Source: Podarcis pityusensis (taxonomy: Eukaryota). From it: a stretch of DNA of 64,000 nt. The number at the start of each line of letters is the position of its first letter. Within the stretch, counting starts at the first letter, position 1. The position numbers were made by a program, and so were the translations under genes. This document shows, in pieces, positions 1-64,000 of the stretch. The stretch lies in assembly GCA_964106645.2 (NCBI GenBank), contig OZ067038.1; one strand, given 5' to 3'. A model generated the notes under the pieces. It saw only the letters and a program-made list of their open reading frames with translations. It made no database searches and was not told the origin of the DNA.

Positions 1-168
1 TCACTGGGTGATCTTGGGCCAATCACAATCTCCCAAAAAATCAAGTTCAAAATGACCTTAATACCTGTTTGCTATTAACTTTCTACATTTTAACCCTACC
101 CTTTCTTTAAGGAGGAATACACAATAGTCCTCCCACCCATATTATCATCTCAAATCCCAGTGGAAATA

Positions 169-409
169 CAGTGGTACCTCGAGTTACATACACTTCAGGT
201 TACATATGCTTCAGGTTACGGACTCCGCTAACCAAGAAATAGTACCTTATGTTAAGAACTTTGCTTCAGGATGAGAACAGAAATTGCACAGCCGCGGCGC
301 GGCGGCAGCGGGAGGCCCCATTAGCTAAAGTGGTGTTCAGGTTAAGAAGAGTTTCAGGTTAAGAATGGACCTCCGGAACAAATTAAGTACTTAACCCGAG
401 GTACCACTG
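169..409. mobile_element. Tc1/mariner-superfamily (Tigger/pogo-like) MITE
   Basis: TIRs CAGTGGTACCTCG...CGAGGTACCACTG flanked by TA at 167-168 and 410-411; same family at 994 and 37556. Confidence 0.85.
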
Positions 410-993
410 TATGACTGGGTCATCCAATGAGCATCACGGCAGAGTGGAAATTTGGACGTGGATCTTGTGGTCCCAGTCCCAATACTGTAACTGCTGCACT
501 ACACTAGTTCTGTTGTTATAAAATACTGAGCAATAACTACAGCATGGTCTTCAAAATGTAATCTGGGGGTCTGCTGCTAGGGGAAAATGGATTTTGAACA
601 AGCAATTGATAAAGGCTCAATTGTTGTTTGGAGGAAGGATGGTTATTGCCTAGCATTTCCGTTTATACTTTTACTCTTTCCATGTTAAACGATAAGGATG
701 GCCTTCCTTTGTCAAGTGCTGGCATTTCAATTGCTGGCCTTTGATCTATAGCAGGAAAACCACATCTGCCCTTTCTGAGAGCTAGTTCTTGGTTTTGTGT
801 TTTTTTAAAAAGATAAAAATAGCTAAACGCTGCTCTTTATTGGGGTTTTTTTAACTGATTTTTTTCAAGGCCAGAAAGAAGCATTCTGAATCTGTAGCAA
901 GATCCTATGCCAATGCCAGCATTTTTAAAACTTTTGATATTTGGGACAGAGTTTTTATCTAGATTAAAACTGGAAGCACACTTCACAATAATA

Positions 994-1219
994 CAGTGGT
1001 AGCTCGGGTTAAGAACTTAATTCGTTCTGGAGGTCCATTCTTAACCTGAAACTGTTCTTAACCTGAAGAACCACCTTAGCTAATGGGGCCTCCTGCTGTC
1101 GCTGTGCTGCCGGTGCACGATTTCTGTTCTCATCCTGAAGCAAAGTTCTTAACCCGAGGTACTATTTCTGGGTTAGCAGAGTCTGTAACCTGAAGCGTCT
1201 GTAACCCGAGGTACCACTG
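994..1219. mobile_element. Tc1/mariner MITE, same family as 169-409, opposite orientation
   Basis: TA|CAGTGGTAGCTCGGGTTA...TAACCCGAGGTACCACTG|TA; interior is the reverse complement of the first copy. Confidence 0.85.
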
Positions 1220-1524
1220 TACATGTATATTAGTATTTTCTCAGTTAGTTTCCATAACAATGGGCTGGCATCCTTCCTGTCATTTATGGGATCTTAATTC
1301 ATATTTGTTTCTCATCTTTTCATCTTCATAGGTATTGGAATACATAAACTTTTTGAAGTAATACATTTGGGTGAGGGGGGTTCTCACTAAAAATGAATTG
1401 TAACTTTCAAAAACATGTTTGAGTAATCACTTTGAAATCAATGGGTAAGCAGCACAAATAAGCAAAGATCTCAATAAGGGTGCCCATTTCTCCTCCAGAA
1501 AACACACAATCAGGTTCCACTTAC

Positions 1525-1582
1525 CTCGTGTTAAGTGAGCCATTATTCCAATAAAAATTCTACAGCGTTCGATTGAAAGGAT
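1525..1582 (-). other. Candidate exon of a divergently transcribed gene
   Basis: Minus strand: pyrimidine tract TTTCTTTTTATATACTGTTTCTCTACAG acceptor, 58-nt exon open as ILSIERCRIFIGIMAHLTR with ATAATGG Kozak context, consensus donor GAG|GTAAGT. Confidence 0.35.
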
Positions 1583-3145
1583 CTGTAGAGAAACAGTATA
1601 TAAAAAGAAATATTCCCATATTTGTGGAAACTATTCTCGCTCCTTCTGGAGGCGTTGTGATTGAGACAATTCATTCTACCTATAGAAATGAGTGATAGGT
1701 TATCCTATGCAGCTCAAATAATAACATACTTTTTAAACTGATAGATACAAATATCAAGGACATCTGCATGATGTTTTACCTTTTCAGTAAATTAGAAGAA
1801 AGGAATGATCGAAAATGTATTTGGCTGCAGATTTGACATAAGTTCATCTTGTGAGATTGCGATGTGCAAAAAAGAAAAAAAAGGTAAATAAGGAGATAAA
1901 AATGTAGTTCGGAATCCTGTGATATCCCTTTGCTTCACAATAGCTCTTTTAAAACTATCAGACTTATTAACACATTGACCCCATTTCCTCCAGATGCCTT
2001 AAGAACCACATCTTAAATGCTTCATTCTGGAAAGGATGAAAGTCTGGCACAATAGCTAAACTATTTCTACTGTTTGCATTTATCTAAGGCAGAAACTCTG
2101 TTCAGCCAAATCTCAGCCAGCCAGCATTCCTGCTGCTTGCAGTTGGGTGACTAAGAGAATCTCTCCAAGATCAACATCTGGAAAATCTGAGAGAAGCAAA
2201 TGTTGGCTTCTTCATCTAAATTGGAAGTCTGCATGCCTCCCAGCCTCATCCCTCCAAATCTTTATGTCTTTTTTTCCAGACCGAATAGAACAATGATATG
2301 CATTTTACTGCAGCAGTCAGATCCTAAACTTGTTAAAAGCAGGGTTGGTTGCTACACAGTAGTGTAGTTTCTTAAGCCAGAACTGAGGGAGGAATGAGGA
2401 CAGGGTTAGTTAACAAAAGTGCCAAACTATGGGTGTTACATGACGCAGCCTTGGACTTTGAACACTCACTCTGCCAAATAGAAACTCCCTGGTTTGCAGC
2501 AAACGATTTTCCCTTTTACATGGAAATTGCCAGTTTATAGTTTAAGCTTCCTGTTCAAACTTGAATTGTGCAAACCAGCTTCAAACCTTGGTTTGCAATC
2601 CTGGTTTGGAGAGGAAGCCCAAACAATAGATTCCCCGTATGTATGCAGAGGGGAAAAGTAAAAGGAATGAATTAATTTGAACACATGAGGACAATAGGGA
2701 GGTGGAGTATGTATGTTCATCGAGATCAATTAATGTAAACAGCAAGTCAATTGATTTCAATGTGTCTATTCTGAGTTATAACCTACTTGAATACAACCCT
2801 CTAGTTTCCTCTCTTTTTGAGTATAACAGTGCAATCCTAAGCATGTTTACTCAGATGCAAGTGTCACTGAACTCAACAGAACTTCCTCCCTATAAAATGT
2901 ATTTAGGATTGTAGCCTAAGAATGACATACGTTTCCAATTTCAGAGCATCAGCTGGTAGAAGTTTGAGGAAGATGGGTAACTAGTGAAAAGGATCAGGGG
3001 ACTGTGAGTCATAGACTTTATGCTCTGTGTTTAACTTTGCTCTTTACTTGTTATCCAACCTTGGTTGCTTGTATATGCAATTGTTCAATGACTCAACTTA
3101 GCCTTTTAAAAGTAAAACAAATGTAATTAAAATCTAATTTTTAAA

Positions 3146-3315
3146 CTGTTTCTTTATGCTACCACAGCAGCTCGAATGGCATACGCCCAGAAATGGAGGG
3201 AATGAACAGTACCAATGAAGGAGGAATGGCAGACAAAATTGATGGAATATGCAGAAATGGCAAGTTTAACCAGTAAAATAAGAGATCAGGAAGAAAGAGC
3301 ATTTAAGGAAGAGTG
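3146..3315 (+). pseudogene. Degenerate L1-clade LINE ORF2 C-terminal fragment
   Basis: Translates LFLYATTAARMAYAQKWRE*TVPMKEEWQTKLMEYAEMASLTSKIRDQEERAFKEEW, homologous to the C-terminus of the 56612-57823 ORF. Confidence 0.8.
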
Positions 3316-4180
3316 GGATCATGTATTCCACCTTGAGCTCCTAGGAAGAAAAAGGTGGTATATAAATGTACCAAATAATTAAATAACTAAATAGAAAACA
3401 TATTATTTGCAGTCTGATCCTATGATGTGTATGCACACTTCAGTACCACTCAGTCAAAAAAGGAAATGTATACGAGATGAAAGAAGGGACATAAACAAGG
3501 ATGAATTTAAAAGTATTCTGAACCTATAATGACAGTGTCAAGAAGACTAAATCCCATAATGACCTATGACTTGCAAGGAAAATGAAAAACAATTTAAAAA
3601 CCTTCTTTAATTATGTCTGGAACAAAATGTAGGTCCCCTCTTTGGGGAAGATGGGGAAGTATTAACAAGTGACGGAGAGCAGGAGGAACCACTCAGCTAC
3701 TATTCTGCCATAGTCTTTACTCATAAGGAGAATTGTGCAACTTTGGAAAAGTAGAACAAATGACATACAGAGGGATTTGCAGCCCAGGTGAGGTAAGGAG
3801 GTGTCCAGATCACAAGCAGTGATAGTTCCACCCTGTTCTGTGCTTGTCAGACTGTTTCTGTGATATTGCGTCCAGGGGATTGGGCTACTGACAAGAGGTT
3901 GTCCTCCTCAAATTAGAGTTCTTTCTAACTCAGAAATCCTACGGTTCAACTGAAATTGTTATTCAAAACATATTGTTACTGGCCACTCCAATCTCTGTTG
4001 AGCGGCGTGAGATTCCAAGTGTTTTGGAACTTAACCAGGGTTTGTGTTTCCTTTGGAAAAAAATAAGGCACAACAGTGACTGTAGTGTCAACCAGGATCT
4101 TGGCTGAAGGGGTGCATAGTATGACACCCCAAGAGTGTCTCTTGTTGCTTTTCCCATAGCTTCAGCAAGCTTGGGTCCAA

Positions 4181-4418
4181 AGAAGAGTTTGGATTTGATA
4201 TCCCGCTTTATCACTACCCAGAGGAGTCTCAAAGCGGCTAACATTCTCCTTTCCCTTCCTCCCCCACAACAAACACTCTGTGAGGTGAGTGGGGCTGAGA
4301 GACTTCAAAGAAGTGTGACTAGCCCAAGGTCACCCAGAAGCTGCATGTGGAGGAGCAGAGATGCGAACCCGGTTCACCAGATTACGAGTCTATTGCTCTT
4401 AACCACTACACCACACCC
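4181..4418 (-). mobile_element. tRNA-derived (CORE/MIR-like) SINE
   Basis: Minus strand begins GTGTGGTGTAGTGGTTAAGAG (A box), GGTTCGCATC (B box), then core-like GGGTGACCTTGGGCTAGTCAC; boundaries approximate. Confidence 0.65.
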
Positions 4419-4835
4419 AGTGTCTGGGTACAGACTCTCCCTACCAGCCTGCATTGAGTTCTGTCCACTCCCTACTTCTTGTTCTCAGAACCCCTTGCCA
4501 GATGCAGCTTCCCTTTCTATTTACACCATCACTCATGGTCTTCCTGGCAGCCTCCATTTTAAAAACACACACACACACTGCAAATGGGTACTTTTTCCTG
4601 TAGTGGCATCATGGCCCCTGTAACCATGACAACCTCACCCTCCCAATGCTTCTGTCCATGTCCACTACTGAGTGGCAGAGGAAGGGCAATATTTGCATTA
4701 TTAATCTTTCTTTATGGCCCAATACTCTGCTCTCTTTGTTTCTTAATGACACCTCTTATCAGCTGATCTCCCAAACAGGAAAACCAGTATAACCTGTCAT
4801 TTTACACTGTCACATCTTCCTTATCAAGCAAAATG

Positions 4836-5480
4836 TTGTTGTTGGCATCTGGCTGTTTCAAGAGACAATGGAGTGCTCCTCCTGGGGTGAAGTCAAACCG
4901 CTGTGTTAGCAGCATGGAGGTTACCTCCTCAGAGCACAAGCTTAAGCAGTGGTGCTATGGAGATCCTGGGCTGCCCAGACAAGACCCCACTCTCGGCCTT
5001 GCTGATGTAGTCCAAAGCAGCATTACATTTGGCATCAGCTGGGCTGCAGGAGTTGCCGGAAGGAGGCATACAAGGCACCATCCAACCATATTAGGGACTC
5101 CACTCTGGATTTCTGTAGGGTTTACTCCTCCTTAGCCTTTTCTTCTCCCAAAGATGTCCCACAAGGCAGTGGGTACGGGTTACTCCCAAAGCCTTTCTCA
5201 TTAATGAGTACAGCCGCAAGGCAGCAGAGGCTTAGGATCAGAGTTTCCATTCTCTGACATGGGGCTCCCATCTGCCCCTCACTTCCCTCTACAGCACATG
5301 CAGAAACCACTTTCTTGACCTTTGGATACACTATTGGTCTCATCCGCTAAATCTGCCAGAGCCTGTCTTTACATGCAGGGGAAGGCTCCAACTCACAGAG
5401 GGTTTGAAACCCCTCAGCTACCCTTACCTGGTTCAGAAGGCCAGGCAAAGCTGTTCATGGGATGTGGCCACTGTCACATG
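4836..5480 (-). mobile_element. Probable non-autonomous RTE-clade derivative
   Basis: ~4862-4902 is approximately the reverse complement of the 3' tail of the RTE fragment at ~40653-40698; boundaries approximate. Confidence 0.4.
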
Positions 5481-5502
5481 CTGACAACTTCTGGAAGCTG
5501 AG

Positions 5503-5990
5503 GTCGAAACAAAATAATAATAATAATAATAATTCTTCCAGTAGCACCTTAAAAGGTAAAGGGACCCCTGACCATCAGGTCCAGTTGTGGACGACTCTGG
5601 GGTTGCGGCACTCATCTCACTTTATTGGCTGAGGGAGCCAGTGTACAGCTTCCGGGTCATGTGGCCAGCATGACTAAGCCACTTCTGGCGAACCAGAGCA
5701 GCACACGGAAACGTCGTTTACCTTCCCGCTGGAGCGGTACCTATTTATCTACTTGCACTTTGACGTGCTTTTGAACTGCTAGGTTGGCAGGAGCAGGGAC
5801 CAAGCAACTGGAGCTCACCCGGTCACATAGGCTTTATGGTTTAACTCACAGAGCCTTAGCACCTTAGAGATCAACTAAGTTAGTTATTGGTATGAGCTTT
5901 CGTGTGCATGCACACTTTTTATTATTTTATTTTATTTATATTATTTTGTTTCGATTACAGCAGACCAACACTGCTTCCTACCTGTAACTG
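5503..5990. mobile_element. Penelope-like terminal-repeat remnant with inversion, split by the SINE
   Basis: Matches 11881-12000 (CTTCCAGTAGCACCTT...CAACTAAGTTAG...GGTATGAGCTTTCGTGTGCA.GCACAC); 5940-5990 is an inverted copy of the terminus. Confidence 0.7.
5552..5856 (-). mobile_element. Sauria SINE inserted in a Penelope remnant
   Basis: Reverse complement of the GGGGTCCCTTTACCTTT tail and AGTAGATAAATAGGTACC core; 10-bp TSD TAGCACCTTA at 5542-5551 and 5857-5866. Confidence 0.85.
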
Positions 5991-6339
5991 GGAGCCGAGG
6001 GTGAGAGATGAGTGCAGGGTGGGAACCAAAGATGGGCAAACTACCCCAGAAGGAGCAGGACGTGTCCCCCACCAGAGGTACCACCCTCCCCTAACACCCC
6101 ATACAAATATTAGCTATATCATAGCGCCACTTACTAAATTTAGGGAGATCTGCCTCCTTAAAGCTGCAACCTTAAACTCACCCCACCTCCCATCAAATCG
6201 AAGTCAATCATAACCCCTGCAGCTAAGTTTAGAATTTGCTCCAAAGGCAGAAACCACATTTCCTTTGCTACTTCCCCCCTCCCCCTTTTCTTCTCTCCCA
6301 TTTCCCACCCGCCTTCCTCAAGCTCTCTTAATACTACTG

Positions 6340-7160
6340 TCCTATTATTACTCTCCGCGGGCGTGATGCAGATGGGTCGGGGGAGAGGAGGGAGGAAGCG
6401 AGCGAGCGAGAGCGAGCTAGAGAGGCGGCGGCAGAGGGTTTAGGCCGGCGAGCGGAACCCCGAGCGCATCGATGAAGGGGTGTCTCCTTTCGGCGGTCGA
6501 CTCACTCCGGCCCAGGCGAGCGGGCTCTTGAGCCGAGTCAGCTGTGGGAGCGGAGCGGGCGGCGCTTGCCACCATCTTTGGCGGAGAGGGGCTGCGGTCG
6601 CGCGAGGGTCGGGCACACAGGTACTCCCACCCTCCCTCCTTCCGCAAAACTTGGGCTTCTCCGGCCGGGCTGGGCATGGCAGGAGCGCGAGAGGGGAGCC
6701 CCGAAGAGGCGGGTGGGAACGGCTTCGACGGGGACGCTGGCGCCTCTCCCAGCAGCTCCCTGTCAAAGCGCCCCACCAGCCAGCCAGGACCCCGTCTCTC
6801 CCTTTTCGGTGCGGCGGCTTCCCGGTGGGCAGAAGGGAAGCAGACCCGTCCTTAGCGGTGCCCAAGTGCACTTTTATTTCTCCCTTTAAGTAGCGTTGCA
6901 AAAGGGGCTGCACACGCACACCCGGTCCGCTGCGTGTGTGGTCGGGGGCGAGGGCAGTCTGCTGCTGTCCCGCCGCACCCACTCACTTCCAGGGGGTCAG
7001 GGAGCAACCGGGGTTGGCGTCTGTATGTTTGTGTGTGTGTTTAAAAATCCTCCTGCTGTACTTCCTTCTTGGCCGCGGAGCCTGCGTGGGCGGGAGGAGC
7101 GACGCTATTTCTCCCCCGGCACAGCTTCCCGACCACCACCCTCCTCTCCTCTCGGTCGGT
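6340..7160 (+). promoter_or_regulatory. SLC35F5: CpG island / promoter and probable non-coding first exon of SLC35F5
   Basis: Main GC/CpG-dense region outside TEs; (GCGA)n run at ~6397-6417; candidate donor CAG|GTACTC at 6620/6621; lies upstream of the coding exons. Confidence 0.75.
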
Positions 7161-10100
7161 GGGTTAAATGCCCTATCCTTTCTCTGAAGTGAAAAATCCT
7201 GCTTTCCCCTGTCCCACTTTCTCTCTCTCTTTTCATCCAGTAAAGGAAGAGGTAGGATCCCCCACCCCACCCCCTGCTCTTTCCTCTCCTTCCCTGTAGT
7301 GAAATCTGTGGAATTCCCTGCCACTGGACTGTCTCTTTTAGGTGGTTTGAAAATAGGGTTACACAGGTCGGCTAAGGACTGATCTGTCGCGGGCTGTTGG
7401 TCCTTATGGCTTCTACTTGGACACATTCCCAAGTTCAGAGATAATATGCTTCTGAATGACACAGCACCTGGGAAGCAGCAGCACAAAAGTATTGCCCTCC
7501 TGTCTTGTTTGTCAGCTTTCCCCAAAGGTTGGCTGGTGCGCAGGAACAGGGTGCTGGGCTAGTCTGGCCTTCTGGCTGAACCAGCGGGGCTGTTCTTGTT
7601 TTGTGCTGTTTCCCCCCTAATTTTTGTTTGGGGAAGAGTTGTATGTAGCACATGTGGTAGAGCATCTGCTTTGTAGTTTCATTCTCCCCCAGTTCCAGGT
7701 AGGGCTGGGGAAGACCCCCCCCCCTTCTGAAATTCTGTAGAACCACTTTCAGGTGTGAGACAACTTCCAAAGTTATTTAGAGGCAGGGGTCTGTTTTTAT
7801 GCCTCTGTAACTCAGTAAATCTACTGCAAAACCTACAGTGGCACAGTACCAAAATGCCTCAAAATTATGATCATTGTTTTGTGACAATTTGCTTGGTCCT
7901 AGTAAAAGTATTGCCCAACTTTGGATTCTGCAGTTGTTTGTCTTATGGGCCAGCATGGCTATATTTGTTACTCAGTAAATGCATATATCATCATATAACT
8001 TGACAGTGCTGTGTCAGCAATAAGAAGAACCTGGCTTAACTTGCACAGAATATGTATGCCAATATATAGACACCCAAATGGAATATATAAACGTAAGCAA
8101 CTATCTTATAGTAGAATGGACCACAATTGGGCTTATAACCTTTCCTCCTTCATGTGTGAATGTCTGAAATGGATCTGGTGCAAGCAGATGTTGAGGGTGA
8201 ATCTTAATATGTATGCCTCTGTCCCTCTCCTAATTTAAGCTCACTTACTTTCTTGTGAATGTGTAAATAGGGCTATAATGGAATATGGGATGTACCGTAC
8301 ATGACTCCATGTTGGAAAGAAGCTGCACATTATCCTGTGTGCTGAATCAGGTGTATGGCTTCAGGAGATGGTTTTTGTATAATTTCAGCATTCATCACTG
8401 AATGCAAACTAATATTTTTATGCATATAGGTGCTTTTTATCTTAAAAGTATAAACAGTTGTTGAATATCAACATTGACTTGCAGCTGTCTGTTTCCTTGG
8501 CAGGCATCAGCTTTTCTTCATTGGAGTAACACGTTTTATTTGTTATTGATGGATCTGAAGTACATGTGATTTAGGCAAACACAGGGGCAAAGTTTGTTTC
8601 AGTACAGCATTTGGAAGTGGCTCTTACTAACAGTGTCCTAGTTAGTAAACATTTCCAATCTGAAAAAATTACCATCAAATTCTAGTAATTTTGATACTGA
8701 ATTAAACAAAATTTAGAATTCCTCTCTAGTTCAAAGTGTATATGGTATTATTTCCCATTCAAAGAAAACTGCATGTTTATTTATGGATGAGCCATTTCCT
8801 AACATGCTACCATAGTATCCAGAGCTAAATATGGGGCTATGCAGGTATTGATTCCTTACTGGCTAGTGTCTCCAGAAGAGCAAAACAAGTTAAGTCCCCA
8901 CCACAATGGTAGCCAATTGTTTGTTTTCCTTTTTGTTATGATAGCTCTGGGAAAATATGCTGTTGCAGTAGAACAGTATGATGGTAGTTGCAGAACCTGC
9001 TCACACTTAGCATCTCAGTCACTGCCATTAGCGACACTACTGGGATCTTGAACATCTTTAACCTTCTAAAAGTAGATGCAGGGTTGCAAGAGATGAGAGC
9101 AATGGGTTCCTTAGCTCCTTCACTTAATAAGCAAGCAAAGCAATAAAAGTAATACCCAAGTGCCAAGTTGATGAGGAAGAAAAGTGAACCTTCTGGTTTG
9201 ACAGAGGTTCCTTTCCTTCTACTTGGGGTTTGGGGGTTATATTTGGTTTGAAGAAACAGGTAGATGGGCATTGTGCCACCTGAAGCATTGGCTTGAATGC
9301 TAGATTGGAAGGTGGGCAGTGAGATCAGCAAGAACTCTCTTTTTGCAGGTCAAACTTGGCATGCCTTTTTCCTAGTAGTGATTCATGATCATGTGTGTAT
9401 GCAAATGTGTGGTGATTTAAGATACATAAAGAATGGATTTTATTTAACCACAAAGTAGGTATCATAATTGTAAAAGCATGGTTGTGTAATGGTTAAAAAA
9501 GAGAGACTAAAATGTGATTGAAGTTAATTTGAATGCTGAGAACTTCAGAACTAATGCCAAGTCTTCTTACTTATTTAGACATTTGACAACTAGTTATACC
9601 AGTAGTGCTACAGAGAACACTTTGATGCCAGGACAGTAACATATCCAGGTAAGAATGAAACAATAGAGATTTACAAAATCAGTTCATATTGTCTGAGCAC
9701 GTTACAGTTTTAATATTCAGCACCCCACTTTCTTTAATGTAATTTGGGCAGATAGAGCACGGTTTGAGCACTGAAGCTTGAGGCTTTGGGAAAGAGAACA
9801 ATTCCTTTTAAATCGTTATAATATTTCGATGTTGCTGCTATGAAACCCTCCATCTGTGTCTCTCTTAATTAGAAAGATAGTTATAGATGCAGTTTACACT
9901 GCCAGTTTACAAGTCAGACACTCAGAACTGGTGATGAAAAATATCCCTACTGGCTGAACACTTAGACTGCAATCCTCTACTTGCTTACCTGGTAGTAAGC
10001 ACCACTGAACTCAGTTCCAAGTAGACATGTATAGAATTATGCTGTTAGGTTCATATAATATGAAATATTTGAAAGATATTTCAAATTCATATCTTTGCAT

Positions 10101-11794
10101 AGAATGAATTTATTTACCTTGGTCCTTAAAAGACAAAATAGTGCCCTCTTTATTGTTGAGCTTTCAATGGACTATAGGTGGAACCAATAAATCCTTATGG
10201 ACCAATATGTAGTTAACTACCTCGTCATTTTTCAGTAGCAAAGGTTTCTTTAAGTCTTGCAAGTATAGAAGGCTGCAGAATTGTTCAACCAGTTGCTATG
10301 GTGGTGCCATGATTGTGTACATTATCCCTCTGTGAGGTCACCAAGGCATCATGAACAAGGATTACTGGCAAAAATGAGTCAGCTTTTCAAGGTTGTTGAC
10401 CAACTTTAACAATATTTCATGTTTCATTAAATTAAGAATAGATGTTAAGATATTGATTCAAATTTGTTGAAAGTGAACGTACAGAATGGAGTTAAAACCT
10501 ATGCAATTAGATGTGCTCAGACATGTTACCAGAACGTTTTTATGAGTGTTGATTTACAAAAATTGGCATGATTCATAACAAATAGTTACTAATTTGCTGT
10601 GTTTTATTATTTTCCTTTATAAATGGTAAATATGCATTTCTTTGAAAAGAGTTTTATTATAATGCAATGAATCTACTAGTGCAGTAAAAGGAAAAAAAGA
10701 TATGAAAATAAAGTGGCATGTCATAGGACTCTGGTTGAAGTCATTTTTTATTTCAGCAGTGAGCAAAAGACACTTGCAAGCTCAAGTGTGTCCAGTATTC
10801 TGCCATACAGTACATATTGTGTATTAATACATCCTGGATAATCTAATCCTGTAATGAAAGGGGTGAAACATTTAACAGGTCAACATTTTATAAAGCATTA
10901 CTAAGCACAGTTGCTAAGGATTGGTTTTTCTTTTGGTTTTTTTCCAGAAACATCACAAACCCATAGATAAAAAAATATGATCCTTGAGATATGTCTGTCA
11001 GTTCAAGAGGTGAGAAATATATTATCATGCCATGGCTGTTTTTAAGAATGTGTTTTCACCATGCAATAGCTGTCTACATTAAAAAAGAAAAGAAAAACAT
11101 GCATTAAAACCTGTGGCTCCCACCCTCCAAAATGATGAGACCTGAAACTCAGTTTTATAGTTTCCTTTAGTCCTTTGATTCAGTTTTTATATAGGTACAT
11201 TACTACACTACGCTATGTTTCACACAAGGTATATTTTATTCATTATCGGAAAATGATTTTGAGGAGTCTTAAGTTCTCTTATGTTGTGGTTATATTTCTC
11301 TCAGGATTTTTTAATTTTTTTAAAAAAAGCTGTGTCTGTCTTGGCAAACATCTGTAAAAATCTTTAAAGTATTATTTCTGATAGCGCTCTGTCTTGCTGT
11401 CTCCATCCAGCATGGTTTGTGGGCTTGACATGTTGCACTCTGATGTCATTGTTGTTCAAAAGCTTCTGCTCTCCATTTCTGCCTGAAACAGGAATTTACA
11501 GTCCATCTATGCTTCATTTCTGCTGCCCTTTACTGAGCTGTGGCTGCTGTATTATGACTGAGGTTATTGGTGTTGGGTATGCTTTGTTTTGTTTTGACTT
11601 TCACGCTTGTTTTACACAGAGCCAGCCTTCTACACACACTGCTGACTATCTTAAGTGAAGGATGTGGGGAATACTTTGATTGTGGAACAGGTGTGTGCAT
11701 TAGCTCAAATGGCAAACATAAAGCCTGGTGGCAAAGTTAGGAAAGCATAGTCTCTTTATAGCCCTTGACACCCTTTATTTCTCTGTTTTTTCAG

Positions 11795-11876
11795 GAGGCA
11801 GCCTTCACCTTAACATGATGCCATGAAACTTGTCAGAATCCAGCTATTATTTTAACTTTAAAAGGTTACTGAGCAG
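11795..11876 (+). other. SLC35F5: Probable 5'UTR exon of SLC35F5 containing uORFs
   Basis: Acceptor CCCTTTATTTCTCTGTTTTTTCAG, donor CAG|GTATGT; 82 nt; joins the next exon as ...KRLLS-RLQ-M. Confidence 0.55.
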
Positions 11877-11971
11877 GTATGTTACAGATAGGTAGCCGTG
11901 TTGGTCTGCCATAGTCAAAATAAAAAAAATCCTTCCAGTAGCACCTTTAAGACCAACTAAGTTAGTTCTTG

Positions 11972-12010
11972 GTATGAGCTTTCGTGTGCAAGCACACTTC
12001 TTCAGATACA
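11972..12010 (-). ncRNA. Minimal type I hammerhead ribozyme of the Penelope terminal repeat
   Basis: Minus strand: uGUAU-CUGAAGA-a-GUGUG-CUUG-CACAC-GAAA-GC-UC-AUAC: conserved core boxes, stem I GUAU/AUAC, stem II, palindromic AGCU stem III. Confidence 0.75.
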
Positions 12011-12343
12011 CTGAAACAGAAGTTGCCAGATCCTTCTATATAGTGAGAAGGTGGGGAGGGGTATTACTCAGAAGGGTGGTGGGAATTGGAGATTGGCAGA
12101 TAGCTGAGATGAGCCTGCTGACGACTCTTAACGACTGTAATAGGTCTTACAGGAAAAGGCAAGGGGTGAGAAGGTGAGAAATGGCTTAGTCATGTATAAT
12201 GGGATAAGAATCCAATGTCTTTGTTCAAACCAGGTCTCTCCATGGTTTTAAGTTTGGTAATGAGTTGCAATTCAGCAGCTTCTCTTTCCAGTCTATTTCT
12301 GAAATTCCTTTGTAGTAAAACAGTTACTTTGAGATCTTGTATA

Positions 12344-12443
12344 GAGTAGGAGTAGGAGTAGGAGTAGGAGTAGGAGTAGGGAGTAGGAGTAGGAGAGTAG
12401 GAGTAGGAGAGTAGGAGTAGGAGAACACTCCTGGGAGTAGGAG
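12344..12443. repeat. (GAGTAG)n microsatellite at the Penelope inversion junction
   Basis: Tandem GAGTAG units with small interruptions. Confidence 0.9.
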
Positions 12444-13604
12444 AACACTTCAATCTCCCAGGACATTCTATACAAGATCTCAAAGTAACTGTTTTACTAC
12501 AAAGGAATTTCAGAAATAGACTGGAAAGAGAAGCTGCTGAATCGTGCAGAAGCGTGATTTAGCGCTTCTGCACGAGCAGCGAACCCGGAAGTAACCCATT
12601 CCGGTACTTCTGGGTTTGCTGCGGAAGTTCACTGAAGCAGATGCAAGTGGAGGTGGATGCAGAACAAGGTTTGACTGTATAATAAAGCAAACACGGATTA
12701 ATTCCATTTCTTCTGTCAAACAAAACCTAAGATAGTTGTGACACAAACATAGGTGCTGGCTCCAATGGTGGTTGTTTTTTTTTGGGGGGGGTGTTTTTTT
12801 GAGGGGGCTAGGAATTACAACTAGCAGATTTATTATTTAAAAGCTTATTTTGTCAGCTAGTTGACAAATCCCACTTTGTGACCTCATTCGCATATGACAC
12901 AGTAAGCCAGATTATGGTTTGTAGTCATTTTGTCCCTGCCTGCTCTTTTTTATTCTCTCATTGTTCTGAGCTAGGTCAAGGTATGACTTAGCATGGCCAA
13001 ACCAGTGATTGTGCTTAAGCTGTTTCCTTGCTAAACAGGAGCTGCAGCCAAGAACAAAGCCAGCCCAGTGTATTGTAACAGTATAGTTTATAAATGTGAC
13101 TTCAAAAGCCCACTTCGGTCAGTGATTCCATTGTTTTGCTATTGGCTGTAATCCTAGTATACGTACAAGGGCACAAGTAGACCTCTCTTTTTCTGCTAAA
13201 GAAACACCTGCTCCCATGCTTACCTGCCTGTGTCTTTCTTCCAAGTGCCCCACACCATCAAAAGTGAAAACTGAAATCAGCTTGGTGCCTGAATGCTGGT
13301 GGTGCCTGAATCTTTCCTTTTTATGGTTTTTTTTAAAACACTCTGAGACCAGGGCCCAACTCCAGTGGTAAAACAACATTCCCATGGATTGACCACGTTT
13401 TTAACAGAAACATTAGCTGAAAGAGTAATAGGCCAGTTGTAATAAACGGCTTCCTGTTTCGTTCCTTTGGATTGGTTATTAGTTGACATTTTAGCTGTGT
13501 CTTATTATTTGAGTTTGTGTCCCATCCAGATCTGGAGCACAAAGCCTGTTGCCCACATAGTTTTAAAAAAGTATTTATTTATTTATTGCTGCCATAGATT
13601 ACAA

Positions 13605-13739
13605 ATGGTGTGGATTTTTATCATGAACCGGATGAACCCACAGAGCAGTTCTCCCAGTCAGCGTAGGCGCATGGCTCTTGGAATTGTCATTCTTCTCCTT
13701 GTTGATGTGATATGGGTTGCTTCTTCTGAACTCACTTCG
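13605..13739 (+). CDS. SLC35F5: SLC35F5 coding exon 1 (exon starts 13598)
   Basis: [45 protein letters not shown], recognised as SLC35F5; acceptor CCATAG, donor GTAAGT. Confidence 0.93.
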
Positions 13740-16442
13740 GTAAGTGTGTCTTGGGGCTCATCCACCCCTCTTTACCTTTGCTCTGCATTTCTAGGCACAG
13801 CTCCAGGCTGTTTTACTTGTGAAAACCTGCTCTTTACTGCTGAATCAGAGCAAACAGCAATCTGTGGAAAACTCAAATTGCTGTTTGCTCCGATTCAGCG
13901 GTAAAGATCTGCTATTCCTGGGGAAAGTGGCAGGACAAAAAGATAAAACTTTCGGACACGAACCGGGAAAGCGCAGGCTTGTGGCTAGAAAGCGCGGGGC
14001 AAAAGATAAGTGTGGACAAACCCTTTTGTGATGTCAGAGTGTATTCACCTTAATGTAGTAGCCAAGCATGCTCAAGGGAGAGCAATTAACACTCACTCCA
14101 TTAACTTTGTACAGTGATCTTAGTACTTGCTTGCTAGAAGCAGGTTGACTGGTTCTGGGTGAGCAGCTTTTCATACCTGACTAGCTACATTTCTGGTCCT
14201 GCCTGAAGCCTTTCCCAGCATTTATGCTGTCACGAATTATAATTAAATTCAATTAATTAAATTCAATTAATCCAGTTCTGTTTCATAATTCCAAATCCCC
14301 TATAAGTATGACTTTTAAACAGCAAACTCTTAACAAAACACAGTCTTCCATAAATATGCTGGGGCCCCAATTTTTCGGGCAGGAATTCCTAAACTGGGAG
14401 AAGAATTGTAGCTTTCAGGGGTTCCTACAATAATATGAAGCTGAATAAAAATGTGTGAATAGGTGACAGTGTAGAGATGAAGACATTCATACATCCTTTT
14501 GATTGGATACAGAAATTACTGCCTTAGGGTAGCAGTTCCCTCTATATGCTAAATCTCTGAAGGTGGGCTTAGCAAAGTTTATGGGGACATCCTTAGGACG
14601 TCTATATCCATTAAAGTGAAAATCGATACTCCTCTAGCAGGCTAGGGCAGCATACATGGGATTATCTCATTTTTATCTTCACACCCACCTTATGATATAG
14701 TTTAGATTGAGAGAGAAGTGAGAGGCTCAGAGTCCCCCACTGAGATGTGTGTGGTAATTTAAGCCCAGAATTGTCTAAGTCAGAGAGTCAATTCCCTAAA
14801 ACCAGGGTGGGCAGCCTGTGACTCAGGGGCCATGTTTGCTTCCTGTCTTCATTTTATGTAGCCCCCTACAGGCCAATTTTTCTTTCCACCAGAGTTCCTT
14901 CCTTCATGCTTTGTTGGATCCTTATTTTCACTGGCTTTTAAAAATGGTTGGTCTCTGTGCCTATGTAGTTTCAGAACAATTGGAAGAGATGTTATTCTTT
15001 TGATGAAAATAAAACTGGTGTGTTTTCATTGCTTTGCTTCCCTCCCTGATTGTGTGGTTTGAAGAGCGCATCGGCAAGCTTCTCTCCCTTTTCTCTGCAG
15101 CCTGATGGAATGGCTGCCCATAGGTGAAAACTGATTTTAGTTTCATCAGCCGCTGACATCAGAACACATTGGTAGGGTTGTGCTGAGTCGGAAAGGGGTT
15201 ACTTTCAATTCCCACATATATAGGAGGAAACCTACATATGTAGTTAAAAGTAACCCAATCAAACCTGTGAGGTTTACATCTGAATAGACCAGTATAAATT
15301 TGTTATCTTCATCAGCTGCAGAGTGGAGGGAAAGAGGCGATTCCATCACACCTACTGAGCGACTAGCTGCCTTTTAGCTTACCTAGCTGTTCATTAGGCT
15401 ACCTGAACTGTTTCCATCTTCATTTTGGTGCCTCCCATATCCCCTTTGTGTCCTGACTTTCAAATTGTAAGCCTAAGGGTGGGAGCGTGTTTTACTGCTG
15501 ATTTTCTTAAGTTACTTTGGGAGCATTTCGAGCTGCGATGGGGTGTGTTTGTAAATATTTTAAATAATTTTTTTAGCCAGAGTAGTGGACCTCCAAGCAG
15601 CTTGTGAGTTCCTCCTGTTTTCAAAGGACTGTGGTCTTCCCTCCCTAGGTGAGGGGAACAACTACAGATGTTTTGTAGCTTTTCTGTATAAATCTGTATT
15701 TCAGATTTTAGGAGCAGGATAGTATTGCAAAGTCTGTCTCTCATTTAGCCTCTGATGCAGTCAGGTAGGTTGCAAGCTGCCATTCCTGCGCAGGACAACC
15801 CACTGCTCTTATCATGTCCCTCTGTACTTCCTCCCTTCCCAGGAGTTAATGCTCTTGACATCAGCTGCTGTGCAGAAGGTTCGACCTTAGCTTTTTAGAC
15901 TATTTCTGCTTTCTATCTAACATAGGTAGTCATTGGAATGCCATCTTCCCAGGTCTGTCCTTGAATCTAACCCACAGCAGGTAAAAGTTGTAGGAGGCCA
16001 GAAGCCTCATACCAGAACACCATACTGCCATGTGCCAGAACAGCTTGCCACCCCCAGTTGTTAGCTCTTTTAGCTGGTGGTGTAGTGGGCAATCCTGAGA
16101 TACGCACCCAGGAACACTGCATCTCTTCTCTTCCTTTTCCAGGATATGTAGCTTTTTCTTGCTTGAACTACACCTCTGCTCTTTGTATATCCGTCCACTG
16201 CAGGGGGCTAACTGGTGGACTTCCAAATGTTGTTGGACTCCACTTCAGTCATCCACATCCAGCATGGCTAATGTTAATGGTGGATGGGAACTAGTCCAGC
16301 AACATCTGGAGGACCATACGGTAGCCCTTCCATGGTCTGTGGCGGTCAAGAAATTGGAAGTAGTACCCAAAAGTTGATCAGTAAGACTATGCTGGTCATA
16401 TGACATGTCTATCATTTAACCTTCTTTTCCTTACCTTTGCAG

Positions 16443-16586
16443 TATGTTTTCACTGTGTACAATAAGCCATTCTTCAGTACATTTGCAAAAACATCCATGT
16501 TTGTTCTTTACCTCTTGGGATTTATTGTTTGGAAACCTTGGAGGCAGCAGTGCACACGTGGCCTTCGCGGCAAACATGCGGCTTTT
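16443..16586 (+). CDS. SLC35F5: SLC35F5 coding exon 2
   Basis: [48 protein letters not shown]; AG/GT, 144 nt. Confidence 0.96.
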
Positions 16587-18245
16587 GTAAGTGCCTATTT
16601 TCCATTTAATAATTTTGCCATCACTTTGGCTTCCGTAAATTACACAAAATCAAAGCTTATGTTGGAGAGGGAATCCTGCATAAACTAGCATAAGCTAAAC
16701 CCCCAGATGTTCAGTGAGCAAAATAATGCTTTCATTAGTCTAACATTTCAAAGTGAATCATTGCATAAACAGAAGCATTAATTGCATCAGTAATGCTTCT
16801 TAGTGGAATTGAAATGGAATAAATGATATAAAATTTAAGATGTGCCTAGAATCAGTATTTGGACATGTGGCTTATATTTTTTGCTATGTTCTGCCAGTTT
16901 TGAAATGTTTTTATTAACCTATTTAACAAGATGTCAGTAAATGTTTTTGGGGGTTTTGGAGATTTATTTCTCTTGAACTGGTCTACAAAGATTCAGCAGA
17001 GTTTTCTCTTTTGATAAAAGACAGTGGCAGTGGTGGTGGTGAATGAATTCTTTATCAGACCCATTTTTCATGCTTTCCAAATTGTATTTTAAAAGCTGGG
17101 AATTGGTTAGCTAATCCATGTTTCTCAACAAGACATAGCCAATTCATCACCCTTAGACTCTACTAGTGAGCTGGAAGCATTTCTACCTTGGCTGAAGAGT
17201 GCTTTCTTGATGAACAGAGAACAACACAGCACATGAATGTGGAAACCCACTGCAAATCCTTTGATCTTTGATGGAATAGTTGGGATCCCACACATTGACC
17301 GGGTTTGCACAACACACAGTAACCCAAACTATGGCTTATCATGACCACACAAGCATGCCAGCTTCCAGAGCAGAGATTATGCCCTCCTCCCTGTTCCCTT
17401 TTACTGCCACTCTGAGCTAATGGTTTGATATAGCATGTTGTCCAAAGCAGGACTCGTTCTTAAGCTCTCTGCTTTTGAAGATGGGGAAGGTTTTGAAGAT
17501 GGGGAAATCACCTTCCTCCTCTGGTCTGTTTTTAACATTTTGGATTGGACAGGAAAGCTGGGAGCACAGGAAAATGATAGGTGCTGTGTTGTTTTCCTAT
17601 TCCTCTCCAATTTGAGGGCTGATGGACAGAATAGTAAAGGGCACAGTGTGAAAGTTTTAGGTAAACAAGGACTTCAAAAGCCCTCTTCCTCAGTTCTGGC
17701 TTGTGGTTCCCAAATATTACTTATAAGGTCTGAGATTGCAGAGTGATCTTTTGAAAGTTTGACTACTTATAGTTAGCTCTTAAGTTGTTTGAAGAGGAAC
17801 TGTTCAAACAGGAAACTTTAATGTTTTATAAAACTAGTTATTTTGTATAGTTGCTGGACTAAAGTTAATTCAGGCTGCCAACTAATTCCTGGATAATCAA
17901 ATGAATTTTTTTTTATTTGTTTTCGACTGACCATAAGTTTGGCTGGTATTAAGCGTATTCCAGAAAAAAGGTTATCTGGGGAAATCATACAGCTGGTGGT
18001 TGGCAGTCCGTTTAATCAAGAGAACCCTATCACACTGGTTTTGTAGAACTAACGTGTTTCTCTGGCCCTTTCTTGGAATAGGCTTCATGCCAGAATAGAC
18101 TTGGCTTTGAAGCTGCAGCAGCTTGAAACTAGCCTAGCAGCAAGCCAAGGGGCAAGAATGGAGATGGATCTGTTTTTTCTTCACCAGTGGGCTAGTCTTC
18201 CTGAGTCCCATCTCACCTGAAGTTATTGATGACAGTGTCATCAGT

Positions 18246-18538
18246 GTGAGCTCCCGTTGCTCTGTCCCAGCTCCTGCCAAACCTAGCAGTTCAAAAGCAC
18301 GCCAGTGCAAGTAGATAAATAGGTACTGCTGCGGCGGGAAGGTAAACAACGTTTCCAGGAGCTCTGGCTTCCATCATGGTGTCCCGTTGCACCAGAAGTA
18401 GTTTAGTCATGCTGGCCACCTGACCCGGAAAGCTGTCTGTGGACAAACGCCGGCTTCCTCAGCCTGAAAGCAGGATGAGCGCCGCAACCCCATAGTCTCC
18501 TTTGACTGGACTTAACCGTCCAGGGGTCCTTCACCTTT
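18246..18538 (+). mobile_element. Sauria SINE (5'-truncated), just upstream of coding exon 3
   Basis: GTGAGCTCCCGTTGCTC...AGTAGATAAATAGGTAC...CCAGGGGTCCTTCACCTTT. Confidence 0.85.
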
Positions 18539-18621
18539 CTTTTTTTTAACTTCAGTGTGGAATGTGTTGTTTTTACTCTACACATTAATTGTAATGTCTC
18601 AGCTGAATTTTAAATGTTTAG

Positions 18622-18684
18622 TTTGCAGATGCTGAAGGCTATTTTGCAGCCTGTACAACTGACAATACTGTAAATAGTTCTTTG
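18622..18684 (+). CDS. SLC35F5: SLC35F5 coding exon 3
   Basis: FADAEGYFAACTTDNTVNSSL; TTTAG acceptor, GTAAGT donor, 63 nt. Confidence 0.93.
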
Positions 18685-19439
18685 GTAAGTTCTCTCTCAT
18701 TTAAGTGATTGTAATGTTCTGTGCGGCAACAGTAGCAGACAGCAGGGTGGGACAGTGGGGTTCTTACCTGACCTCTCTGTAGATCCATTTGCACAGCACC
18801 AACCTCCCCACTGTCTTGTCCCTCCCACTCTCCTTCCCAGGAAGCAGCCGTGACCTACCTCCCAGGAGGTCAGATAGGTCCTGCTGCCCCTCCCTACCAT
18901 CTACTACTGTGTGGTAATAGCTATTCATGTCTTGTCTGTTTTTAATTAGTGCTGAAAATAAACACAGAGCTCTGAATAATGCCATTTTAAATAGGAACCG
19001 GATTAGGGAAAGTAAACGTATATGGCATGTGAGCAAAAATGAATCTTATTTACTAGGGAATGTTATGCTTGGCCCATGGAATTATTAAATACATGTGGTT
19101 CAAGCACTTCAGTCACTCAGTTATAGTTAAACATTGTTTGCCTATAATGCCATCATGTAATGCAAGATAAAGATATACACACACAGCCTTATTTTTTCAA
19201 TATGAAGAATCTGCGGCAGGTATAAAAAGCAGTGAAGTGCCCAGGTGGAAGATTTCTATGGCCATGTTGCATTATCTTAATTTGTCTGCAACTGTAGCCT
19301 ATATTGTATAGGCACTCTCTCATTAAGTTGTGGCTGAATATCCAAAACAGTAGAATCTATAAGGCCATCTTCAAAACACGTAGTTAAGCACATTATCTGT
19401 CCTTCCTTGGAAACTCATTAGCGACAATCAATAAGGAGC

Positions 19440-19688
19440 AAAAAAAGGCAAAGTTGAAATACTTGCGCCGGGCAGACATCTGCAGCGTGGGGAGCCCTGC
19501 AGGAGCGCCCCGCGCGCCGGGCAGACATCGGCCAGCCCCACAAGCTCGGGGGACAGTGGGGAGGCGCAGCGCCGTCATCCCGCTGTTCCCCGACCTGGTT
19601 TTGGGGGGGAAATAAAGGGGGGGGAAATCCCCCCCAAAAATTAGGTGCGTCCTATGGGACGGAGCGTCCTATGGGACGAAAAATACGG
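19440..19688. mobile_element. One-ended Tc1/mariner-superfamily MITE fragment, CpG-rich
   Basis: Ends GGACGAAAAATACGG|TA, same terminus type as 60231-60489; left TIR not found. Confidence 0.55.
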
Positions 19689-20144
19689 TACCTAAAAAAA
19701 CAAACCACCAATTAGAGTTAAAGCCGTTAATCCATCAATCCAAGGGAATGTGGTACTCTGCTACTGGAAATATCAGAACAAGTATTTGAATTCTCCCACA
19801 TATTTCATTTAAAGAAGGAGGGATACACAATAGGATGTTTTATTTACCTTAAATGGTGAAATGCAGCTCATTTTCTTCTCATCATATGTTCCTTCTTGCT
19901 CTTTTTGGTTAACAGTTTTATCGCAAGTTAGCAACTTGTGCACATTTACCTTGCTGTTTTGTACATTGTTTTGTATTTGTATATTGTAGTATACATTAAA
20001 TCAGTTTATGTCCGCATGTACTCAGTAAACATACATAGGATTGCACTGTTAGTAAATTTTATTTTTGGGGGTTTTTTTGTTATTATTTGGGTGTGTGTGT
20101 TTTATAACTTATGATAACTTGGAACTCATTATGTTGCATTTCAG

Positions 20145-20226
20145 AGTGAACCATTATACGTTCCTGTAAAGTTTCATGACTTGCCAAGTGAAAAATGTAG
20201 CAACACTAACAGTGACACTGAAAAAA
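20145..20226 (+). CDS. SLC35F5: SLC35F5 coding exon 4
   Basis: [27 protein letters not shown]+A; 82 nt, AG/GT. Confidence 0.95.
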
Positions 20227-21775
20227 GTAAGTAAATGTTTCAAAATGTCAAAATACAGTTTTCTGTATCAACTGATAAATGTTTATGTCATGTTGAAAGT
20301 ATGAAAGCAACTTTTCCTGTGGTACCTAAAAACCTGTGTACCCACATGGCCTGAAGTACAGTATTTTCTAAATATGGTAACAGGTAAAGATGCTCAGTAG
20401 TAAAATAGAGATAATCAGTTAAGATGCTTTTTTACTTTTAATTTTTTTTTAAAATCAGAGAATTGACAATTACATCAATGTTTGGACTTTATGCAGAAGG
20501 CAAATGCTAAAATGAACAATTGACGAACACTGCATTGGAGAAGGGAGCATATCCCAAGTTTAATATTTTTTGTGTAATTTCACAAATTCAGTGAACTTTT
20601 CAAAATTCAGTGGAATTTTGAAAAAATGTAGCTCATTATAATTTTGGGAAACTGAAACTTAGCAAATGCAGCTTGCTATTTTTGCATGTTGGCACAAATT
20701 GGCTGCATGTTATGGTAAGCCATAGTTAATAGTTTTTCATAAACCCACAGAAGGCTTCCACTTCACTTCTCCCCTCTAGCTAATGGCAGAAACATACCAC
20801 AATCCCCGATTTAGCGCTATGTCTGAACTGGTGCTTGTGGTTTGTTTCACTCAAATCAAAGTTTGCTCTTGGTTAACATCTATAGCTTGTCTGAGCAAAA
20901 CAAATCCCCCACTTGGACATCACACAATGATTGGCCATTATGTGCAAGGTGGGCCTCATTCTCTTTGTTGCACAATTTGATCTTGTATTTATTACAAGGT
21001 GGCCAAACCATTGTACAGTAATGTGAACATCCTACGACATGACAGGTTCAGCCAATTGCTGCCAGAGGCATTACTGCAGCCTCAAAATACAGTAGTGTGT
21101 TCTAATATAGATTCTATATGTGCCCCCCAGTGTATTGCTATGTGGATTTAATCCTGAGATTATGTTGGTTCCTTTTACATGCATTGAACTGTATGTGATG
21201 AATGAAAGTTGAACAACACAGTTCACTTGAAGCCTGGGAAATCATCTTTGCTGTAGATCAGTTTCTCTAAGAAACAAGTACATAGGCCTAGAAATAGACT
21301 AACAGGATTTTGTAACCAATGGCTGTTCTAAGCCTTTGGTTGGTTTTACCACAAGATGGTGTAGTAGCCATACTTAAACTAGCTTAAAGACAAAGTTGTA
21401 ATATTAAATACTTAACTTTGCCCTTCTTCTGAGAACATGTTTATGGAAGGCATCTTCCATAAAAGAGAAGTAGCTGCACCCAAACTGAGGACGCCTGGCC
21501 CGTTCCTTAAATACAGTGAATATGTTTAATGGCGATAGAAACTCTTAAAGCCATAATTTTCAATTACATCTCTTCTTTTGCGCCAAATGGATAGTCCATG
21601 TTCCTGACACACACAAACCATTTTGCTCTCATAAAACTAACTGTGCAAGTAGTTAAACATGGGTTCATACTCTGAATTGCAATTTGGGAGTCTTGGCCTT
21701 ATCTTGAGGATTATTATTTTTGTTCCAATCTGCTACGTATAATAATGACCTGCACCACTCTTTTCCCCCCTAAAG

Positions 21776-21966
21776 CTCCCAAAAAGCCTCGTGTAAGGTT
21801 CAGTAATATTATGGAGATTCGACAACTCCCATCAAGCCATGCATTGGAAGCAAAGCTGTCTCGTATGTCTTATCCAACAGTTAAGGAACAGGATTCAATA
21901 TTAAAAGCTGTAGGGAAGCTTACCGCATCTCAAGTAGCCAAAATCAGCTTTTTCTTTTGCTTTGTG
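21776..21966 (+). CDS. SLC35F5: SLC35F5 coding exon 5
   Basis: (T)[63 protein letters not shown]; 191 nt. Confidence 0.95.
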
Positions 21967-23610
21967 GTATGTCACCTATTCTTTATTAAGTATTGTTTCT
22001 AAATATATATTATTGGGAAGTTGGTTATTTTGTATTCTGTTTGCCCTATTATTTATATTTTTATTTTTGAAGGCTTGACTAAAAATAGAATGGATCATTT
22101 TGGGTGTTGAGCTAATCATTATATTTTGTTCATGCCATTTAGAGAAAGGGATTATCTTTGGGGGCTGTCTGCTCATTAATTAATTGCTTATAACTGATTG
22201 ACTTTAATTGTGGTTGTTTACAAAAGACTTCACTACAGGTGACTTATTGCAGGCGAGAGAGTTTACAATTTAATAAGCAGAAGCTATCATTCATTATTAA
22301 AAGTAAAGGCTATCTTTAATATTTTCATTCTCTGTTGCAATAATTCACCCAAATGAAAAGAGCTTCAAAAAAATGTGATTTTCACTTTCAGTTCCATTTA
22401 CCAACACTGATTAAAATTGGCCGCCACCAATCAGGCAGATTAAAGTTCCAGCTATAATACTTTATCTCTAGCCACATTTTGAAATAAAAAAAAAAAATCT
22501 ACTGCATCTTACATTCTAGATGATGGTTTTGAATTTAAAGATAAAAGAGACATTGAAGTATTTTCCATTTCACCACTAGCACAGCAGTGTTAAAAATTAT
22601 TAGCTTTATAGATTGGTGGGACAGACTCTTGTGACCTTTTGGATCTAAAGCAGTGTTGCATTTAGTTTCGAAGTGTATTAGACATTTATATGTACTTTTA
22701 GTTGATTTTAGTATTTATATATAGTATTTAGAATTAGGATGTATATTTGCAGACTTGATTTGTTGTTACTTAACTTATTTCATATGACTTTATCTGGTAA
22801 AGTTGGGAAATATGTCTAGCAGTTTCCAAAGAGGAACTTGAGAGCCATGGGACAATCATTTCTTTCATTGTTTTCAACAAATAGCATGTGATGTGATATG
22901 TATGCAATGTTTCTTTTGAACCACGGAGAAATATAGTGGCCTCAGTCCTGAGAAAGTTAGTAGCCCTTAATTTAATCATGGCTTAATTTGTCCCATGAGA
23001 CTTAAGTCCAATTGAAATGAATGAACTTGGAGCATAATTTTCTCTTTCAGGTTTGGAACTAATATGTTGGTATTTTGATAGTTCCAAGCATTTTATATGT
23101 CCATTGTGTTCAAGGTGTTTTCAAAGCAACAACTAAGTGTCTGAAAGTATGTGAACAATCATTGTTTCTTCTAGAATGTTTATCTACTTTTCTTAGCAGC
23201 TGCAAACCATTACGACAAAATTCAACATCGTATGAGCAGTTCTTCACTTGTGCAACAGAGCTTCCTCTCCTCCACCCACGCCCTCCATCTGCTCCGGAGG
23301 ATTGGGGATCCTCTGGAGTAGATTTAGGAGGATGGAGTGAAATGTGAATTCCCATTGCATGAGCGGAAGTCTGTCCTGCTTGTGCACACACCATTGGATT
23401 TCACACTTGGTATATAAATAACCCGAATTATTTTTTCATCTAACTGCCTAAGCCTTTCATTTCCTCTTAATATAAATTGAATCCCTCCTACCTCCCAAGC
23501 ATGCTCTCACTATATAGGCAAAGACCTGATTAACCTTTTGGGTTTATTTTTAATGGTTTGTGAGTTTCTTCTGACTTTTTAAAACTAACACATGTTGTTT
23601 AATCTCCTAG

Positions 23611-23692
23611 TGGTTCTTGGCAAACTTCTCTTATCAAGAAGCGCTTTCGGACACCCAAGTGGCCATCGTTAATATTCTGTCTTCAACATCTG
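23611..23692 (+). CDS. SLC35F5: SLC35F5 coding exon 6
   Basis: [27 protein letters not shown]+G; 82 nt. Confidence 0.95.
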
Positions 23693-24959
23693 GTAAGAAA
23701 TGAAACTTATAGAAAAGACTGTTGATACACTTAATTTTAGCAACTACAATTCAATAAGCTTGATCCAACTCATTGCATGTTTTAAGAAGGACATTATTCT
23801 ATATTTTTGGTTGCAAAACTATACCTGATAATTTTCTTTCTTTCTTTCTTTCTCTCCCCCCCCCCGAACTTCAAGTGTCTTTTTCTGTTAAAAAACCAAC
23901 CATGTCCCATGCTCAAATTGTATTTCTACAAGGCAAGAGCAAGTAAACAGAATTTCCTCTAACAATTTATTTCATTGGCATTCTTTAAAAGATGCTCTGA
24001 ATGTTTTCTAGAAAGTTGGGATGCACATTTTGATAACAACGAATCATTTTTAAAATGCTGAGTAGGAGGGGATTCTGGTTATGTTCTGAACAGTCCCCCA
24101 CCCGCTGGTAACTCAGTATTGGCTCAGCATGAAAAGGCAACATGAACAAAGGACTCCGATAACACATAATCTTTATTATACATGAACCTAGTAAGAGCTA
24201 AAGGATTAAATAATTATTAGAGAAACCACCTCATGTAGTCATGCAATCTGTATGCTAAATAATTAATTGTGCTAATAGGGAAAGTCTTACTAAATAAAAC
24301 TTTGAAACAAAGTGCTTTCCAACTTAAGTTGGTTTTGCGGAGTCTCCTCTGAGAATAATATTGGTTATTGCCATTGTGTTAGACCCAGGCTACTACCGCT
24401 GTGGTCTGAACCATGTCTACTCAGAAGTTAGTTCTGTTTAATTTAGTGGTGCTTACTCCTGGGTATAAGGAGCTAGGGCTGCAGTCCTAACCTCACTTAC
24501 CTGGAACTAAGCCCCATTTAATTTAGTAGGACTTACTTCTGAGTACACATGGTTAATAACATTCATTCATTCATTCATTGAATTTATATACCACCGTATA
24601 CCCGGAGGTCTCAGGGCGGTTCACAATAAAAATCACAATATATAACATCAAAAATAAAAATAATCCAGTAACATCCCCCCCCCAAAAGAGCCTCCTTTTA
24701 AAAAGGTTTTATGATTCTAGGTATAGGATGTAAGTTAGTAACAGCTAGATTCCACCGAAATTAATGAAACTTCAGTTGGTTAACTTTGCTACATTTATTT
24801 CAGTGGGGCCTAAGTGAGACTAACTTACTTTGGATCCCAATCAATTTTCTTCAACATGTTTTTCAGTGTGTTTTCATCTGGTAAAGTGGTTACAGTATTT
24901 CTTTGTATTGTGTATTCAATGTTTTCCCCCCACAAATCTTAAATTCTTTCTTTTCACAG

Positions 24960-25047
24960 GATTATTTACCTTAATCCTAGCTGCAGTGTTTCCAAGTAAC
25001 AGTGGTGATAGGTTTACCCTTTCAAAATTGTTAGCTGTCATTTTAAG
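24960..25047 (+). CDS. SLC35F5: SLC35F5 coding exon 7
   Basis: (G)[28 protein letters not shown]+AG; 88 nt. Confidence 0.95.
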
Positions 25048-25750
25048 GTAAGAATATAGACTCCTTAATCTCCAATTTTCTTCTTTCCTACAGGCTTGAA
25101 TTTTCTTACATTCTTCTAGATAGCTGGATTTAGTAGTGCAGGTTTTGTCACTATTTTTAGGTGCAGCAGATCTTGAACAGCTGTAGGGGAAATAAGTTTG
25201 CAGAATACCTGCTCAAATGTTGCTCCTGTTCTGAAAGTTGGTCTGCCAATAATTGCTTATAGCCCCATTTTGCAACATGTAACACAGGATTAGAATTGTC
25301 ACTGAGTCCTAACCTGAGCTGCTTTGTGTTACTATGGCCAGGTGAACCTTGTTAAATCAGATGACTGTGTGAAATTATCTAATATTAACTTTTCCATAGG
25401 GCATTTGGATTGTCTAGTGTACTTAGTTATGAAAATGTTCACATATTAAAATAGCTTATATTTCATCCTAAGGGCTTCTCTACACATTCAGATATATGTG
25501 TATACTTTCTATAAACAAGAAATATAAGAAAATTATATTTGTTTTTGATTATCTGAACCATTATGATGCTTTGCTTTTCAAAGCATTGTTAATCCTGGTT
25601 TATATAATTCTGAGTGACATAGCAAAGAAGGAATACAAAATATTAATATACTTATCTCATAATTATAGATAGGCAATATTTTTAAGTGATTTCCACACAA
25701 AATGTCTTACTAAACTCAGCTTGAACTATAATACTTTATTTCTCAAATAG

Positions 25751-25815
25751 CATTGGAGGCGTTGTCCTTGTGAATCTGTCTGGGTCTGAGAAATCTGCTG
25801 GAAGAGATACAATAG
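25751..25815 (+). CDS. SLC35F5: SLC35F5 coding exon 8
   Basis: (S)IGGVVLVNLSGSEKSAGRDTI+G; 65 nt. Confidence 0.95.
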
Positions 25816-25982
25816 GTACATTTCCAAAAAAATCTAATTATTGTTTATTGAAATATCTGAGTAGACATTACTGTACATTCTTGAGACAGGAACTACAAGA
25901 AAATACAATAATTTTTTTATCGTAATATCATGTACGGATTGCAGTTGTAGAAGAAGCACTTTCTTTATAAAATAATTTAGAT

Positions 25983-26118
25983 CAGTGGTGGCCAAACTTG
26001 GCCCTCCAGCTGTTTTGAGACTACAACGCCCATCATCCCTAGCTAACAGGACCAGTGGTCAGGGATGGTTGGAACTGTAGTCCCAAAACAGCTGGAGTGC
26101 CAAGTTTGGCCACCACTG
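25983..26118. mobile_element. Palindromic hAT-type MITE
   Basis: TIR CAGTGGTGGCCAAACTTGGC; 8-bp TSD ATTTAGAT/CTTTAGAT (7/8). Confidence 0.85.
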
Positions 26119-26502
26119 CTTTAGATGATATCCACTGTCCTCCAAGGGAATGTCTCTGAATGGAATGGGAATTCTCCTTCTCCCAGCTTTAGTCCCTTGC
26201 ATCCTCTCTATTCTAGATTATTTTGGGGAGCGCTCTAGAACAGATGGTGTGGGGCCACATAGGGAACTGTAGTCGGAAGTAGAGGAAGATCCATTCTGCT
26301 CAGGATTGGATTAGGCTGTCACCCTTTTATGTTGTTTTGCAGTGCTTTCCCTTTTTGCTTCATATGGTTTGTTTGTTTGAATATAAATGAAACATCTTAA
26401 CAGCATGTCAACTTGTAAGAAATTCAGTCCATAGTATAGCAATTAATACTTTTATTTTAACATAAGTTGTGTGGCTTTCTTCTCCCCACCCCCAATCTAC
26501 AG

Positions 26503-26607
26503 GGTCCTTGTGGTCTCTTGTGGGAGCTATGCTTTATGCAATCTACATAGTCATGATAAAACGAAAAGTAGACAGAGAAGACAAACTTGATATACCAATG
26601 TTTTTTG
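26503..26607 (+). CDS. SLC35F5: SLC35F5 coding exon 9
   Basis: (G)[34 protein letters not shown]+G; 105 nt. Confidence 0.95.
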
Positions 26608-27235
26608 GTAAGAACAGAACTTGAAACAATACTATTTTCTGTTACCAAGTCTTGCTCATTAGGATCCAGTTTTGTAAAAATGTACAGGCAGCAACCATTT
26701 TAGGCACATCCACTTGATGTGCAATCACTGATACGCAGGTCCTTTTGGACCCAGAAGAGGGCAGAATTGTCACTGCCTTTTCCTTTAAGAAAACTTAAGG
26801 GCAAATGTAGACAGGATATTGAATTGTGTGAATTTACATGGAATGCTTATACAGCTCCTCTAGACCAGGTACAATCTTAGGGTGTCTTTTCTGCCCATAG
26901 TAGAAAGGATACCCTACCCATAAGTATCTCCTCTTGTTCTAGCACACACTGCTAGTGATGTGCTTTAATCAAACAGTGAGGGTATACCTATTTTAATAAA
27001 TAAAATATCTAATTCCAGGTTAGAGGACTATCCTAGCAATTCTACTTATTAATTTTTAAAAAAATTAATCCTGTGAATTTGATGTGACGATTATCTACCA
27101 AATGAATCCTGTAAAGAGTCTGACATACATATATACTAAAGAAGTAGTGAAGTTCAAGAGAAGTTCACTACTGTAGAGATACGCTTAATTATTTTGGCTT
27201 TGTTGCTAACACTTTATTATTCTGGGTTTTTGCAG

Positions 27236-27395
27236 GTTTTGTTGGCTTGTTTAATTTGCTGCTGCTTTGGCCAGGTTTCTTTTTACTCCATTATACTGGA
27301 TTTGAGAACTTTGAATTTCCCAGTAAATTAGTCCTTATGTGCATTGTCATCAATGGCCTTGTTGGAACCGTCCTGTCTGAATTTCTCTGGCTGTG
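27236..27395 (+). CDS. SLC35F5: SLC35F5 coding exon 10
   Basis: (G)[52 protein letters not shown]+TG; 160 nt. Confidence 0.95.
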
Positions 27396-29237
27396 GTATG
27401 TGGCTAGCTCTGATTCATTGTTTCATATTAATATCAGGTTGCTATTAAGGAGACAACAAACGAGGCTGCATTTTACTGAAAGAGCTAGGACTGTTTTTTA
27501 CAGGGCACTGGTTATTGCAAAATACTGTGTTAAAAGTTATCAACGCAGATATCGTTTGTCATTACCAAGAAGCACTAAATTTCATTAAGTGGAAGAAAGA
27601 CTATGTATGTAATGCAGCGCTGAAATTCCTGGCTCAATAAGCCATGATAGGCATGAGCTGCATCTACCTGCCTCTCCCCCCCTCCCTTTCACATGAGTTG
27701 CAAAGCAAACAAGTATGTAGCTTCCCATGATGTGCAATTTGGGAACTATGGTTAAGGTCAAACAAATCAAGGTTAGGCACTAGCTTTGAACCAGAGTTTA
27801 AAGGTGATGTATGAATCCCGACTTGTTTGCAGCCACTTAGGACTCAGCTTACAAGTCATGCAAGGCTGTGCTTAAGAGCTAAATCCTCTCTTTCTTTCTT
27901 ACTCATGCAACCAGAGTAGCAAAGGCAGATGCACTCTGCTAGTGTATATATTAGCTTATTAAGGCAGGGCTCTGCTTGTCCAGAGCAAGTGACCATTGAC
28001 CCCCCCCCCAGGCTATTGCCAGAGTTCCCCAACAGCCAGTTGGGAGGCTTCCAGCACAACGCTGTGAAATGTGCACTATTTCTCTCTTTAAGAAGCCATC
28101 TGAGTCTGCAAAAGTACTGTGAATTAAACCGGGTACATGTCAGTGATGCGACAGCAGCATATGCAGTTCAGTTCTCATTCTCCTGCCTAGTCTCATTGCC
28201 AAGAAGTCTCAGTTCTTGGCTGGGAAAAGGTTCTAGGTGGTAGTAATGGGAGAGAAGAAGAGCTTCATGGAGAAATAGAGGGAAATATGTAGGTGCTCTG
28301 TGTTCATGTGCAGCTTTGAATCTTATCTGTTGTATGTAGACATTGTTGCATAATTTTTCTGTGATCATCAACCCTGATCATCAAGGGGCTGAATAGTGCA
28401 ATGGCTTTTTGATTACCTAAAATAGTTTCCTTTGAATCAAATTTCGAATGTCCAGTTTGTAGGATCAAAGTCTCGGTATCCATGCTCACTTAGGCTGCAA
28501 ACCTATACCCATTTTCCTTGTCCTTGGTAGGGCTTGCTTTCAAGTAGAATTACAGTGTTAGTCTCTCACTACTTGATGAATCACTTGATAATGAAAAGTC
28601 AAATGTGTGGACTGTCTATAGTGATTTGGTTTGTATTGAATACGGATGATGCAGGTAAATAGTAGTGAGATGCATTAGTTAATTGATGATGACTCAAAGA
28701 TGTGTGAGTCCTCACTTGATTCTGGAATCATTGAGAGAACTGTGATGGGTAGTCCAGTGAAAGACTTTCTTTCCTGTAAGACTAGTGTTGGATTGGAAAT
28801 ACATTATACATATTAACACTACTTGAGTTGGGCCACAGCTAGGAATTATGATATTTATTAATTTTTGAAAAAATAGATGATTTCAAAGGTAAAAACCTGG
28901 AATTTGTTAGTTAAATTTGAAAACCATGAGACTTGAGGTGTAGGGTAAGTGTGAAACTATTGAGCTGGTCTTTCTCCATTTGTCTTCTGATCTTGGTGCA
29001 GTTTGTGTTCTCAGTTTTGTCTCCTCAGCTAAGTAAGGTTAGAAATATTTATATTTAGAGTTTCTTTGTATTATTATCTGTTTTCCAAGTGCTTTGGCTT
29101 TCAGAAATGTGTTTAGCAGGCCACAACAGGTCCACAAATTATGCTTATCCATGGTGTATACAACAATGAAACTTGCTTCTACACTTCCCCTGTTTAGTTT
29201 TTAAACTCAAGTGTTTTATATTTTAACATTTTCTTAG

Positions 29238-29328
29238 GGGCTGTTTTCTTACCTCATCACTGATAGGCACACTTGCTCTGAGCCTTACAATACCTCTGTC
29301 CATAATAGCCGATATGTGCATGCAAAAG
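29238..29328 (+). CDS. SLC35F5: SLC35F5 coding exon 11
   Basis: (W)[30 protein letters not shown]; 91 nt. Confidence 0.95.
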
Positions 29329-30052
29329 GTAATGTATTTTATTATTTTTATTATTATTAATGACAATTGTAAGAACTGCCCTGGTTAGGACTCTTAGCAA
29401 TGTCACATGACTAGGGAGAATTAAAATAGCTGTGGTAGGGAGAAATAAATTGTACTTAATTGCAAGTGACTACTTTTGCTTCTCCAGCAATATCATTTAA
29501 TGTTCACTTCCTTAAATGCATCCTTCTCTTTTTATAAGGTGAAATAAGTAGGTGGCTTTTTTAAAAAAAATGGAGGGGGGGGAATGTAATGGGCACGATC
29601 CTTGCAAGCTCACTGATTACACAGGGCATAACAGAGGCCTGTTCCTTCCTTCCCCACCTATCTAGACACATAGAAGTGCCACCAGGGCAATCCAGGACAT
29701 GAGATGTCTGTGCATGCCTCTCATTGTCCTCCAAGCTCATATTTCTTGACAGAGCAAGGGCTGCACGAGAATGCGGGAGGCACACATGGGCCACCCATTT
29801 TCCAGGTTTCTGGGTGCCTGCGTTTGCAGAGCAGGGAAATGGAGCTCTATTGTCTCTTTCTAAGCCTCTCTGCACAAGGCCACGGAAGCTGCTTGGTCAC
29901 TGAACCAGTGATTAAGCTTTTGAGTCTTTATATACCTTCTACAAATAAAAGACGTTTCCTAACTTGCTAGAAGTCTGTATTATGGGAATTAGATCCTGAT
30001 TAGGCGGGTAGAAGGTCTGTATAATTTTGTATGGGTTTAGAAGCCTCAAAGG

Positions 30053-30188
30053 CAGGCATAGGCAAACTCGGCCCTCCAGATGTTTTGGGACTACAACTCC
30101 CATCATCCCTAGCTAACAGGACCAGTGGTCAGGGATGATGGGAGTTGTAGTCCCAAAACATCTGGAGGGCCGGGTTTGCCTATGTCTG
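30053..30188. mobile_element. Palindromic hAT-type MITE
   Basis: Near-perfect hairpin CAGGCATAGGCAAAC...GTTTGCCTATGTCTG; exact 8-bp TSD CTCAAAGG; same core as 25983 copy. Confidence 0.9.
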
Positions 30189-31564
30189 CTCAAAGGTCTC
30201 CAAAGGTTTGACTTGTAATGAAAACCCAAGAATGTTGGTGGTTCTAGTTAGAATACCAGGAGTTAAAAGTGCATTAAGAGTTCTTTAAATGGGAGTAAAT
30301 AGAGCATGACGTTGGACTGTTATGTCCGCATTGCAACATGTCTCCATCATGGTCAAACTATCATGTTATTGCAGAGGATTTAGGCATGCTTGCTCTTGTA
30401 GTTGCCAATGAAAGCCTTGCTGGAAACATGCTTTGACTTTATCCTTCATTGCTGAACAGAATAAGAAATGGTGCTATAGTAGTTAGGGGTATTTGTCCAT
30501 GAACAATAAGTTGAGTTAAGTTACCAGCTGTCAGAAATAAGATTACTTTTAGATACAGTTCAGGTTTAATTCTACAGCAGGAAGGATTTTATTGAATTCA
30601 GGTAGTTGTTACTGTTTTTCAAGTAGAGGTGCAGAGATCCTATAGGAACATGGGTATTTTGACAAATGAAAATACTCTATCAGTATGTCAGGGACGCAGC
30701 AGGAAAACTGTTTAAGTAGATGGCATGAGAAATACCTAAATTACTTGATGAATGAAGCATACGGCAGGTTGCATTTTAGCCTGTCACAGTGGAAGTGTTG
30801 TCTCGTTTTCATATTCATTTTTAATGCTGGTAGAATTTGCCCTCGTTGTGACACTTTCATTCTAAAGTGAGACATTTCCAATATAGTGTGAGATTAGCAT
30901 TTGATGCAGCTACTAGTCTCAGCTGCTAACAATGGCTTTGGATTGATGTCCAAATAACTTGCACAATTCAGACCCACAAATTAAATAATTCACGCTTCTT
31001 TCTGCTGTATCCAATGCTGAAATGCTTCTGATCCCTAGTATACAATGTTTCTTCCTTTGTTTTTTACCTTTCCCCCTACCCACTGGCTTTCAGGTCCATG
31101 AACTACAAAACAGGTTTTCCCACTTATGGCTCTGTGGAGCTAGGTGGCAGTAGCAAAGTCTTGGCATTGCACGATGTACCTAGCAAGAAGGAAGCAGCAA
31201 CAAAGAAAGATGGATGCCTGGGTGGAAAATTGGCACAAAACTCTTTCTTCTTCACAGTGGCTGTGTTTGGACGTATTAATGAAATTCAGTTTATTGTTCC
31301 AGGAATGAGCTGCAGCAAGCTTAAGGCTTGCACACTCTTTCTTCTCTGCTCCAGCAGGTAGAGGAGATTGAATCTGGCTTGATTCAACAACCATAGTTGA
31401 AATTAACTGAAGTTTAACTTTGGTTAATCAAAACTGGAAGCAAAAGCTTCCAATCTTCTCGTGGCTGATTTGGGGGCAGTTCCTGGTCCAGCTGCAGCTC
31501 CCCATGACACAATCCAAGCTCTTGAAACGGGGCCCATGTGCTTCAGTTGAGACATTTGGAGGGC

Positions 31565-31910
31565 TCTAAACCACTGAGCCTCTTGGGCTTGCCGATCAGA
31601 AGGTCAGCGGTTCGAATCCCATCAACGGGGTGAGCTCCTGTTGCTCAGTCCCAGCTCCTGCCAACCTAGCAGTTCGAAAGCACTCCAAAGTACAAGTAGA
31701 TAAATAGGTACCGCTCTGGCAGGAAGGTAAACAGCGTTTCCATGCACTCTGGTTTTGGTGTTCCGGTGTGCTAGAAGCAGTTAGTCATGCTGGCCACATG
31801 ACCTGGAAAACTGTCTGTGGACAAATGCTGGCTCCCTCGGCCTGTAAAGCAAGATGAGCACCGCAACCCTAGAGTTGTTTGCGACTGGACAGGGGTCCTT
31901 TACCTTTACT
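31565..31910 (+). mobile_element. Sauria SINE, near full length
   Basis: B box GGTTCGAATCC at ~31609, conserved core, GGGGTCCTTTACCTTTAC tail. Confidence 0.88.
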
Positions 31911-32322
31911 TTTTAGAAGAGAAGTAAGAAAACTAGTTGTGTGAAACAGCCTTTCAACCTTTTGGGATGCAACCAATTTTTTTTAAAAAAATTGATGAGT
32001 CCAACTTTTAATCAAATATGTGTAAAAATTAGTTGATTGCAACACTTGGGCTTCTGATTTTGTAAACTGGGTAACTTCATTTACTTGCATATAAATAGTG
32101 TATGTGATAACATTGGCAGCCGTTCCAAATAAAGTGCCAATATGAGATGGATATTCCTATTACTGTGTTTTAAAACCTTACACAGATCTACTCCATCTAG
32201 GAAAATGTTTTCCAAGATTTCTGTAATGACCAAATACCTTCTTCCTTTACTCCACTTTTACTATTGGTGGAATAGCAAATTGATATTTTAAAAGCAAAAT
32301 GCTATCCTTGTTCTAATTTCAG

Positions 32323-32477
32323 GTCCAATTTTCTTGGTTATTTTTTGCCGGGGCAATCCCTGTATTCTTTTCATTTTTCATTGCAACTCTCTTATGTCAC
32401 TACAACAACTGGGATCCAGTGATGGTGGGAATTAGAAGAGTTTTTGTATTCATTTGCAGAAAACACCGTATTCAGAG
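32323..32477 (+). CDS. SLC35F5: SLC35F5 coding exon 12
   Basis: [51 protein letters not shown]+AG; 155 nt. Confidence 0.95.
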
Positions 32478-33269
32478 GTGGGATCATTTCTTTACAGCTT
32501 TATCTCTTTCCATTCCTACTGGACTTATTTTGATGCATATCTTTATTATTCCTTTGTTTTGCCACTGTTGATGGGGGGGGGGGGCAGATGAAAAGGCGGT
32601 TAGGGCACCTGCACTTTTAATAGTTATACAGTACGGAGAATATAAACAAATATATCTTGCATGAGTTGAAATTCCCCCTTCTACACAGCTATGTAAGGGG
32701 CATGAAACTTCATCTACACAACTTTGATTAGTTTGCATGATCTGGTTTCAACTGTCTGAAATATGTTCTCATTGGACATTGTTCTAAATTCTTAAATTAT
32801 GAATCTCTTATTACAGCATACTTTTCTCAACAGTATTCTAGTTTGGGAAAACATTATTCCACTGACAGTCTTTGAATTGCTCATTTTACAGATAATCAAG
32901 GCACAAATAATTCTTAACATAAAACTTAGCAAGGACATTGAGGAAAACTATGTATATAAAAAAAGTACAAATCATTTATATTTTTTACAAAGTAACCCCT
33001 GACAAATAAACAACTATGAAAATGATCTGATAATTAAGCTGTTCTTTTTTTTTATAAACATACTTTTCCTTAGTACACATTTTAGTTATCAATTTAATTT
33101 TAGAGCCAACAAACGTGGAGTGAAGAATGTAAAACAAGATGCTGTGCGTGACAATTTCTCATCGAAGTCAAGATATTTTCCCTATCAGGACTAGCATTAT
33201 AGATGTGCCTGTCTGTTTTTCATAATGCTGCGTATAAATACAAATTTCACAATCTGTATCATTTTGTAG

Positions 33270-33354
33270 AACATCTGACGAAAGTGAGCAATGTGAAAGT
33301 CTCATTGCCATGCACAGTGTTTCGCAAGAAGATGGAGAAAATGGCTGTTCTTAG
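33270..33354 (+). CDS. SLC35F5: SLC35F5 coding exon 13 (stop TAG 33352-33354; exon continues to donor at 33361)
   Basis: (R)TSDESEQCESLIAMHSVSQEDGENGCS*; total protein ~481 aa. Confidence 0.93.
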
Positions 33355-34030
33355 ACAACAGGTATGCACAATTATAAAAAAAGTTGTGGGTTACATCTAA
33401 GTTATAAAAAAGAACCTATTACATTATCAACATGAAACAGTTCCCATCTCCTTACTTTTGGAATGTTAATAATAAGCACAGATGTTATAGAGCCAGTTAT
33501 GTATGCCAATTGATGACAACAATTGCAGCAGCACAACTTCAGAGAATCTGTGAGCATCAGTTTTAATAGTGGTTTAACTTGTAAAGTTTCTAATGTTACA
33601 TTGTTTGTTTTATTTAGTATAAAAATGTTTATCATTTAATATTTTTTAAAAAATCTTATTAAGTGGTGTGCAGTCTAAAAAGCATACAAAAATCATGAAA
33701 ACATGAAAACAAAATTATGTATGTGATTTAATAATTTGAAAACCATGAGAAAAGACTTAATAATCACAGGTACTTCATAATGACACTGCCAGATATGCTT
33801 GTCCAGGTGTAAGTGCATGAATGTAATTTAAAATATATTTATTTCCCAATAATCCTTCTGCTTCTTCCTTTATGTGCTAAAATGCTGAACAGGCTGCTAT
33901 GTAGTCAGATCCTTAGGTTTATTTAATCTATAGCAGCATGATTAGTTAATGCAGGTTATAAAGTCCAGTCAAATAAATGCAGAATGTTGTATATAATAAA
34001 CTAATAATACTTTCCCCATTTCTTCAATAG

Positions 34031-37000
34031 CGCAAGATGGAAAAATAACTCAGCGAAGAGACAATCTCCTGGAAAGTCCTTATGGAATCATGTTTCAGTG
34101 CCTCTTCTGAATCTTTAATTGTTTCAGTTCTTTTGAAACTTAAAAATACACTCTCACTTTCTCAGTTCCAATCTTGAATCGGTTTTATTAAAGAGCTACT
34201 TTACTACAAGAAATCCCAGTCCTTCTAAGAAACCAACCTGCCTTATAGAACTCAGTTGGTGAAATTACTTGATACAATCAATGAAGTGAATGCTGATCTA
34301 GTGTTTTTTTGGTTTTTTTAAGCTTTCATATTTTCTTAAGTGCTGGATGACATTTTTACAAATACTTTTCAAATTCTGTAAAACGTCTGTGTGAATCATA
34401 ATTTTGTATAAACTTTCAAATGTAAAAGTAAAATACGGCAGTTACCTGTAATAGGTACTGATTACCCTTGTATGATGCTTAAGCTCTACTTGAATAACAC
34501 CAAAAGAGCAGAAAATTATTTAATTTATTGAATAACTTCATTATTTCAGAAGCTATTATGGCTACTCAGTACTCTATAATATGCCATCTTATCTATATGA
34601 AAGACCTTGAAAGAGTTTGGGTGTCTTGTGTTTTAAATATCTGTGTCCTAATTCAAATTTTTGAAGAACTCTTAATGTAAAAGTATAACTTAACATCAGA
34701 ATCCTTATAAATATGAACTACAAAAACTGATCTAAAGAATCTTCTAAAGAATTCAATTCTTCTTGTTTCAACGAAAGTTGTAAAATGTATCAAACCAAAT
34801 ATAGAAGCTGAAAACAATAGAGTGCTCTGAATTCAATGATGGAGAAGGAAAAAAGTTTCTAAACTTTTGTACACAATTTCTCATTGAAGTCAATATATTT
34901 TCCCTATCAGGACTAGCGTTAGGGATGTACCTGTCTGTGACCAAGAAAAAGGAGGTGCTTAATTCACTCCCTCCCTCTTTGTTCCCAAAGCTGCTTTCCC
35001 ATCTGAGGAAGAAAAAACACAGGATCTTATTTTTAAAAACCAAAAGGATTGATGTAGAATGCCTGTCACATGTAATTGTGGACTAGAGAATAACACATGT
35101 ATGTAATTTGGAGCTTGCGATGCAAGGCTTTCCTCCTCAGACAAAGCTCCCCTGGCTGCATGGAAATAATATGTTGCAGTGGTGCATGTTTTTTTAACAA
35201 GTTGAACTCATTCTACACTATGTGGAATGGGTTCTGGTTTACAGAGAATTCTAATACATGTGAAGAGTGCATATAAGTTATCAGTCTTCAGTAAGACAAA
35301 AGACAGAGGGCTCAAATGGTAGGGAAAGACTTGGATCTAGAAATTTGCTAGCAGAAATTCTGCTATTGGTGCTGTTCCGTCAACTATTGTGCTAGAGCCA
35401 GCTGAAGGCATTCTGTGAACTTGAGATGGAAGCTTATCTGGATTTCAGTTCTTGCACAAGGATCTCACACTAAGTCAGGAAAAGGCTATTCAGCTCCTCA
35501 AGGAGGACTTCCACTTTCAGAAGGGCACCTCTGGATCCCAACTTGACATTGCAATCCTGTAGACACTTACTTGGAAGTTAGCCCCATTGACTACAAGGGG
35601 AATTGCCTCTGTGCGAACACCTGGAAGATGCACTGCATATATAAACCGATAGTGCTACAACAGTACTGTGCAACCCAGTAAATATTTTCAGAATAATTAA
35701 ACAATGGATTTCATTTATTAATTTAAGACTATTGGCTGTTTTAAACACACACACACACACACGACAGCACATTAATTTAAATGTGTCTATTTAATGCCTT
35801 TGTTGGATACCCACTTCCTAGTTTCTAAACTTTGAAGTAGTATCTATGATCCTACATGCGCTAAACTACATGCTCTAAAATACAAGTTGTGGTTCAAATC
35901 CTCCCTATACCTCTACTCTCAATGGCATTGTGAACTTGCACATTCCACTCTTAGAATACAGTAGTATGTAGCTTGGATCCTGAGTTGCCCTTCCACCAAA
36001 GGAAGGGACTGCTTGCTAGTGGAAGGGAGGAGCTGGTTTTTGCAGTTCCTCCATAGGCCCCACTGGCAGGTCACATGCTGGTCTGGGTGATCTTCCTACC
36101 ATCAAATATAAATTTGAAGGAGAAATTCATGAAAATCCCCTGAGCAGAGTTCTGCTCATCGGGAACTTAGGCCAAATTTTTAGGAGAGAAATAGTCAAGG
36201 CTAGTAGTGCCCATACAAATAAGATGAGAACAAGCAAAATTGTGTCACTTAAGGAGGCACCTTGACGAAATACTTCATCCACTTGGTTAAGTAAACTATT
36301 TTTTTCAGAGTCCGTAGGTATTCCTACTTATGACTGGCAACCATAGATCATGTATAACCTTCCATACCTGCACAGTATGTAGGTTGCTCTCAGTCATTGC
36401 CAACTATTGAGAGGATTGTAAGCTGTTTTGTGTCCATTTGATTTCTTGACCACCAACTTGAATTGATTTGTGACTTGACCTTGCATAAAGTTTAGATCAT
36501 TGGCAGGAGCAAGACTTATCTCCAATAAGATTACATTGCTTTAGGAAGGCGAAAGATTATGGGCTTAAGTCAGTCTGGAAATGGAAAAACAAACTATTAG
36601 TGCATCAGGCAGTAGAGAATGTAAGCAACAGTAATGATTTGCTTCATTAATGTTCTACTCTTTGAATGTGTCAGTCAAGCTTGGTTAGTAAAAATTGACC
36701 ACTAAATTATGTTTTTATAGCTACTGGAGCAGTAATTTGGTGGCTTATACAATAATGTGCCTCCTGTGGCCAATTCTGCTTTCAGATATGTGAGTTGCAA
36801 TGTTTATGGCAGGGAGGCAAGAGCCATTTCTACATTCATGGCGCACGCACACACACACCCCAGTATTTACCTGCAATAATTAGCAGGAAGCCATCCTAAC
36901 CTTTACCTTACATAATCTGTCTTTAAAATACCTTGATGGAAGAGTGTGTTTTTTAAATAATAATAATAATACAATTTTGTGAAGATATGATAACTATATT

Positions 37001-37325
37001 TATAATGCACACTTTATTTCAACATTTCCTGTATATCCAGCAATACCACTAGGTGATAGACATGTGGTTTATCCTCTCTGGGCCTAGCATCCTCTCATTA
37101 CATTGTTTGTTTAAATGTGCTCAGAAAAGCTAGTGTGCGAGCAAAACTATTAACCGTTTGGATTGTTTTTCTTACTATTCTTTTAGCAGTTGGGAGTACA
37201 TTATAAAGTGAAATCTCTGAAAACTGTCAACAGTGATTTTAAGGTTTTAAAATGTATGAGTTACAGTACATACATATTATATATGGCATTGGACCTGCAT
37301 TTAATAAACTATAATGATATTTTTC
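34031..37325 (+). other. SLC35F5: Probable terminal 3'UTR exon of SLC35F5
   Basis: Acceptor TTTCCCCATTTCTTCAATAG at 34030; AT-rich, TE-poor; AATAAA at 37303-37308; 3' end is inferred. Confidence 0.5.
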
Positions 37326-37555
37326 TACACTCAATTGCGTCTGCCTAGTCCCACCCTGAACAATAATTATGTCAACAGTCTTTCTTCTAGAACAAATTCT
37401 TAATGTCAACATTTAGCTTTATAAACTTGGCAACTATCTATTATATATTGTGTTTAGGACCAGCTTATTAACTGCAGTAAGTGTGTGAAGAGGATAAATT
37501 GCCTGTATCGCCACTCTGGAAGAGCAGAAATTTATCACTTTGTGTTTTCACAGTA

Positions 37556-37770
37556 CAGTGGTACCTCAGGTTAAGAACTTAATTCCTTCCAGAGGTCTGT
37601 TCTTAACCTGAAACTGTTCTTACCCTGAAGCGCCACTTTAGCTAATGGGGCCTCATGCTGCCGCCGCATGATTTCTGTTCTCATCCTGAAGCAAAGTTCT
37701 TAACCTGAGGTACTATTTCTGGGTTAGCGGAGTCTGTAACCTGAAGCATCTGTAACCTGAGGTACTACTG
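37556..37770. mobile_element. Tc1/mariner MITE (third copy)
   Basis: TA|CAGTGGTACCTCAGG...CCTGAGGTACTACTG|TA. Confidence 0.85.
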
Positions 37771-39702
37771 TATCTGGAATTCTTAAATCACCTCTGGATC
37801 CAAGCCAATATTCTCAAGACAAACTTAGTTCCCAGTGCCTCTGTGTGGGACATAGGGACAGAGTTGCCTCGTTTTTTAATTATTTAGCTTGTACACTGAA
37901 GTAAAGTAACTTTGTGAAATGTCACATAGTCATATAGTGACTTAAAATGTTTTTATTTGCCAACTTTTTAAATTAAAGCCCATCTCAAGTACATATTTAA
38001 TATTGGCCTTTCCCCCAAGTTAAAACAGATCACACCAAAATGCAAAATTAAAAGTAGACAGTGTCAAATTGGAGATGCAGAGAATTAGATACGGGGCCTT
38101 TCTGTATAATGAACAAATGACCCTGCTGCTTCTGAAACCTGTGCTTATCCTATCTCTACCCCAAGAGCAGTAATTTGGTTCGGAGTATGTCTGTTTATTA
38201 CAAATATTTTAATATCTCCCTTTGATCATATTCCCAGAGTGTTTACATGTTGATGTTGACTGGATATCTGATAATGAACCCCGTCCCTTGATTATTTACT
38301 CATTTCCCGTGATTCCTATGAAAAACCTTCCTAGTCAGCCATTTCATCTATATTGTTTCCTTGTTTCCTTTCTGCTTTGTTTTATTCATGATTTTGTTAC
38401 CCCTGGAGAGGGTCCCTGGGATATGACCTTGGTAACAAACCATGCCTCTGCCTCTGGGTTTGCATTTCTGATTAAGGTGGTTGGCTTCCCCCAAGGCCAG
38501 AACTTTGGAAGGTGTTGCAAATTAACATTAGTAACAGCGCCTGAGACAAAAACGAAAGCTTAACTGTAGGTGGAGATCTGTTTGCGGAGAGATTTGGAAG
38601 ATAACATATTTAGAAGGAACATCTGTCACCTGCATTTTCTAGGGAATATGAATAGCTTATACTAGTCTTTAGCTTTGTGCATTTTTAAAAATGGCATAGA
38701 GCTAAAGAAAATAGTAGGTGCTATGTAGAGGAGAGGGAGGGGAAATTCCACTGAACAGGTACAACTCATTGCACTAGCGGAACAGTTTAGTTGGATACCA
38801 GCTATAATCTGGGGGGAAACAGCTCTGTTCCCCTATGCTCAAGAGTTTCATGCAGGGGAAATGTGGCTGGAATAAACGTAGTGTTACCTCTTGAAATGCC
38901 CTGTTTTGGAGAGTGATGTGTTTGTATGCTGTTTGGCAGTGTACATCATAATCGGATCACAACCACCTTGAATAGTGGATTTCTTTGTCTACCTAGGCAC
39001 TTGAAGTCTGCATATTGGTATGTGTGAATAGACTTATTGTTGAGAAAAGATTTGGTAAATCCTTTTCAGTGGAAAGTTGCTATGAGCCACTGCTCAGGGG
39101 ATATTCAAGACAGCAAACCTAAAGCTGTAACACTTTAAATTGTAGAGATAATGAGATGAGAAAGAGAGAGAGAGTCTAATGTTGCACAGATTAATTTTTT
39201 TGGCTTGAACAATGTACATATTTCTTTTTAATGAATGAACAATAAGAGTGATCTCAAATCTATACAGCAGTTCTTGTGCACATTTATGGACCTGAGCAAT
39301 TACTTGTTTTCACTGCCTACCGTGATGGATACATAAACATTTCTAAATAGGAGCAGTGTGCCAAATGTGTACATTAGAGCTGAGAAATAAAAATTGAAAA
39401 CTAGGACACACAACTTAATGGCCAGATCCTGTACTTGTTGCATTCTTTTGGAGTCAACTCATTACAAAAATATTACAATAACATTTTTTTATTGATTACC
39501 CCCCCCCCCCAATCTGGCTGAGTTGCCCCAGCCACTCTGGGTGGCTTCCAACACACATAAAAATAATAATAAAACATCAAACAATCCAATCCAATATGGA
39601 AGTCAAAATAACTTTAAAATAAACAACTTATATCAAAGCAATATTCAATAATCCATTAGAATCCAATAGTAAACAGTAAAATTAAACATCAGCAAATAAT
39701 AA

Positions 39703-40083
39703 CTGTCGAAGAATTGATGCTTTTGAATTATGGTGCTGGAGGAGACTCTTGAGAGTCCCATGGACTGCAAAAAGATCAAACCTATCCATTCTGAAGGAAA
39801 TCAGCCCTGAGTGCTCACTGGAAGGACAGATCGTGAAGCTGAGGCTCCAATACTTTGGCCACCTCATGAGAAGAGAAGACTTCCCGGAAAAGACCCTGAT
39901 GTTGGGAAAGATGGAGGGCGCAAGGAGAAGGGGACGACAGAGGACGAGATGGTTGGACAGTGTTCTCGAAGCTACCAGCACGAGTTTGACCAAACTGTGG
40001 GAGGCAGTGGAAGACAGGAGTGCCTGGTGTGCTCTGGTCCATGGGGTCACGAAGAGTCGGACACAACTAAACAACAACAACAA
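39703..40083 (+). mobile_element. BovB (RTE-clade LINE) 3' fragment
   Basis: RRIDAFELWCWRRLLRVPWTAKRSNLSILKEISPECSLEGQIVKLRLQYFGHLMRRED...VHGVTKSRT, (CAA)n tail, candidate TSD CAAATAATAA (39693-39702 / 40084-40093). Confidence 0.9.
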
Positions 40084-40459
40084 CAAATAATAATAATTAA
40101 AAAGTTTACACTTATCAGTTAGAATAAAGAATTACTAATCAATAATAAAAATAACAGCAAATCACAATGCATAAAATACCACAAAACATACAAAATCATG
40201 TAAAAGAGTCACGTTGCGAAACAAGAACACACAAACTGTAAAATTATTATTTTTAAGTATCCCTGAACTCCTCCCTTCCGAGCTGCTTCTGCTCTTCTCA
40301 AAGTCATGGTCTGGGAAAGGCTCCCAGGGCTGGAGGGTGGGGCAAGACAGGTGGAAAAGCCATTGCCTACAGAAAGTCTCCCTCCCCTCAGTTCTTATAA
40401 AGATGTCTGAAAATGAAACGTAAAGGCTGGCAACATCAGCCCCACCAATGTGGAAATGC

Positions 40460-40700
40460 CTTGCAGACGACTGCAGTCATGTTGTGTATCCCCAGCAGTG
40501 ACCGGAGGAGGAATGACTGCTGGGAGGAGTGCAGACAGAAGAAACACTATGGTACATCAGCAGCACAACTGGACATGTTCATTGCTCCAACTGCAATAAA
40601 TTATGTCTCTTCCACCTCAGTCTCTACAGCCACAGCAGGCGCTGTAACTGCCCAGTGGTTTCACTTCATCCCCAAAGGCGCACTTCTCCATTGTCTCCTA
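40460..40700 (+). mobile_element. Degenerate RTE-clade LINE 3' end (not BovB)
   Basis: C-terminal zinc-finger-like CSNCNKLCLFHLSLYSHSRRC followed by short 3' tail; boundaries approximate. Confidence 0.55.
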
Positions 40701-43176
40701 AGCCAGGCAGGTGTCAGCAACTTCCTGTGTTGAAATCTACCAATCACCCATGTTAAGAATTATCTACCATGAAATGTTTCTACCTACTGATGTTTCATTA
40801 ATGCTGACTCTTATGTCCTGACTGTCAGGATGGATGGTCTCATATAATATGATGAGTTTATCAATTAGGTTCAGCTGTATGATTTGAAGATTAATTGCCA
40901 GCCACCTGCCATTGCACTTAAGCATTCAACACTATATGGGTTTTAATAGTCTATTTCATTCTATTAAGGGACATTTTTTCAAATCCTTTGTGATTTTGTA
41001 GATCTGAAAGCAGAATCCTGCTCACAGCTTGATACTGCCATACTCTATTAATTTTAATCTGTCATAGTTTTGCTGTATATTTTAATTGTATTAAATTAAA
41101 AGTGCTCTTACACTGCTGGTCTGGAGAGGAAAAAAAACCCTTCTTCAAGGTTAAATGGAAAGACTTGTCTTTGTGTAAGCTCCACCCTTCAAGGTGATAA
41201 GCAGAGATGTACAATAATTATATTACCATGGCTAAAAATAATTTCTGAAGTAGTGATCATACCAGGCAATCATTCAAAGGCGACAGGGCTCTGTTGTATG
41301 ATCTCATTTTGCAAAATTCCAGCTGCTCTTATTTATTTATAGTATTATTTGTGTACCTCCAAATAGCTTTGCTGTGAAATTTGCAAGTAAAAGTCACTTT
41401 GTGATATTGATTCAAAGCAATGCGATTTAGTGAGATTTTCCATTTAAGATTTTTAGAGAAAAATGTGGATTCACACAATCATGGGATTTTATCTCTTGCA
41501 TATGTTTATTATTTCATCAATATGTAATTGGGCCCATCTTTGGGCCCATGGTTCAAAACTTCATAAACACACACAGCATAGTATCCGGGGCTGCACAACC
41601 TTTTAACCCTTCCCCCTTGATAAAATACAGCACTTACATTATTATTCACCAATGCAGAATACATTTGCATGTATATAAAGCTTGATACTGAATTCCTGGG
41701 AAACGATTTGTACAAGGGGAGAAATTCAACATTTTCTCCTGATTTTCCCATTCTGTGATGGAGACAGGCATGCAGAGAATAACATGCTAATCATGATGTC
41801 CTGTGAGTGAGGCAATTTTTTCAAAACAAGGAAACAGCAGGGCAGATTTAGTAATTTTGAAGTCGATGCACAGGTCTCCTTGGGAACAGTACGGCCTCTT
41901 CTTCACATCCTCCCACCTGCCCTCCTTTTGTGCCCGCTCTGAGTTCTATTCCTTTTAATATAAACTTGAAAGATTAGGAACTGACTCTCAAAATAGTATT
42001 AGCTTGAGCATGAGATGGTTTAATGTCATCTTTCATTAATTTTCATAGTGACTTCAGTTCAGATAAAAATATAGAAATGATTTAGTTCAGAACAAAGAGG
42101 ACAAGATAATTGCTTGAGAATTTTATGCTGTGATCACACATGCAACCAGGAGATATATCCTGGCTCTAGCTGCACATTTGGCATACACAATGCAGAAGGC
42201 ATTTGTGCAAACAGGATGGTGGATGGCAGGTGGGCCTGTGGGGGAGGGAGAGGTGATTGTCCAGCTGGAGTAGGACCTGAAGTGACCTTCATCCCACCCA
42301 CCCTCCTCCTGGAATATGAGAAACTTTGAATAATTCCCCCCCCCCAAAAAAACACACACACAAGTGAGCTGTTTAAACTAGCACCTACAGAACTTTGAGG
42401 TCTGTTGTATTGTATGTTTAGCTGCCCCCAAATATGGGGAATGTGGCTTAGGGATCCTGTCCTATTTAAATATGAATATCTATTCTATTATTGTATCCGA
42501 TGTTGCCTAGGAATTCTAAGAGTTTGTAAAGTTTTAAAAGATTCAACCTGCCGTCTTGATAGCCATTGTAGCCACACAGAGACGAAAGTCTGCTCCCTGA
42601 TTTCAGGAACCATCCTGTAAAATTTGGATATGATATCTGAAGAGATGTCGGAATGCAGGGCAGAAAAACATTATCATCTGGAGGACCATAGGTTCCCTAC
42701 CCCTGCTACCAAGCAGGGCTAACTCAAAATATTTTGTTGCCTAAGGTAAAGAGCAAGAGCATTATAGTTTATCTACAAAAATCAACAGAACTTGCAGCTG
42801 AATCCTAGGCCCTATCTATACTATACATTTAAAGCAGAGCCAAACCACAGAGCTTCAATTACAGTTTATTACTATTACTACTATTATTACTATTACTATG
42901 ACATGCTGCCAATCTGATTGGGTTGCCCCAGCCACTCTAAATTCCATAGGGAGAATTCCGACAATTGTAGCCTGTGAGGGCAATAGGAGTTTCCTAACAA
43001 CCTTCAGCACCCTCAACAACAAGCTACAGTTCCCAACAGTCTTTCGTGGGGGCTCTGACTGAGCCCATGGCAGCCACAGCAGGCCCCAGCGGAATGTTGG
43101 GCGGAATCTAGCACACCTGGGGGGAAGCCAGGATTGTTCAAAGTGGTGTGATACTATTTTAAATGTGTACTACAGA

Positions 43177-43432
43177 CAGCGGCGGCCTCTGAGGAGTCTG
43201 CCTGCCTCCTCCCACTCGGCTACCCTACAGCTGAGGGGGAGGCAACGCGCGGACTGTTTGGGGCAGCGCGGAGCCTGTGGGCGCTCAAGCCACTGCGTTA
43301 CTCCCAGGAGAGACACGTGGCTCAGGTGCGCTGCAGGCCCCGTGGTAAGTGCTGTCCACCATTTTGTCACTCCCCTCAGTGGGGACACCTGGGGCAGGCT
43401 GCACCTACAGCACCCCCATTGCTATGCCCCTG
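43177..43432 (-). mobile_element. Non-autonomous hAT element
   Basis: Exact 8-bp TSD ACTACAGA (43169-43176, 43433-43440); interior is the reverse complement of 61166-61530. Confidence 0.8.
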
Positions 43433-43766
43433 ACTACAGATTGTAGTCTCCTTTGCTTCACCCAGCGGCATAGGAGGCCGATGATTGATCACACGGCAAT
43501 TATACCTTATCCTTCAGCACTTCACAGCTGCTGCCAGCGGGTTGTGCCCCACTCTGCCTAAAGCTAAGGCTCTCCTTACACAAGTACCTGAAGGAGCACC
43601 TACTCTCATTTCAATGTGCCCATCAGCTAAGATCATCTCCAAGTGCTTCCTCTAACAGAGGTGCAACAGATGTCAACTGCTGGGTGACTCAATTAAGGAA
43701 AGTTGTGTCCAAGGAGGCTTGCCTGACCCAAACCACGGTGTCTTTTAGGCATCAGGCAGAATTTTT

Positions 43767-44214
43767 TCATGGAACTTTGAAGTGTCAGGCATAGCCCTAC
43801 TGGCTTTAGCCCAAACGTAGCAGAGTTTTCCTGCACAGCGAAGAAGCTAGTTGCGGCGGTAATGACTAGTCAGCTAGACTCAGAATAACTATTTACAGGA
43901 TTTATTAAAAGGAAAAATAAAACCAGCAGAGTTTCTGCATACAAAACAAAGCAAATAAATCCTTTCTTTCTCTCTCTCTCTCATAACCATACACAGCACT
44001 TCGAACTCCTTCTCCTAACACACCTCACACCAAACTGTGCTAGCATTCCCAGATAACAGAGTTGAGTGCTGGTCGTTAACCAATCAGAGTAAGTAGTTTC
44101 TAGGCCAAGCAGACCTGGGCTTTCTGCCAAGAGTAAATTGACACTGCCTTGAGTTAATTGTGTGAAGCCAGAATCTGCAAGTTCCCATGAGAATCAATTA
44201 ACAGAAACTGAACA
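43767..44214 (-). repeat. Copia 3' LTR
   Basis: Direct repeat of 48489-48936; AATAAA on element strand at 43901-43906; preceded on element strand by PPT GAGGGGG (44215-44221). Confidence 0.95.
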
Positions 44215-44268
44215 CCCCCTCACAGATTCTGCTGGACAATTAACATCAAAAAACACCTATGTAGGAGA

Positions 44269-47200
44269 TTATTTTTCCAGCAAACCTAAACCCTTGCACA
44301 TTTGCTTGTTCTTTATCTTTGCCAATGGTTTAGTTAATACATCTGCTACATTTTCTTCACTTGATACATAAGTACATGTGATTATATTGTCTTGTACACA
44401 GCAACGTACATTTTGGTATTTTACAGAGATATGTTTGGAACGTGATTTGAAACCTTCTGTTTTACTTAAGGTTATACAAGCTTGATTATCAATGTAAACT
44501 CGTACTGGTTCTCCACAATTTACATTTAAATCTGCTAACAAATGCTTGAAATAAATCACCTCGTTGCACAATTCACTCAATGCGGCGTACTCCGATTCCG
44601 TTGATGACACACTTACAACGTCTTGCTTGCGTGACCGCCAGCTGATTAAAGCTCCACCGACCATTATGACTAGTCCTGTGACAGATTTTCTATCTGGCAA
44701 ATTTCCCCAGTCACTATCACAGTAGCAACTCAACATTTCGTCCTCAGAAGAATTTAATTGTAACATATAGCCAATTGTCTGTTTGAGGTATCTCAGAACT
44801 TGTTTTACCCCTTTCCAGGCATTTAGTGTGGGTTTTGAGACCAATCTACTTAATATGCCTACTGCGTAGCTAATATCAGGTCTGGACCACTGTGCTAGAT
44901 ACAATAAACTTCCAATTACAGAATGATATACATCAGGATGTTCAAATTCAGGACTCTCATCTATATGAAGTGTTTTTATGAAACCTGGATCCATAGGCAC
45001 CACTGCCCCTTTGCAATCCTGCATCCTGTATGTAGTCAGTAGTTGTTTAACTTTGTTCTGCTGACTAATTAGGCAGCTGCCATCTTGGGCCCAGCACACT
45101 TCCAACCCTAGATATGTCCTAACCGGGCCTAAGTCTTTCACTTTGAACTTACTGGACAATTGCTTGGCAAACCTTTTAGTTTGTTTATCTGTTTTGCAGG
45201 CATACAATACATCATCTACATAAATCAGACAAAACTCTTGATCACTGCCTGTACCACGTACATAAACACAATTGTCAGCTGTACTCTGCTTGAAACCAAA
45301 TGACACTAAGGCCTCATGGAAACATTTGTTCCAAGATCTTGCAGCCTGTTTGAGACCATATAGAGCTTTGTTTAATTTTAACACTCTATTGGAACCTGTC
45401 TCATAACCAGGCGGTTCGGCTAGATACAGGTCTTCTGATATTGATGCATGTAAATATGCAGTCTGGATATCAAAATGGTTTAACAGGAGTTTTCTCTTTG
45501 CTCCAAGCGTTAGAATCAGCCTTACACTGTCCCCCTTAGCAGTAGGGGAAAAAGTTTCGTCATAATCTTTTCCAGGCCTCTGAGAATATCCTTGAGCCAC
45601 TAAACGAGCTTTGTATTTGTACTTTCCTGTCACCAGAGGTTTAAGTTTGTACACCCACCTGCAGCCTACAATCTTTGCCCCCTCAGGCGCTGCTACTGGT
45701 GTAAAAACCTTGTGCTCATTCAGAGAGGACATCTCTTCCTCCATTGCCTGTTTCCAGAGCTCTGCCTCCTCTTTTGGTAACTTTAACACCTCCTGAAAAC
45801 TCTTGGGTTCTGCAATTACACTAAACACATTTGCAGTATCTGGAGAAAAACGCACCGGAGGCACTCCTTTGTTTTGTCTTTTAGATCTTCTGGGAGAAAA
45901 TTTTTCTTCTGACCCACTTTCCTCCTCAGAACTACGACCTCTCTTTTGTTGCTTAGCAACTGGTCTTTGGCTAATTCCACTTTCTTGAGAGCTCTTATCT
46001 GAACTTTCCTCCCCCTCAGACTCTGATTCTCTGTGTCTACCTTCAGAGTCAAGGAGCTCGTGGGAAGGTTCAAACCAAACCTCAGTATTGGCATGTAGTC
46101 TCTCCCAGCCACTATGTTCACAAAAACTGGCATTCCTGGAGATCACAATGCCATTTGTCCCTTCAGCAAAGCGGAAACCTTTTCCCAGCTCTTGGTAACC
46201 CACAAACACTAACTGTCTGGTCTTAGGATCACCCTTTTTCCTCATTTGTTTCGGAATTAACACCCAGGCTTTTGATCCAAACACATGCAAATGGTCAATT
46301 TTAGGTTTTTTCTGAAACAATTTAAAGTACGGGGTTGTACCTATTGTTTGATGAAAGAGCCTATTTTGGAGATAACACGCGGTGAGCATACTCTCCCCCC
46401 AATAAGACATGGGCAAATCAGCATCATCAAGCATGGCAAACATCATATCTTGTAATGATCTGTTTTTTCGCTCTGCAACGCCATTCTCCTCTGGGGAAAA
46501 AACGTTCGTTTTCCTATGCCCAATGCCACGCTTTTGTAACCAATCTCTAAAAGCATTTGACATAAATTCGCCACCTCTGTCCGTCTGAATCCTTCTGAGT
46601 TTAATGGACAGCAATCTTTCCACAGATGCCACCCAGCCTTTAAACTTAGTGAACACGTCACCCTTATTCTTCATGGGGAAAACCCAAGAGTAACGTGTGG
46701 CGTCATCCACAATTGTTAGTGAAAAACGCGCTCCACCCCTGCTTACAGCAAATGGACCAATTACGTCCATGTGAACCAGCTGTAGCGGTGACTCACTAAC
46801 TCTGTCACTTCTGGGGTAAGAGACTCTGTGTGTTTTAACCTTTTTACAGACATTACAATCAAGGTACTTGTTACAACTCTTTAAATTACCCCCATCAGCC
46901 AATTCAGACATTTTTAGTACACTCTTCCAGCAAGCATGCCCCATTTTCCTATGCAATAAGTGCACACAGTTGTCATGTATAGCTTTGTTATTCACTGCAG
47001 GCTGAGATTTACTGACTACTGCTGCAACTTGAGATCCTGCTTTAAGCCAAAACAAGCCTCCCTCTGACTTAGCAGTGCCTAAAATCTCACCAGCCTTCTT
47101 AATAATGCAACTGTCTCTTTCAAAATACACTTTAAACCCAGCTTTTAGCAAACAATCTACAGACATCAGATTGCTCCTTAATGACGGCACACAAAGTACA

Positions 47201-48231
47201 TTTTGCAGGCATTCACGAAGACAAGGAACAAAAACTGCACCCCCCGAAATCACTTCGGAAGTACTTCCGTCTGCTAGAGCCACCTGGCTGCGCTGTGCTG
47301 AGTTCCTGGAAACAAACAATTCATCTGAATTTACGATGTGCCGAGACGCTCCCGAATCGACCACCCAGACAGCTTGTTTCTCATCAGCAATCTTGACCTC
47401 GGCGGTCACCAGCTGAGCCGACTGTTTTTGTTTGAAGAATTTCTTTTTACGCTGCTGCTGCTGCTGATCTCGTCTCTGCTCCTGCACCGGCAACTGAGAC
47501 TTGACCAACTCCGGACATTGTCGTTTTAGATGCGCTGAAGACCCACATCGGAAACAACGCCTAACAGCAAACGCTGACTCCTCACCAGTACACTGCTTTT
47601 GCTTCACCTCTGGCACGGCATGAGAACTCCTTCCAAACCGCCCGCCAGTAGAAGTCTCTGCAGCCAACGACCTTTCTTGCCTCTTCTGCCATTCTTCAAT
47701 CAAACGCCCAGTAACGTAACTGACTGATAAATCACGCTCCTGTATGCCTTCTAGAGACAAAACTAAATTATCCCAGCTTTCCGGGAGAGAACTCAAAATA
47801 ATAGCCACCTTCTCCTGCTGGTCTAACGCACAGTCTCTTTCCTGTAGCGCAGCGAACTTTAACTGTAAACTGTGTAGGTGTTCCTGCATTGTAACCCCAG
47901 GCTGTAACATTGCCTTGTACAATGCCTTACGAATGAACAGCTTGGAAACCGCTGTCTCACGCACATGGAGTTCTTTAAGTGCTTGCCACACACCTCTAGC
48001 TGTCTTGATTCCCCTCACATACGGCAACTGGGAATCTTCCAGCCCCAAGACAATTGTGGCCCTTGCTCTTTGGTCTTTATCGAGGTCTTCATCATCAGGC
48101 TTCGCAGGAAACTTACTCACCACTTGCCAGAGACGATCCCTCTGCAGCACTGCCTGCATGCGTTCCGACCACAGCAAGTAATTGGAGTCATTCAGACGCT
48201 CAAAAACCATCTGAACTGGTTGTGAGGCCAT
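44269..48231 (-). CDS. Copia gag-pol polyprotein (1320 aa)
   Basis: Zn knuckle CFRCGSSAHLKRQC; protease WVVDSGASRH; IN HRKMGH..CNVC, DVIGP, TDRGGEF, ENGVAERKNR; RT YKARLVAQG, DIQTAYL, LYGLKQA, YVDD; RNase H CDSDW, ESEY, DNQA, ADVLTK; IN precedes RT (copia order). Confidence 0.97.
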   Translation of the reverse strand: MASQPVQMVFERLNDSNYLLWSERMQAVLQRDRLWQVVSKFPAKPDDEDLDKDQRARATIVLGLEDSQLPYVRGIKTARGVWQALKELHVRETAVSKLFIRKALYKAMLQPGVTMQEHLHSLQLKFAALQERDCALDQQEKVAIILSSLPESWDNLVLSLEGIQERDLSVSYVTGRLIEEWQKRQERSLAAETSTGGRFGRSSHAVPEVKQKQCTGEESAFAVRRCFRCGSSAHLKRQCPELVKSQLPVQEQRRDQQQQQRKKKFFKQKQSAQLVTAEVKIADEKQAVWVVDSGASRHIVNSDELFVSRNSAQRSQVALADGSTSEVISGGAVFVPCLRECLQNVLCVPSLRSNLMSVDCLLKAGFKVYFERDSCIIKKAGEILGTAKSEGGLFWLKAGSQVAAVVSKSQPAVNNKAIHDNCVHLLHRKMGHACWKSVLKMSELADGGNLKSCNKYLDCNVCKKVKTHRVSYPRSDRVSESPLQLVHMDVIGPFAVSRGGARFSLTIVDDATRYSWVFPMKNKGDVFTKFKGWVASVERLLSIKLRRIQTDRGGEFMSNAFRDWLQKRGIGHRKTNVFSPEENGVAERKNRSLQDMMFAMLDDADLPMSYWGESMLTACYLQNRLFHQTIGTTPYFKLFQKKPKIDHLHVFGSKAWVLIPKQMRKKGDPKTRQLVFVGYQELGKGFRFAEGTNGIVISRNASFCEHSGWERLHANTEVWFEPSHELLDSEGRHRESESEGEESSDKSSQESGISQRPVAKQQKRGRSSEEESGSEEKFSPRRSKRQNKGVPPVRFSPDTANVFSVIAEPKSFQEVLKLPKEEAELWKQAMEEEMSSLNEHKVFTPVAAPEGAKIVGCRWVYKLKPLVTGKYKYKARLVAQGYSQRPGKDYDETFSPTAKGDSVRLILTLGAKRKLLLNHFDIQTAYLHASISEDLYLAEPPGYETGSNRVLKLNKALYGLKQAARSWNKCFHEALVSFGFKQSTADNCVYVRGTGSDQEFCLIYVDDVLYACKTDKQTKRFAKQLSSKFKVKDLGPVRTYLGLEVCWAQDGSCLISQQNKVKQLLTTYRMQDCKGAVVPMDPGFIKTLHIDESPEFEHPDVYHSVIGSLLYLAQWSRPDISYAVGILSRLVSKPTLNAWKGVKQVLRYLKQTIGYMLQLNSSEDEMLSCYCDSDWGNLPDRKSVTGLVIMVGGALISWRSRKQDVVSVSSTESEYAALSELCNEVIYFKHLLADLNVNCGEPVRVYIDNQACITLSKTEGFKSRSKHISVKYQNVRCCVQDNIITCTYVSSEENVADVLTKPLAKIKNKQMCKGLGLLEK

Positions 48232-48478
48232 CTTGAGAGCGATGTCCCTGGAACCCGGAACCAGCTACTCACAACCACCGAGAGAGAAAACAGGAACCAC
48301 AGCACCCAGCACTCACACGCTGCAGCTGTTGTCCTTGTGTCCACTGCGTCACCAGCTCACCACAGTCAGGAACCAGCCAGTGTCCATCTGCTGCACCAAC
48401 AGGAACAACAACTTCTGGAACTACTGGAACCAACACCGTTGATGCTGACACCACCACAACTCAGGCTGGCAGCACAAT

Positions 48479-48488
48479 GCCCATAACC
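48479..48488 (-). promoter_or_regulatory. Primer-binding site complementary to the anticodon arm of initiator tRNA-Met
   Basis: GGTTATGGGC immediately after the 5' LTR; same type as Drosophila copia and Ty5 half-tRNA priming. Confidence 0.85.
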
Positions 48489-48936
48489 TCATGGAACTTT
48501 GAAGTGTCAGGCATAGCCCTACTGGCTTTAGCCCAAACGTAGCAGAGTTTTCCTGCACAGCGAAGAAGCTAGTTGCGGCGGTAATGACTAGTCAGCTAGA
48601 CTCAGAATAACTATTTACAGGATTTATTAAAAGGAAAAATAAAACCAGCAGAGTTTCTGCATACAAAACAAAGCAAATAAATCCTTTCTTTCTCTCTCTC
48701 TCTCATAACCATACACAGCACTTCGAACTCCTTCTCCTAACACACCTCACACCAAACTGTGCTAGCATTCCCAGATAACAGAGTTGAGTGCTGGTCGTTA
48801 ACCAATCAGAGTAAGTAGTTTCTAGGCCAAGCAGACCTGGGCTTTCTGCCAAGAGTAAATTGACACTGCCTTGAGTTAATTGTGTGAAGCCAGAATCTGC
48901 AAGTTCCCATGAGAATCAATTAACAGAAACTGAACA
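48489..48936 (-). repeat. Copia 5' LTR
   Basis: No differences from the 3' LTR on visual comparison; termini TG...GA on element strand. Confidence 0.95.
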
Positions 48937-49000
48937 TTTTTATTATCCCAGGAAGTTTAAGTTATGTTCTTTAGGCTTCCTATTTTTTACTTATTATGAT

Positions 49001-49042
<42 letters not shown>

Positions 49043-49073
49043 CAGCAGCAGCAGTAGCAGCAGTAGCAGTAGT
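49001..49073. repeat. (AGT)n/(AGC)n microsatellite
   Basis: Direct reading. Confidence 0.9.
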
Positions 49074-49844
49074 GGCAGAAGTGTGTTGTATTTTAATGCT
49101 ATGCTTGTTCTTTTATATTGTTGTAAAACTGCAAGGGAATCCATTTTGATGAAGGGGGTTGGTATAGAAATATTTCAAGTGAAATTTTAAAATGTGGTTG
49201 CTATGGATTTTTTTATCATGGCAATGCTCCTATTTGTGTTTGGTTTTAGTATGTGTTAAATTTGATTGATTGTAAGCTTATATTGTTCAGTTTTATGCTT
49301 CATAAGCTGTCATGTGGGCCTTTTAACATCATGCTGGCAGGCTAGAAAACAAAACCTGACAATCTACATATGCCAAGGATATGTAAGTGTAAGTCTCACA
49401 ATTAATGTATGATTGATTACTCAACGTTTCCTCTTAATTTTGGTTATAATGTTTGTTATCTGAATTGGTTTCTTTAACATATGGGCTTGTGTGTATGTGG
49501 AATTTATGTGCTTAAAACACAGGACCAGTTCTAGATTTAATAGCTATTCCTTTTAGCATCTTTAATTTAATTTAGCATCTATAATTAATTTCCCAATTTG
49601 CTTTTATTGCTACCTGCTCCTTCTTTTGGGAAGCTATGAAAAATATTTCTAGTTGATTAGCTTGTCTTGAACTCCAGAGGCCACCTGTCAGCAGTAGGAG
49701 CTAATGGAAAAGGTACCAACACAAGCCAGACTGAATTCGCACTAAATTCAAAGCCAAAAAGGCAGAGACTTTAAATCCCTCATGTCTTTTCCCTCCCCGC
49801 ACCCCACTGCGCTTGTTTCACGGTAACTTAACTTTCTTTTGATT

Positions 49845-49863
49845 TGGCCAGCAGAGGGGGCTA
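49845..49863 (+). promoter_or_regulatory. Candidate CTCF site
   Basis: TGGCCAGCAGAGGGGGCTA vs consensus TGGCCACCAGGGGGCGCTA (16/19; one core mismatch). Confidence 0.35.
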
Positions 49864-50930
49864 CTGTAATACATATCTGCCACTGCAGTCCCGCTGTGGG
49901 AAATGACATTAGCCATACAAAGACCATGAGTCATCTCTCCCCCTGACCTTGGTTCTAGAGTTAATCAGCACAGTGGGCTGACCCTTGGGTGTAAATCTGA
50001 ATGTGCAGTGTGATTTCAAATTATTTGTTGAAAGTCCTTTGCAGATTGCAGACCAGTTCCAAAGGTCTCGCTGAAAGAGGCATGTGTCAAAGCACACACT
50101 TAGCCCAGGACGGATCGGAATAAAGGGCAAATAAAGCTATGTTTCTGCAGCTTATTGAGGTTGAAGTTGTTAATTTCCCCACTGATTGTGCAAGGCTTTT
50201 CAAAAGGACAGGGAACAAAAATAAGCTGTGGCCCAGCTTGAGTTTCATGCAGAAATGAATGCAATTTCCCCAGATGCCCTTCTGAGAAACGTCAGCTTTT
50301 TCTTAATGGCTACTTCAGTGGGGAGGTAAGGTGACCATCCATCCTCCTTTACAGAGGACAATCCTCTATTGGAAAAGCTGTCTAGCTCAAGACTCATTGA
50401 AAGCTTAAATCACAAGAAGGGAGAACAGGGAGGCGTAGCCTTGTCCCATCTAGAGTTAGCACCTGGGCAGCAGAGAGTGAGCAGGTATGCACAAGTCACC
50501 TGTTCACAGTCTTCCCTGCTGCGGTGAGATGTATTGTCCTAGTTTCTAGATCTGTATCTACGCATGCAAATCGGAATGCACAAGTTTTATGCAGATCTCC
50601 TTTCCCACCAATAATGCATCTCCACTTTTGGGGTGATGGCCCTCTGTATTTTTCAGGTCCAGGAAAGCTTTGGCTTTCATACAGTAGCAAATGTCAATAA
50701 GATTACCTTTTTCTCTTTCCCGGTCCTGCCCCTGCCCCAGCTACCCCGATGCAACATTCTGCCCGCCTCCAAGGTCTTTCCATTCTAAGGAACATTTTGT
50801 ATCATAAAAACATAGTTTTTTCCTACTGTTTGAAAGCTGTTCACTCCTTTGAAAAGCTGCAGACAGAAGCTCTGCCCTGAAGACAGAAGGCTATGCACAT
50901 CTGTTCTGTGAGATGCTGCTGGTACTGAAT

Positions 50931-50997
50931 AGGGAGCGCCGTAACCAGTCGTCTGCAACTGGTCTTAACTGTCAGGGGTCCTTTACCTTTACCTTTA
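50931..50997 (+). mobile_element. Sauria SINE 3' fragment
   Basis: ...CTTAACTGTCAGGGGTCCTTTACCTTTACCTTTA tail. Confidence 0.75.
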
Positions 50998-51400
50998 ATG
51001 ATTGTGCAGAGACAGGAGCAGGATGGGCAGGAAACAGTAGCTGTAAATGCCCTAAAGGGACTGATTGGTGGTAACAGTCAGATCAATGGGCTGTGTATTT
51101 GAATTTAGCCTCAAGATTAGCATATGTATTAATTCCCTGTGATTCATATAAATACAAAATAAAATCAACCTGTTGCATAACTTTCCTGTACAGTTTTGGC
51201 TCCTTTCAGCCATGGATGCTTCTTGTTTTCTGTAAACAACGACTATTTCACACCCTCCTTATTCTTCACATCTTTGTCTTCTTCCTGTAGGAGTGCATAC
51301 TGTGTGGTCGCCAGCTAGGTTCTTACACAGTGTAGACCAACTGAAGTTACTGGGCCTAAGTGGAACTTTGTGGACTCGAGAAGCCAACACTGAATCCACA

Positions 51401-51713
51401 CAGTGACGTAGTGGGGGGGGGGGCACAACAGGGACGGTTGCCCCAGGAGCAAAATTGTTAGGGAAGCAAAGTTTCAATACCCACTGCTGCCTCAATACAG
51501 CTGCAAGCTTCTGTTGTTGGGCTCTGTTGAAAATGGCTTATACATGCAAACCAGGAAGTGACCTCTCCGGATAATGGAACAACTCTTTCTTTTCTTATCT
51601 CTGTGGCTGTGATGCAGACACCTTTAGGGAGTCCAATGCACATGCGTACTCCATCCATTTCCCTTCGCACCTCTGCATGGCCCCGGGTGCTGGCAACCCA
51701 CGCTACACCACTG
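51401..51713. mobile_element. Non-autonomous hAT element
   Basis: CAGTGACGTAG...CTACACCACTG; TSD AATCCACA/CATCCACA (7/8). Confidence 0.7.
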
Positions 51714-53610
51714 CATCCACAGCCCTACCACTTGGGGCAGAAGTAGGGCGTGGCTTCACTCCAGCTCACAGGATGGCACAGCGGCAGGTACTTGGATCAG
51801 GCCCACTGCCATTGCATGACAGCAGCAGAGCTGGCTCAGGATCCAGTAGAATCTGTGCTGGCCCTGCACTCTGCCCAAAACACCTTGTTTCTGGAGCTTC
51901 TGTTGGCTACAACAAGTGAGGATGCAGCACATGGTAACTTCCACCCACTGGCTGTTTAGGTGGATACGGCTCATCAGTAGAACCATCCTGTCAACTTCAG
52001 AGCTCCCACACCAGCAAAGGCTGGTGGAGGGACATCTCCACTTCATCCAAAACCCTCTGGTGTGGCAAATTACAGTTTTGTAATGCTCTGTCAGTTAAGC
52101 CAATGAATTCAAATCAGTCTTCTCTGATGAACAGTGGGTACAATTCACTGTCTGTATTGGAGTTTTCCTCACTTTAAGGTCTGGTGCCTGCTCTGCCTCT
52201 AGGAACCCCAGGGGGCCCTGGGTTCTGTTTGTAACAAGTGCATATTGTGTTTGCAGAAATCTTTCTTACGGAAAGCTTTACTTCCAGATGCTTTCAAACG
52301 CATAGGGAAATTACCTAGATGCCATTCTGAACAATTTCCAGCAGTACCTTAACTATAGAAGAAAGCAACATTTATATTGAGTGAAATAATTGTGACAACA
52401 CTAAAAAGCAACCACACCCTAAGCTACCACAATCAATATAGAGTGATCTTTTCTTGTAAAAATAGCTTTTAAGTAACTTTATCAGGAAAAGGAAAGAAGA
52501 ACGAGAGAAGTAACTTGAACCACCACCCCCCTCATTGTAGTGTCAATGGATAGCAATTTTTCTATGACATGATGGCTCTTCTATAAATGCTGTTAAATTA
52601 CTTAAATTGATAGGGGAGAGGTGTTCTTTCAGAGCCTACTGGTGCTGCAGCTTTTGCAATGTGTATTTGACTTAATTACTATAATCAAAGTGTTAACAGT
52701 GAAGAGTATAACCCACTATTACAATGAACAAATGTTTAAAAATTATTTACCCAGTATAAGGGAAACATTGGTGACTTGATAACATATTGAAAGCTCTCCC
52801 TGAAAAGGAATACCAGGCATTCTTAAAATGAAAGTTCAGGTATGATTTTTTAAATATATATATATATCTTGTAGTAGCAGTAGTAGTAGCAGCAGCAATT
52901 ATTATTATTATTATTAGTAGTAGTAGTAGTAGAAGTAGTAGTAGTAGTAGTATTTTATACCCCACCCATCTAGCTGGGTTTCCCCAGTCACTCTGAGCAG
53001 CTTCCATCACATATAAAAACATAATAAAGCATCAAACATTAAAAACTTCCCAATACAGGGCTTCTAAAAGTTGTGTAGAAAAGTTGTAGAAATAGGAAGT
53101 AGAAGTTGTTTTTTAAAAAAACAACCCAATCCATATGGAATAGAGACTTTTTATTGTGTTTTTATCTCAATGACTGCATTGTATGACCAAGCACTTTTGT
53201 ATGGCACACCACCCCCCCCCTTGAATATGCACAGTGGCAACACACAGAAACTTAACAGAACATTGTTCATAAGATTTGCAAGTCTTTCTCAGATTTCAGC
53301 CCTGGGGAGGCTGCAGAACATCTGTGCTTCTATGCGCTGGGATTTTATGACAGCCCTGGCCAAGCCACACGTCAGATATGATAGGTGATGGAGAGTCAGG
53401 CTTATAAGAATGACCACTTGATAGATGGACTGAATTACATATTTGACTGTTTCAAAAAATGGGTAGCAGACTAAAAAATACGTAGTAGTGCTACGTTATT
53501 TTGTGGCCTCATCAACTTTTGGGTACAAAAAAGCAAACACCCACACAAGAATTTGCCTTGTTTGAATACACACCAACTCCATGCAGCACACACAATACAA
53601 GCACTACTGG

Positions 53611-54026
53611 CAGTGGCGTAGGAAGGGGGGGCGGAGGGGGCAGGCTGCCCCAGGTGCCACTCTGGGAGGGGTGACAAGATGGCCCCTGCCTCCCCCCAGC
53701 TGTAGAGCAGCCGAGGGTGCCAGCAGTCCATATGGGCACTGCTCGCGCACCGTCTGTACGGGCTGCCGCTCTCACGCGCTGTCCTTACGGGCATCCATAT
53801 GGGCTGCTGCTCTTGCGCGTGGCGACTGAATGGGCTGCTGCACGTGCGCAGTCTGTATGGGATGCCTCTTGCACGGCAGCCTGTACGGTCGCTGTGCAAG
53901 CGGCATTCCGTATGGAGTGCACACGCACAGGGTGCCGCACATGCACAGCCCGTATGAGATGCTGCACATGCACAGTCCATACGGGCTATGCCGCCCCGGG
54001 TGCCGGAGAGGGTTCCTCCACCACTG
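53611..54026 (+). mobile_element. Non-autonomous hAT element with internal palindromic repeat array
   Basis: CAGTGGCGTAGG...CCTCCACCACTG; exact 8-bp TSD ACTACTGG (53603-53610, 54027-54034). Confidence 0.85.
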
Positions 54027-54275
54027 ACTACTGGCACATCTTATTTTGTTTGTTATCATTAGGAAATAGAACCATGCTGCAAAAAGGCTGGCCCAATCCT
54101 GTTATTTAAGTGCATATTTCACAGCTCCAGAGATTTACGTGTTCTGAGCTCTCTCCCAACTGAGATTAGACAGGTACTTTCCCTGCTGAACTTCAGTTGC
54201 ATGACAAATACTTCTAGTAGCCATTTTATGATAGTGTTGGGGGTTTTGTTCAGTTTTGTGATGACTTTTGATTGT

Positions 54276-54288
54276 GACGACGACGACG

Positions 54289-54337
<49 letters not shown>
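54276..54337. repeat. (GAC)n(AAC)n microsatellite
   Basis: Direct reading. Confidence 0.9.
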
Positions 54338-56277
54338 ATTTATCTATAGGTCAGTCCAATCTGTTGGTTACAATTATTGCTTTCGCTTTCACATTCACCC
54401 CAGTTGACCAGACAAGGCTACCCTCTTTGAAATGAGAGAGGGAGCTAGGAGTGAACTAGGACCAGCATCCGATTCAATTCAGAGCTGAGCATCTGGGTTG
54501 CTACTACATCATGAGCCTGTGGAGATATAAGCACCTCAGTTAGAACCACTTTTCCTTTTGTGCCTCTGAAGCGGTGAAACAAGCTTCCTCCCTATTGCGT
54601 TCCTTTCTACTACACAGCCATTTTAAAGGACAGAATCCCGATGCAAGCATAAATATTCCAACCCTGTGTTGCTGAGGAAGGATTTTTTGTCTGGCCGACA
54701 CACCAGAAAGCAGCCTTGTCGAGCCAATATCCACTGGGTTTCTGAATGCAAGAGGGAGGCTACTTTGACAGAGAGGAAAGGCATGGGTTTGAGATGTGAA
54801 AAGCACAGTTGGAAAGCTAACTTAGCTATTCATTATTATGCACTCAGAAGATGTTAATGAAGCTTGAAGATGGGCTTTCTGGCCAAATTGCCTTTGGCCA
54901 AGCCCATTCCCTTTCTTGCTTTGCATTCTGCGACTCGGCTTGCCTTCCTCTACCTCTACTAGTGCACAGGCAAGCTGCCTGCTTCCCTAAGTTTTTAATG
55001 AGTCCCAATTGGTGAGGCCAAGAGTAATGCATCTCCACTGTTATGGCTGGGCCAGGCCCTTTAATATTGATGTCTCCCTGGTGGCAACAACAGAGATGAA
55101 CAATAATGTGCAATCGCCTAAAAGGGGGAAGTCTTTTAGCTATTTAGATCAGGGCAGCTTCCTTCCAATAATTTAAGGCTGGGATATATGTGTGGTGTGG
55201 TGTTCCCCACCTGGGTCCCCACTAATACAACCAAGAGCTGTTTATCTTCATTGCTGTCACTGCAGAGTCATGTTGGTATCAAAGGATGCAGCCTGGCAGA
55301 GGCACATATATCTCAGTGCAGGCACCTCTGGCTGGGTCTCAAAATGCACTGGAGAACTGGCTGCTTGCCTGTAAGCTGCAGGAGGAGGTGATCAAAATGA
55401 AGACTTGAAATTCATATGCAGCAGCAGGAGAGAGTGGAGGGCATCGCCTGTAACTGGACAAAACACACAATGAATGCAAGAACAATGTGGTCTTCCCTCT
55501 TGAGAAGGGTGGAAGCCATATTTCCAGAGCTTAGGCTAATGTGAGTTAAATATCCTGTGTGTGTATGTCTTCATTTTTTTGAAAAACAAAAACCCTGTTC
55601 ACTGTAGGCTAAAGAATAGCCTTGCAGGTTGTGATTTTTAAAAACTTTTATTATTTTTAATAGCTTCATTCGGTTACTCCTGGTCCTAACTTTAGTCCCT
55701 GGTCTTACTTCCTGCCAGCTGCCTAGGGACCCGAAAGGTTGCTTCAGCAGTTGGAGATTGTCCAAGCCTAACAGCTTAAAACCCCCTTGTCCTTCCTCAG
55801 TGCTCACATCTTTGCATCAGCCTGATGTCCCTAAGTAAGACTGTGTCTACATGGGAGACCTTGGCAGCAATGGAATCGTTGCGGATGATTTTTCAAAGGG
55901 AAGAGACCTCAGTGAATACACAATGACAGGATGTGGAGCCATTATCAAAAGTAAAGCATTTTGCTTTGTTAAAAATATGGAGTGCCTCTCCTATCCTTTT
56001 AAGCTGGGTTCTATTTTCATGAGGTTGCGACACAATGTTTCCAATGGGAGGAGTAAAGGGGAGGGCTTAAATGATCTGCTGCAGAACCGAATGTTTTTGT
56101 GAAATAGAATGGAGAACATACTGTTACAAAACAGGGAATCTTGCTACAGTTAGCTCACCTAGAGTCTGTGTTCCTTTGAGAATCAAGGTTGTTGTAGCTT
56201 TAAGAAATATGATTTATTCACATATTTACAGCTGAGTTTGGAGGAAGGGAGTCTAGATCTTATAGCATGCTCATGTC

Positions 56278-57824
56278 TTTTTTTTTTATAATGATATTTA
56301 TTAAAGTTTCACAAAAATACATAAAAATACAAAACAAAGAAAAAAGTATAAAGTTTTAAGATACAACAAAAAAGTAGAAAATTAGAAAAAGCGTACAAAA
56401 TAAAACAGTTAAGAACACAATAATATTCCATAACCTATCTTCCTTACTCTTATTTCCCCGGACCTCCTCATACCTCCCTTCTTTGTATTCCAATTCAATT
56501 TGTTGGTTCAGCAAATCCTTACCATTAGTCTTTTACCCAATTGTTAACCTTTTTTCCATGTCTCTTAAAGCATTACAGCCAAAAACCTCTTAGTTTCTAT
56601 CCAACATCCTTCTAAAGTTCCTTAATTTTGCAATATTTCTGTAAATAGTCCTTAAATTTCTTCCATTCTTCTTTCACCGACTCTTCTCCCTGGTCTCGGA
56701 TTCTGCCAGTCATTTCCGCCAATTCCATGTAGTCAATCACCTTCATCTGCCATTCTTCCAAAGTGGGTAGATCTTGTGTCTTCCAATACTTTGCGATAAG
56801 TATTCTTGCTGCTGTTGTAGCATACATAAAAAAGGTTCTGTCCTTCTTTGGCACCAGTTGGCCGACAATGCCCAAGAGAAAGGCCTCTGGTTTCTTCAGA
56901 AAGGTATATTTAAATACCTTTTTCAGTTCATTATATATCATTTCCCAGAAAGCCTTAATCTTTGGGCACGTCCACCAAAGGTGAAAGAATGTACCTTCAG
57001 TTTCTTTACATTTCCAACATTTATTATCGGGCAAATGAAAAATTTTTGCAAGCTTGACTGGGGTCATGTACCACCTGTATATCATTTTCATAATATTCTC
57101 TCTTAAGGCATTACATGCCGTAAACTTCATACCTGTGGTCCATAACTGTTCCCAGTTAGTGAACATAATATTATGTCCAACATCTTGTGCCCATTTAATC
57201 ATAGCAGATTTCACCGTTTCATCCTGAGTATTCCATTTCAACAGCAAGTTATACATTCTTGACAAATTTTTAGTTTTGGGTTCTAACAATTCTGTTTCTA
57301 ATTTTGACTTTTCCACTTGGAAGCCTATTTTCTTATCCAAATTATATGCCTCCATTATCTGATAGTAGTGGAGCCAGTCTCTTACTTTATTTTTTAATTT
57401 TTCAAAACTCTGCAATCTCAATTTATCTCCTTCTTGCTCCAAAATTTCCCAATATGTCGGCCATTTGGCCTCCATATTGAGCCTTTTCAGAGCTTTTGCT
57501 TCCATTGGTGACAGCCACCTTGGGGTTTTATTTTCCAATAAGTCTTTGTATCTTATCCAAACATTAAACAATGCTTTCCTAACAATATGGTTTTTGAATG
57601 CTTTGTGTGCTTTGACCTTATCATACCATAAATATGCATGCCATCCAAATACATTGTTAAAACCTTCTAGATCCAAAATGTCTGTGTTTTCAAGAAGTAG
57701 CCATTCTTTCAGCCAGCAAAAAGCTGCTGATTCATAATAAAGTTTAAGGTCTGGCAGGGCAAATCCACCTCTTTCCTTGGCATCAGTTAATATCTTAAAT
57801 TTTATTCTGGGCTTCTTGCCCTGC
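56278..57824 (-). mobile_element. 5'-truncated L1-clade LINE, recent insertion
   Basis: Poly(A) tail as T-run from 56278; exact 17-bp TSD TATAGCATGCTCATGTC (56261-56277, 57825-57841). Confidence 0.92.
56612..57823 (-). pseudogene. L1 ORF2 C-terminal part (uninterrupted but truncated; no RT core or endonuclease)
   Basis: QGKKPRIKFKILTDAKERGGFALPDLKLYY... and CCHC finger CWKCKETEGTFFHLWWTC. Confidence 0.9.
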
Positions 57825-60230
57825 TATAGCATGCTCATGTCAAGTAGGGCTTACTCCCCACAGCAGTGCAGCACTGGATTCCAAAGCAACTCTCCCAGTC
57901 TGCCTTCAGCCAGCCTGCCCAAGATGGATCTCCTGTCTTTTTTCTCCTATTCCAAGTCTCGTGCCAAAGGCCCCAAACTCTTCCTGTGACATCATGCTTA
58001 GTTATCCTGGCAACCTTCCAAATCCCCTGTCTCTGTCCACACCTCAGGGCAAGCCCGGGGGCGGGGGCAGTTCTCTTGCATTGCCAATAGCCCTCAATGG
58101 CCCTGTATTGTTTCTGAACGACCCTAGCTTGGCCAGGTCATTTTGCTAGCCCAGGAATTCCTCTGTAGCTTGTATTTTTCATTCATATCCCAAATAATCA
58201 AAATCTTACCATTTACTAATTTCTAGGGTTTAGGCCCACCCCCCTCTGAACCTATAACAAAACAATATTATGTTCCTCTGCAGGGAAATCCCAAAATCTC
58301 TTTCTCCAAGCTGGCCTGTGGCTGTATATGTTCTGAGCCCTGCCGTCCTGACTTCCACAAGGCTGTGGTGGCAGTTGCTGGAAGCAGAGGAGGAGACTAT
58401 GAATGATGACATCAGCTAAGAACAGCCCGAGAGGGAGAAAGTCCCCCCCCCCCCATTTCTTTCCCCTTAGAGGTTAGGAAGGGTGAGGCAGTCCAGATTC
58501 CCTAGAAATGGGGAGGGTATCAACTAGCCAGGAGGGAAGGCTGGAAGAGGAGGAGGAGCCATCCCATCACTGTAAACAATGGGTTTTGTTTTTGTTTTGT
58601 AGATGCCTGACATTTGATACAAAACTGTATCTTAAATACAGGAAGTTTTATTTCTCTTACATTCTCTTACATTACTCAGACATCTGCTGGTTCAGCTGTG
58701 GCAATGTAATAATTTACTGTGGCTGTTATGCTCTCTCCCCTCCCCCTTCCATTCCTGAGAGATGAGGAGTTCCAGGTGTGGTGCTACAGGGCTTAATTTC
58801 TTTTCATCGTGAGAGTACAATCTTGTTTACAAAATATACAAGCCTATTGATACTCCTACAGCAGGTAGAAAAATCTGCTCCCCCCCCCCCCGCATCAGTC
58901 CCTGAGAGAGCTTCTCTGCCCTAAGGATTTTCACCTGCAGTCAATGCACAGCTCCCGAACACTTCCTGATTAACTTTAAACAGAAAGTTGCTTAAAAAGT
59001 GCTACCCAATACTTTCTGAAGGATGTCACCTTTCCAAGTTTGAATTGGCCATGACATTCCAAAAGCTGGAGAGAGATTCCCAGCATCAGGGGAACATATT
59101 CAGATATTAGCTTCCATTGACGAAATATCAACTAAGCATCCTGGGCCTCTAGCCAGCCCAAGGCCAGTGTCAGTGGTCAGTAGGGTCAGACACTGACTGA
59201 GAGCCCCAGGGATTCAGAAGGGCTCCCCCACCCATGGGCCTGACCTGGCTCTGCCACTACTCACTGTACTTCCTGCAAGCCACCCAGACAGTGATTTTGG
59301 CAGTGTGTGCTGCTTTTGAAAGGCAGCCAAGCTCTGCTCCCATCCACAGCCGAGAAGGATATTTGATAGATTGATATTCCTAGCACATCCTGGATGTTTT
59401 GATACAGGGTCAATCCGTTATGTTCTGTGGTCAGCTTGCCAAACCTCCGATTTTGCTCTCAAAATTGCTGAGAGGAATGTAGCAGTTCAAAGCAGCTATT
59501 GCAAAAATGTGGCATTTGTTTTGTTCATTGAGGACCAGGAGAAGATGGCCACAAAGATGTCTGAAGAGCTTTCAGATAACATATATATCTGTCTGTGTGT
59601 GTGTGTGTTAAAAAAAAAAAAGTATAAAATGTGAAATTATGTCTTATAGTGGTATTTTGTTCCATGTCAGAACATTGTTTTAAAATTTAATTAGCATCTT
59701 TTCAGAGATATAATCGCACTGTATAATTCATTGTTTGCAACTTTCCCTGCAAACAACATGGTGCATTTTAGAGACAAAACCAAACCAATAATGTGCGACT
59801 GTATTTTCATTCATAGACCTTCAGGAAGGGTGAAGGAACTGCATCTGCTAAAATGCATGTAGGCTATCACTGCCCCCAAGCTATTCTTCCTTTGCTATTA
59901 GTTTTGATATATCCCCAAATTTAGGAATGTCAAATTCAAGTGGTTTGAAGGGCCAAACTCCGCCTTTAGAATTTGCCATGGGCAATACTATAATTTTTCA
60001 CCAGCAATGGCCTAAGCAGCACCAGTAATTGGCCTCCAAAAGAACTTTGCCAGTCAAACCTTGTTGAACACTGTCAGGGATACGCTCTCTCCTAGACAGA
60101 ATTGTACCCATGCTATCCTTAACACCTCACAATGTAAAATCCTTTCTCGTGTGTCCCTAGGGCTGAGACAAAAGGACAGTTTTTCATGAACCTCTGTTGT
60201 ATTGTTGTAGGCTTCTGTGAAAATGGATTA

Positions 60231-60489
60231 CCATATTTTTTGCTCTATAAGACTCACTTTTTCCCTCCTAAAAAGTAAGGGGAAATGTGTGTGCGTATTA
60301 TGGAGCGAGTGCACGCTGCAAGGCTATCCCAGAAGCCAGAACAGCAAGAGGGATTGCTGCTTTCGCTGCACAGCGATCCCTCTTGCTGTTCTGGCTTCTG
60401 GGATTCGGAATATTTTTTTTATTGTTTTCCTCCTCCAAAAACTAGGTACGTCTTGTGGTCTGGTGCGTCTTATAGAGTGAAAAATACGG
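60231..60489. mobile_element. Tc1/mariner-superfamily MITE
   Basis: TA|CCATATTTTTTGCTCTATAAGAC...GTCTTATAGAGTGAAAAATACGG|TA. Confidence 0.8.
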
Positions 60490-61165
60490 TAAACCATCAC
60501 CCATTCCCTAAAGTGTAATGACATTGGCCATGTGGTTTTGGCTATTTAGAGTGGTGGTAGGTGGCAATAACCTCACTCTGAACAGGCTTTCAGTCACTGC
60601 CACATAAATTTGGCTATGTGTGAAGTCATATCTATTTTTATTTCTTTGTAATTTTTTTAACGGCTTAATATAATACAAATGCCCAAATGGTTTGTAAAGA
60701 AAACAATAAAGGTTAAAAACAATATCATTCAATACAATTTCTCATCCATATTGTGATATCATTACTTTCACTACATGATCCCTGGCTTGCTGAGATGATG
60801 TTCCCAGGAAAATGTTTTAAAGAAAAAAAATCACACGGAAGCAACTGATGAGCAGCCCTCAGAGAGTGAGCCACGTGGAGAGCTCAAAGAATGTTTTTGC
60901 TCTCCGACAGCACTATTTCCAAACAGAGCCAAGCATTCTACCTTACCCGCGGCTGCTTATTCATCTATTTGCTACCATTTGTACCTCATTTTTGCACCAA
61001 ACAGTGTTCCAGGTGACTAAATGCTGTAAAATATAAAGAAAAATAATCATTCAAAAGATAAAAGGCTGCTTGCTTTCCAAAATGCTTGTGGTGTCAGAAC
61101 AGTTACCCCATATCTTGCCAGGCTGGATATCTGTCTCAATCAGTTGCTATGCCACAAGCCAAAGC

Positions 61166-61530
61166 CAGGGGCGGAGGAAGGGAGTGCAGTGAGTGCGGTC
61201 TGCCCCAGGTGTCACCACTGAGGGGGTGACAAAATGTTGGGCGGCATTCACCATGGGGCCTGCAGTGCGCCCGAGCCATGTGTCTATCCTGGGAGAGACA
61301 TGGTGGCTTGGGCACGCACAGGCTCCACGCTGCCCAAACGGTCCGCCTGCTGCCCCCCCCCCCCCAGCTTTAGGGCAGCTGAGTGGAAGGAGGCAGGCAG
61401 ACTCCGGAGGCCCCACGGTGCACCCCGCCCCTATGGGGGGCTTGCCCTGCCCTCACCCCGCCCCTATGGGCAGTGCGCCCTGCCCCTGGGCATGCCGCCC
61501 CAGGCACCCGAGCGGCTTCCTCTGCCACTG
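61166..61530 (+). mobile_element. Non-autonomous hAT element
   Basis: CAGGGGCGGAGGAAG...CTTCCTCTGCCACTG; exact 8-bp TSD GCCAAAGC. Confidence 0.85.
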
Positions 61531-63329
61531 GCCAAAGCTGTAACTTCAGGCGCCATCCTACACTCCACCCCAGTGAACTAGTCTAGTTCCTTTAATCCCT
61601 GCACTCCTTTGCACCCACACTGCTAAAACGTCAAAATAAAAGGGGATTACTCTGATGCTGAGGTAGGCCGTAGCAGACACAGGTAGGGCAGCATCCCTTC
61701 TGAACCATAGAGATGGTTCAGTAATTTACATAGTGTTACGAAGATCGAAAACACTGGCCTCCATGTTTATTTTGGGTTTCATAACAATTGGTTTATTAGG
61801 AAAGGTAACATGGCACATCAGAGCCTTATATAAGACAGCAAAACCAGACATATTTCAACAGCGTTGTGGCACCTTATCTTATATGTCACTGCAGAACAAT
61901 TTCAACAATCTCTACCACCTGCCTTGTTGGGCGTTTAAACTATTTAACAACCGCTCTGGGAACACAGGGGACATTTCTACTTATTGACTTCAGTGACTCA
62001 TTCTGTACCCATATGTGCTTATGATAAGTGCGAAAAGGTATACAATATGCTCTGCATTTCCTCCCTCGCTATATTCTGCATCTTTGTATTTTACATTTTG
62101 CTTTCGGGGTCTTTTATTTTCTCTTTTCAAATTCTGGTTGACATATCTGAACATTAATAAAGACTGCTTTAAAAAAGGTAATTTATACAGAGAGTATTAG
62201 GGGTGGGGAGACTGACTTGAGGACTACATAAGGTGCAGGGGTGGGGAACCTATTGCCCTGCAGATGTTGATGGTCGGGGGCATTGTTGGAGATGGTCCTG
62301 GGGGTTTGGGCCTTGGAGATCCTGCTCCTTTAAAAACCTGCATTACCTTGCTCACAGTGTGGCTGGGTGCACTGCAAACCACAGTGTGAATGTGAGCTGA
62401 GCCACCCACCATCTTAATCTGACCAGAGGCACCTGTATTAGTAAATGCAATTTTACGCAAGTCTTCCATGTGTGCCTGTGCCCCCAAGGCTTTAAGTTCC
62501 AAGCAATGACTCTGTTGCTGGTCTACAGCTGCCATAATCCCTGACCATTGGCTGAAGCTGATGGCAGTTGAAATCCAATGTCATCTGAAGGGCTATGAGT
62601 CTCCCAGCTCTTTTATAAGGCATGGTTAAGCTCATGTGCCTTAGGTGTGAAGTTCCAGTTCAGCCTAGTTTACAAAACAGAGCAGGCTGTTCACTCCTGC
62701 TACGTGATTACTACGTGTCTCATGAATCTTCCATATATTTTTCCTGGAAACCAGACTAGGACATTGCATACCCCATCAGAGCCTTTCTTAACAAAAACTT
62801 GTTCTGTTGAGGTATACTCTGTGACTTACTAGCTGAGATGCACCTTATTTTCTTCAGGTACCCCTTCAAGAAAACCATACCTCTTTTGCAGAAAAAGATT
62901 TTGGGTGAGTGGTCAGTCAGTCAGCTTTGAAGTTATGAGTGAAGTGAATAACCTGGGATCATAAATCCAATACTTTATCTTAAACTAGGCAATATTTCTT
63001 TATGGACTCCTGTAATAGCCTGGGCTGCATTAGAAAAATATATGTATTTCTACATGGAATCCAAGATGCAATAACACCATTCATGTTTTATTTTTTTCAA
63101 AATTGTTTTACCCCTTTGTGGAGGCATTGACATTTCATGCTTTTAGCAGAAGCTAAAACTATCACCTTCACAATCTGAAACCTGAATGCTTCAGAATCCT
63201 GTCACAGGGTTACTTCCCCTTCTCTTTCAAGACAAATTGAGCCATCTGGATCAGGGCAGAACAAGTGTTTGTACAGGCACAATTGTGTGGGCTCAGCAAT
63301 TAGGATGCCAGGAAAAGGAGTATTAGAGA

Positions 63330-63332
<3 letters not shown>

Positions 63333-63368
<36 letters not shown>
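63333..63368. repeat. (GA)n microsatellite
   Basis: Direct reading. Confidence 0.9.
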
Positions 63369-63371
<3 letters not shown>

Positions 63372-64000
63372 AAAATAAAAACAAAATGGTTTCCCTGAGG
63401 GAAACCAGAGCTGTTTTCTTATCTGGGCTATATAACTGTTAATAACTGGTATTTCAAATATCTCTGTGTTGAAATGGCTGCTGCGGTTCCACAATATTGA
63501 TTCACTCCATTCAGTCAGAATGTAAAGACAGAAGCCCATTGCTATACATGTCCTGCTGCTGATTTCAATGGGGGTTTATTCCAGGTAAGTCAGTATAAGC
63601 CTGCAGCCTAAAAGACATTTGAAGGGGGCAACTACTGTATCAGAGAAATCTGGCTTCAATTTGGTAAGTTGCTTTTTACGTACATTTCATCCGCAATTAT
63701 TTAAGTACATAAAATGTAAAAGCTGGTCATGGCAACAAACCACATCCCATTCCTATTACTGTCCTATGTATTTGTGTGGTAGTCCATTAACCCTGCAGTC
63801 CTATGGTCCATGAGAATGTAGCAGAACTTCCCCTCTAAGGGCCAACAGAGAGCCCTGGAGACTTCAGAGAGGATGATCTGCCACCTTCCCAGTTCCTCAA
63901 CTCTCGGGGAGTGGTGGGGAAGCTATATTAGCCCAGGAGCTGATACAGCTTATTTCTGTTTTCCCCTCTCTCATTGTTCTCAGTGGGAGATTATTATTAT

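What the first reader, a model, noticed from the sequence alone, without database searches (positions are those of the whole stretch)
43767..48936. Intact, very young Ty1/copia retrotransposon in an amniote genome
Seen: uninterrupted 1320-aa ORF with all catalytic motifs, two 448-bp LTRs with no differences I could find (including the CT microsatellite length), TSD, PBS and PPT. Known: copia elements are scarce in vertebrates and essentially unknown as intact elements in mammals and birds, although squamate copia sequences have been reported. Inference: a recently active, possibly still mobile family, and a candidate for horizontal acquisition from an invertebrate.
Basis: partly seen in the sequence, partly recalled or inferred. 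Interest (0 to 1): 0.8.

Follow-up and report, generated by a model that had tools for sequence, protein, structure and literature searches.

The report
Young intact copia retrotransposon in lizard
This is a complete, very recently inserted copy of a Ty1/copia jumping gene in a Podarcis wall-lizard genome. It is still missing from the same site in related lizards. It is a good example of a kind already known to thrive in lizards and snakes, and nothing shows it came recently from an invertebrate.

Summary
Window 43767-48936 (minus strand) is a 5,170-bp Ty1/copia LTR retrotransposon. It has two 448-bp LTRs without a single difference, a 5-bp target duplication (TTTTT), a PBS and a PPT. One open 1,320-aa Gag-PR-IN-RT-RNaseH reading frame carries every catalytic motif.

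Public reads strengthen "very young". Contigs of three DNA runs from three organism labels join the flanks exactly, without the element and with one TTTTT. The best-matching run looks heterozygous.

The host is a Podarcis wall lizard (Lacertidae, Squamata). The family has roughly tens of copies at 97-99% identity, in seven organism labels. These include other intact 1,320-aa ORFs and two full-length P. lilfordi copies. Differences between copies are mostly synonymous (dN/dS about 0.1), so the family has long been replicating.

The framing as rare in amniotes does not fit this host. Published surveys found Copia in 23 of 24 squamates, with record copy numbers. They also report 1,962 polymorphic Copia insertions in Anolis and expressed, expanding Copia in sea snakes.

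Recent horizontal transfer is unsupported. Outside its own family, the closest protein among 1.8 billion representatives is 41% identical.

Verdict: real, probably still mobile, and a new member of a known kind.

The parts
43762..43766 (.). Target-site duplication, copy on the low-coordinate side (TTTTT)
   Evidence: The empty-site contigs keep one copy only.
43767..44214 (-). 3' LTR in element orientation, 448 bp. Termini TGTTCAG...CCATGA, a (GA)7 run, and AATAAA at LTR position 309.
44215..44223 (-). Polypurine tract GTGAGGGGG abutting the 3' LTR
   Evidence: Identical in four other copies of the family, L004-L007.
44269..48231 (-). Single Gag-Pol ORF of 1,320 aa plus stop, with no frameshift or internal stop
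47668..48195 (-). Gag capsid region (DUF4219 + Retrotran_gag_2, residues 13-188). The CCHC knuckle lies at 47515-47556.
   Evidence: Matches the Drosophila Copia VLP protein 8vvw at E=1e-17. Motif positions.
47134..47367 (-). Aspartic protease (Pol_BBD, residues 289-366; DSG at residue 292)
46105..46962 (-). Integrase: HHCC finger, DD35E core (rve, residues 481-577) and SH3-like domain (639-709)
   Evidence: Matches Ty1 integrase 7z0h at E=8e-14.
45832..46089 (-). Acidic, Ser-rich linker after the integrase, with two basic clusters (KQQKRGR and PRRSKRQNK). A nuclear localisation signal is inferred, not tested.
   Evidence: sequence only
44992..45711 (-). Reverse transcriptase (RVT_2, residues 841-1080; YVDD at 1004)
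44302..44739 (-). RNase H region (motif stretches at residues 1171-1301)
   Evidence: motifs read by eye; Pfam has no separate hit
48479..48488 (-). Primer-binding site GGTTATGGGC. It complements the anticodon arm of initiator tRNA-Met, i.e. copia-style half-tRNA priming.
   Evidence: Conserved in L004 and L005. It extends to 14 nt (GGTTATGGGCCCAG) in the P. lilfordi copies and is shared by the 41%-identical sister element L003. The tRNA sequence itself is recalled from memory.
48489..48936 (-). 5' LTR in element orientation, 448 bp, identical to the 3' LTR
48937..48941 (.). Target-site duplication, copy on the high-coordinate side (TTTTT)

Best explanation
This is an autonomous Ty1/copia (Pseudoviridae-type) LTR retrotransposon in the genome of a Podarcis wall lizard. 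It lies on the minus strand, about 10 kb downstream of the last coding exon of a gene that looks like SLC35F5.

Inferred mechanism, from the family's known biology:
- Transcription starts in the 5' LTR and ends after the AATAAA in the 3' LTR.
- The single ORF is translated into a Gag-PR-IN-RT-RNaseH polyprotein, which the protease cuts.
- Gag builds a capsid.
- Reverse transcription is primed at the PBS by a fragment of initiator tRNA-Met, and plus-strand synthesis is primed at the PPT.
- Integrase inserts the DNA copy with a 5-bp staggered cut.

Shown here: this copy inserted so recently that its LTRs have not diverged, and the insertion is not fixed. The unoccupied site is present in three public DNA runs under three organism labels, and the best-matching run looks heterozygous. 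The copy belongs to a family of roughly tens of copies, shared by at least seven closely related organism labels. The family has several sub-lineages that keep the full ORF and differ mainly at synonymous sites. So it has been replicating in these lizards for millions of years and is probably still mobile.
For: Anatomy.

Host: the L1 ORF2 fragment at 56615-57823 is 92-93% identical to P. lilfordi proteins and 81-86% to the best full-coverage P. muralis ones.

Empty site: a joint 43760->48936 that skips 5,175 bases is seen in X1 (depth 14.9 against a flank depth of 19-27), X3 (13.2 against 14) and X14 (10.1 against 12.7). In X1 the flank contig stops exactly at 43766, and the joint contig has only 24 letters on its shorter side. 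I read that as the allele-specific arm of a heterozygous bubble.

Copy number: interior word depth is about 12-30 times the flank depth.

Family members:
- L004: 98.99% identical, intact 1,320-aa ORF, 29 synonymous to 12 non-synonymous differences.
- L005: 96.95% identical, intact 1,320-aa ORF, 52 synonymous to 23 non-synonymous.
- 35 differences from the dominant contigs: 26 synonymous to 9 non-synonymous, dN/dS about 0.09.
- P. lilfordi copies L006 and L007: full length, 98.3-98.4% identical, own 5-bp TSDs, LTR pairs with one mismatch each (L006 also one gap).

PBS: conserved across the family and in the sister element.

Structure matches: Gag resembles the Drosophila copia capsid and IN resembles Ty1 integrase.
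Against: - No direct proof of mobility or of full-length transcription. The one raw RNA run gave only 12 reads, all 95-99% alike and mostly in LTRs, from an organism that lacks this insertion.
- The runs labelled 'RNA?' that hold about half of the words are only guessed to be RNA.
- Organism names are coded, so 'seven taxa' may include subspecies or populations.
- Depth ratios from contig word depths are only a rough guide to copy number.
- Heterozygosity in X1 is inferred from unitig structure. The filled junction was not seen directly.
- LTR identity alone only bounds the age to under about 1.4-4.8 My at 95%, for assumed rates of 2.4e-9 down to 7e-10 per site per year.
- The two P. lilfordi genomic copies have their ORF split into four or five open pieces. 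This may be real decay or assembly indel error.
Confidence: 0.9

Rival explanations
1. The family reached Podarcis recently by horizontal transfer from an invertebrate, such as a prey item or parasite. The intact young copy would belong to the first wave of amplification.
For: - The family sits on a long, isolated branch.
- A second Podarcis copia family groups with ant and pseudoscorpion sequences rather than with this one, so copia phylogeny does not track hosts at depth.
- Element CpG o/e is 0.45 against 0.26 in the flanks.
- The 2025 survey itself raises horizontal acquisition of the Mtanga clade by sarcopterygians as a hypothesis (PMC11889832).
Against: - No protein outside the family exceeds 41-42% identity. 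This holds for 5.8 billion clusters (word search) and 1.84 billion representatives (exhaustive HMMER). Those collections do hold many arthropod copia and Podarcis TE ORFs (positive control).
- The only sister (L003, 41%) comes from a CpG-depleted contig (o/e 0.36), which hints at a vertebrate-like source genome but does not show it.
- Sub-lineages with intact ORFs differ by dS 0.035-0.064. That is roughly 7-32 My at host-like rates, an upper estimate.
- Contigs at 95-99% identity are as common as those at 99% or more.
- The family is shared by seven closely related organism labels.
- A higher CpG content is expected in any young copy.
Confidence: 0.06
2. The identical LTRs and the open frame are an assembly or polishing artefact. 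A collapsed repeat, or a family consensus imposed on an older degraded copy, would look the same.
For: With tens of copies at about 99% identity, short-read polishing could homogenise a copy. The best run holds only 72% of the sampled words.
Against: - Independent runs show the precise empty site, with the TSD reduced to one copy.
- In X1 the flank contig ends exactly at the LTR boundary.
- This copy differs from the dominant family sequence at about 0.7-1.3% of sites, including LTR positions 44178, 44184, 48827 and 48839. It is therefore not simply the consensus.
- Two other full 1,320-aa ORFs exist independently.
Confidence: 0.02
3. This is an old, fixed insertion whose LTRs were made identical by gene conversion, so the copy is not young.
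For: LTR-LTR conversion is known in principle. LTR identity alone allows ages of up to a few million years.
Against: The unoccupied allele is present in three runs from three organism labels whose flanks differ from the window by only about 0.5%. The whole 3,963-bp ORF is open.
Confidence: 0.02

Closest known systems
Squamate Copia elements (reported as the Mtanga clade) surveyed in Mob DNA 2025 (PMC11889832)
   Same: Same host order. LTR-bounded elements with little damage, taken there as signs of recent activity. Copia was found in 23 of 24 squamates with record copy numbers, and only one clade is reported in Lepidosauria.
   Different: This family's clade could not be assigned, because no Mtanga reference sequence was available. 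It is at most 42% identical in RT/RNaseH to everything retrievable, including a second Podarcis copia family. I found no paper in the searched library that describes copia in Podarcis.
Polymorphic Copia insertions in Anolis carolinensis (PMC7561263) and expressed, expanding Copia subfamilies in hydrophiine snakes (PMC8872380)
   Same: Non-fixed copia insertions and recently active subfamilies in a squamate. This is the same phenomenon as seen here.
   Different: Different host family (Lacertidae). Here a single insertion is resolved to the base, with its empty allele.
Drosophila copia (type element of the superfamily)
   Same: Domain order Gag-PR-IN-RT-RH in one ORF and a 5-bp TSD. Gag matches the solved Copia VLP protein 8vvw at E=1e-17. 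The PBS complements an internal part (anticodon arm) of initiator tRNA-Met, which is the 'half-tRNA' priming described for copia (PMC5371799, PMC7773854).
   Different: It did not appear among the named best hits of the protein searches, so it is probably no closer than the listed 35-42% hits. No direct comparison was made. The 448-bp LTRs end TG...GA. The host is a vertebrate.
Yeast Ty1
   Same: Same superfamily. The integrase is homologous to the Ty1 integrase solved in the Pol III complex (7z0h, E=8e-14). 5-bp TSD.
   Different: From general knowledge, Ty1 makes Pol by a +1 frameshift, primes from the tRNA 3' end and targets Pol III genes. Here there is a single ORF, an internal-tRNA PBS, and no tRNA gene anywhere in the 64-kb window.
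L003 / P0287, an unassigned copia on an ENA metagenome contig (ERZ27260066)
   Same: Sister to this family (SH-aLRT 100). Same domain set. Same PBS core GGTTATGGG directly after its LTR, and a CpG-depleted sequence.
   Different: Only 41% amino-acid identity. Its LTR ends in the canonical CA. The host is unknown.

Membership tests
Ty1/copia LTR retrotransposon (Pseudoviridae-type) | Pol domain order PR-IN-RT-RNaseH, with integrase upstream of RT | tested here: met
   Pfam: Pol_BBD 289-366, rve 481-577, RVT_2 841-1080. RNase H motifs lie at 1171-1301.
Ty1/copia LTR retrotransposon (Pseudoviridae-type) | Copia-type RT (RVT_2) and copia-type Gag | tested here: met
   RVT_2 E=9e-68 and Retrotran_gag_2 E=3e-33. 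Gag matches the Drosophila Copia VLP protein 8vvw at E=1e-17.
Ty1/copia LTR retrotransposon (Pseudoviridae-type) | Direct LTRs flanked by a 5-bp target-site duplication | tested here: met
   448-bp LTRs, 100% identical, with TSD TTTTT. The empty site skips 5,170+5 bases. Other copies carry TSDs TAAAA and TTTCA.
Ty1/copia LTR retrotransposon (Pseudoviridae-type) | PBS complementary to tRNA-Met(i), and a PPT next to the 3' LTR | tested here: inconclusive
   GGTTATGGGC (14 nt, GGTTATGGGCCCAG, in L006 and L007) abuts the 5' LTR. It is conserved in five family copies and in the 41% sister element. The match to the tRNA-Met(i) anticodon arm rests on a tRNA sequence recalled from memory, because no tool-derived eukaryotic tRNA was available. 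The PPT GTGAGGGGG is conserved.
Ty1/copia LTR retrotransposon (Pseudoviridae-type) | No env-like additional ORF | tested here: met
   On the sense strand, the only other ORF of at least 100 aa (45816-46133, 105 aa) lies wholly inside the polyprotein frame. The other two short ORFs are antisense. Only 54 bases separate the stop codon from the 3' LTR.
Mtanga clade of Copia (the only clade reported in Lepidosauria) | RT/RNaseH clusters with the Anopheles gambiae Mtanga reference in a tree with the reference Copia clades | not testable with these tools
   No reference sequences of the named clades were retrievable. The paper's supplements are not held. The family falls in a supported group (SH-aLRT 94-97) that also holds Anopheles atroparvus, Solenopsis and Cordylochernes sequences, but inside an unresolved polytomy.
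Horizontally transferred TE (recent) | Sequence similarity between distant hosts far above that expected from host divergence | tested here: not met
   The best non-family protein is 41-42% identical. The positive control shows that Podarcis TE ORFs are in the collection.
Horizontally transferred TE (recent) | Patchy distribution: absent from close relatives of the host | tested here: inconclusive
   The family is present in seven closely related organism labels and in P. lilfordi. Other lacertid genera and other squamates could not be searched at the DNA level.
Currently active retrotransposon family | Intact coding capacity in more than one copy | tested here: met
   This copy, plus P0426/L004 and P0427/L005, each carry a full 1,320-aa ORF.
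Currently active retrotransposon family | Insertion polymorphism or unfixed copies | tested here: met
   Empty-site contigs in X1, X3 and X14. The X1 pattern fits a heterozygote.
Currently active retrotransposon family | Transcription of full-length sense RNA | tested here: inconclusive
   12 reads at 95-99% identity in 1.9 Gb of one RNA run. Several small runs guessed to be RNA hold about half of the words.

The most novel reading that the evidence does not exclude
This family and its only relative (the unassigned contig L003) may form a copia lineage outside the Mtanga clade. That would contradict the 2025 survey's finding that lepidosaurs carry Mtanga alone. It would also point to a separate, ancient horizontal entry into lacertids, with an element that is still transposing in the germline today, since the insertion looks heterozygous in the best-matching individual.
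Probability: 0.12. Interest if true: 0.5.

Novelty: new member of a known kind. Interest (0 to 1): 0.3.

Why it matters
Amniote genomes are usually thought of through mammals and birds, which have lost copia entirely. Squamates are the exception.

This locus gives a base-resolved example of an unfixed insertion from a copia family that keeps a complete, selectively maintained polyprotein in a well-studied lizard genus. It could serve as a marker for population studies in Podarcis. It is also an observational entry point for studying how an amniote germline controls copia elements, for example through piRNAs or methylation.

It does not change the current picture. Recent copia activity in squamates is already published, and the evidence does not support the horizontal-transfer idea that made the finding look exceptional.

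Tried and rejected
- Pfam scans of ten flanking ORFs and of six exon-like stretches gave nothing above threshold. The SLC35F5 assignment of the neighbouring gene therefore rests on my memory of the protein.
- Rfam (gathering thresholds) and ARAGORN found no RNA gene in the window. No tRNA gene is nearby as a possible Ty1-like target, and no tool-derived tRNA-Met(i) was available to test the PBS.
- The protein atlas search returned only generic RVT_2 clusters from plants, fungi and arthropods, which says nothing about phylogeny.
- Earlier scan notes near this place: none. A word search of the notes was blank.
- The supplements of the 2025 Copia survey are not held. I therefore could not check whether Podarcis was among its genomes, and no reference clade sequences could be used.
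- Llorens 2009 has no PBS or Mtanga text. Zhang 2020 has no mention of copia or squamates.
- No other copy, solo LTR or copia relic of this family exists elsewhere in the window.
- Assembly artefact and LTR gene conversion were considered and rejected; see the rival explanations.
The broken P. lilfordi copies are only described as having their ORF in four or five open pieces.
The window contains no N.
Full report
**Observation.** The interval 43767-48936 holds a 5,170-bp LTR retrotransposon on the minus strand.
- The only long ORF in the region is 48231..44269 (minus strand), 1,320 aa.
- Pfam finds DUF4219 and Retrotran_gag_2 (residues 13-188), the Pol beta-barrel protease (289-366), the integrase core (481-577), the retroviral SH3-like domain (639-709) and RVT_2 (841-1080, E=9e-68). 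Integrase lies before reverse transcriptase, which is the Ty1/copia order.
- The Gag CCHC knuckle, PR DSG, IN HHCC and DD35E, RT YVDD and the RNase H acidic motifs are all present.
- The two LTRs (43767-44214 and 48489-48936) are 448/448 identical, including the dinucleotide run. Identity stops exactly at both ends.
- TTTTT flanks both sides.
- In element orientation, the 5' LTR is followed at once by GGTTATGGGC, and the 3' LTR is preceded at once by GTGAGGGGG.
- The LTR carries an AATAAA at position 309 and no canonical TATA box. Its ends are TG...GA rather than TG...CA.
- There is no other copy, solo LTR or copia relic in the window.

**Is the insertion real and young?** I laid public reads and contigs on 43400-49300.
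- Three DNA runs from three organism labels each contain a contig that joins 43760 to 48936, skipping 5,175 bases. That equals the element plus one TSD copy, with six ambiguous letters (A + TTTTT). This is the unoccupied site, and it proves that the T-run is a true target duplication.
- In X3 and X14 the joint contig has the same depth as the flanks (13.2 against 14; 10.1 against 12.7). It runs through with 51 letters on its shorter side. These samples lack the insertion.
- In X1, the best holder, the flank contig (depth 25.5) stops exactly at 43766. The joint contig has depth 14.9 and only 24 letters on its shorter side. A 31-mer unitig graph would produce this for a heterozygote. That is my inference; the filled junction itself was not listed.
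- Zero differences in 2 x 448 bp only bounds the age to under about 1.4-4.8 My at 95%, for assumed rates of 2.4e-9 down to 7e-10 per site per year. The polymorphism is the stronger evidence for youth.
- The flanks of the three runs differ from the window by about 0.5%, so the labels are very close relatives.

**Host.** The flanks are CpG-depleted (o/e 0.26; element 0.45) at about 40% GC. An L1 ORF2 C-terminal fragment at 56615-57823 (minus) is 92-93% identical to proteins of Podarcis lilfordi and 81-86% identical to the best full-coverage Podarcis muralis proteins. Anolis, Salvator and Micrurus follow far behind. The window therefore comes from a Podarcis wall lizard (Lacertidae, Squamata); I did not determine the species. 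This search also served as a positive control, showing that the protein collection holds Podarcis TE-derived ORFs.

**The family.**
- Copy number: interior word depth is about 12-30 times the single-copy flank depth in the three runs. This suggests tens of copies, as a rough guide only.
- Spread: seven organism labels hold 45-72% of the sampled words.
- The 90% cluster of the RT region contains two annotated P. lilfordi fragments and two Logan contigs with complete 1,320-aa ORFs.
- L004 is 98.99% identical to this element, with 29 synonymous and 12 non-synonymous differences.
- L005 is 96.95% identical in the interior but only 88.5% in the LTR, with 52 synonymous and 23 non-synonymous differences.
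- Of 35 well-supported differences between this copy and the dominant family contigs, 26 are synonymous (dN/dS about 0.09).
- The sub-lineages therefore diverged while under selection for a working polyprotein, that is, while replicating. Their dS of 0.035-0.064 corresponds to roughly 7-32 My at host-like rates. This is an upper estimate, because reverse-transcription errors add to it.
- Two full-length genomic copies in the P. lilfordi assembly (L006 and L007) are 98.3-98.4% identical to this one. They have the same termini, their own 5-bp TSDs (TAAAA, TTTCA) and LTR pairs with one mismatch each (L006 also one gap). Their ORF is split into four or five open pieces, which may be decay or assembly indel error.

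**Priming.** The PBS core GGTTATGGG abuts the LTR in all five family copies examined. It extends to GGTTATGGGCCCAG in the P. lilfordi copies, and it is also present directly after the LTR of the 41%-identical sister element L003. From memory, this string is the complement of the anticodon arm of eukaryotic initiator tRNA-Met. That matches the 'half-tRNA' priming described for Drosophila copia (PMC5371799; PMC7773854, citing Kikuchi 1986). Conservation across 41% protein identity supports function. The tRNA identity itself could not be tested with a tool-derived sequence.

**Relatives and horizontal transfer.**
- Word-based searches with IN-RT-RH and with RT-RH alone found nothing between 42% and 99% identity.
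- An exhaustive HMMER scan of 1.84 billion representatives with residues 121-1320 gave the same result. The best non-family hit is P0287 at 41%.
- In trees the family is sister to P0287/L003 (SH-aLRT 100). L003 is an element on a metagenome contig of unknown host that is itself CpG-depleted (o/e 0.36).
- The pair sits in an unresolved polytomy within a supported group that also holds sequences from Anopheles atroparvus, Solenopsis invicta and Cordylochernes, plus a second Podarcis copia family (the P0041 cluster, which includes a P. lilfordi protein). That second family groups with the ant and pseudoscorpion sequences, not with this one.
- Copia phylogeny therefore does not follow hosts at depth, as already published. 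Nothing indicates a recent donor.
- Combined with the age structure inside the family, recent horizontal acquisition is unsupported. An ancient one cannot be addressed here.
- Membership in the Mtanga clade could not be tested, for lack of reference sequences.

**What is known.**
- Copia is absent from mammals and birds (PMC4350176), and also from turtles and crocodilians (PMC11889832).
- It was found in 23 of 24 squamates, which hold two thirds of all Copia copies detected in 263 metazoan genomes, all assigned to the Mtanga clade (PMC11889832).
- Anolis carolinensis has 1,962 polymorphic Copia insertions (PMC7561263).
- Hydrophiine snakes have expanding, expressed Copia subfamilies (PMC8872380).
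- I found no paper in the searched library on copia in Podarcis.
- The element is thus a new, well-resolved member of a known kind.

**Expression.** One raw RNA run of organism F gave 12 reads at 95-99% identity, mainly in LTRs and mostly with the first mate on the plus strand. Several small runs guessed to be RNA hold about half of the words. This is weak evidence that the family is transcribed, and it says nothing about this particular copy.

**Limits and compliance.**
- Organism names of the runs are coded.
- The neighbouring gene's exons were inspected one by one. The spliced model was neither joined nor searched.
- One experimental mobilisation step is referred rather than proposed.

Noticed in passing
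window 13446-33400, + strand (exon-like stretches in 13446-13901, 16404-16685, 21676-21999, 24824-25048, 27151-27585, 32317-32568, about 33283-33400); CpG-rich region 6000-7800: Open stretches read like consecutive exons of the solute carrier SLC35F5. I recognised this from memory of the human protein; Pfam gave nothing. The last one ends in a stop near 33.4 kb, so the copia insertion lies about 10 kb downstream of the coding region, on the opposite strand. The 55% GC block at 6-7.8 kb looks like the gene's CpG-island promoter.
   Followed up: partly
window 39686-40087, + strand: A 134-aa open stretch resembles the C-terminal end of the BovB/RTE LINE ORF (recognised from memory). Such elements are common in squamates.
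   Followed up: no
window 56615-57823, - strand: A 403-aa open fragment of an L1 ORF2 C-terminus with a Cys-rich motif. It is 92-93% identical to annotated P. lilfordi proteins and was used to identify the host genus.
   Followed up: yes
window 43193-43435, with an inverted copy at 61163-61405 (81%) and a short match at 53611-53682: An interspersed repeat of about 240 bp lies just upstream of the insertion site. It is GC-rich with long spurious open frames. Its family is unidentified.
   Followed up: no
L002 (Logan ERR14127509), protein P0041; the cluster includes P. lilfordi CAI5780544.1: A second, deeply divergent copia family of Podarcis. It is 38-42% identical to this one, has an intact 1,336-aa ORF in several runs and a CpG-depleted contig. 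In the tree it groups with ant and pseudoscorpion sequences rather than with the family studied here.
   Followed up: partly
L003 (ENA ERZ27260066, contig k141_173671), protein P0287: The only sister of the family (41% aa identity). It is a full copia with the same PBS core after its LTR. It sits on a CpG-depleted contig inside a metagenome assembly, so it may be host DNA of an unidentified animal.
   Followed up: partly
L006 7288-12465 and L007 7291-12465 (P. lilfordi GCA_947686815.1, OX395138.1 and OX395143.1): Two full-length copies have nearly identical LTR pairs, yet their polyprotein frame is split into four or five open pieces. Young LTRs with many frame breaks suggest assembly indel errors rather than decay. 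The annotation calls only the Gag part.
   Followed up: partly
window 45832-46089, - strand (residues 715-800): The linker between integrase and RT is acidic and serine-rich, with two basic clusters that look like a bipartite nuclear localisation signal. Other notes on this genome report acidic tethering-like motifs in gypsy integrase tails. No such motif was examined here.
   Followed up: no
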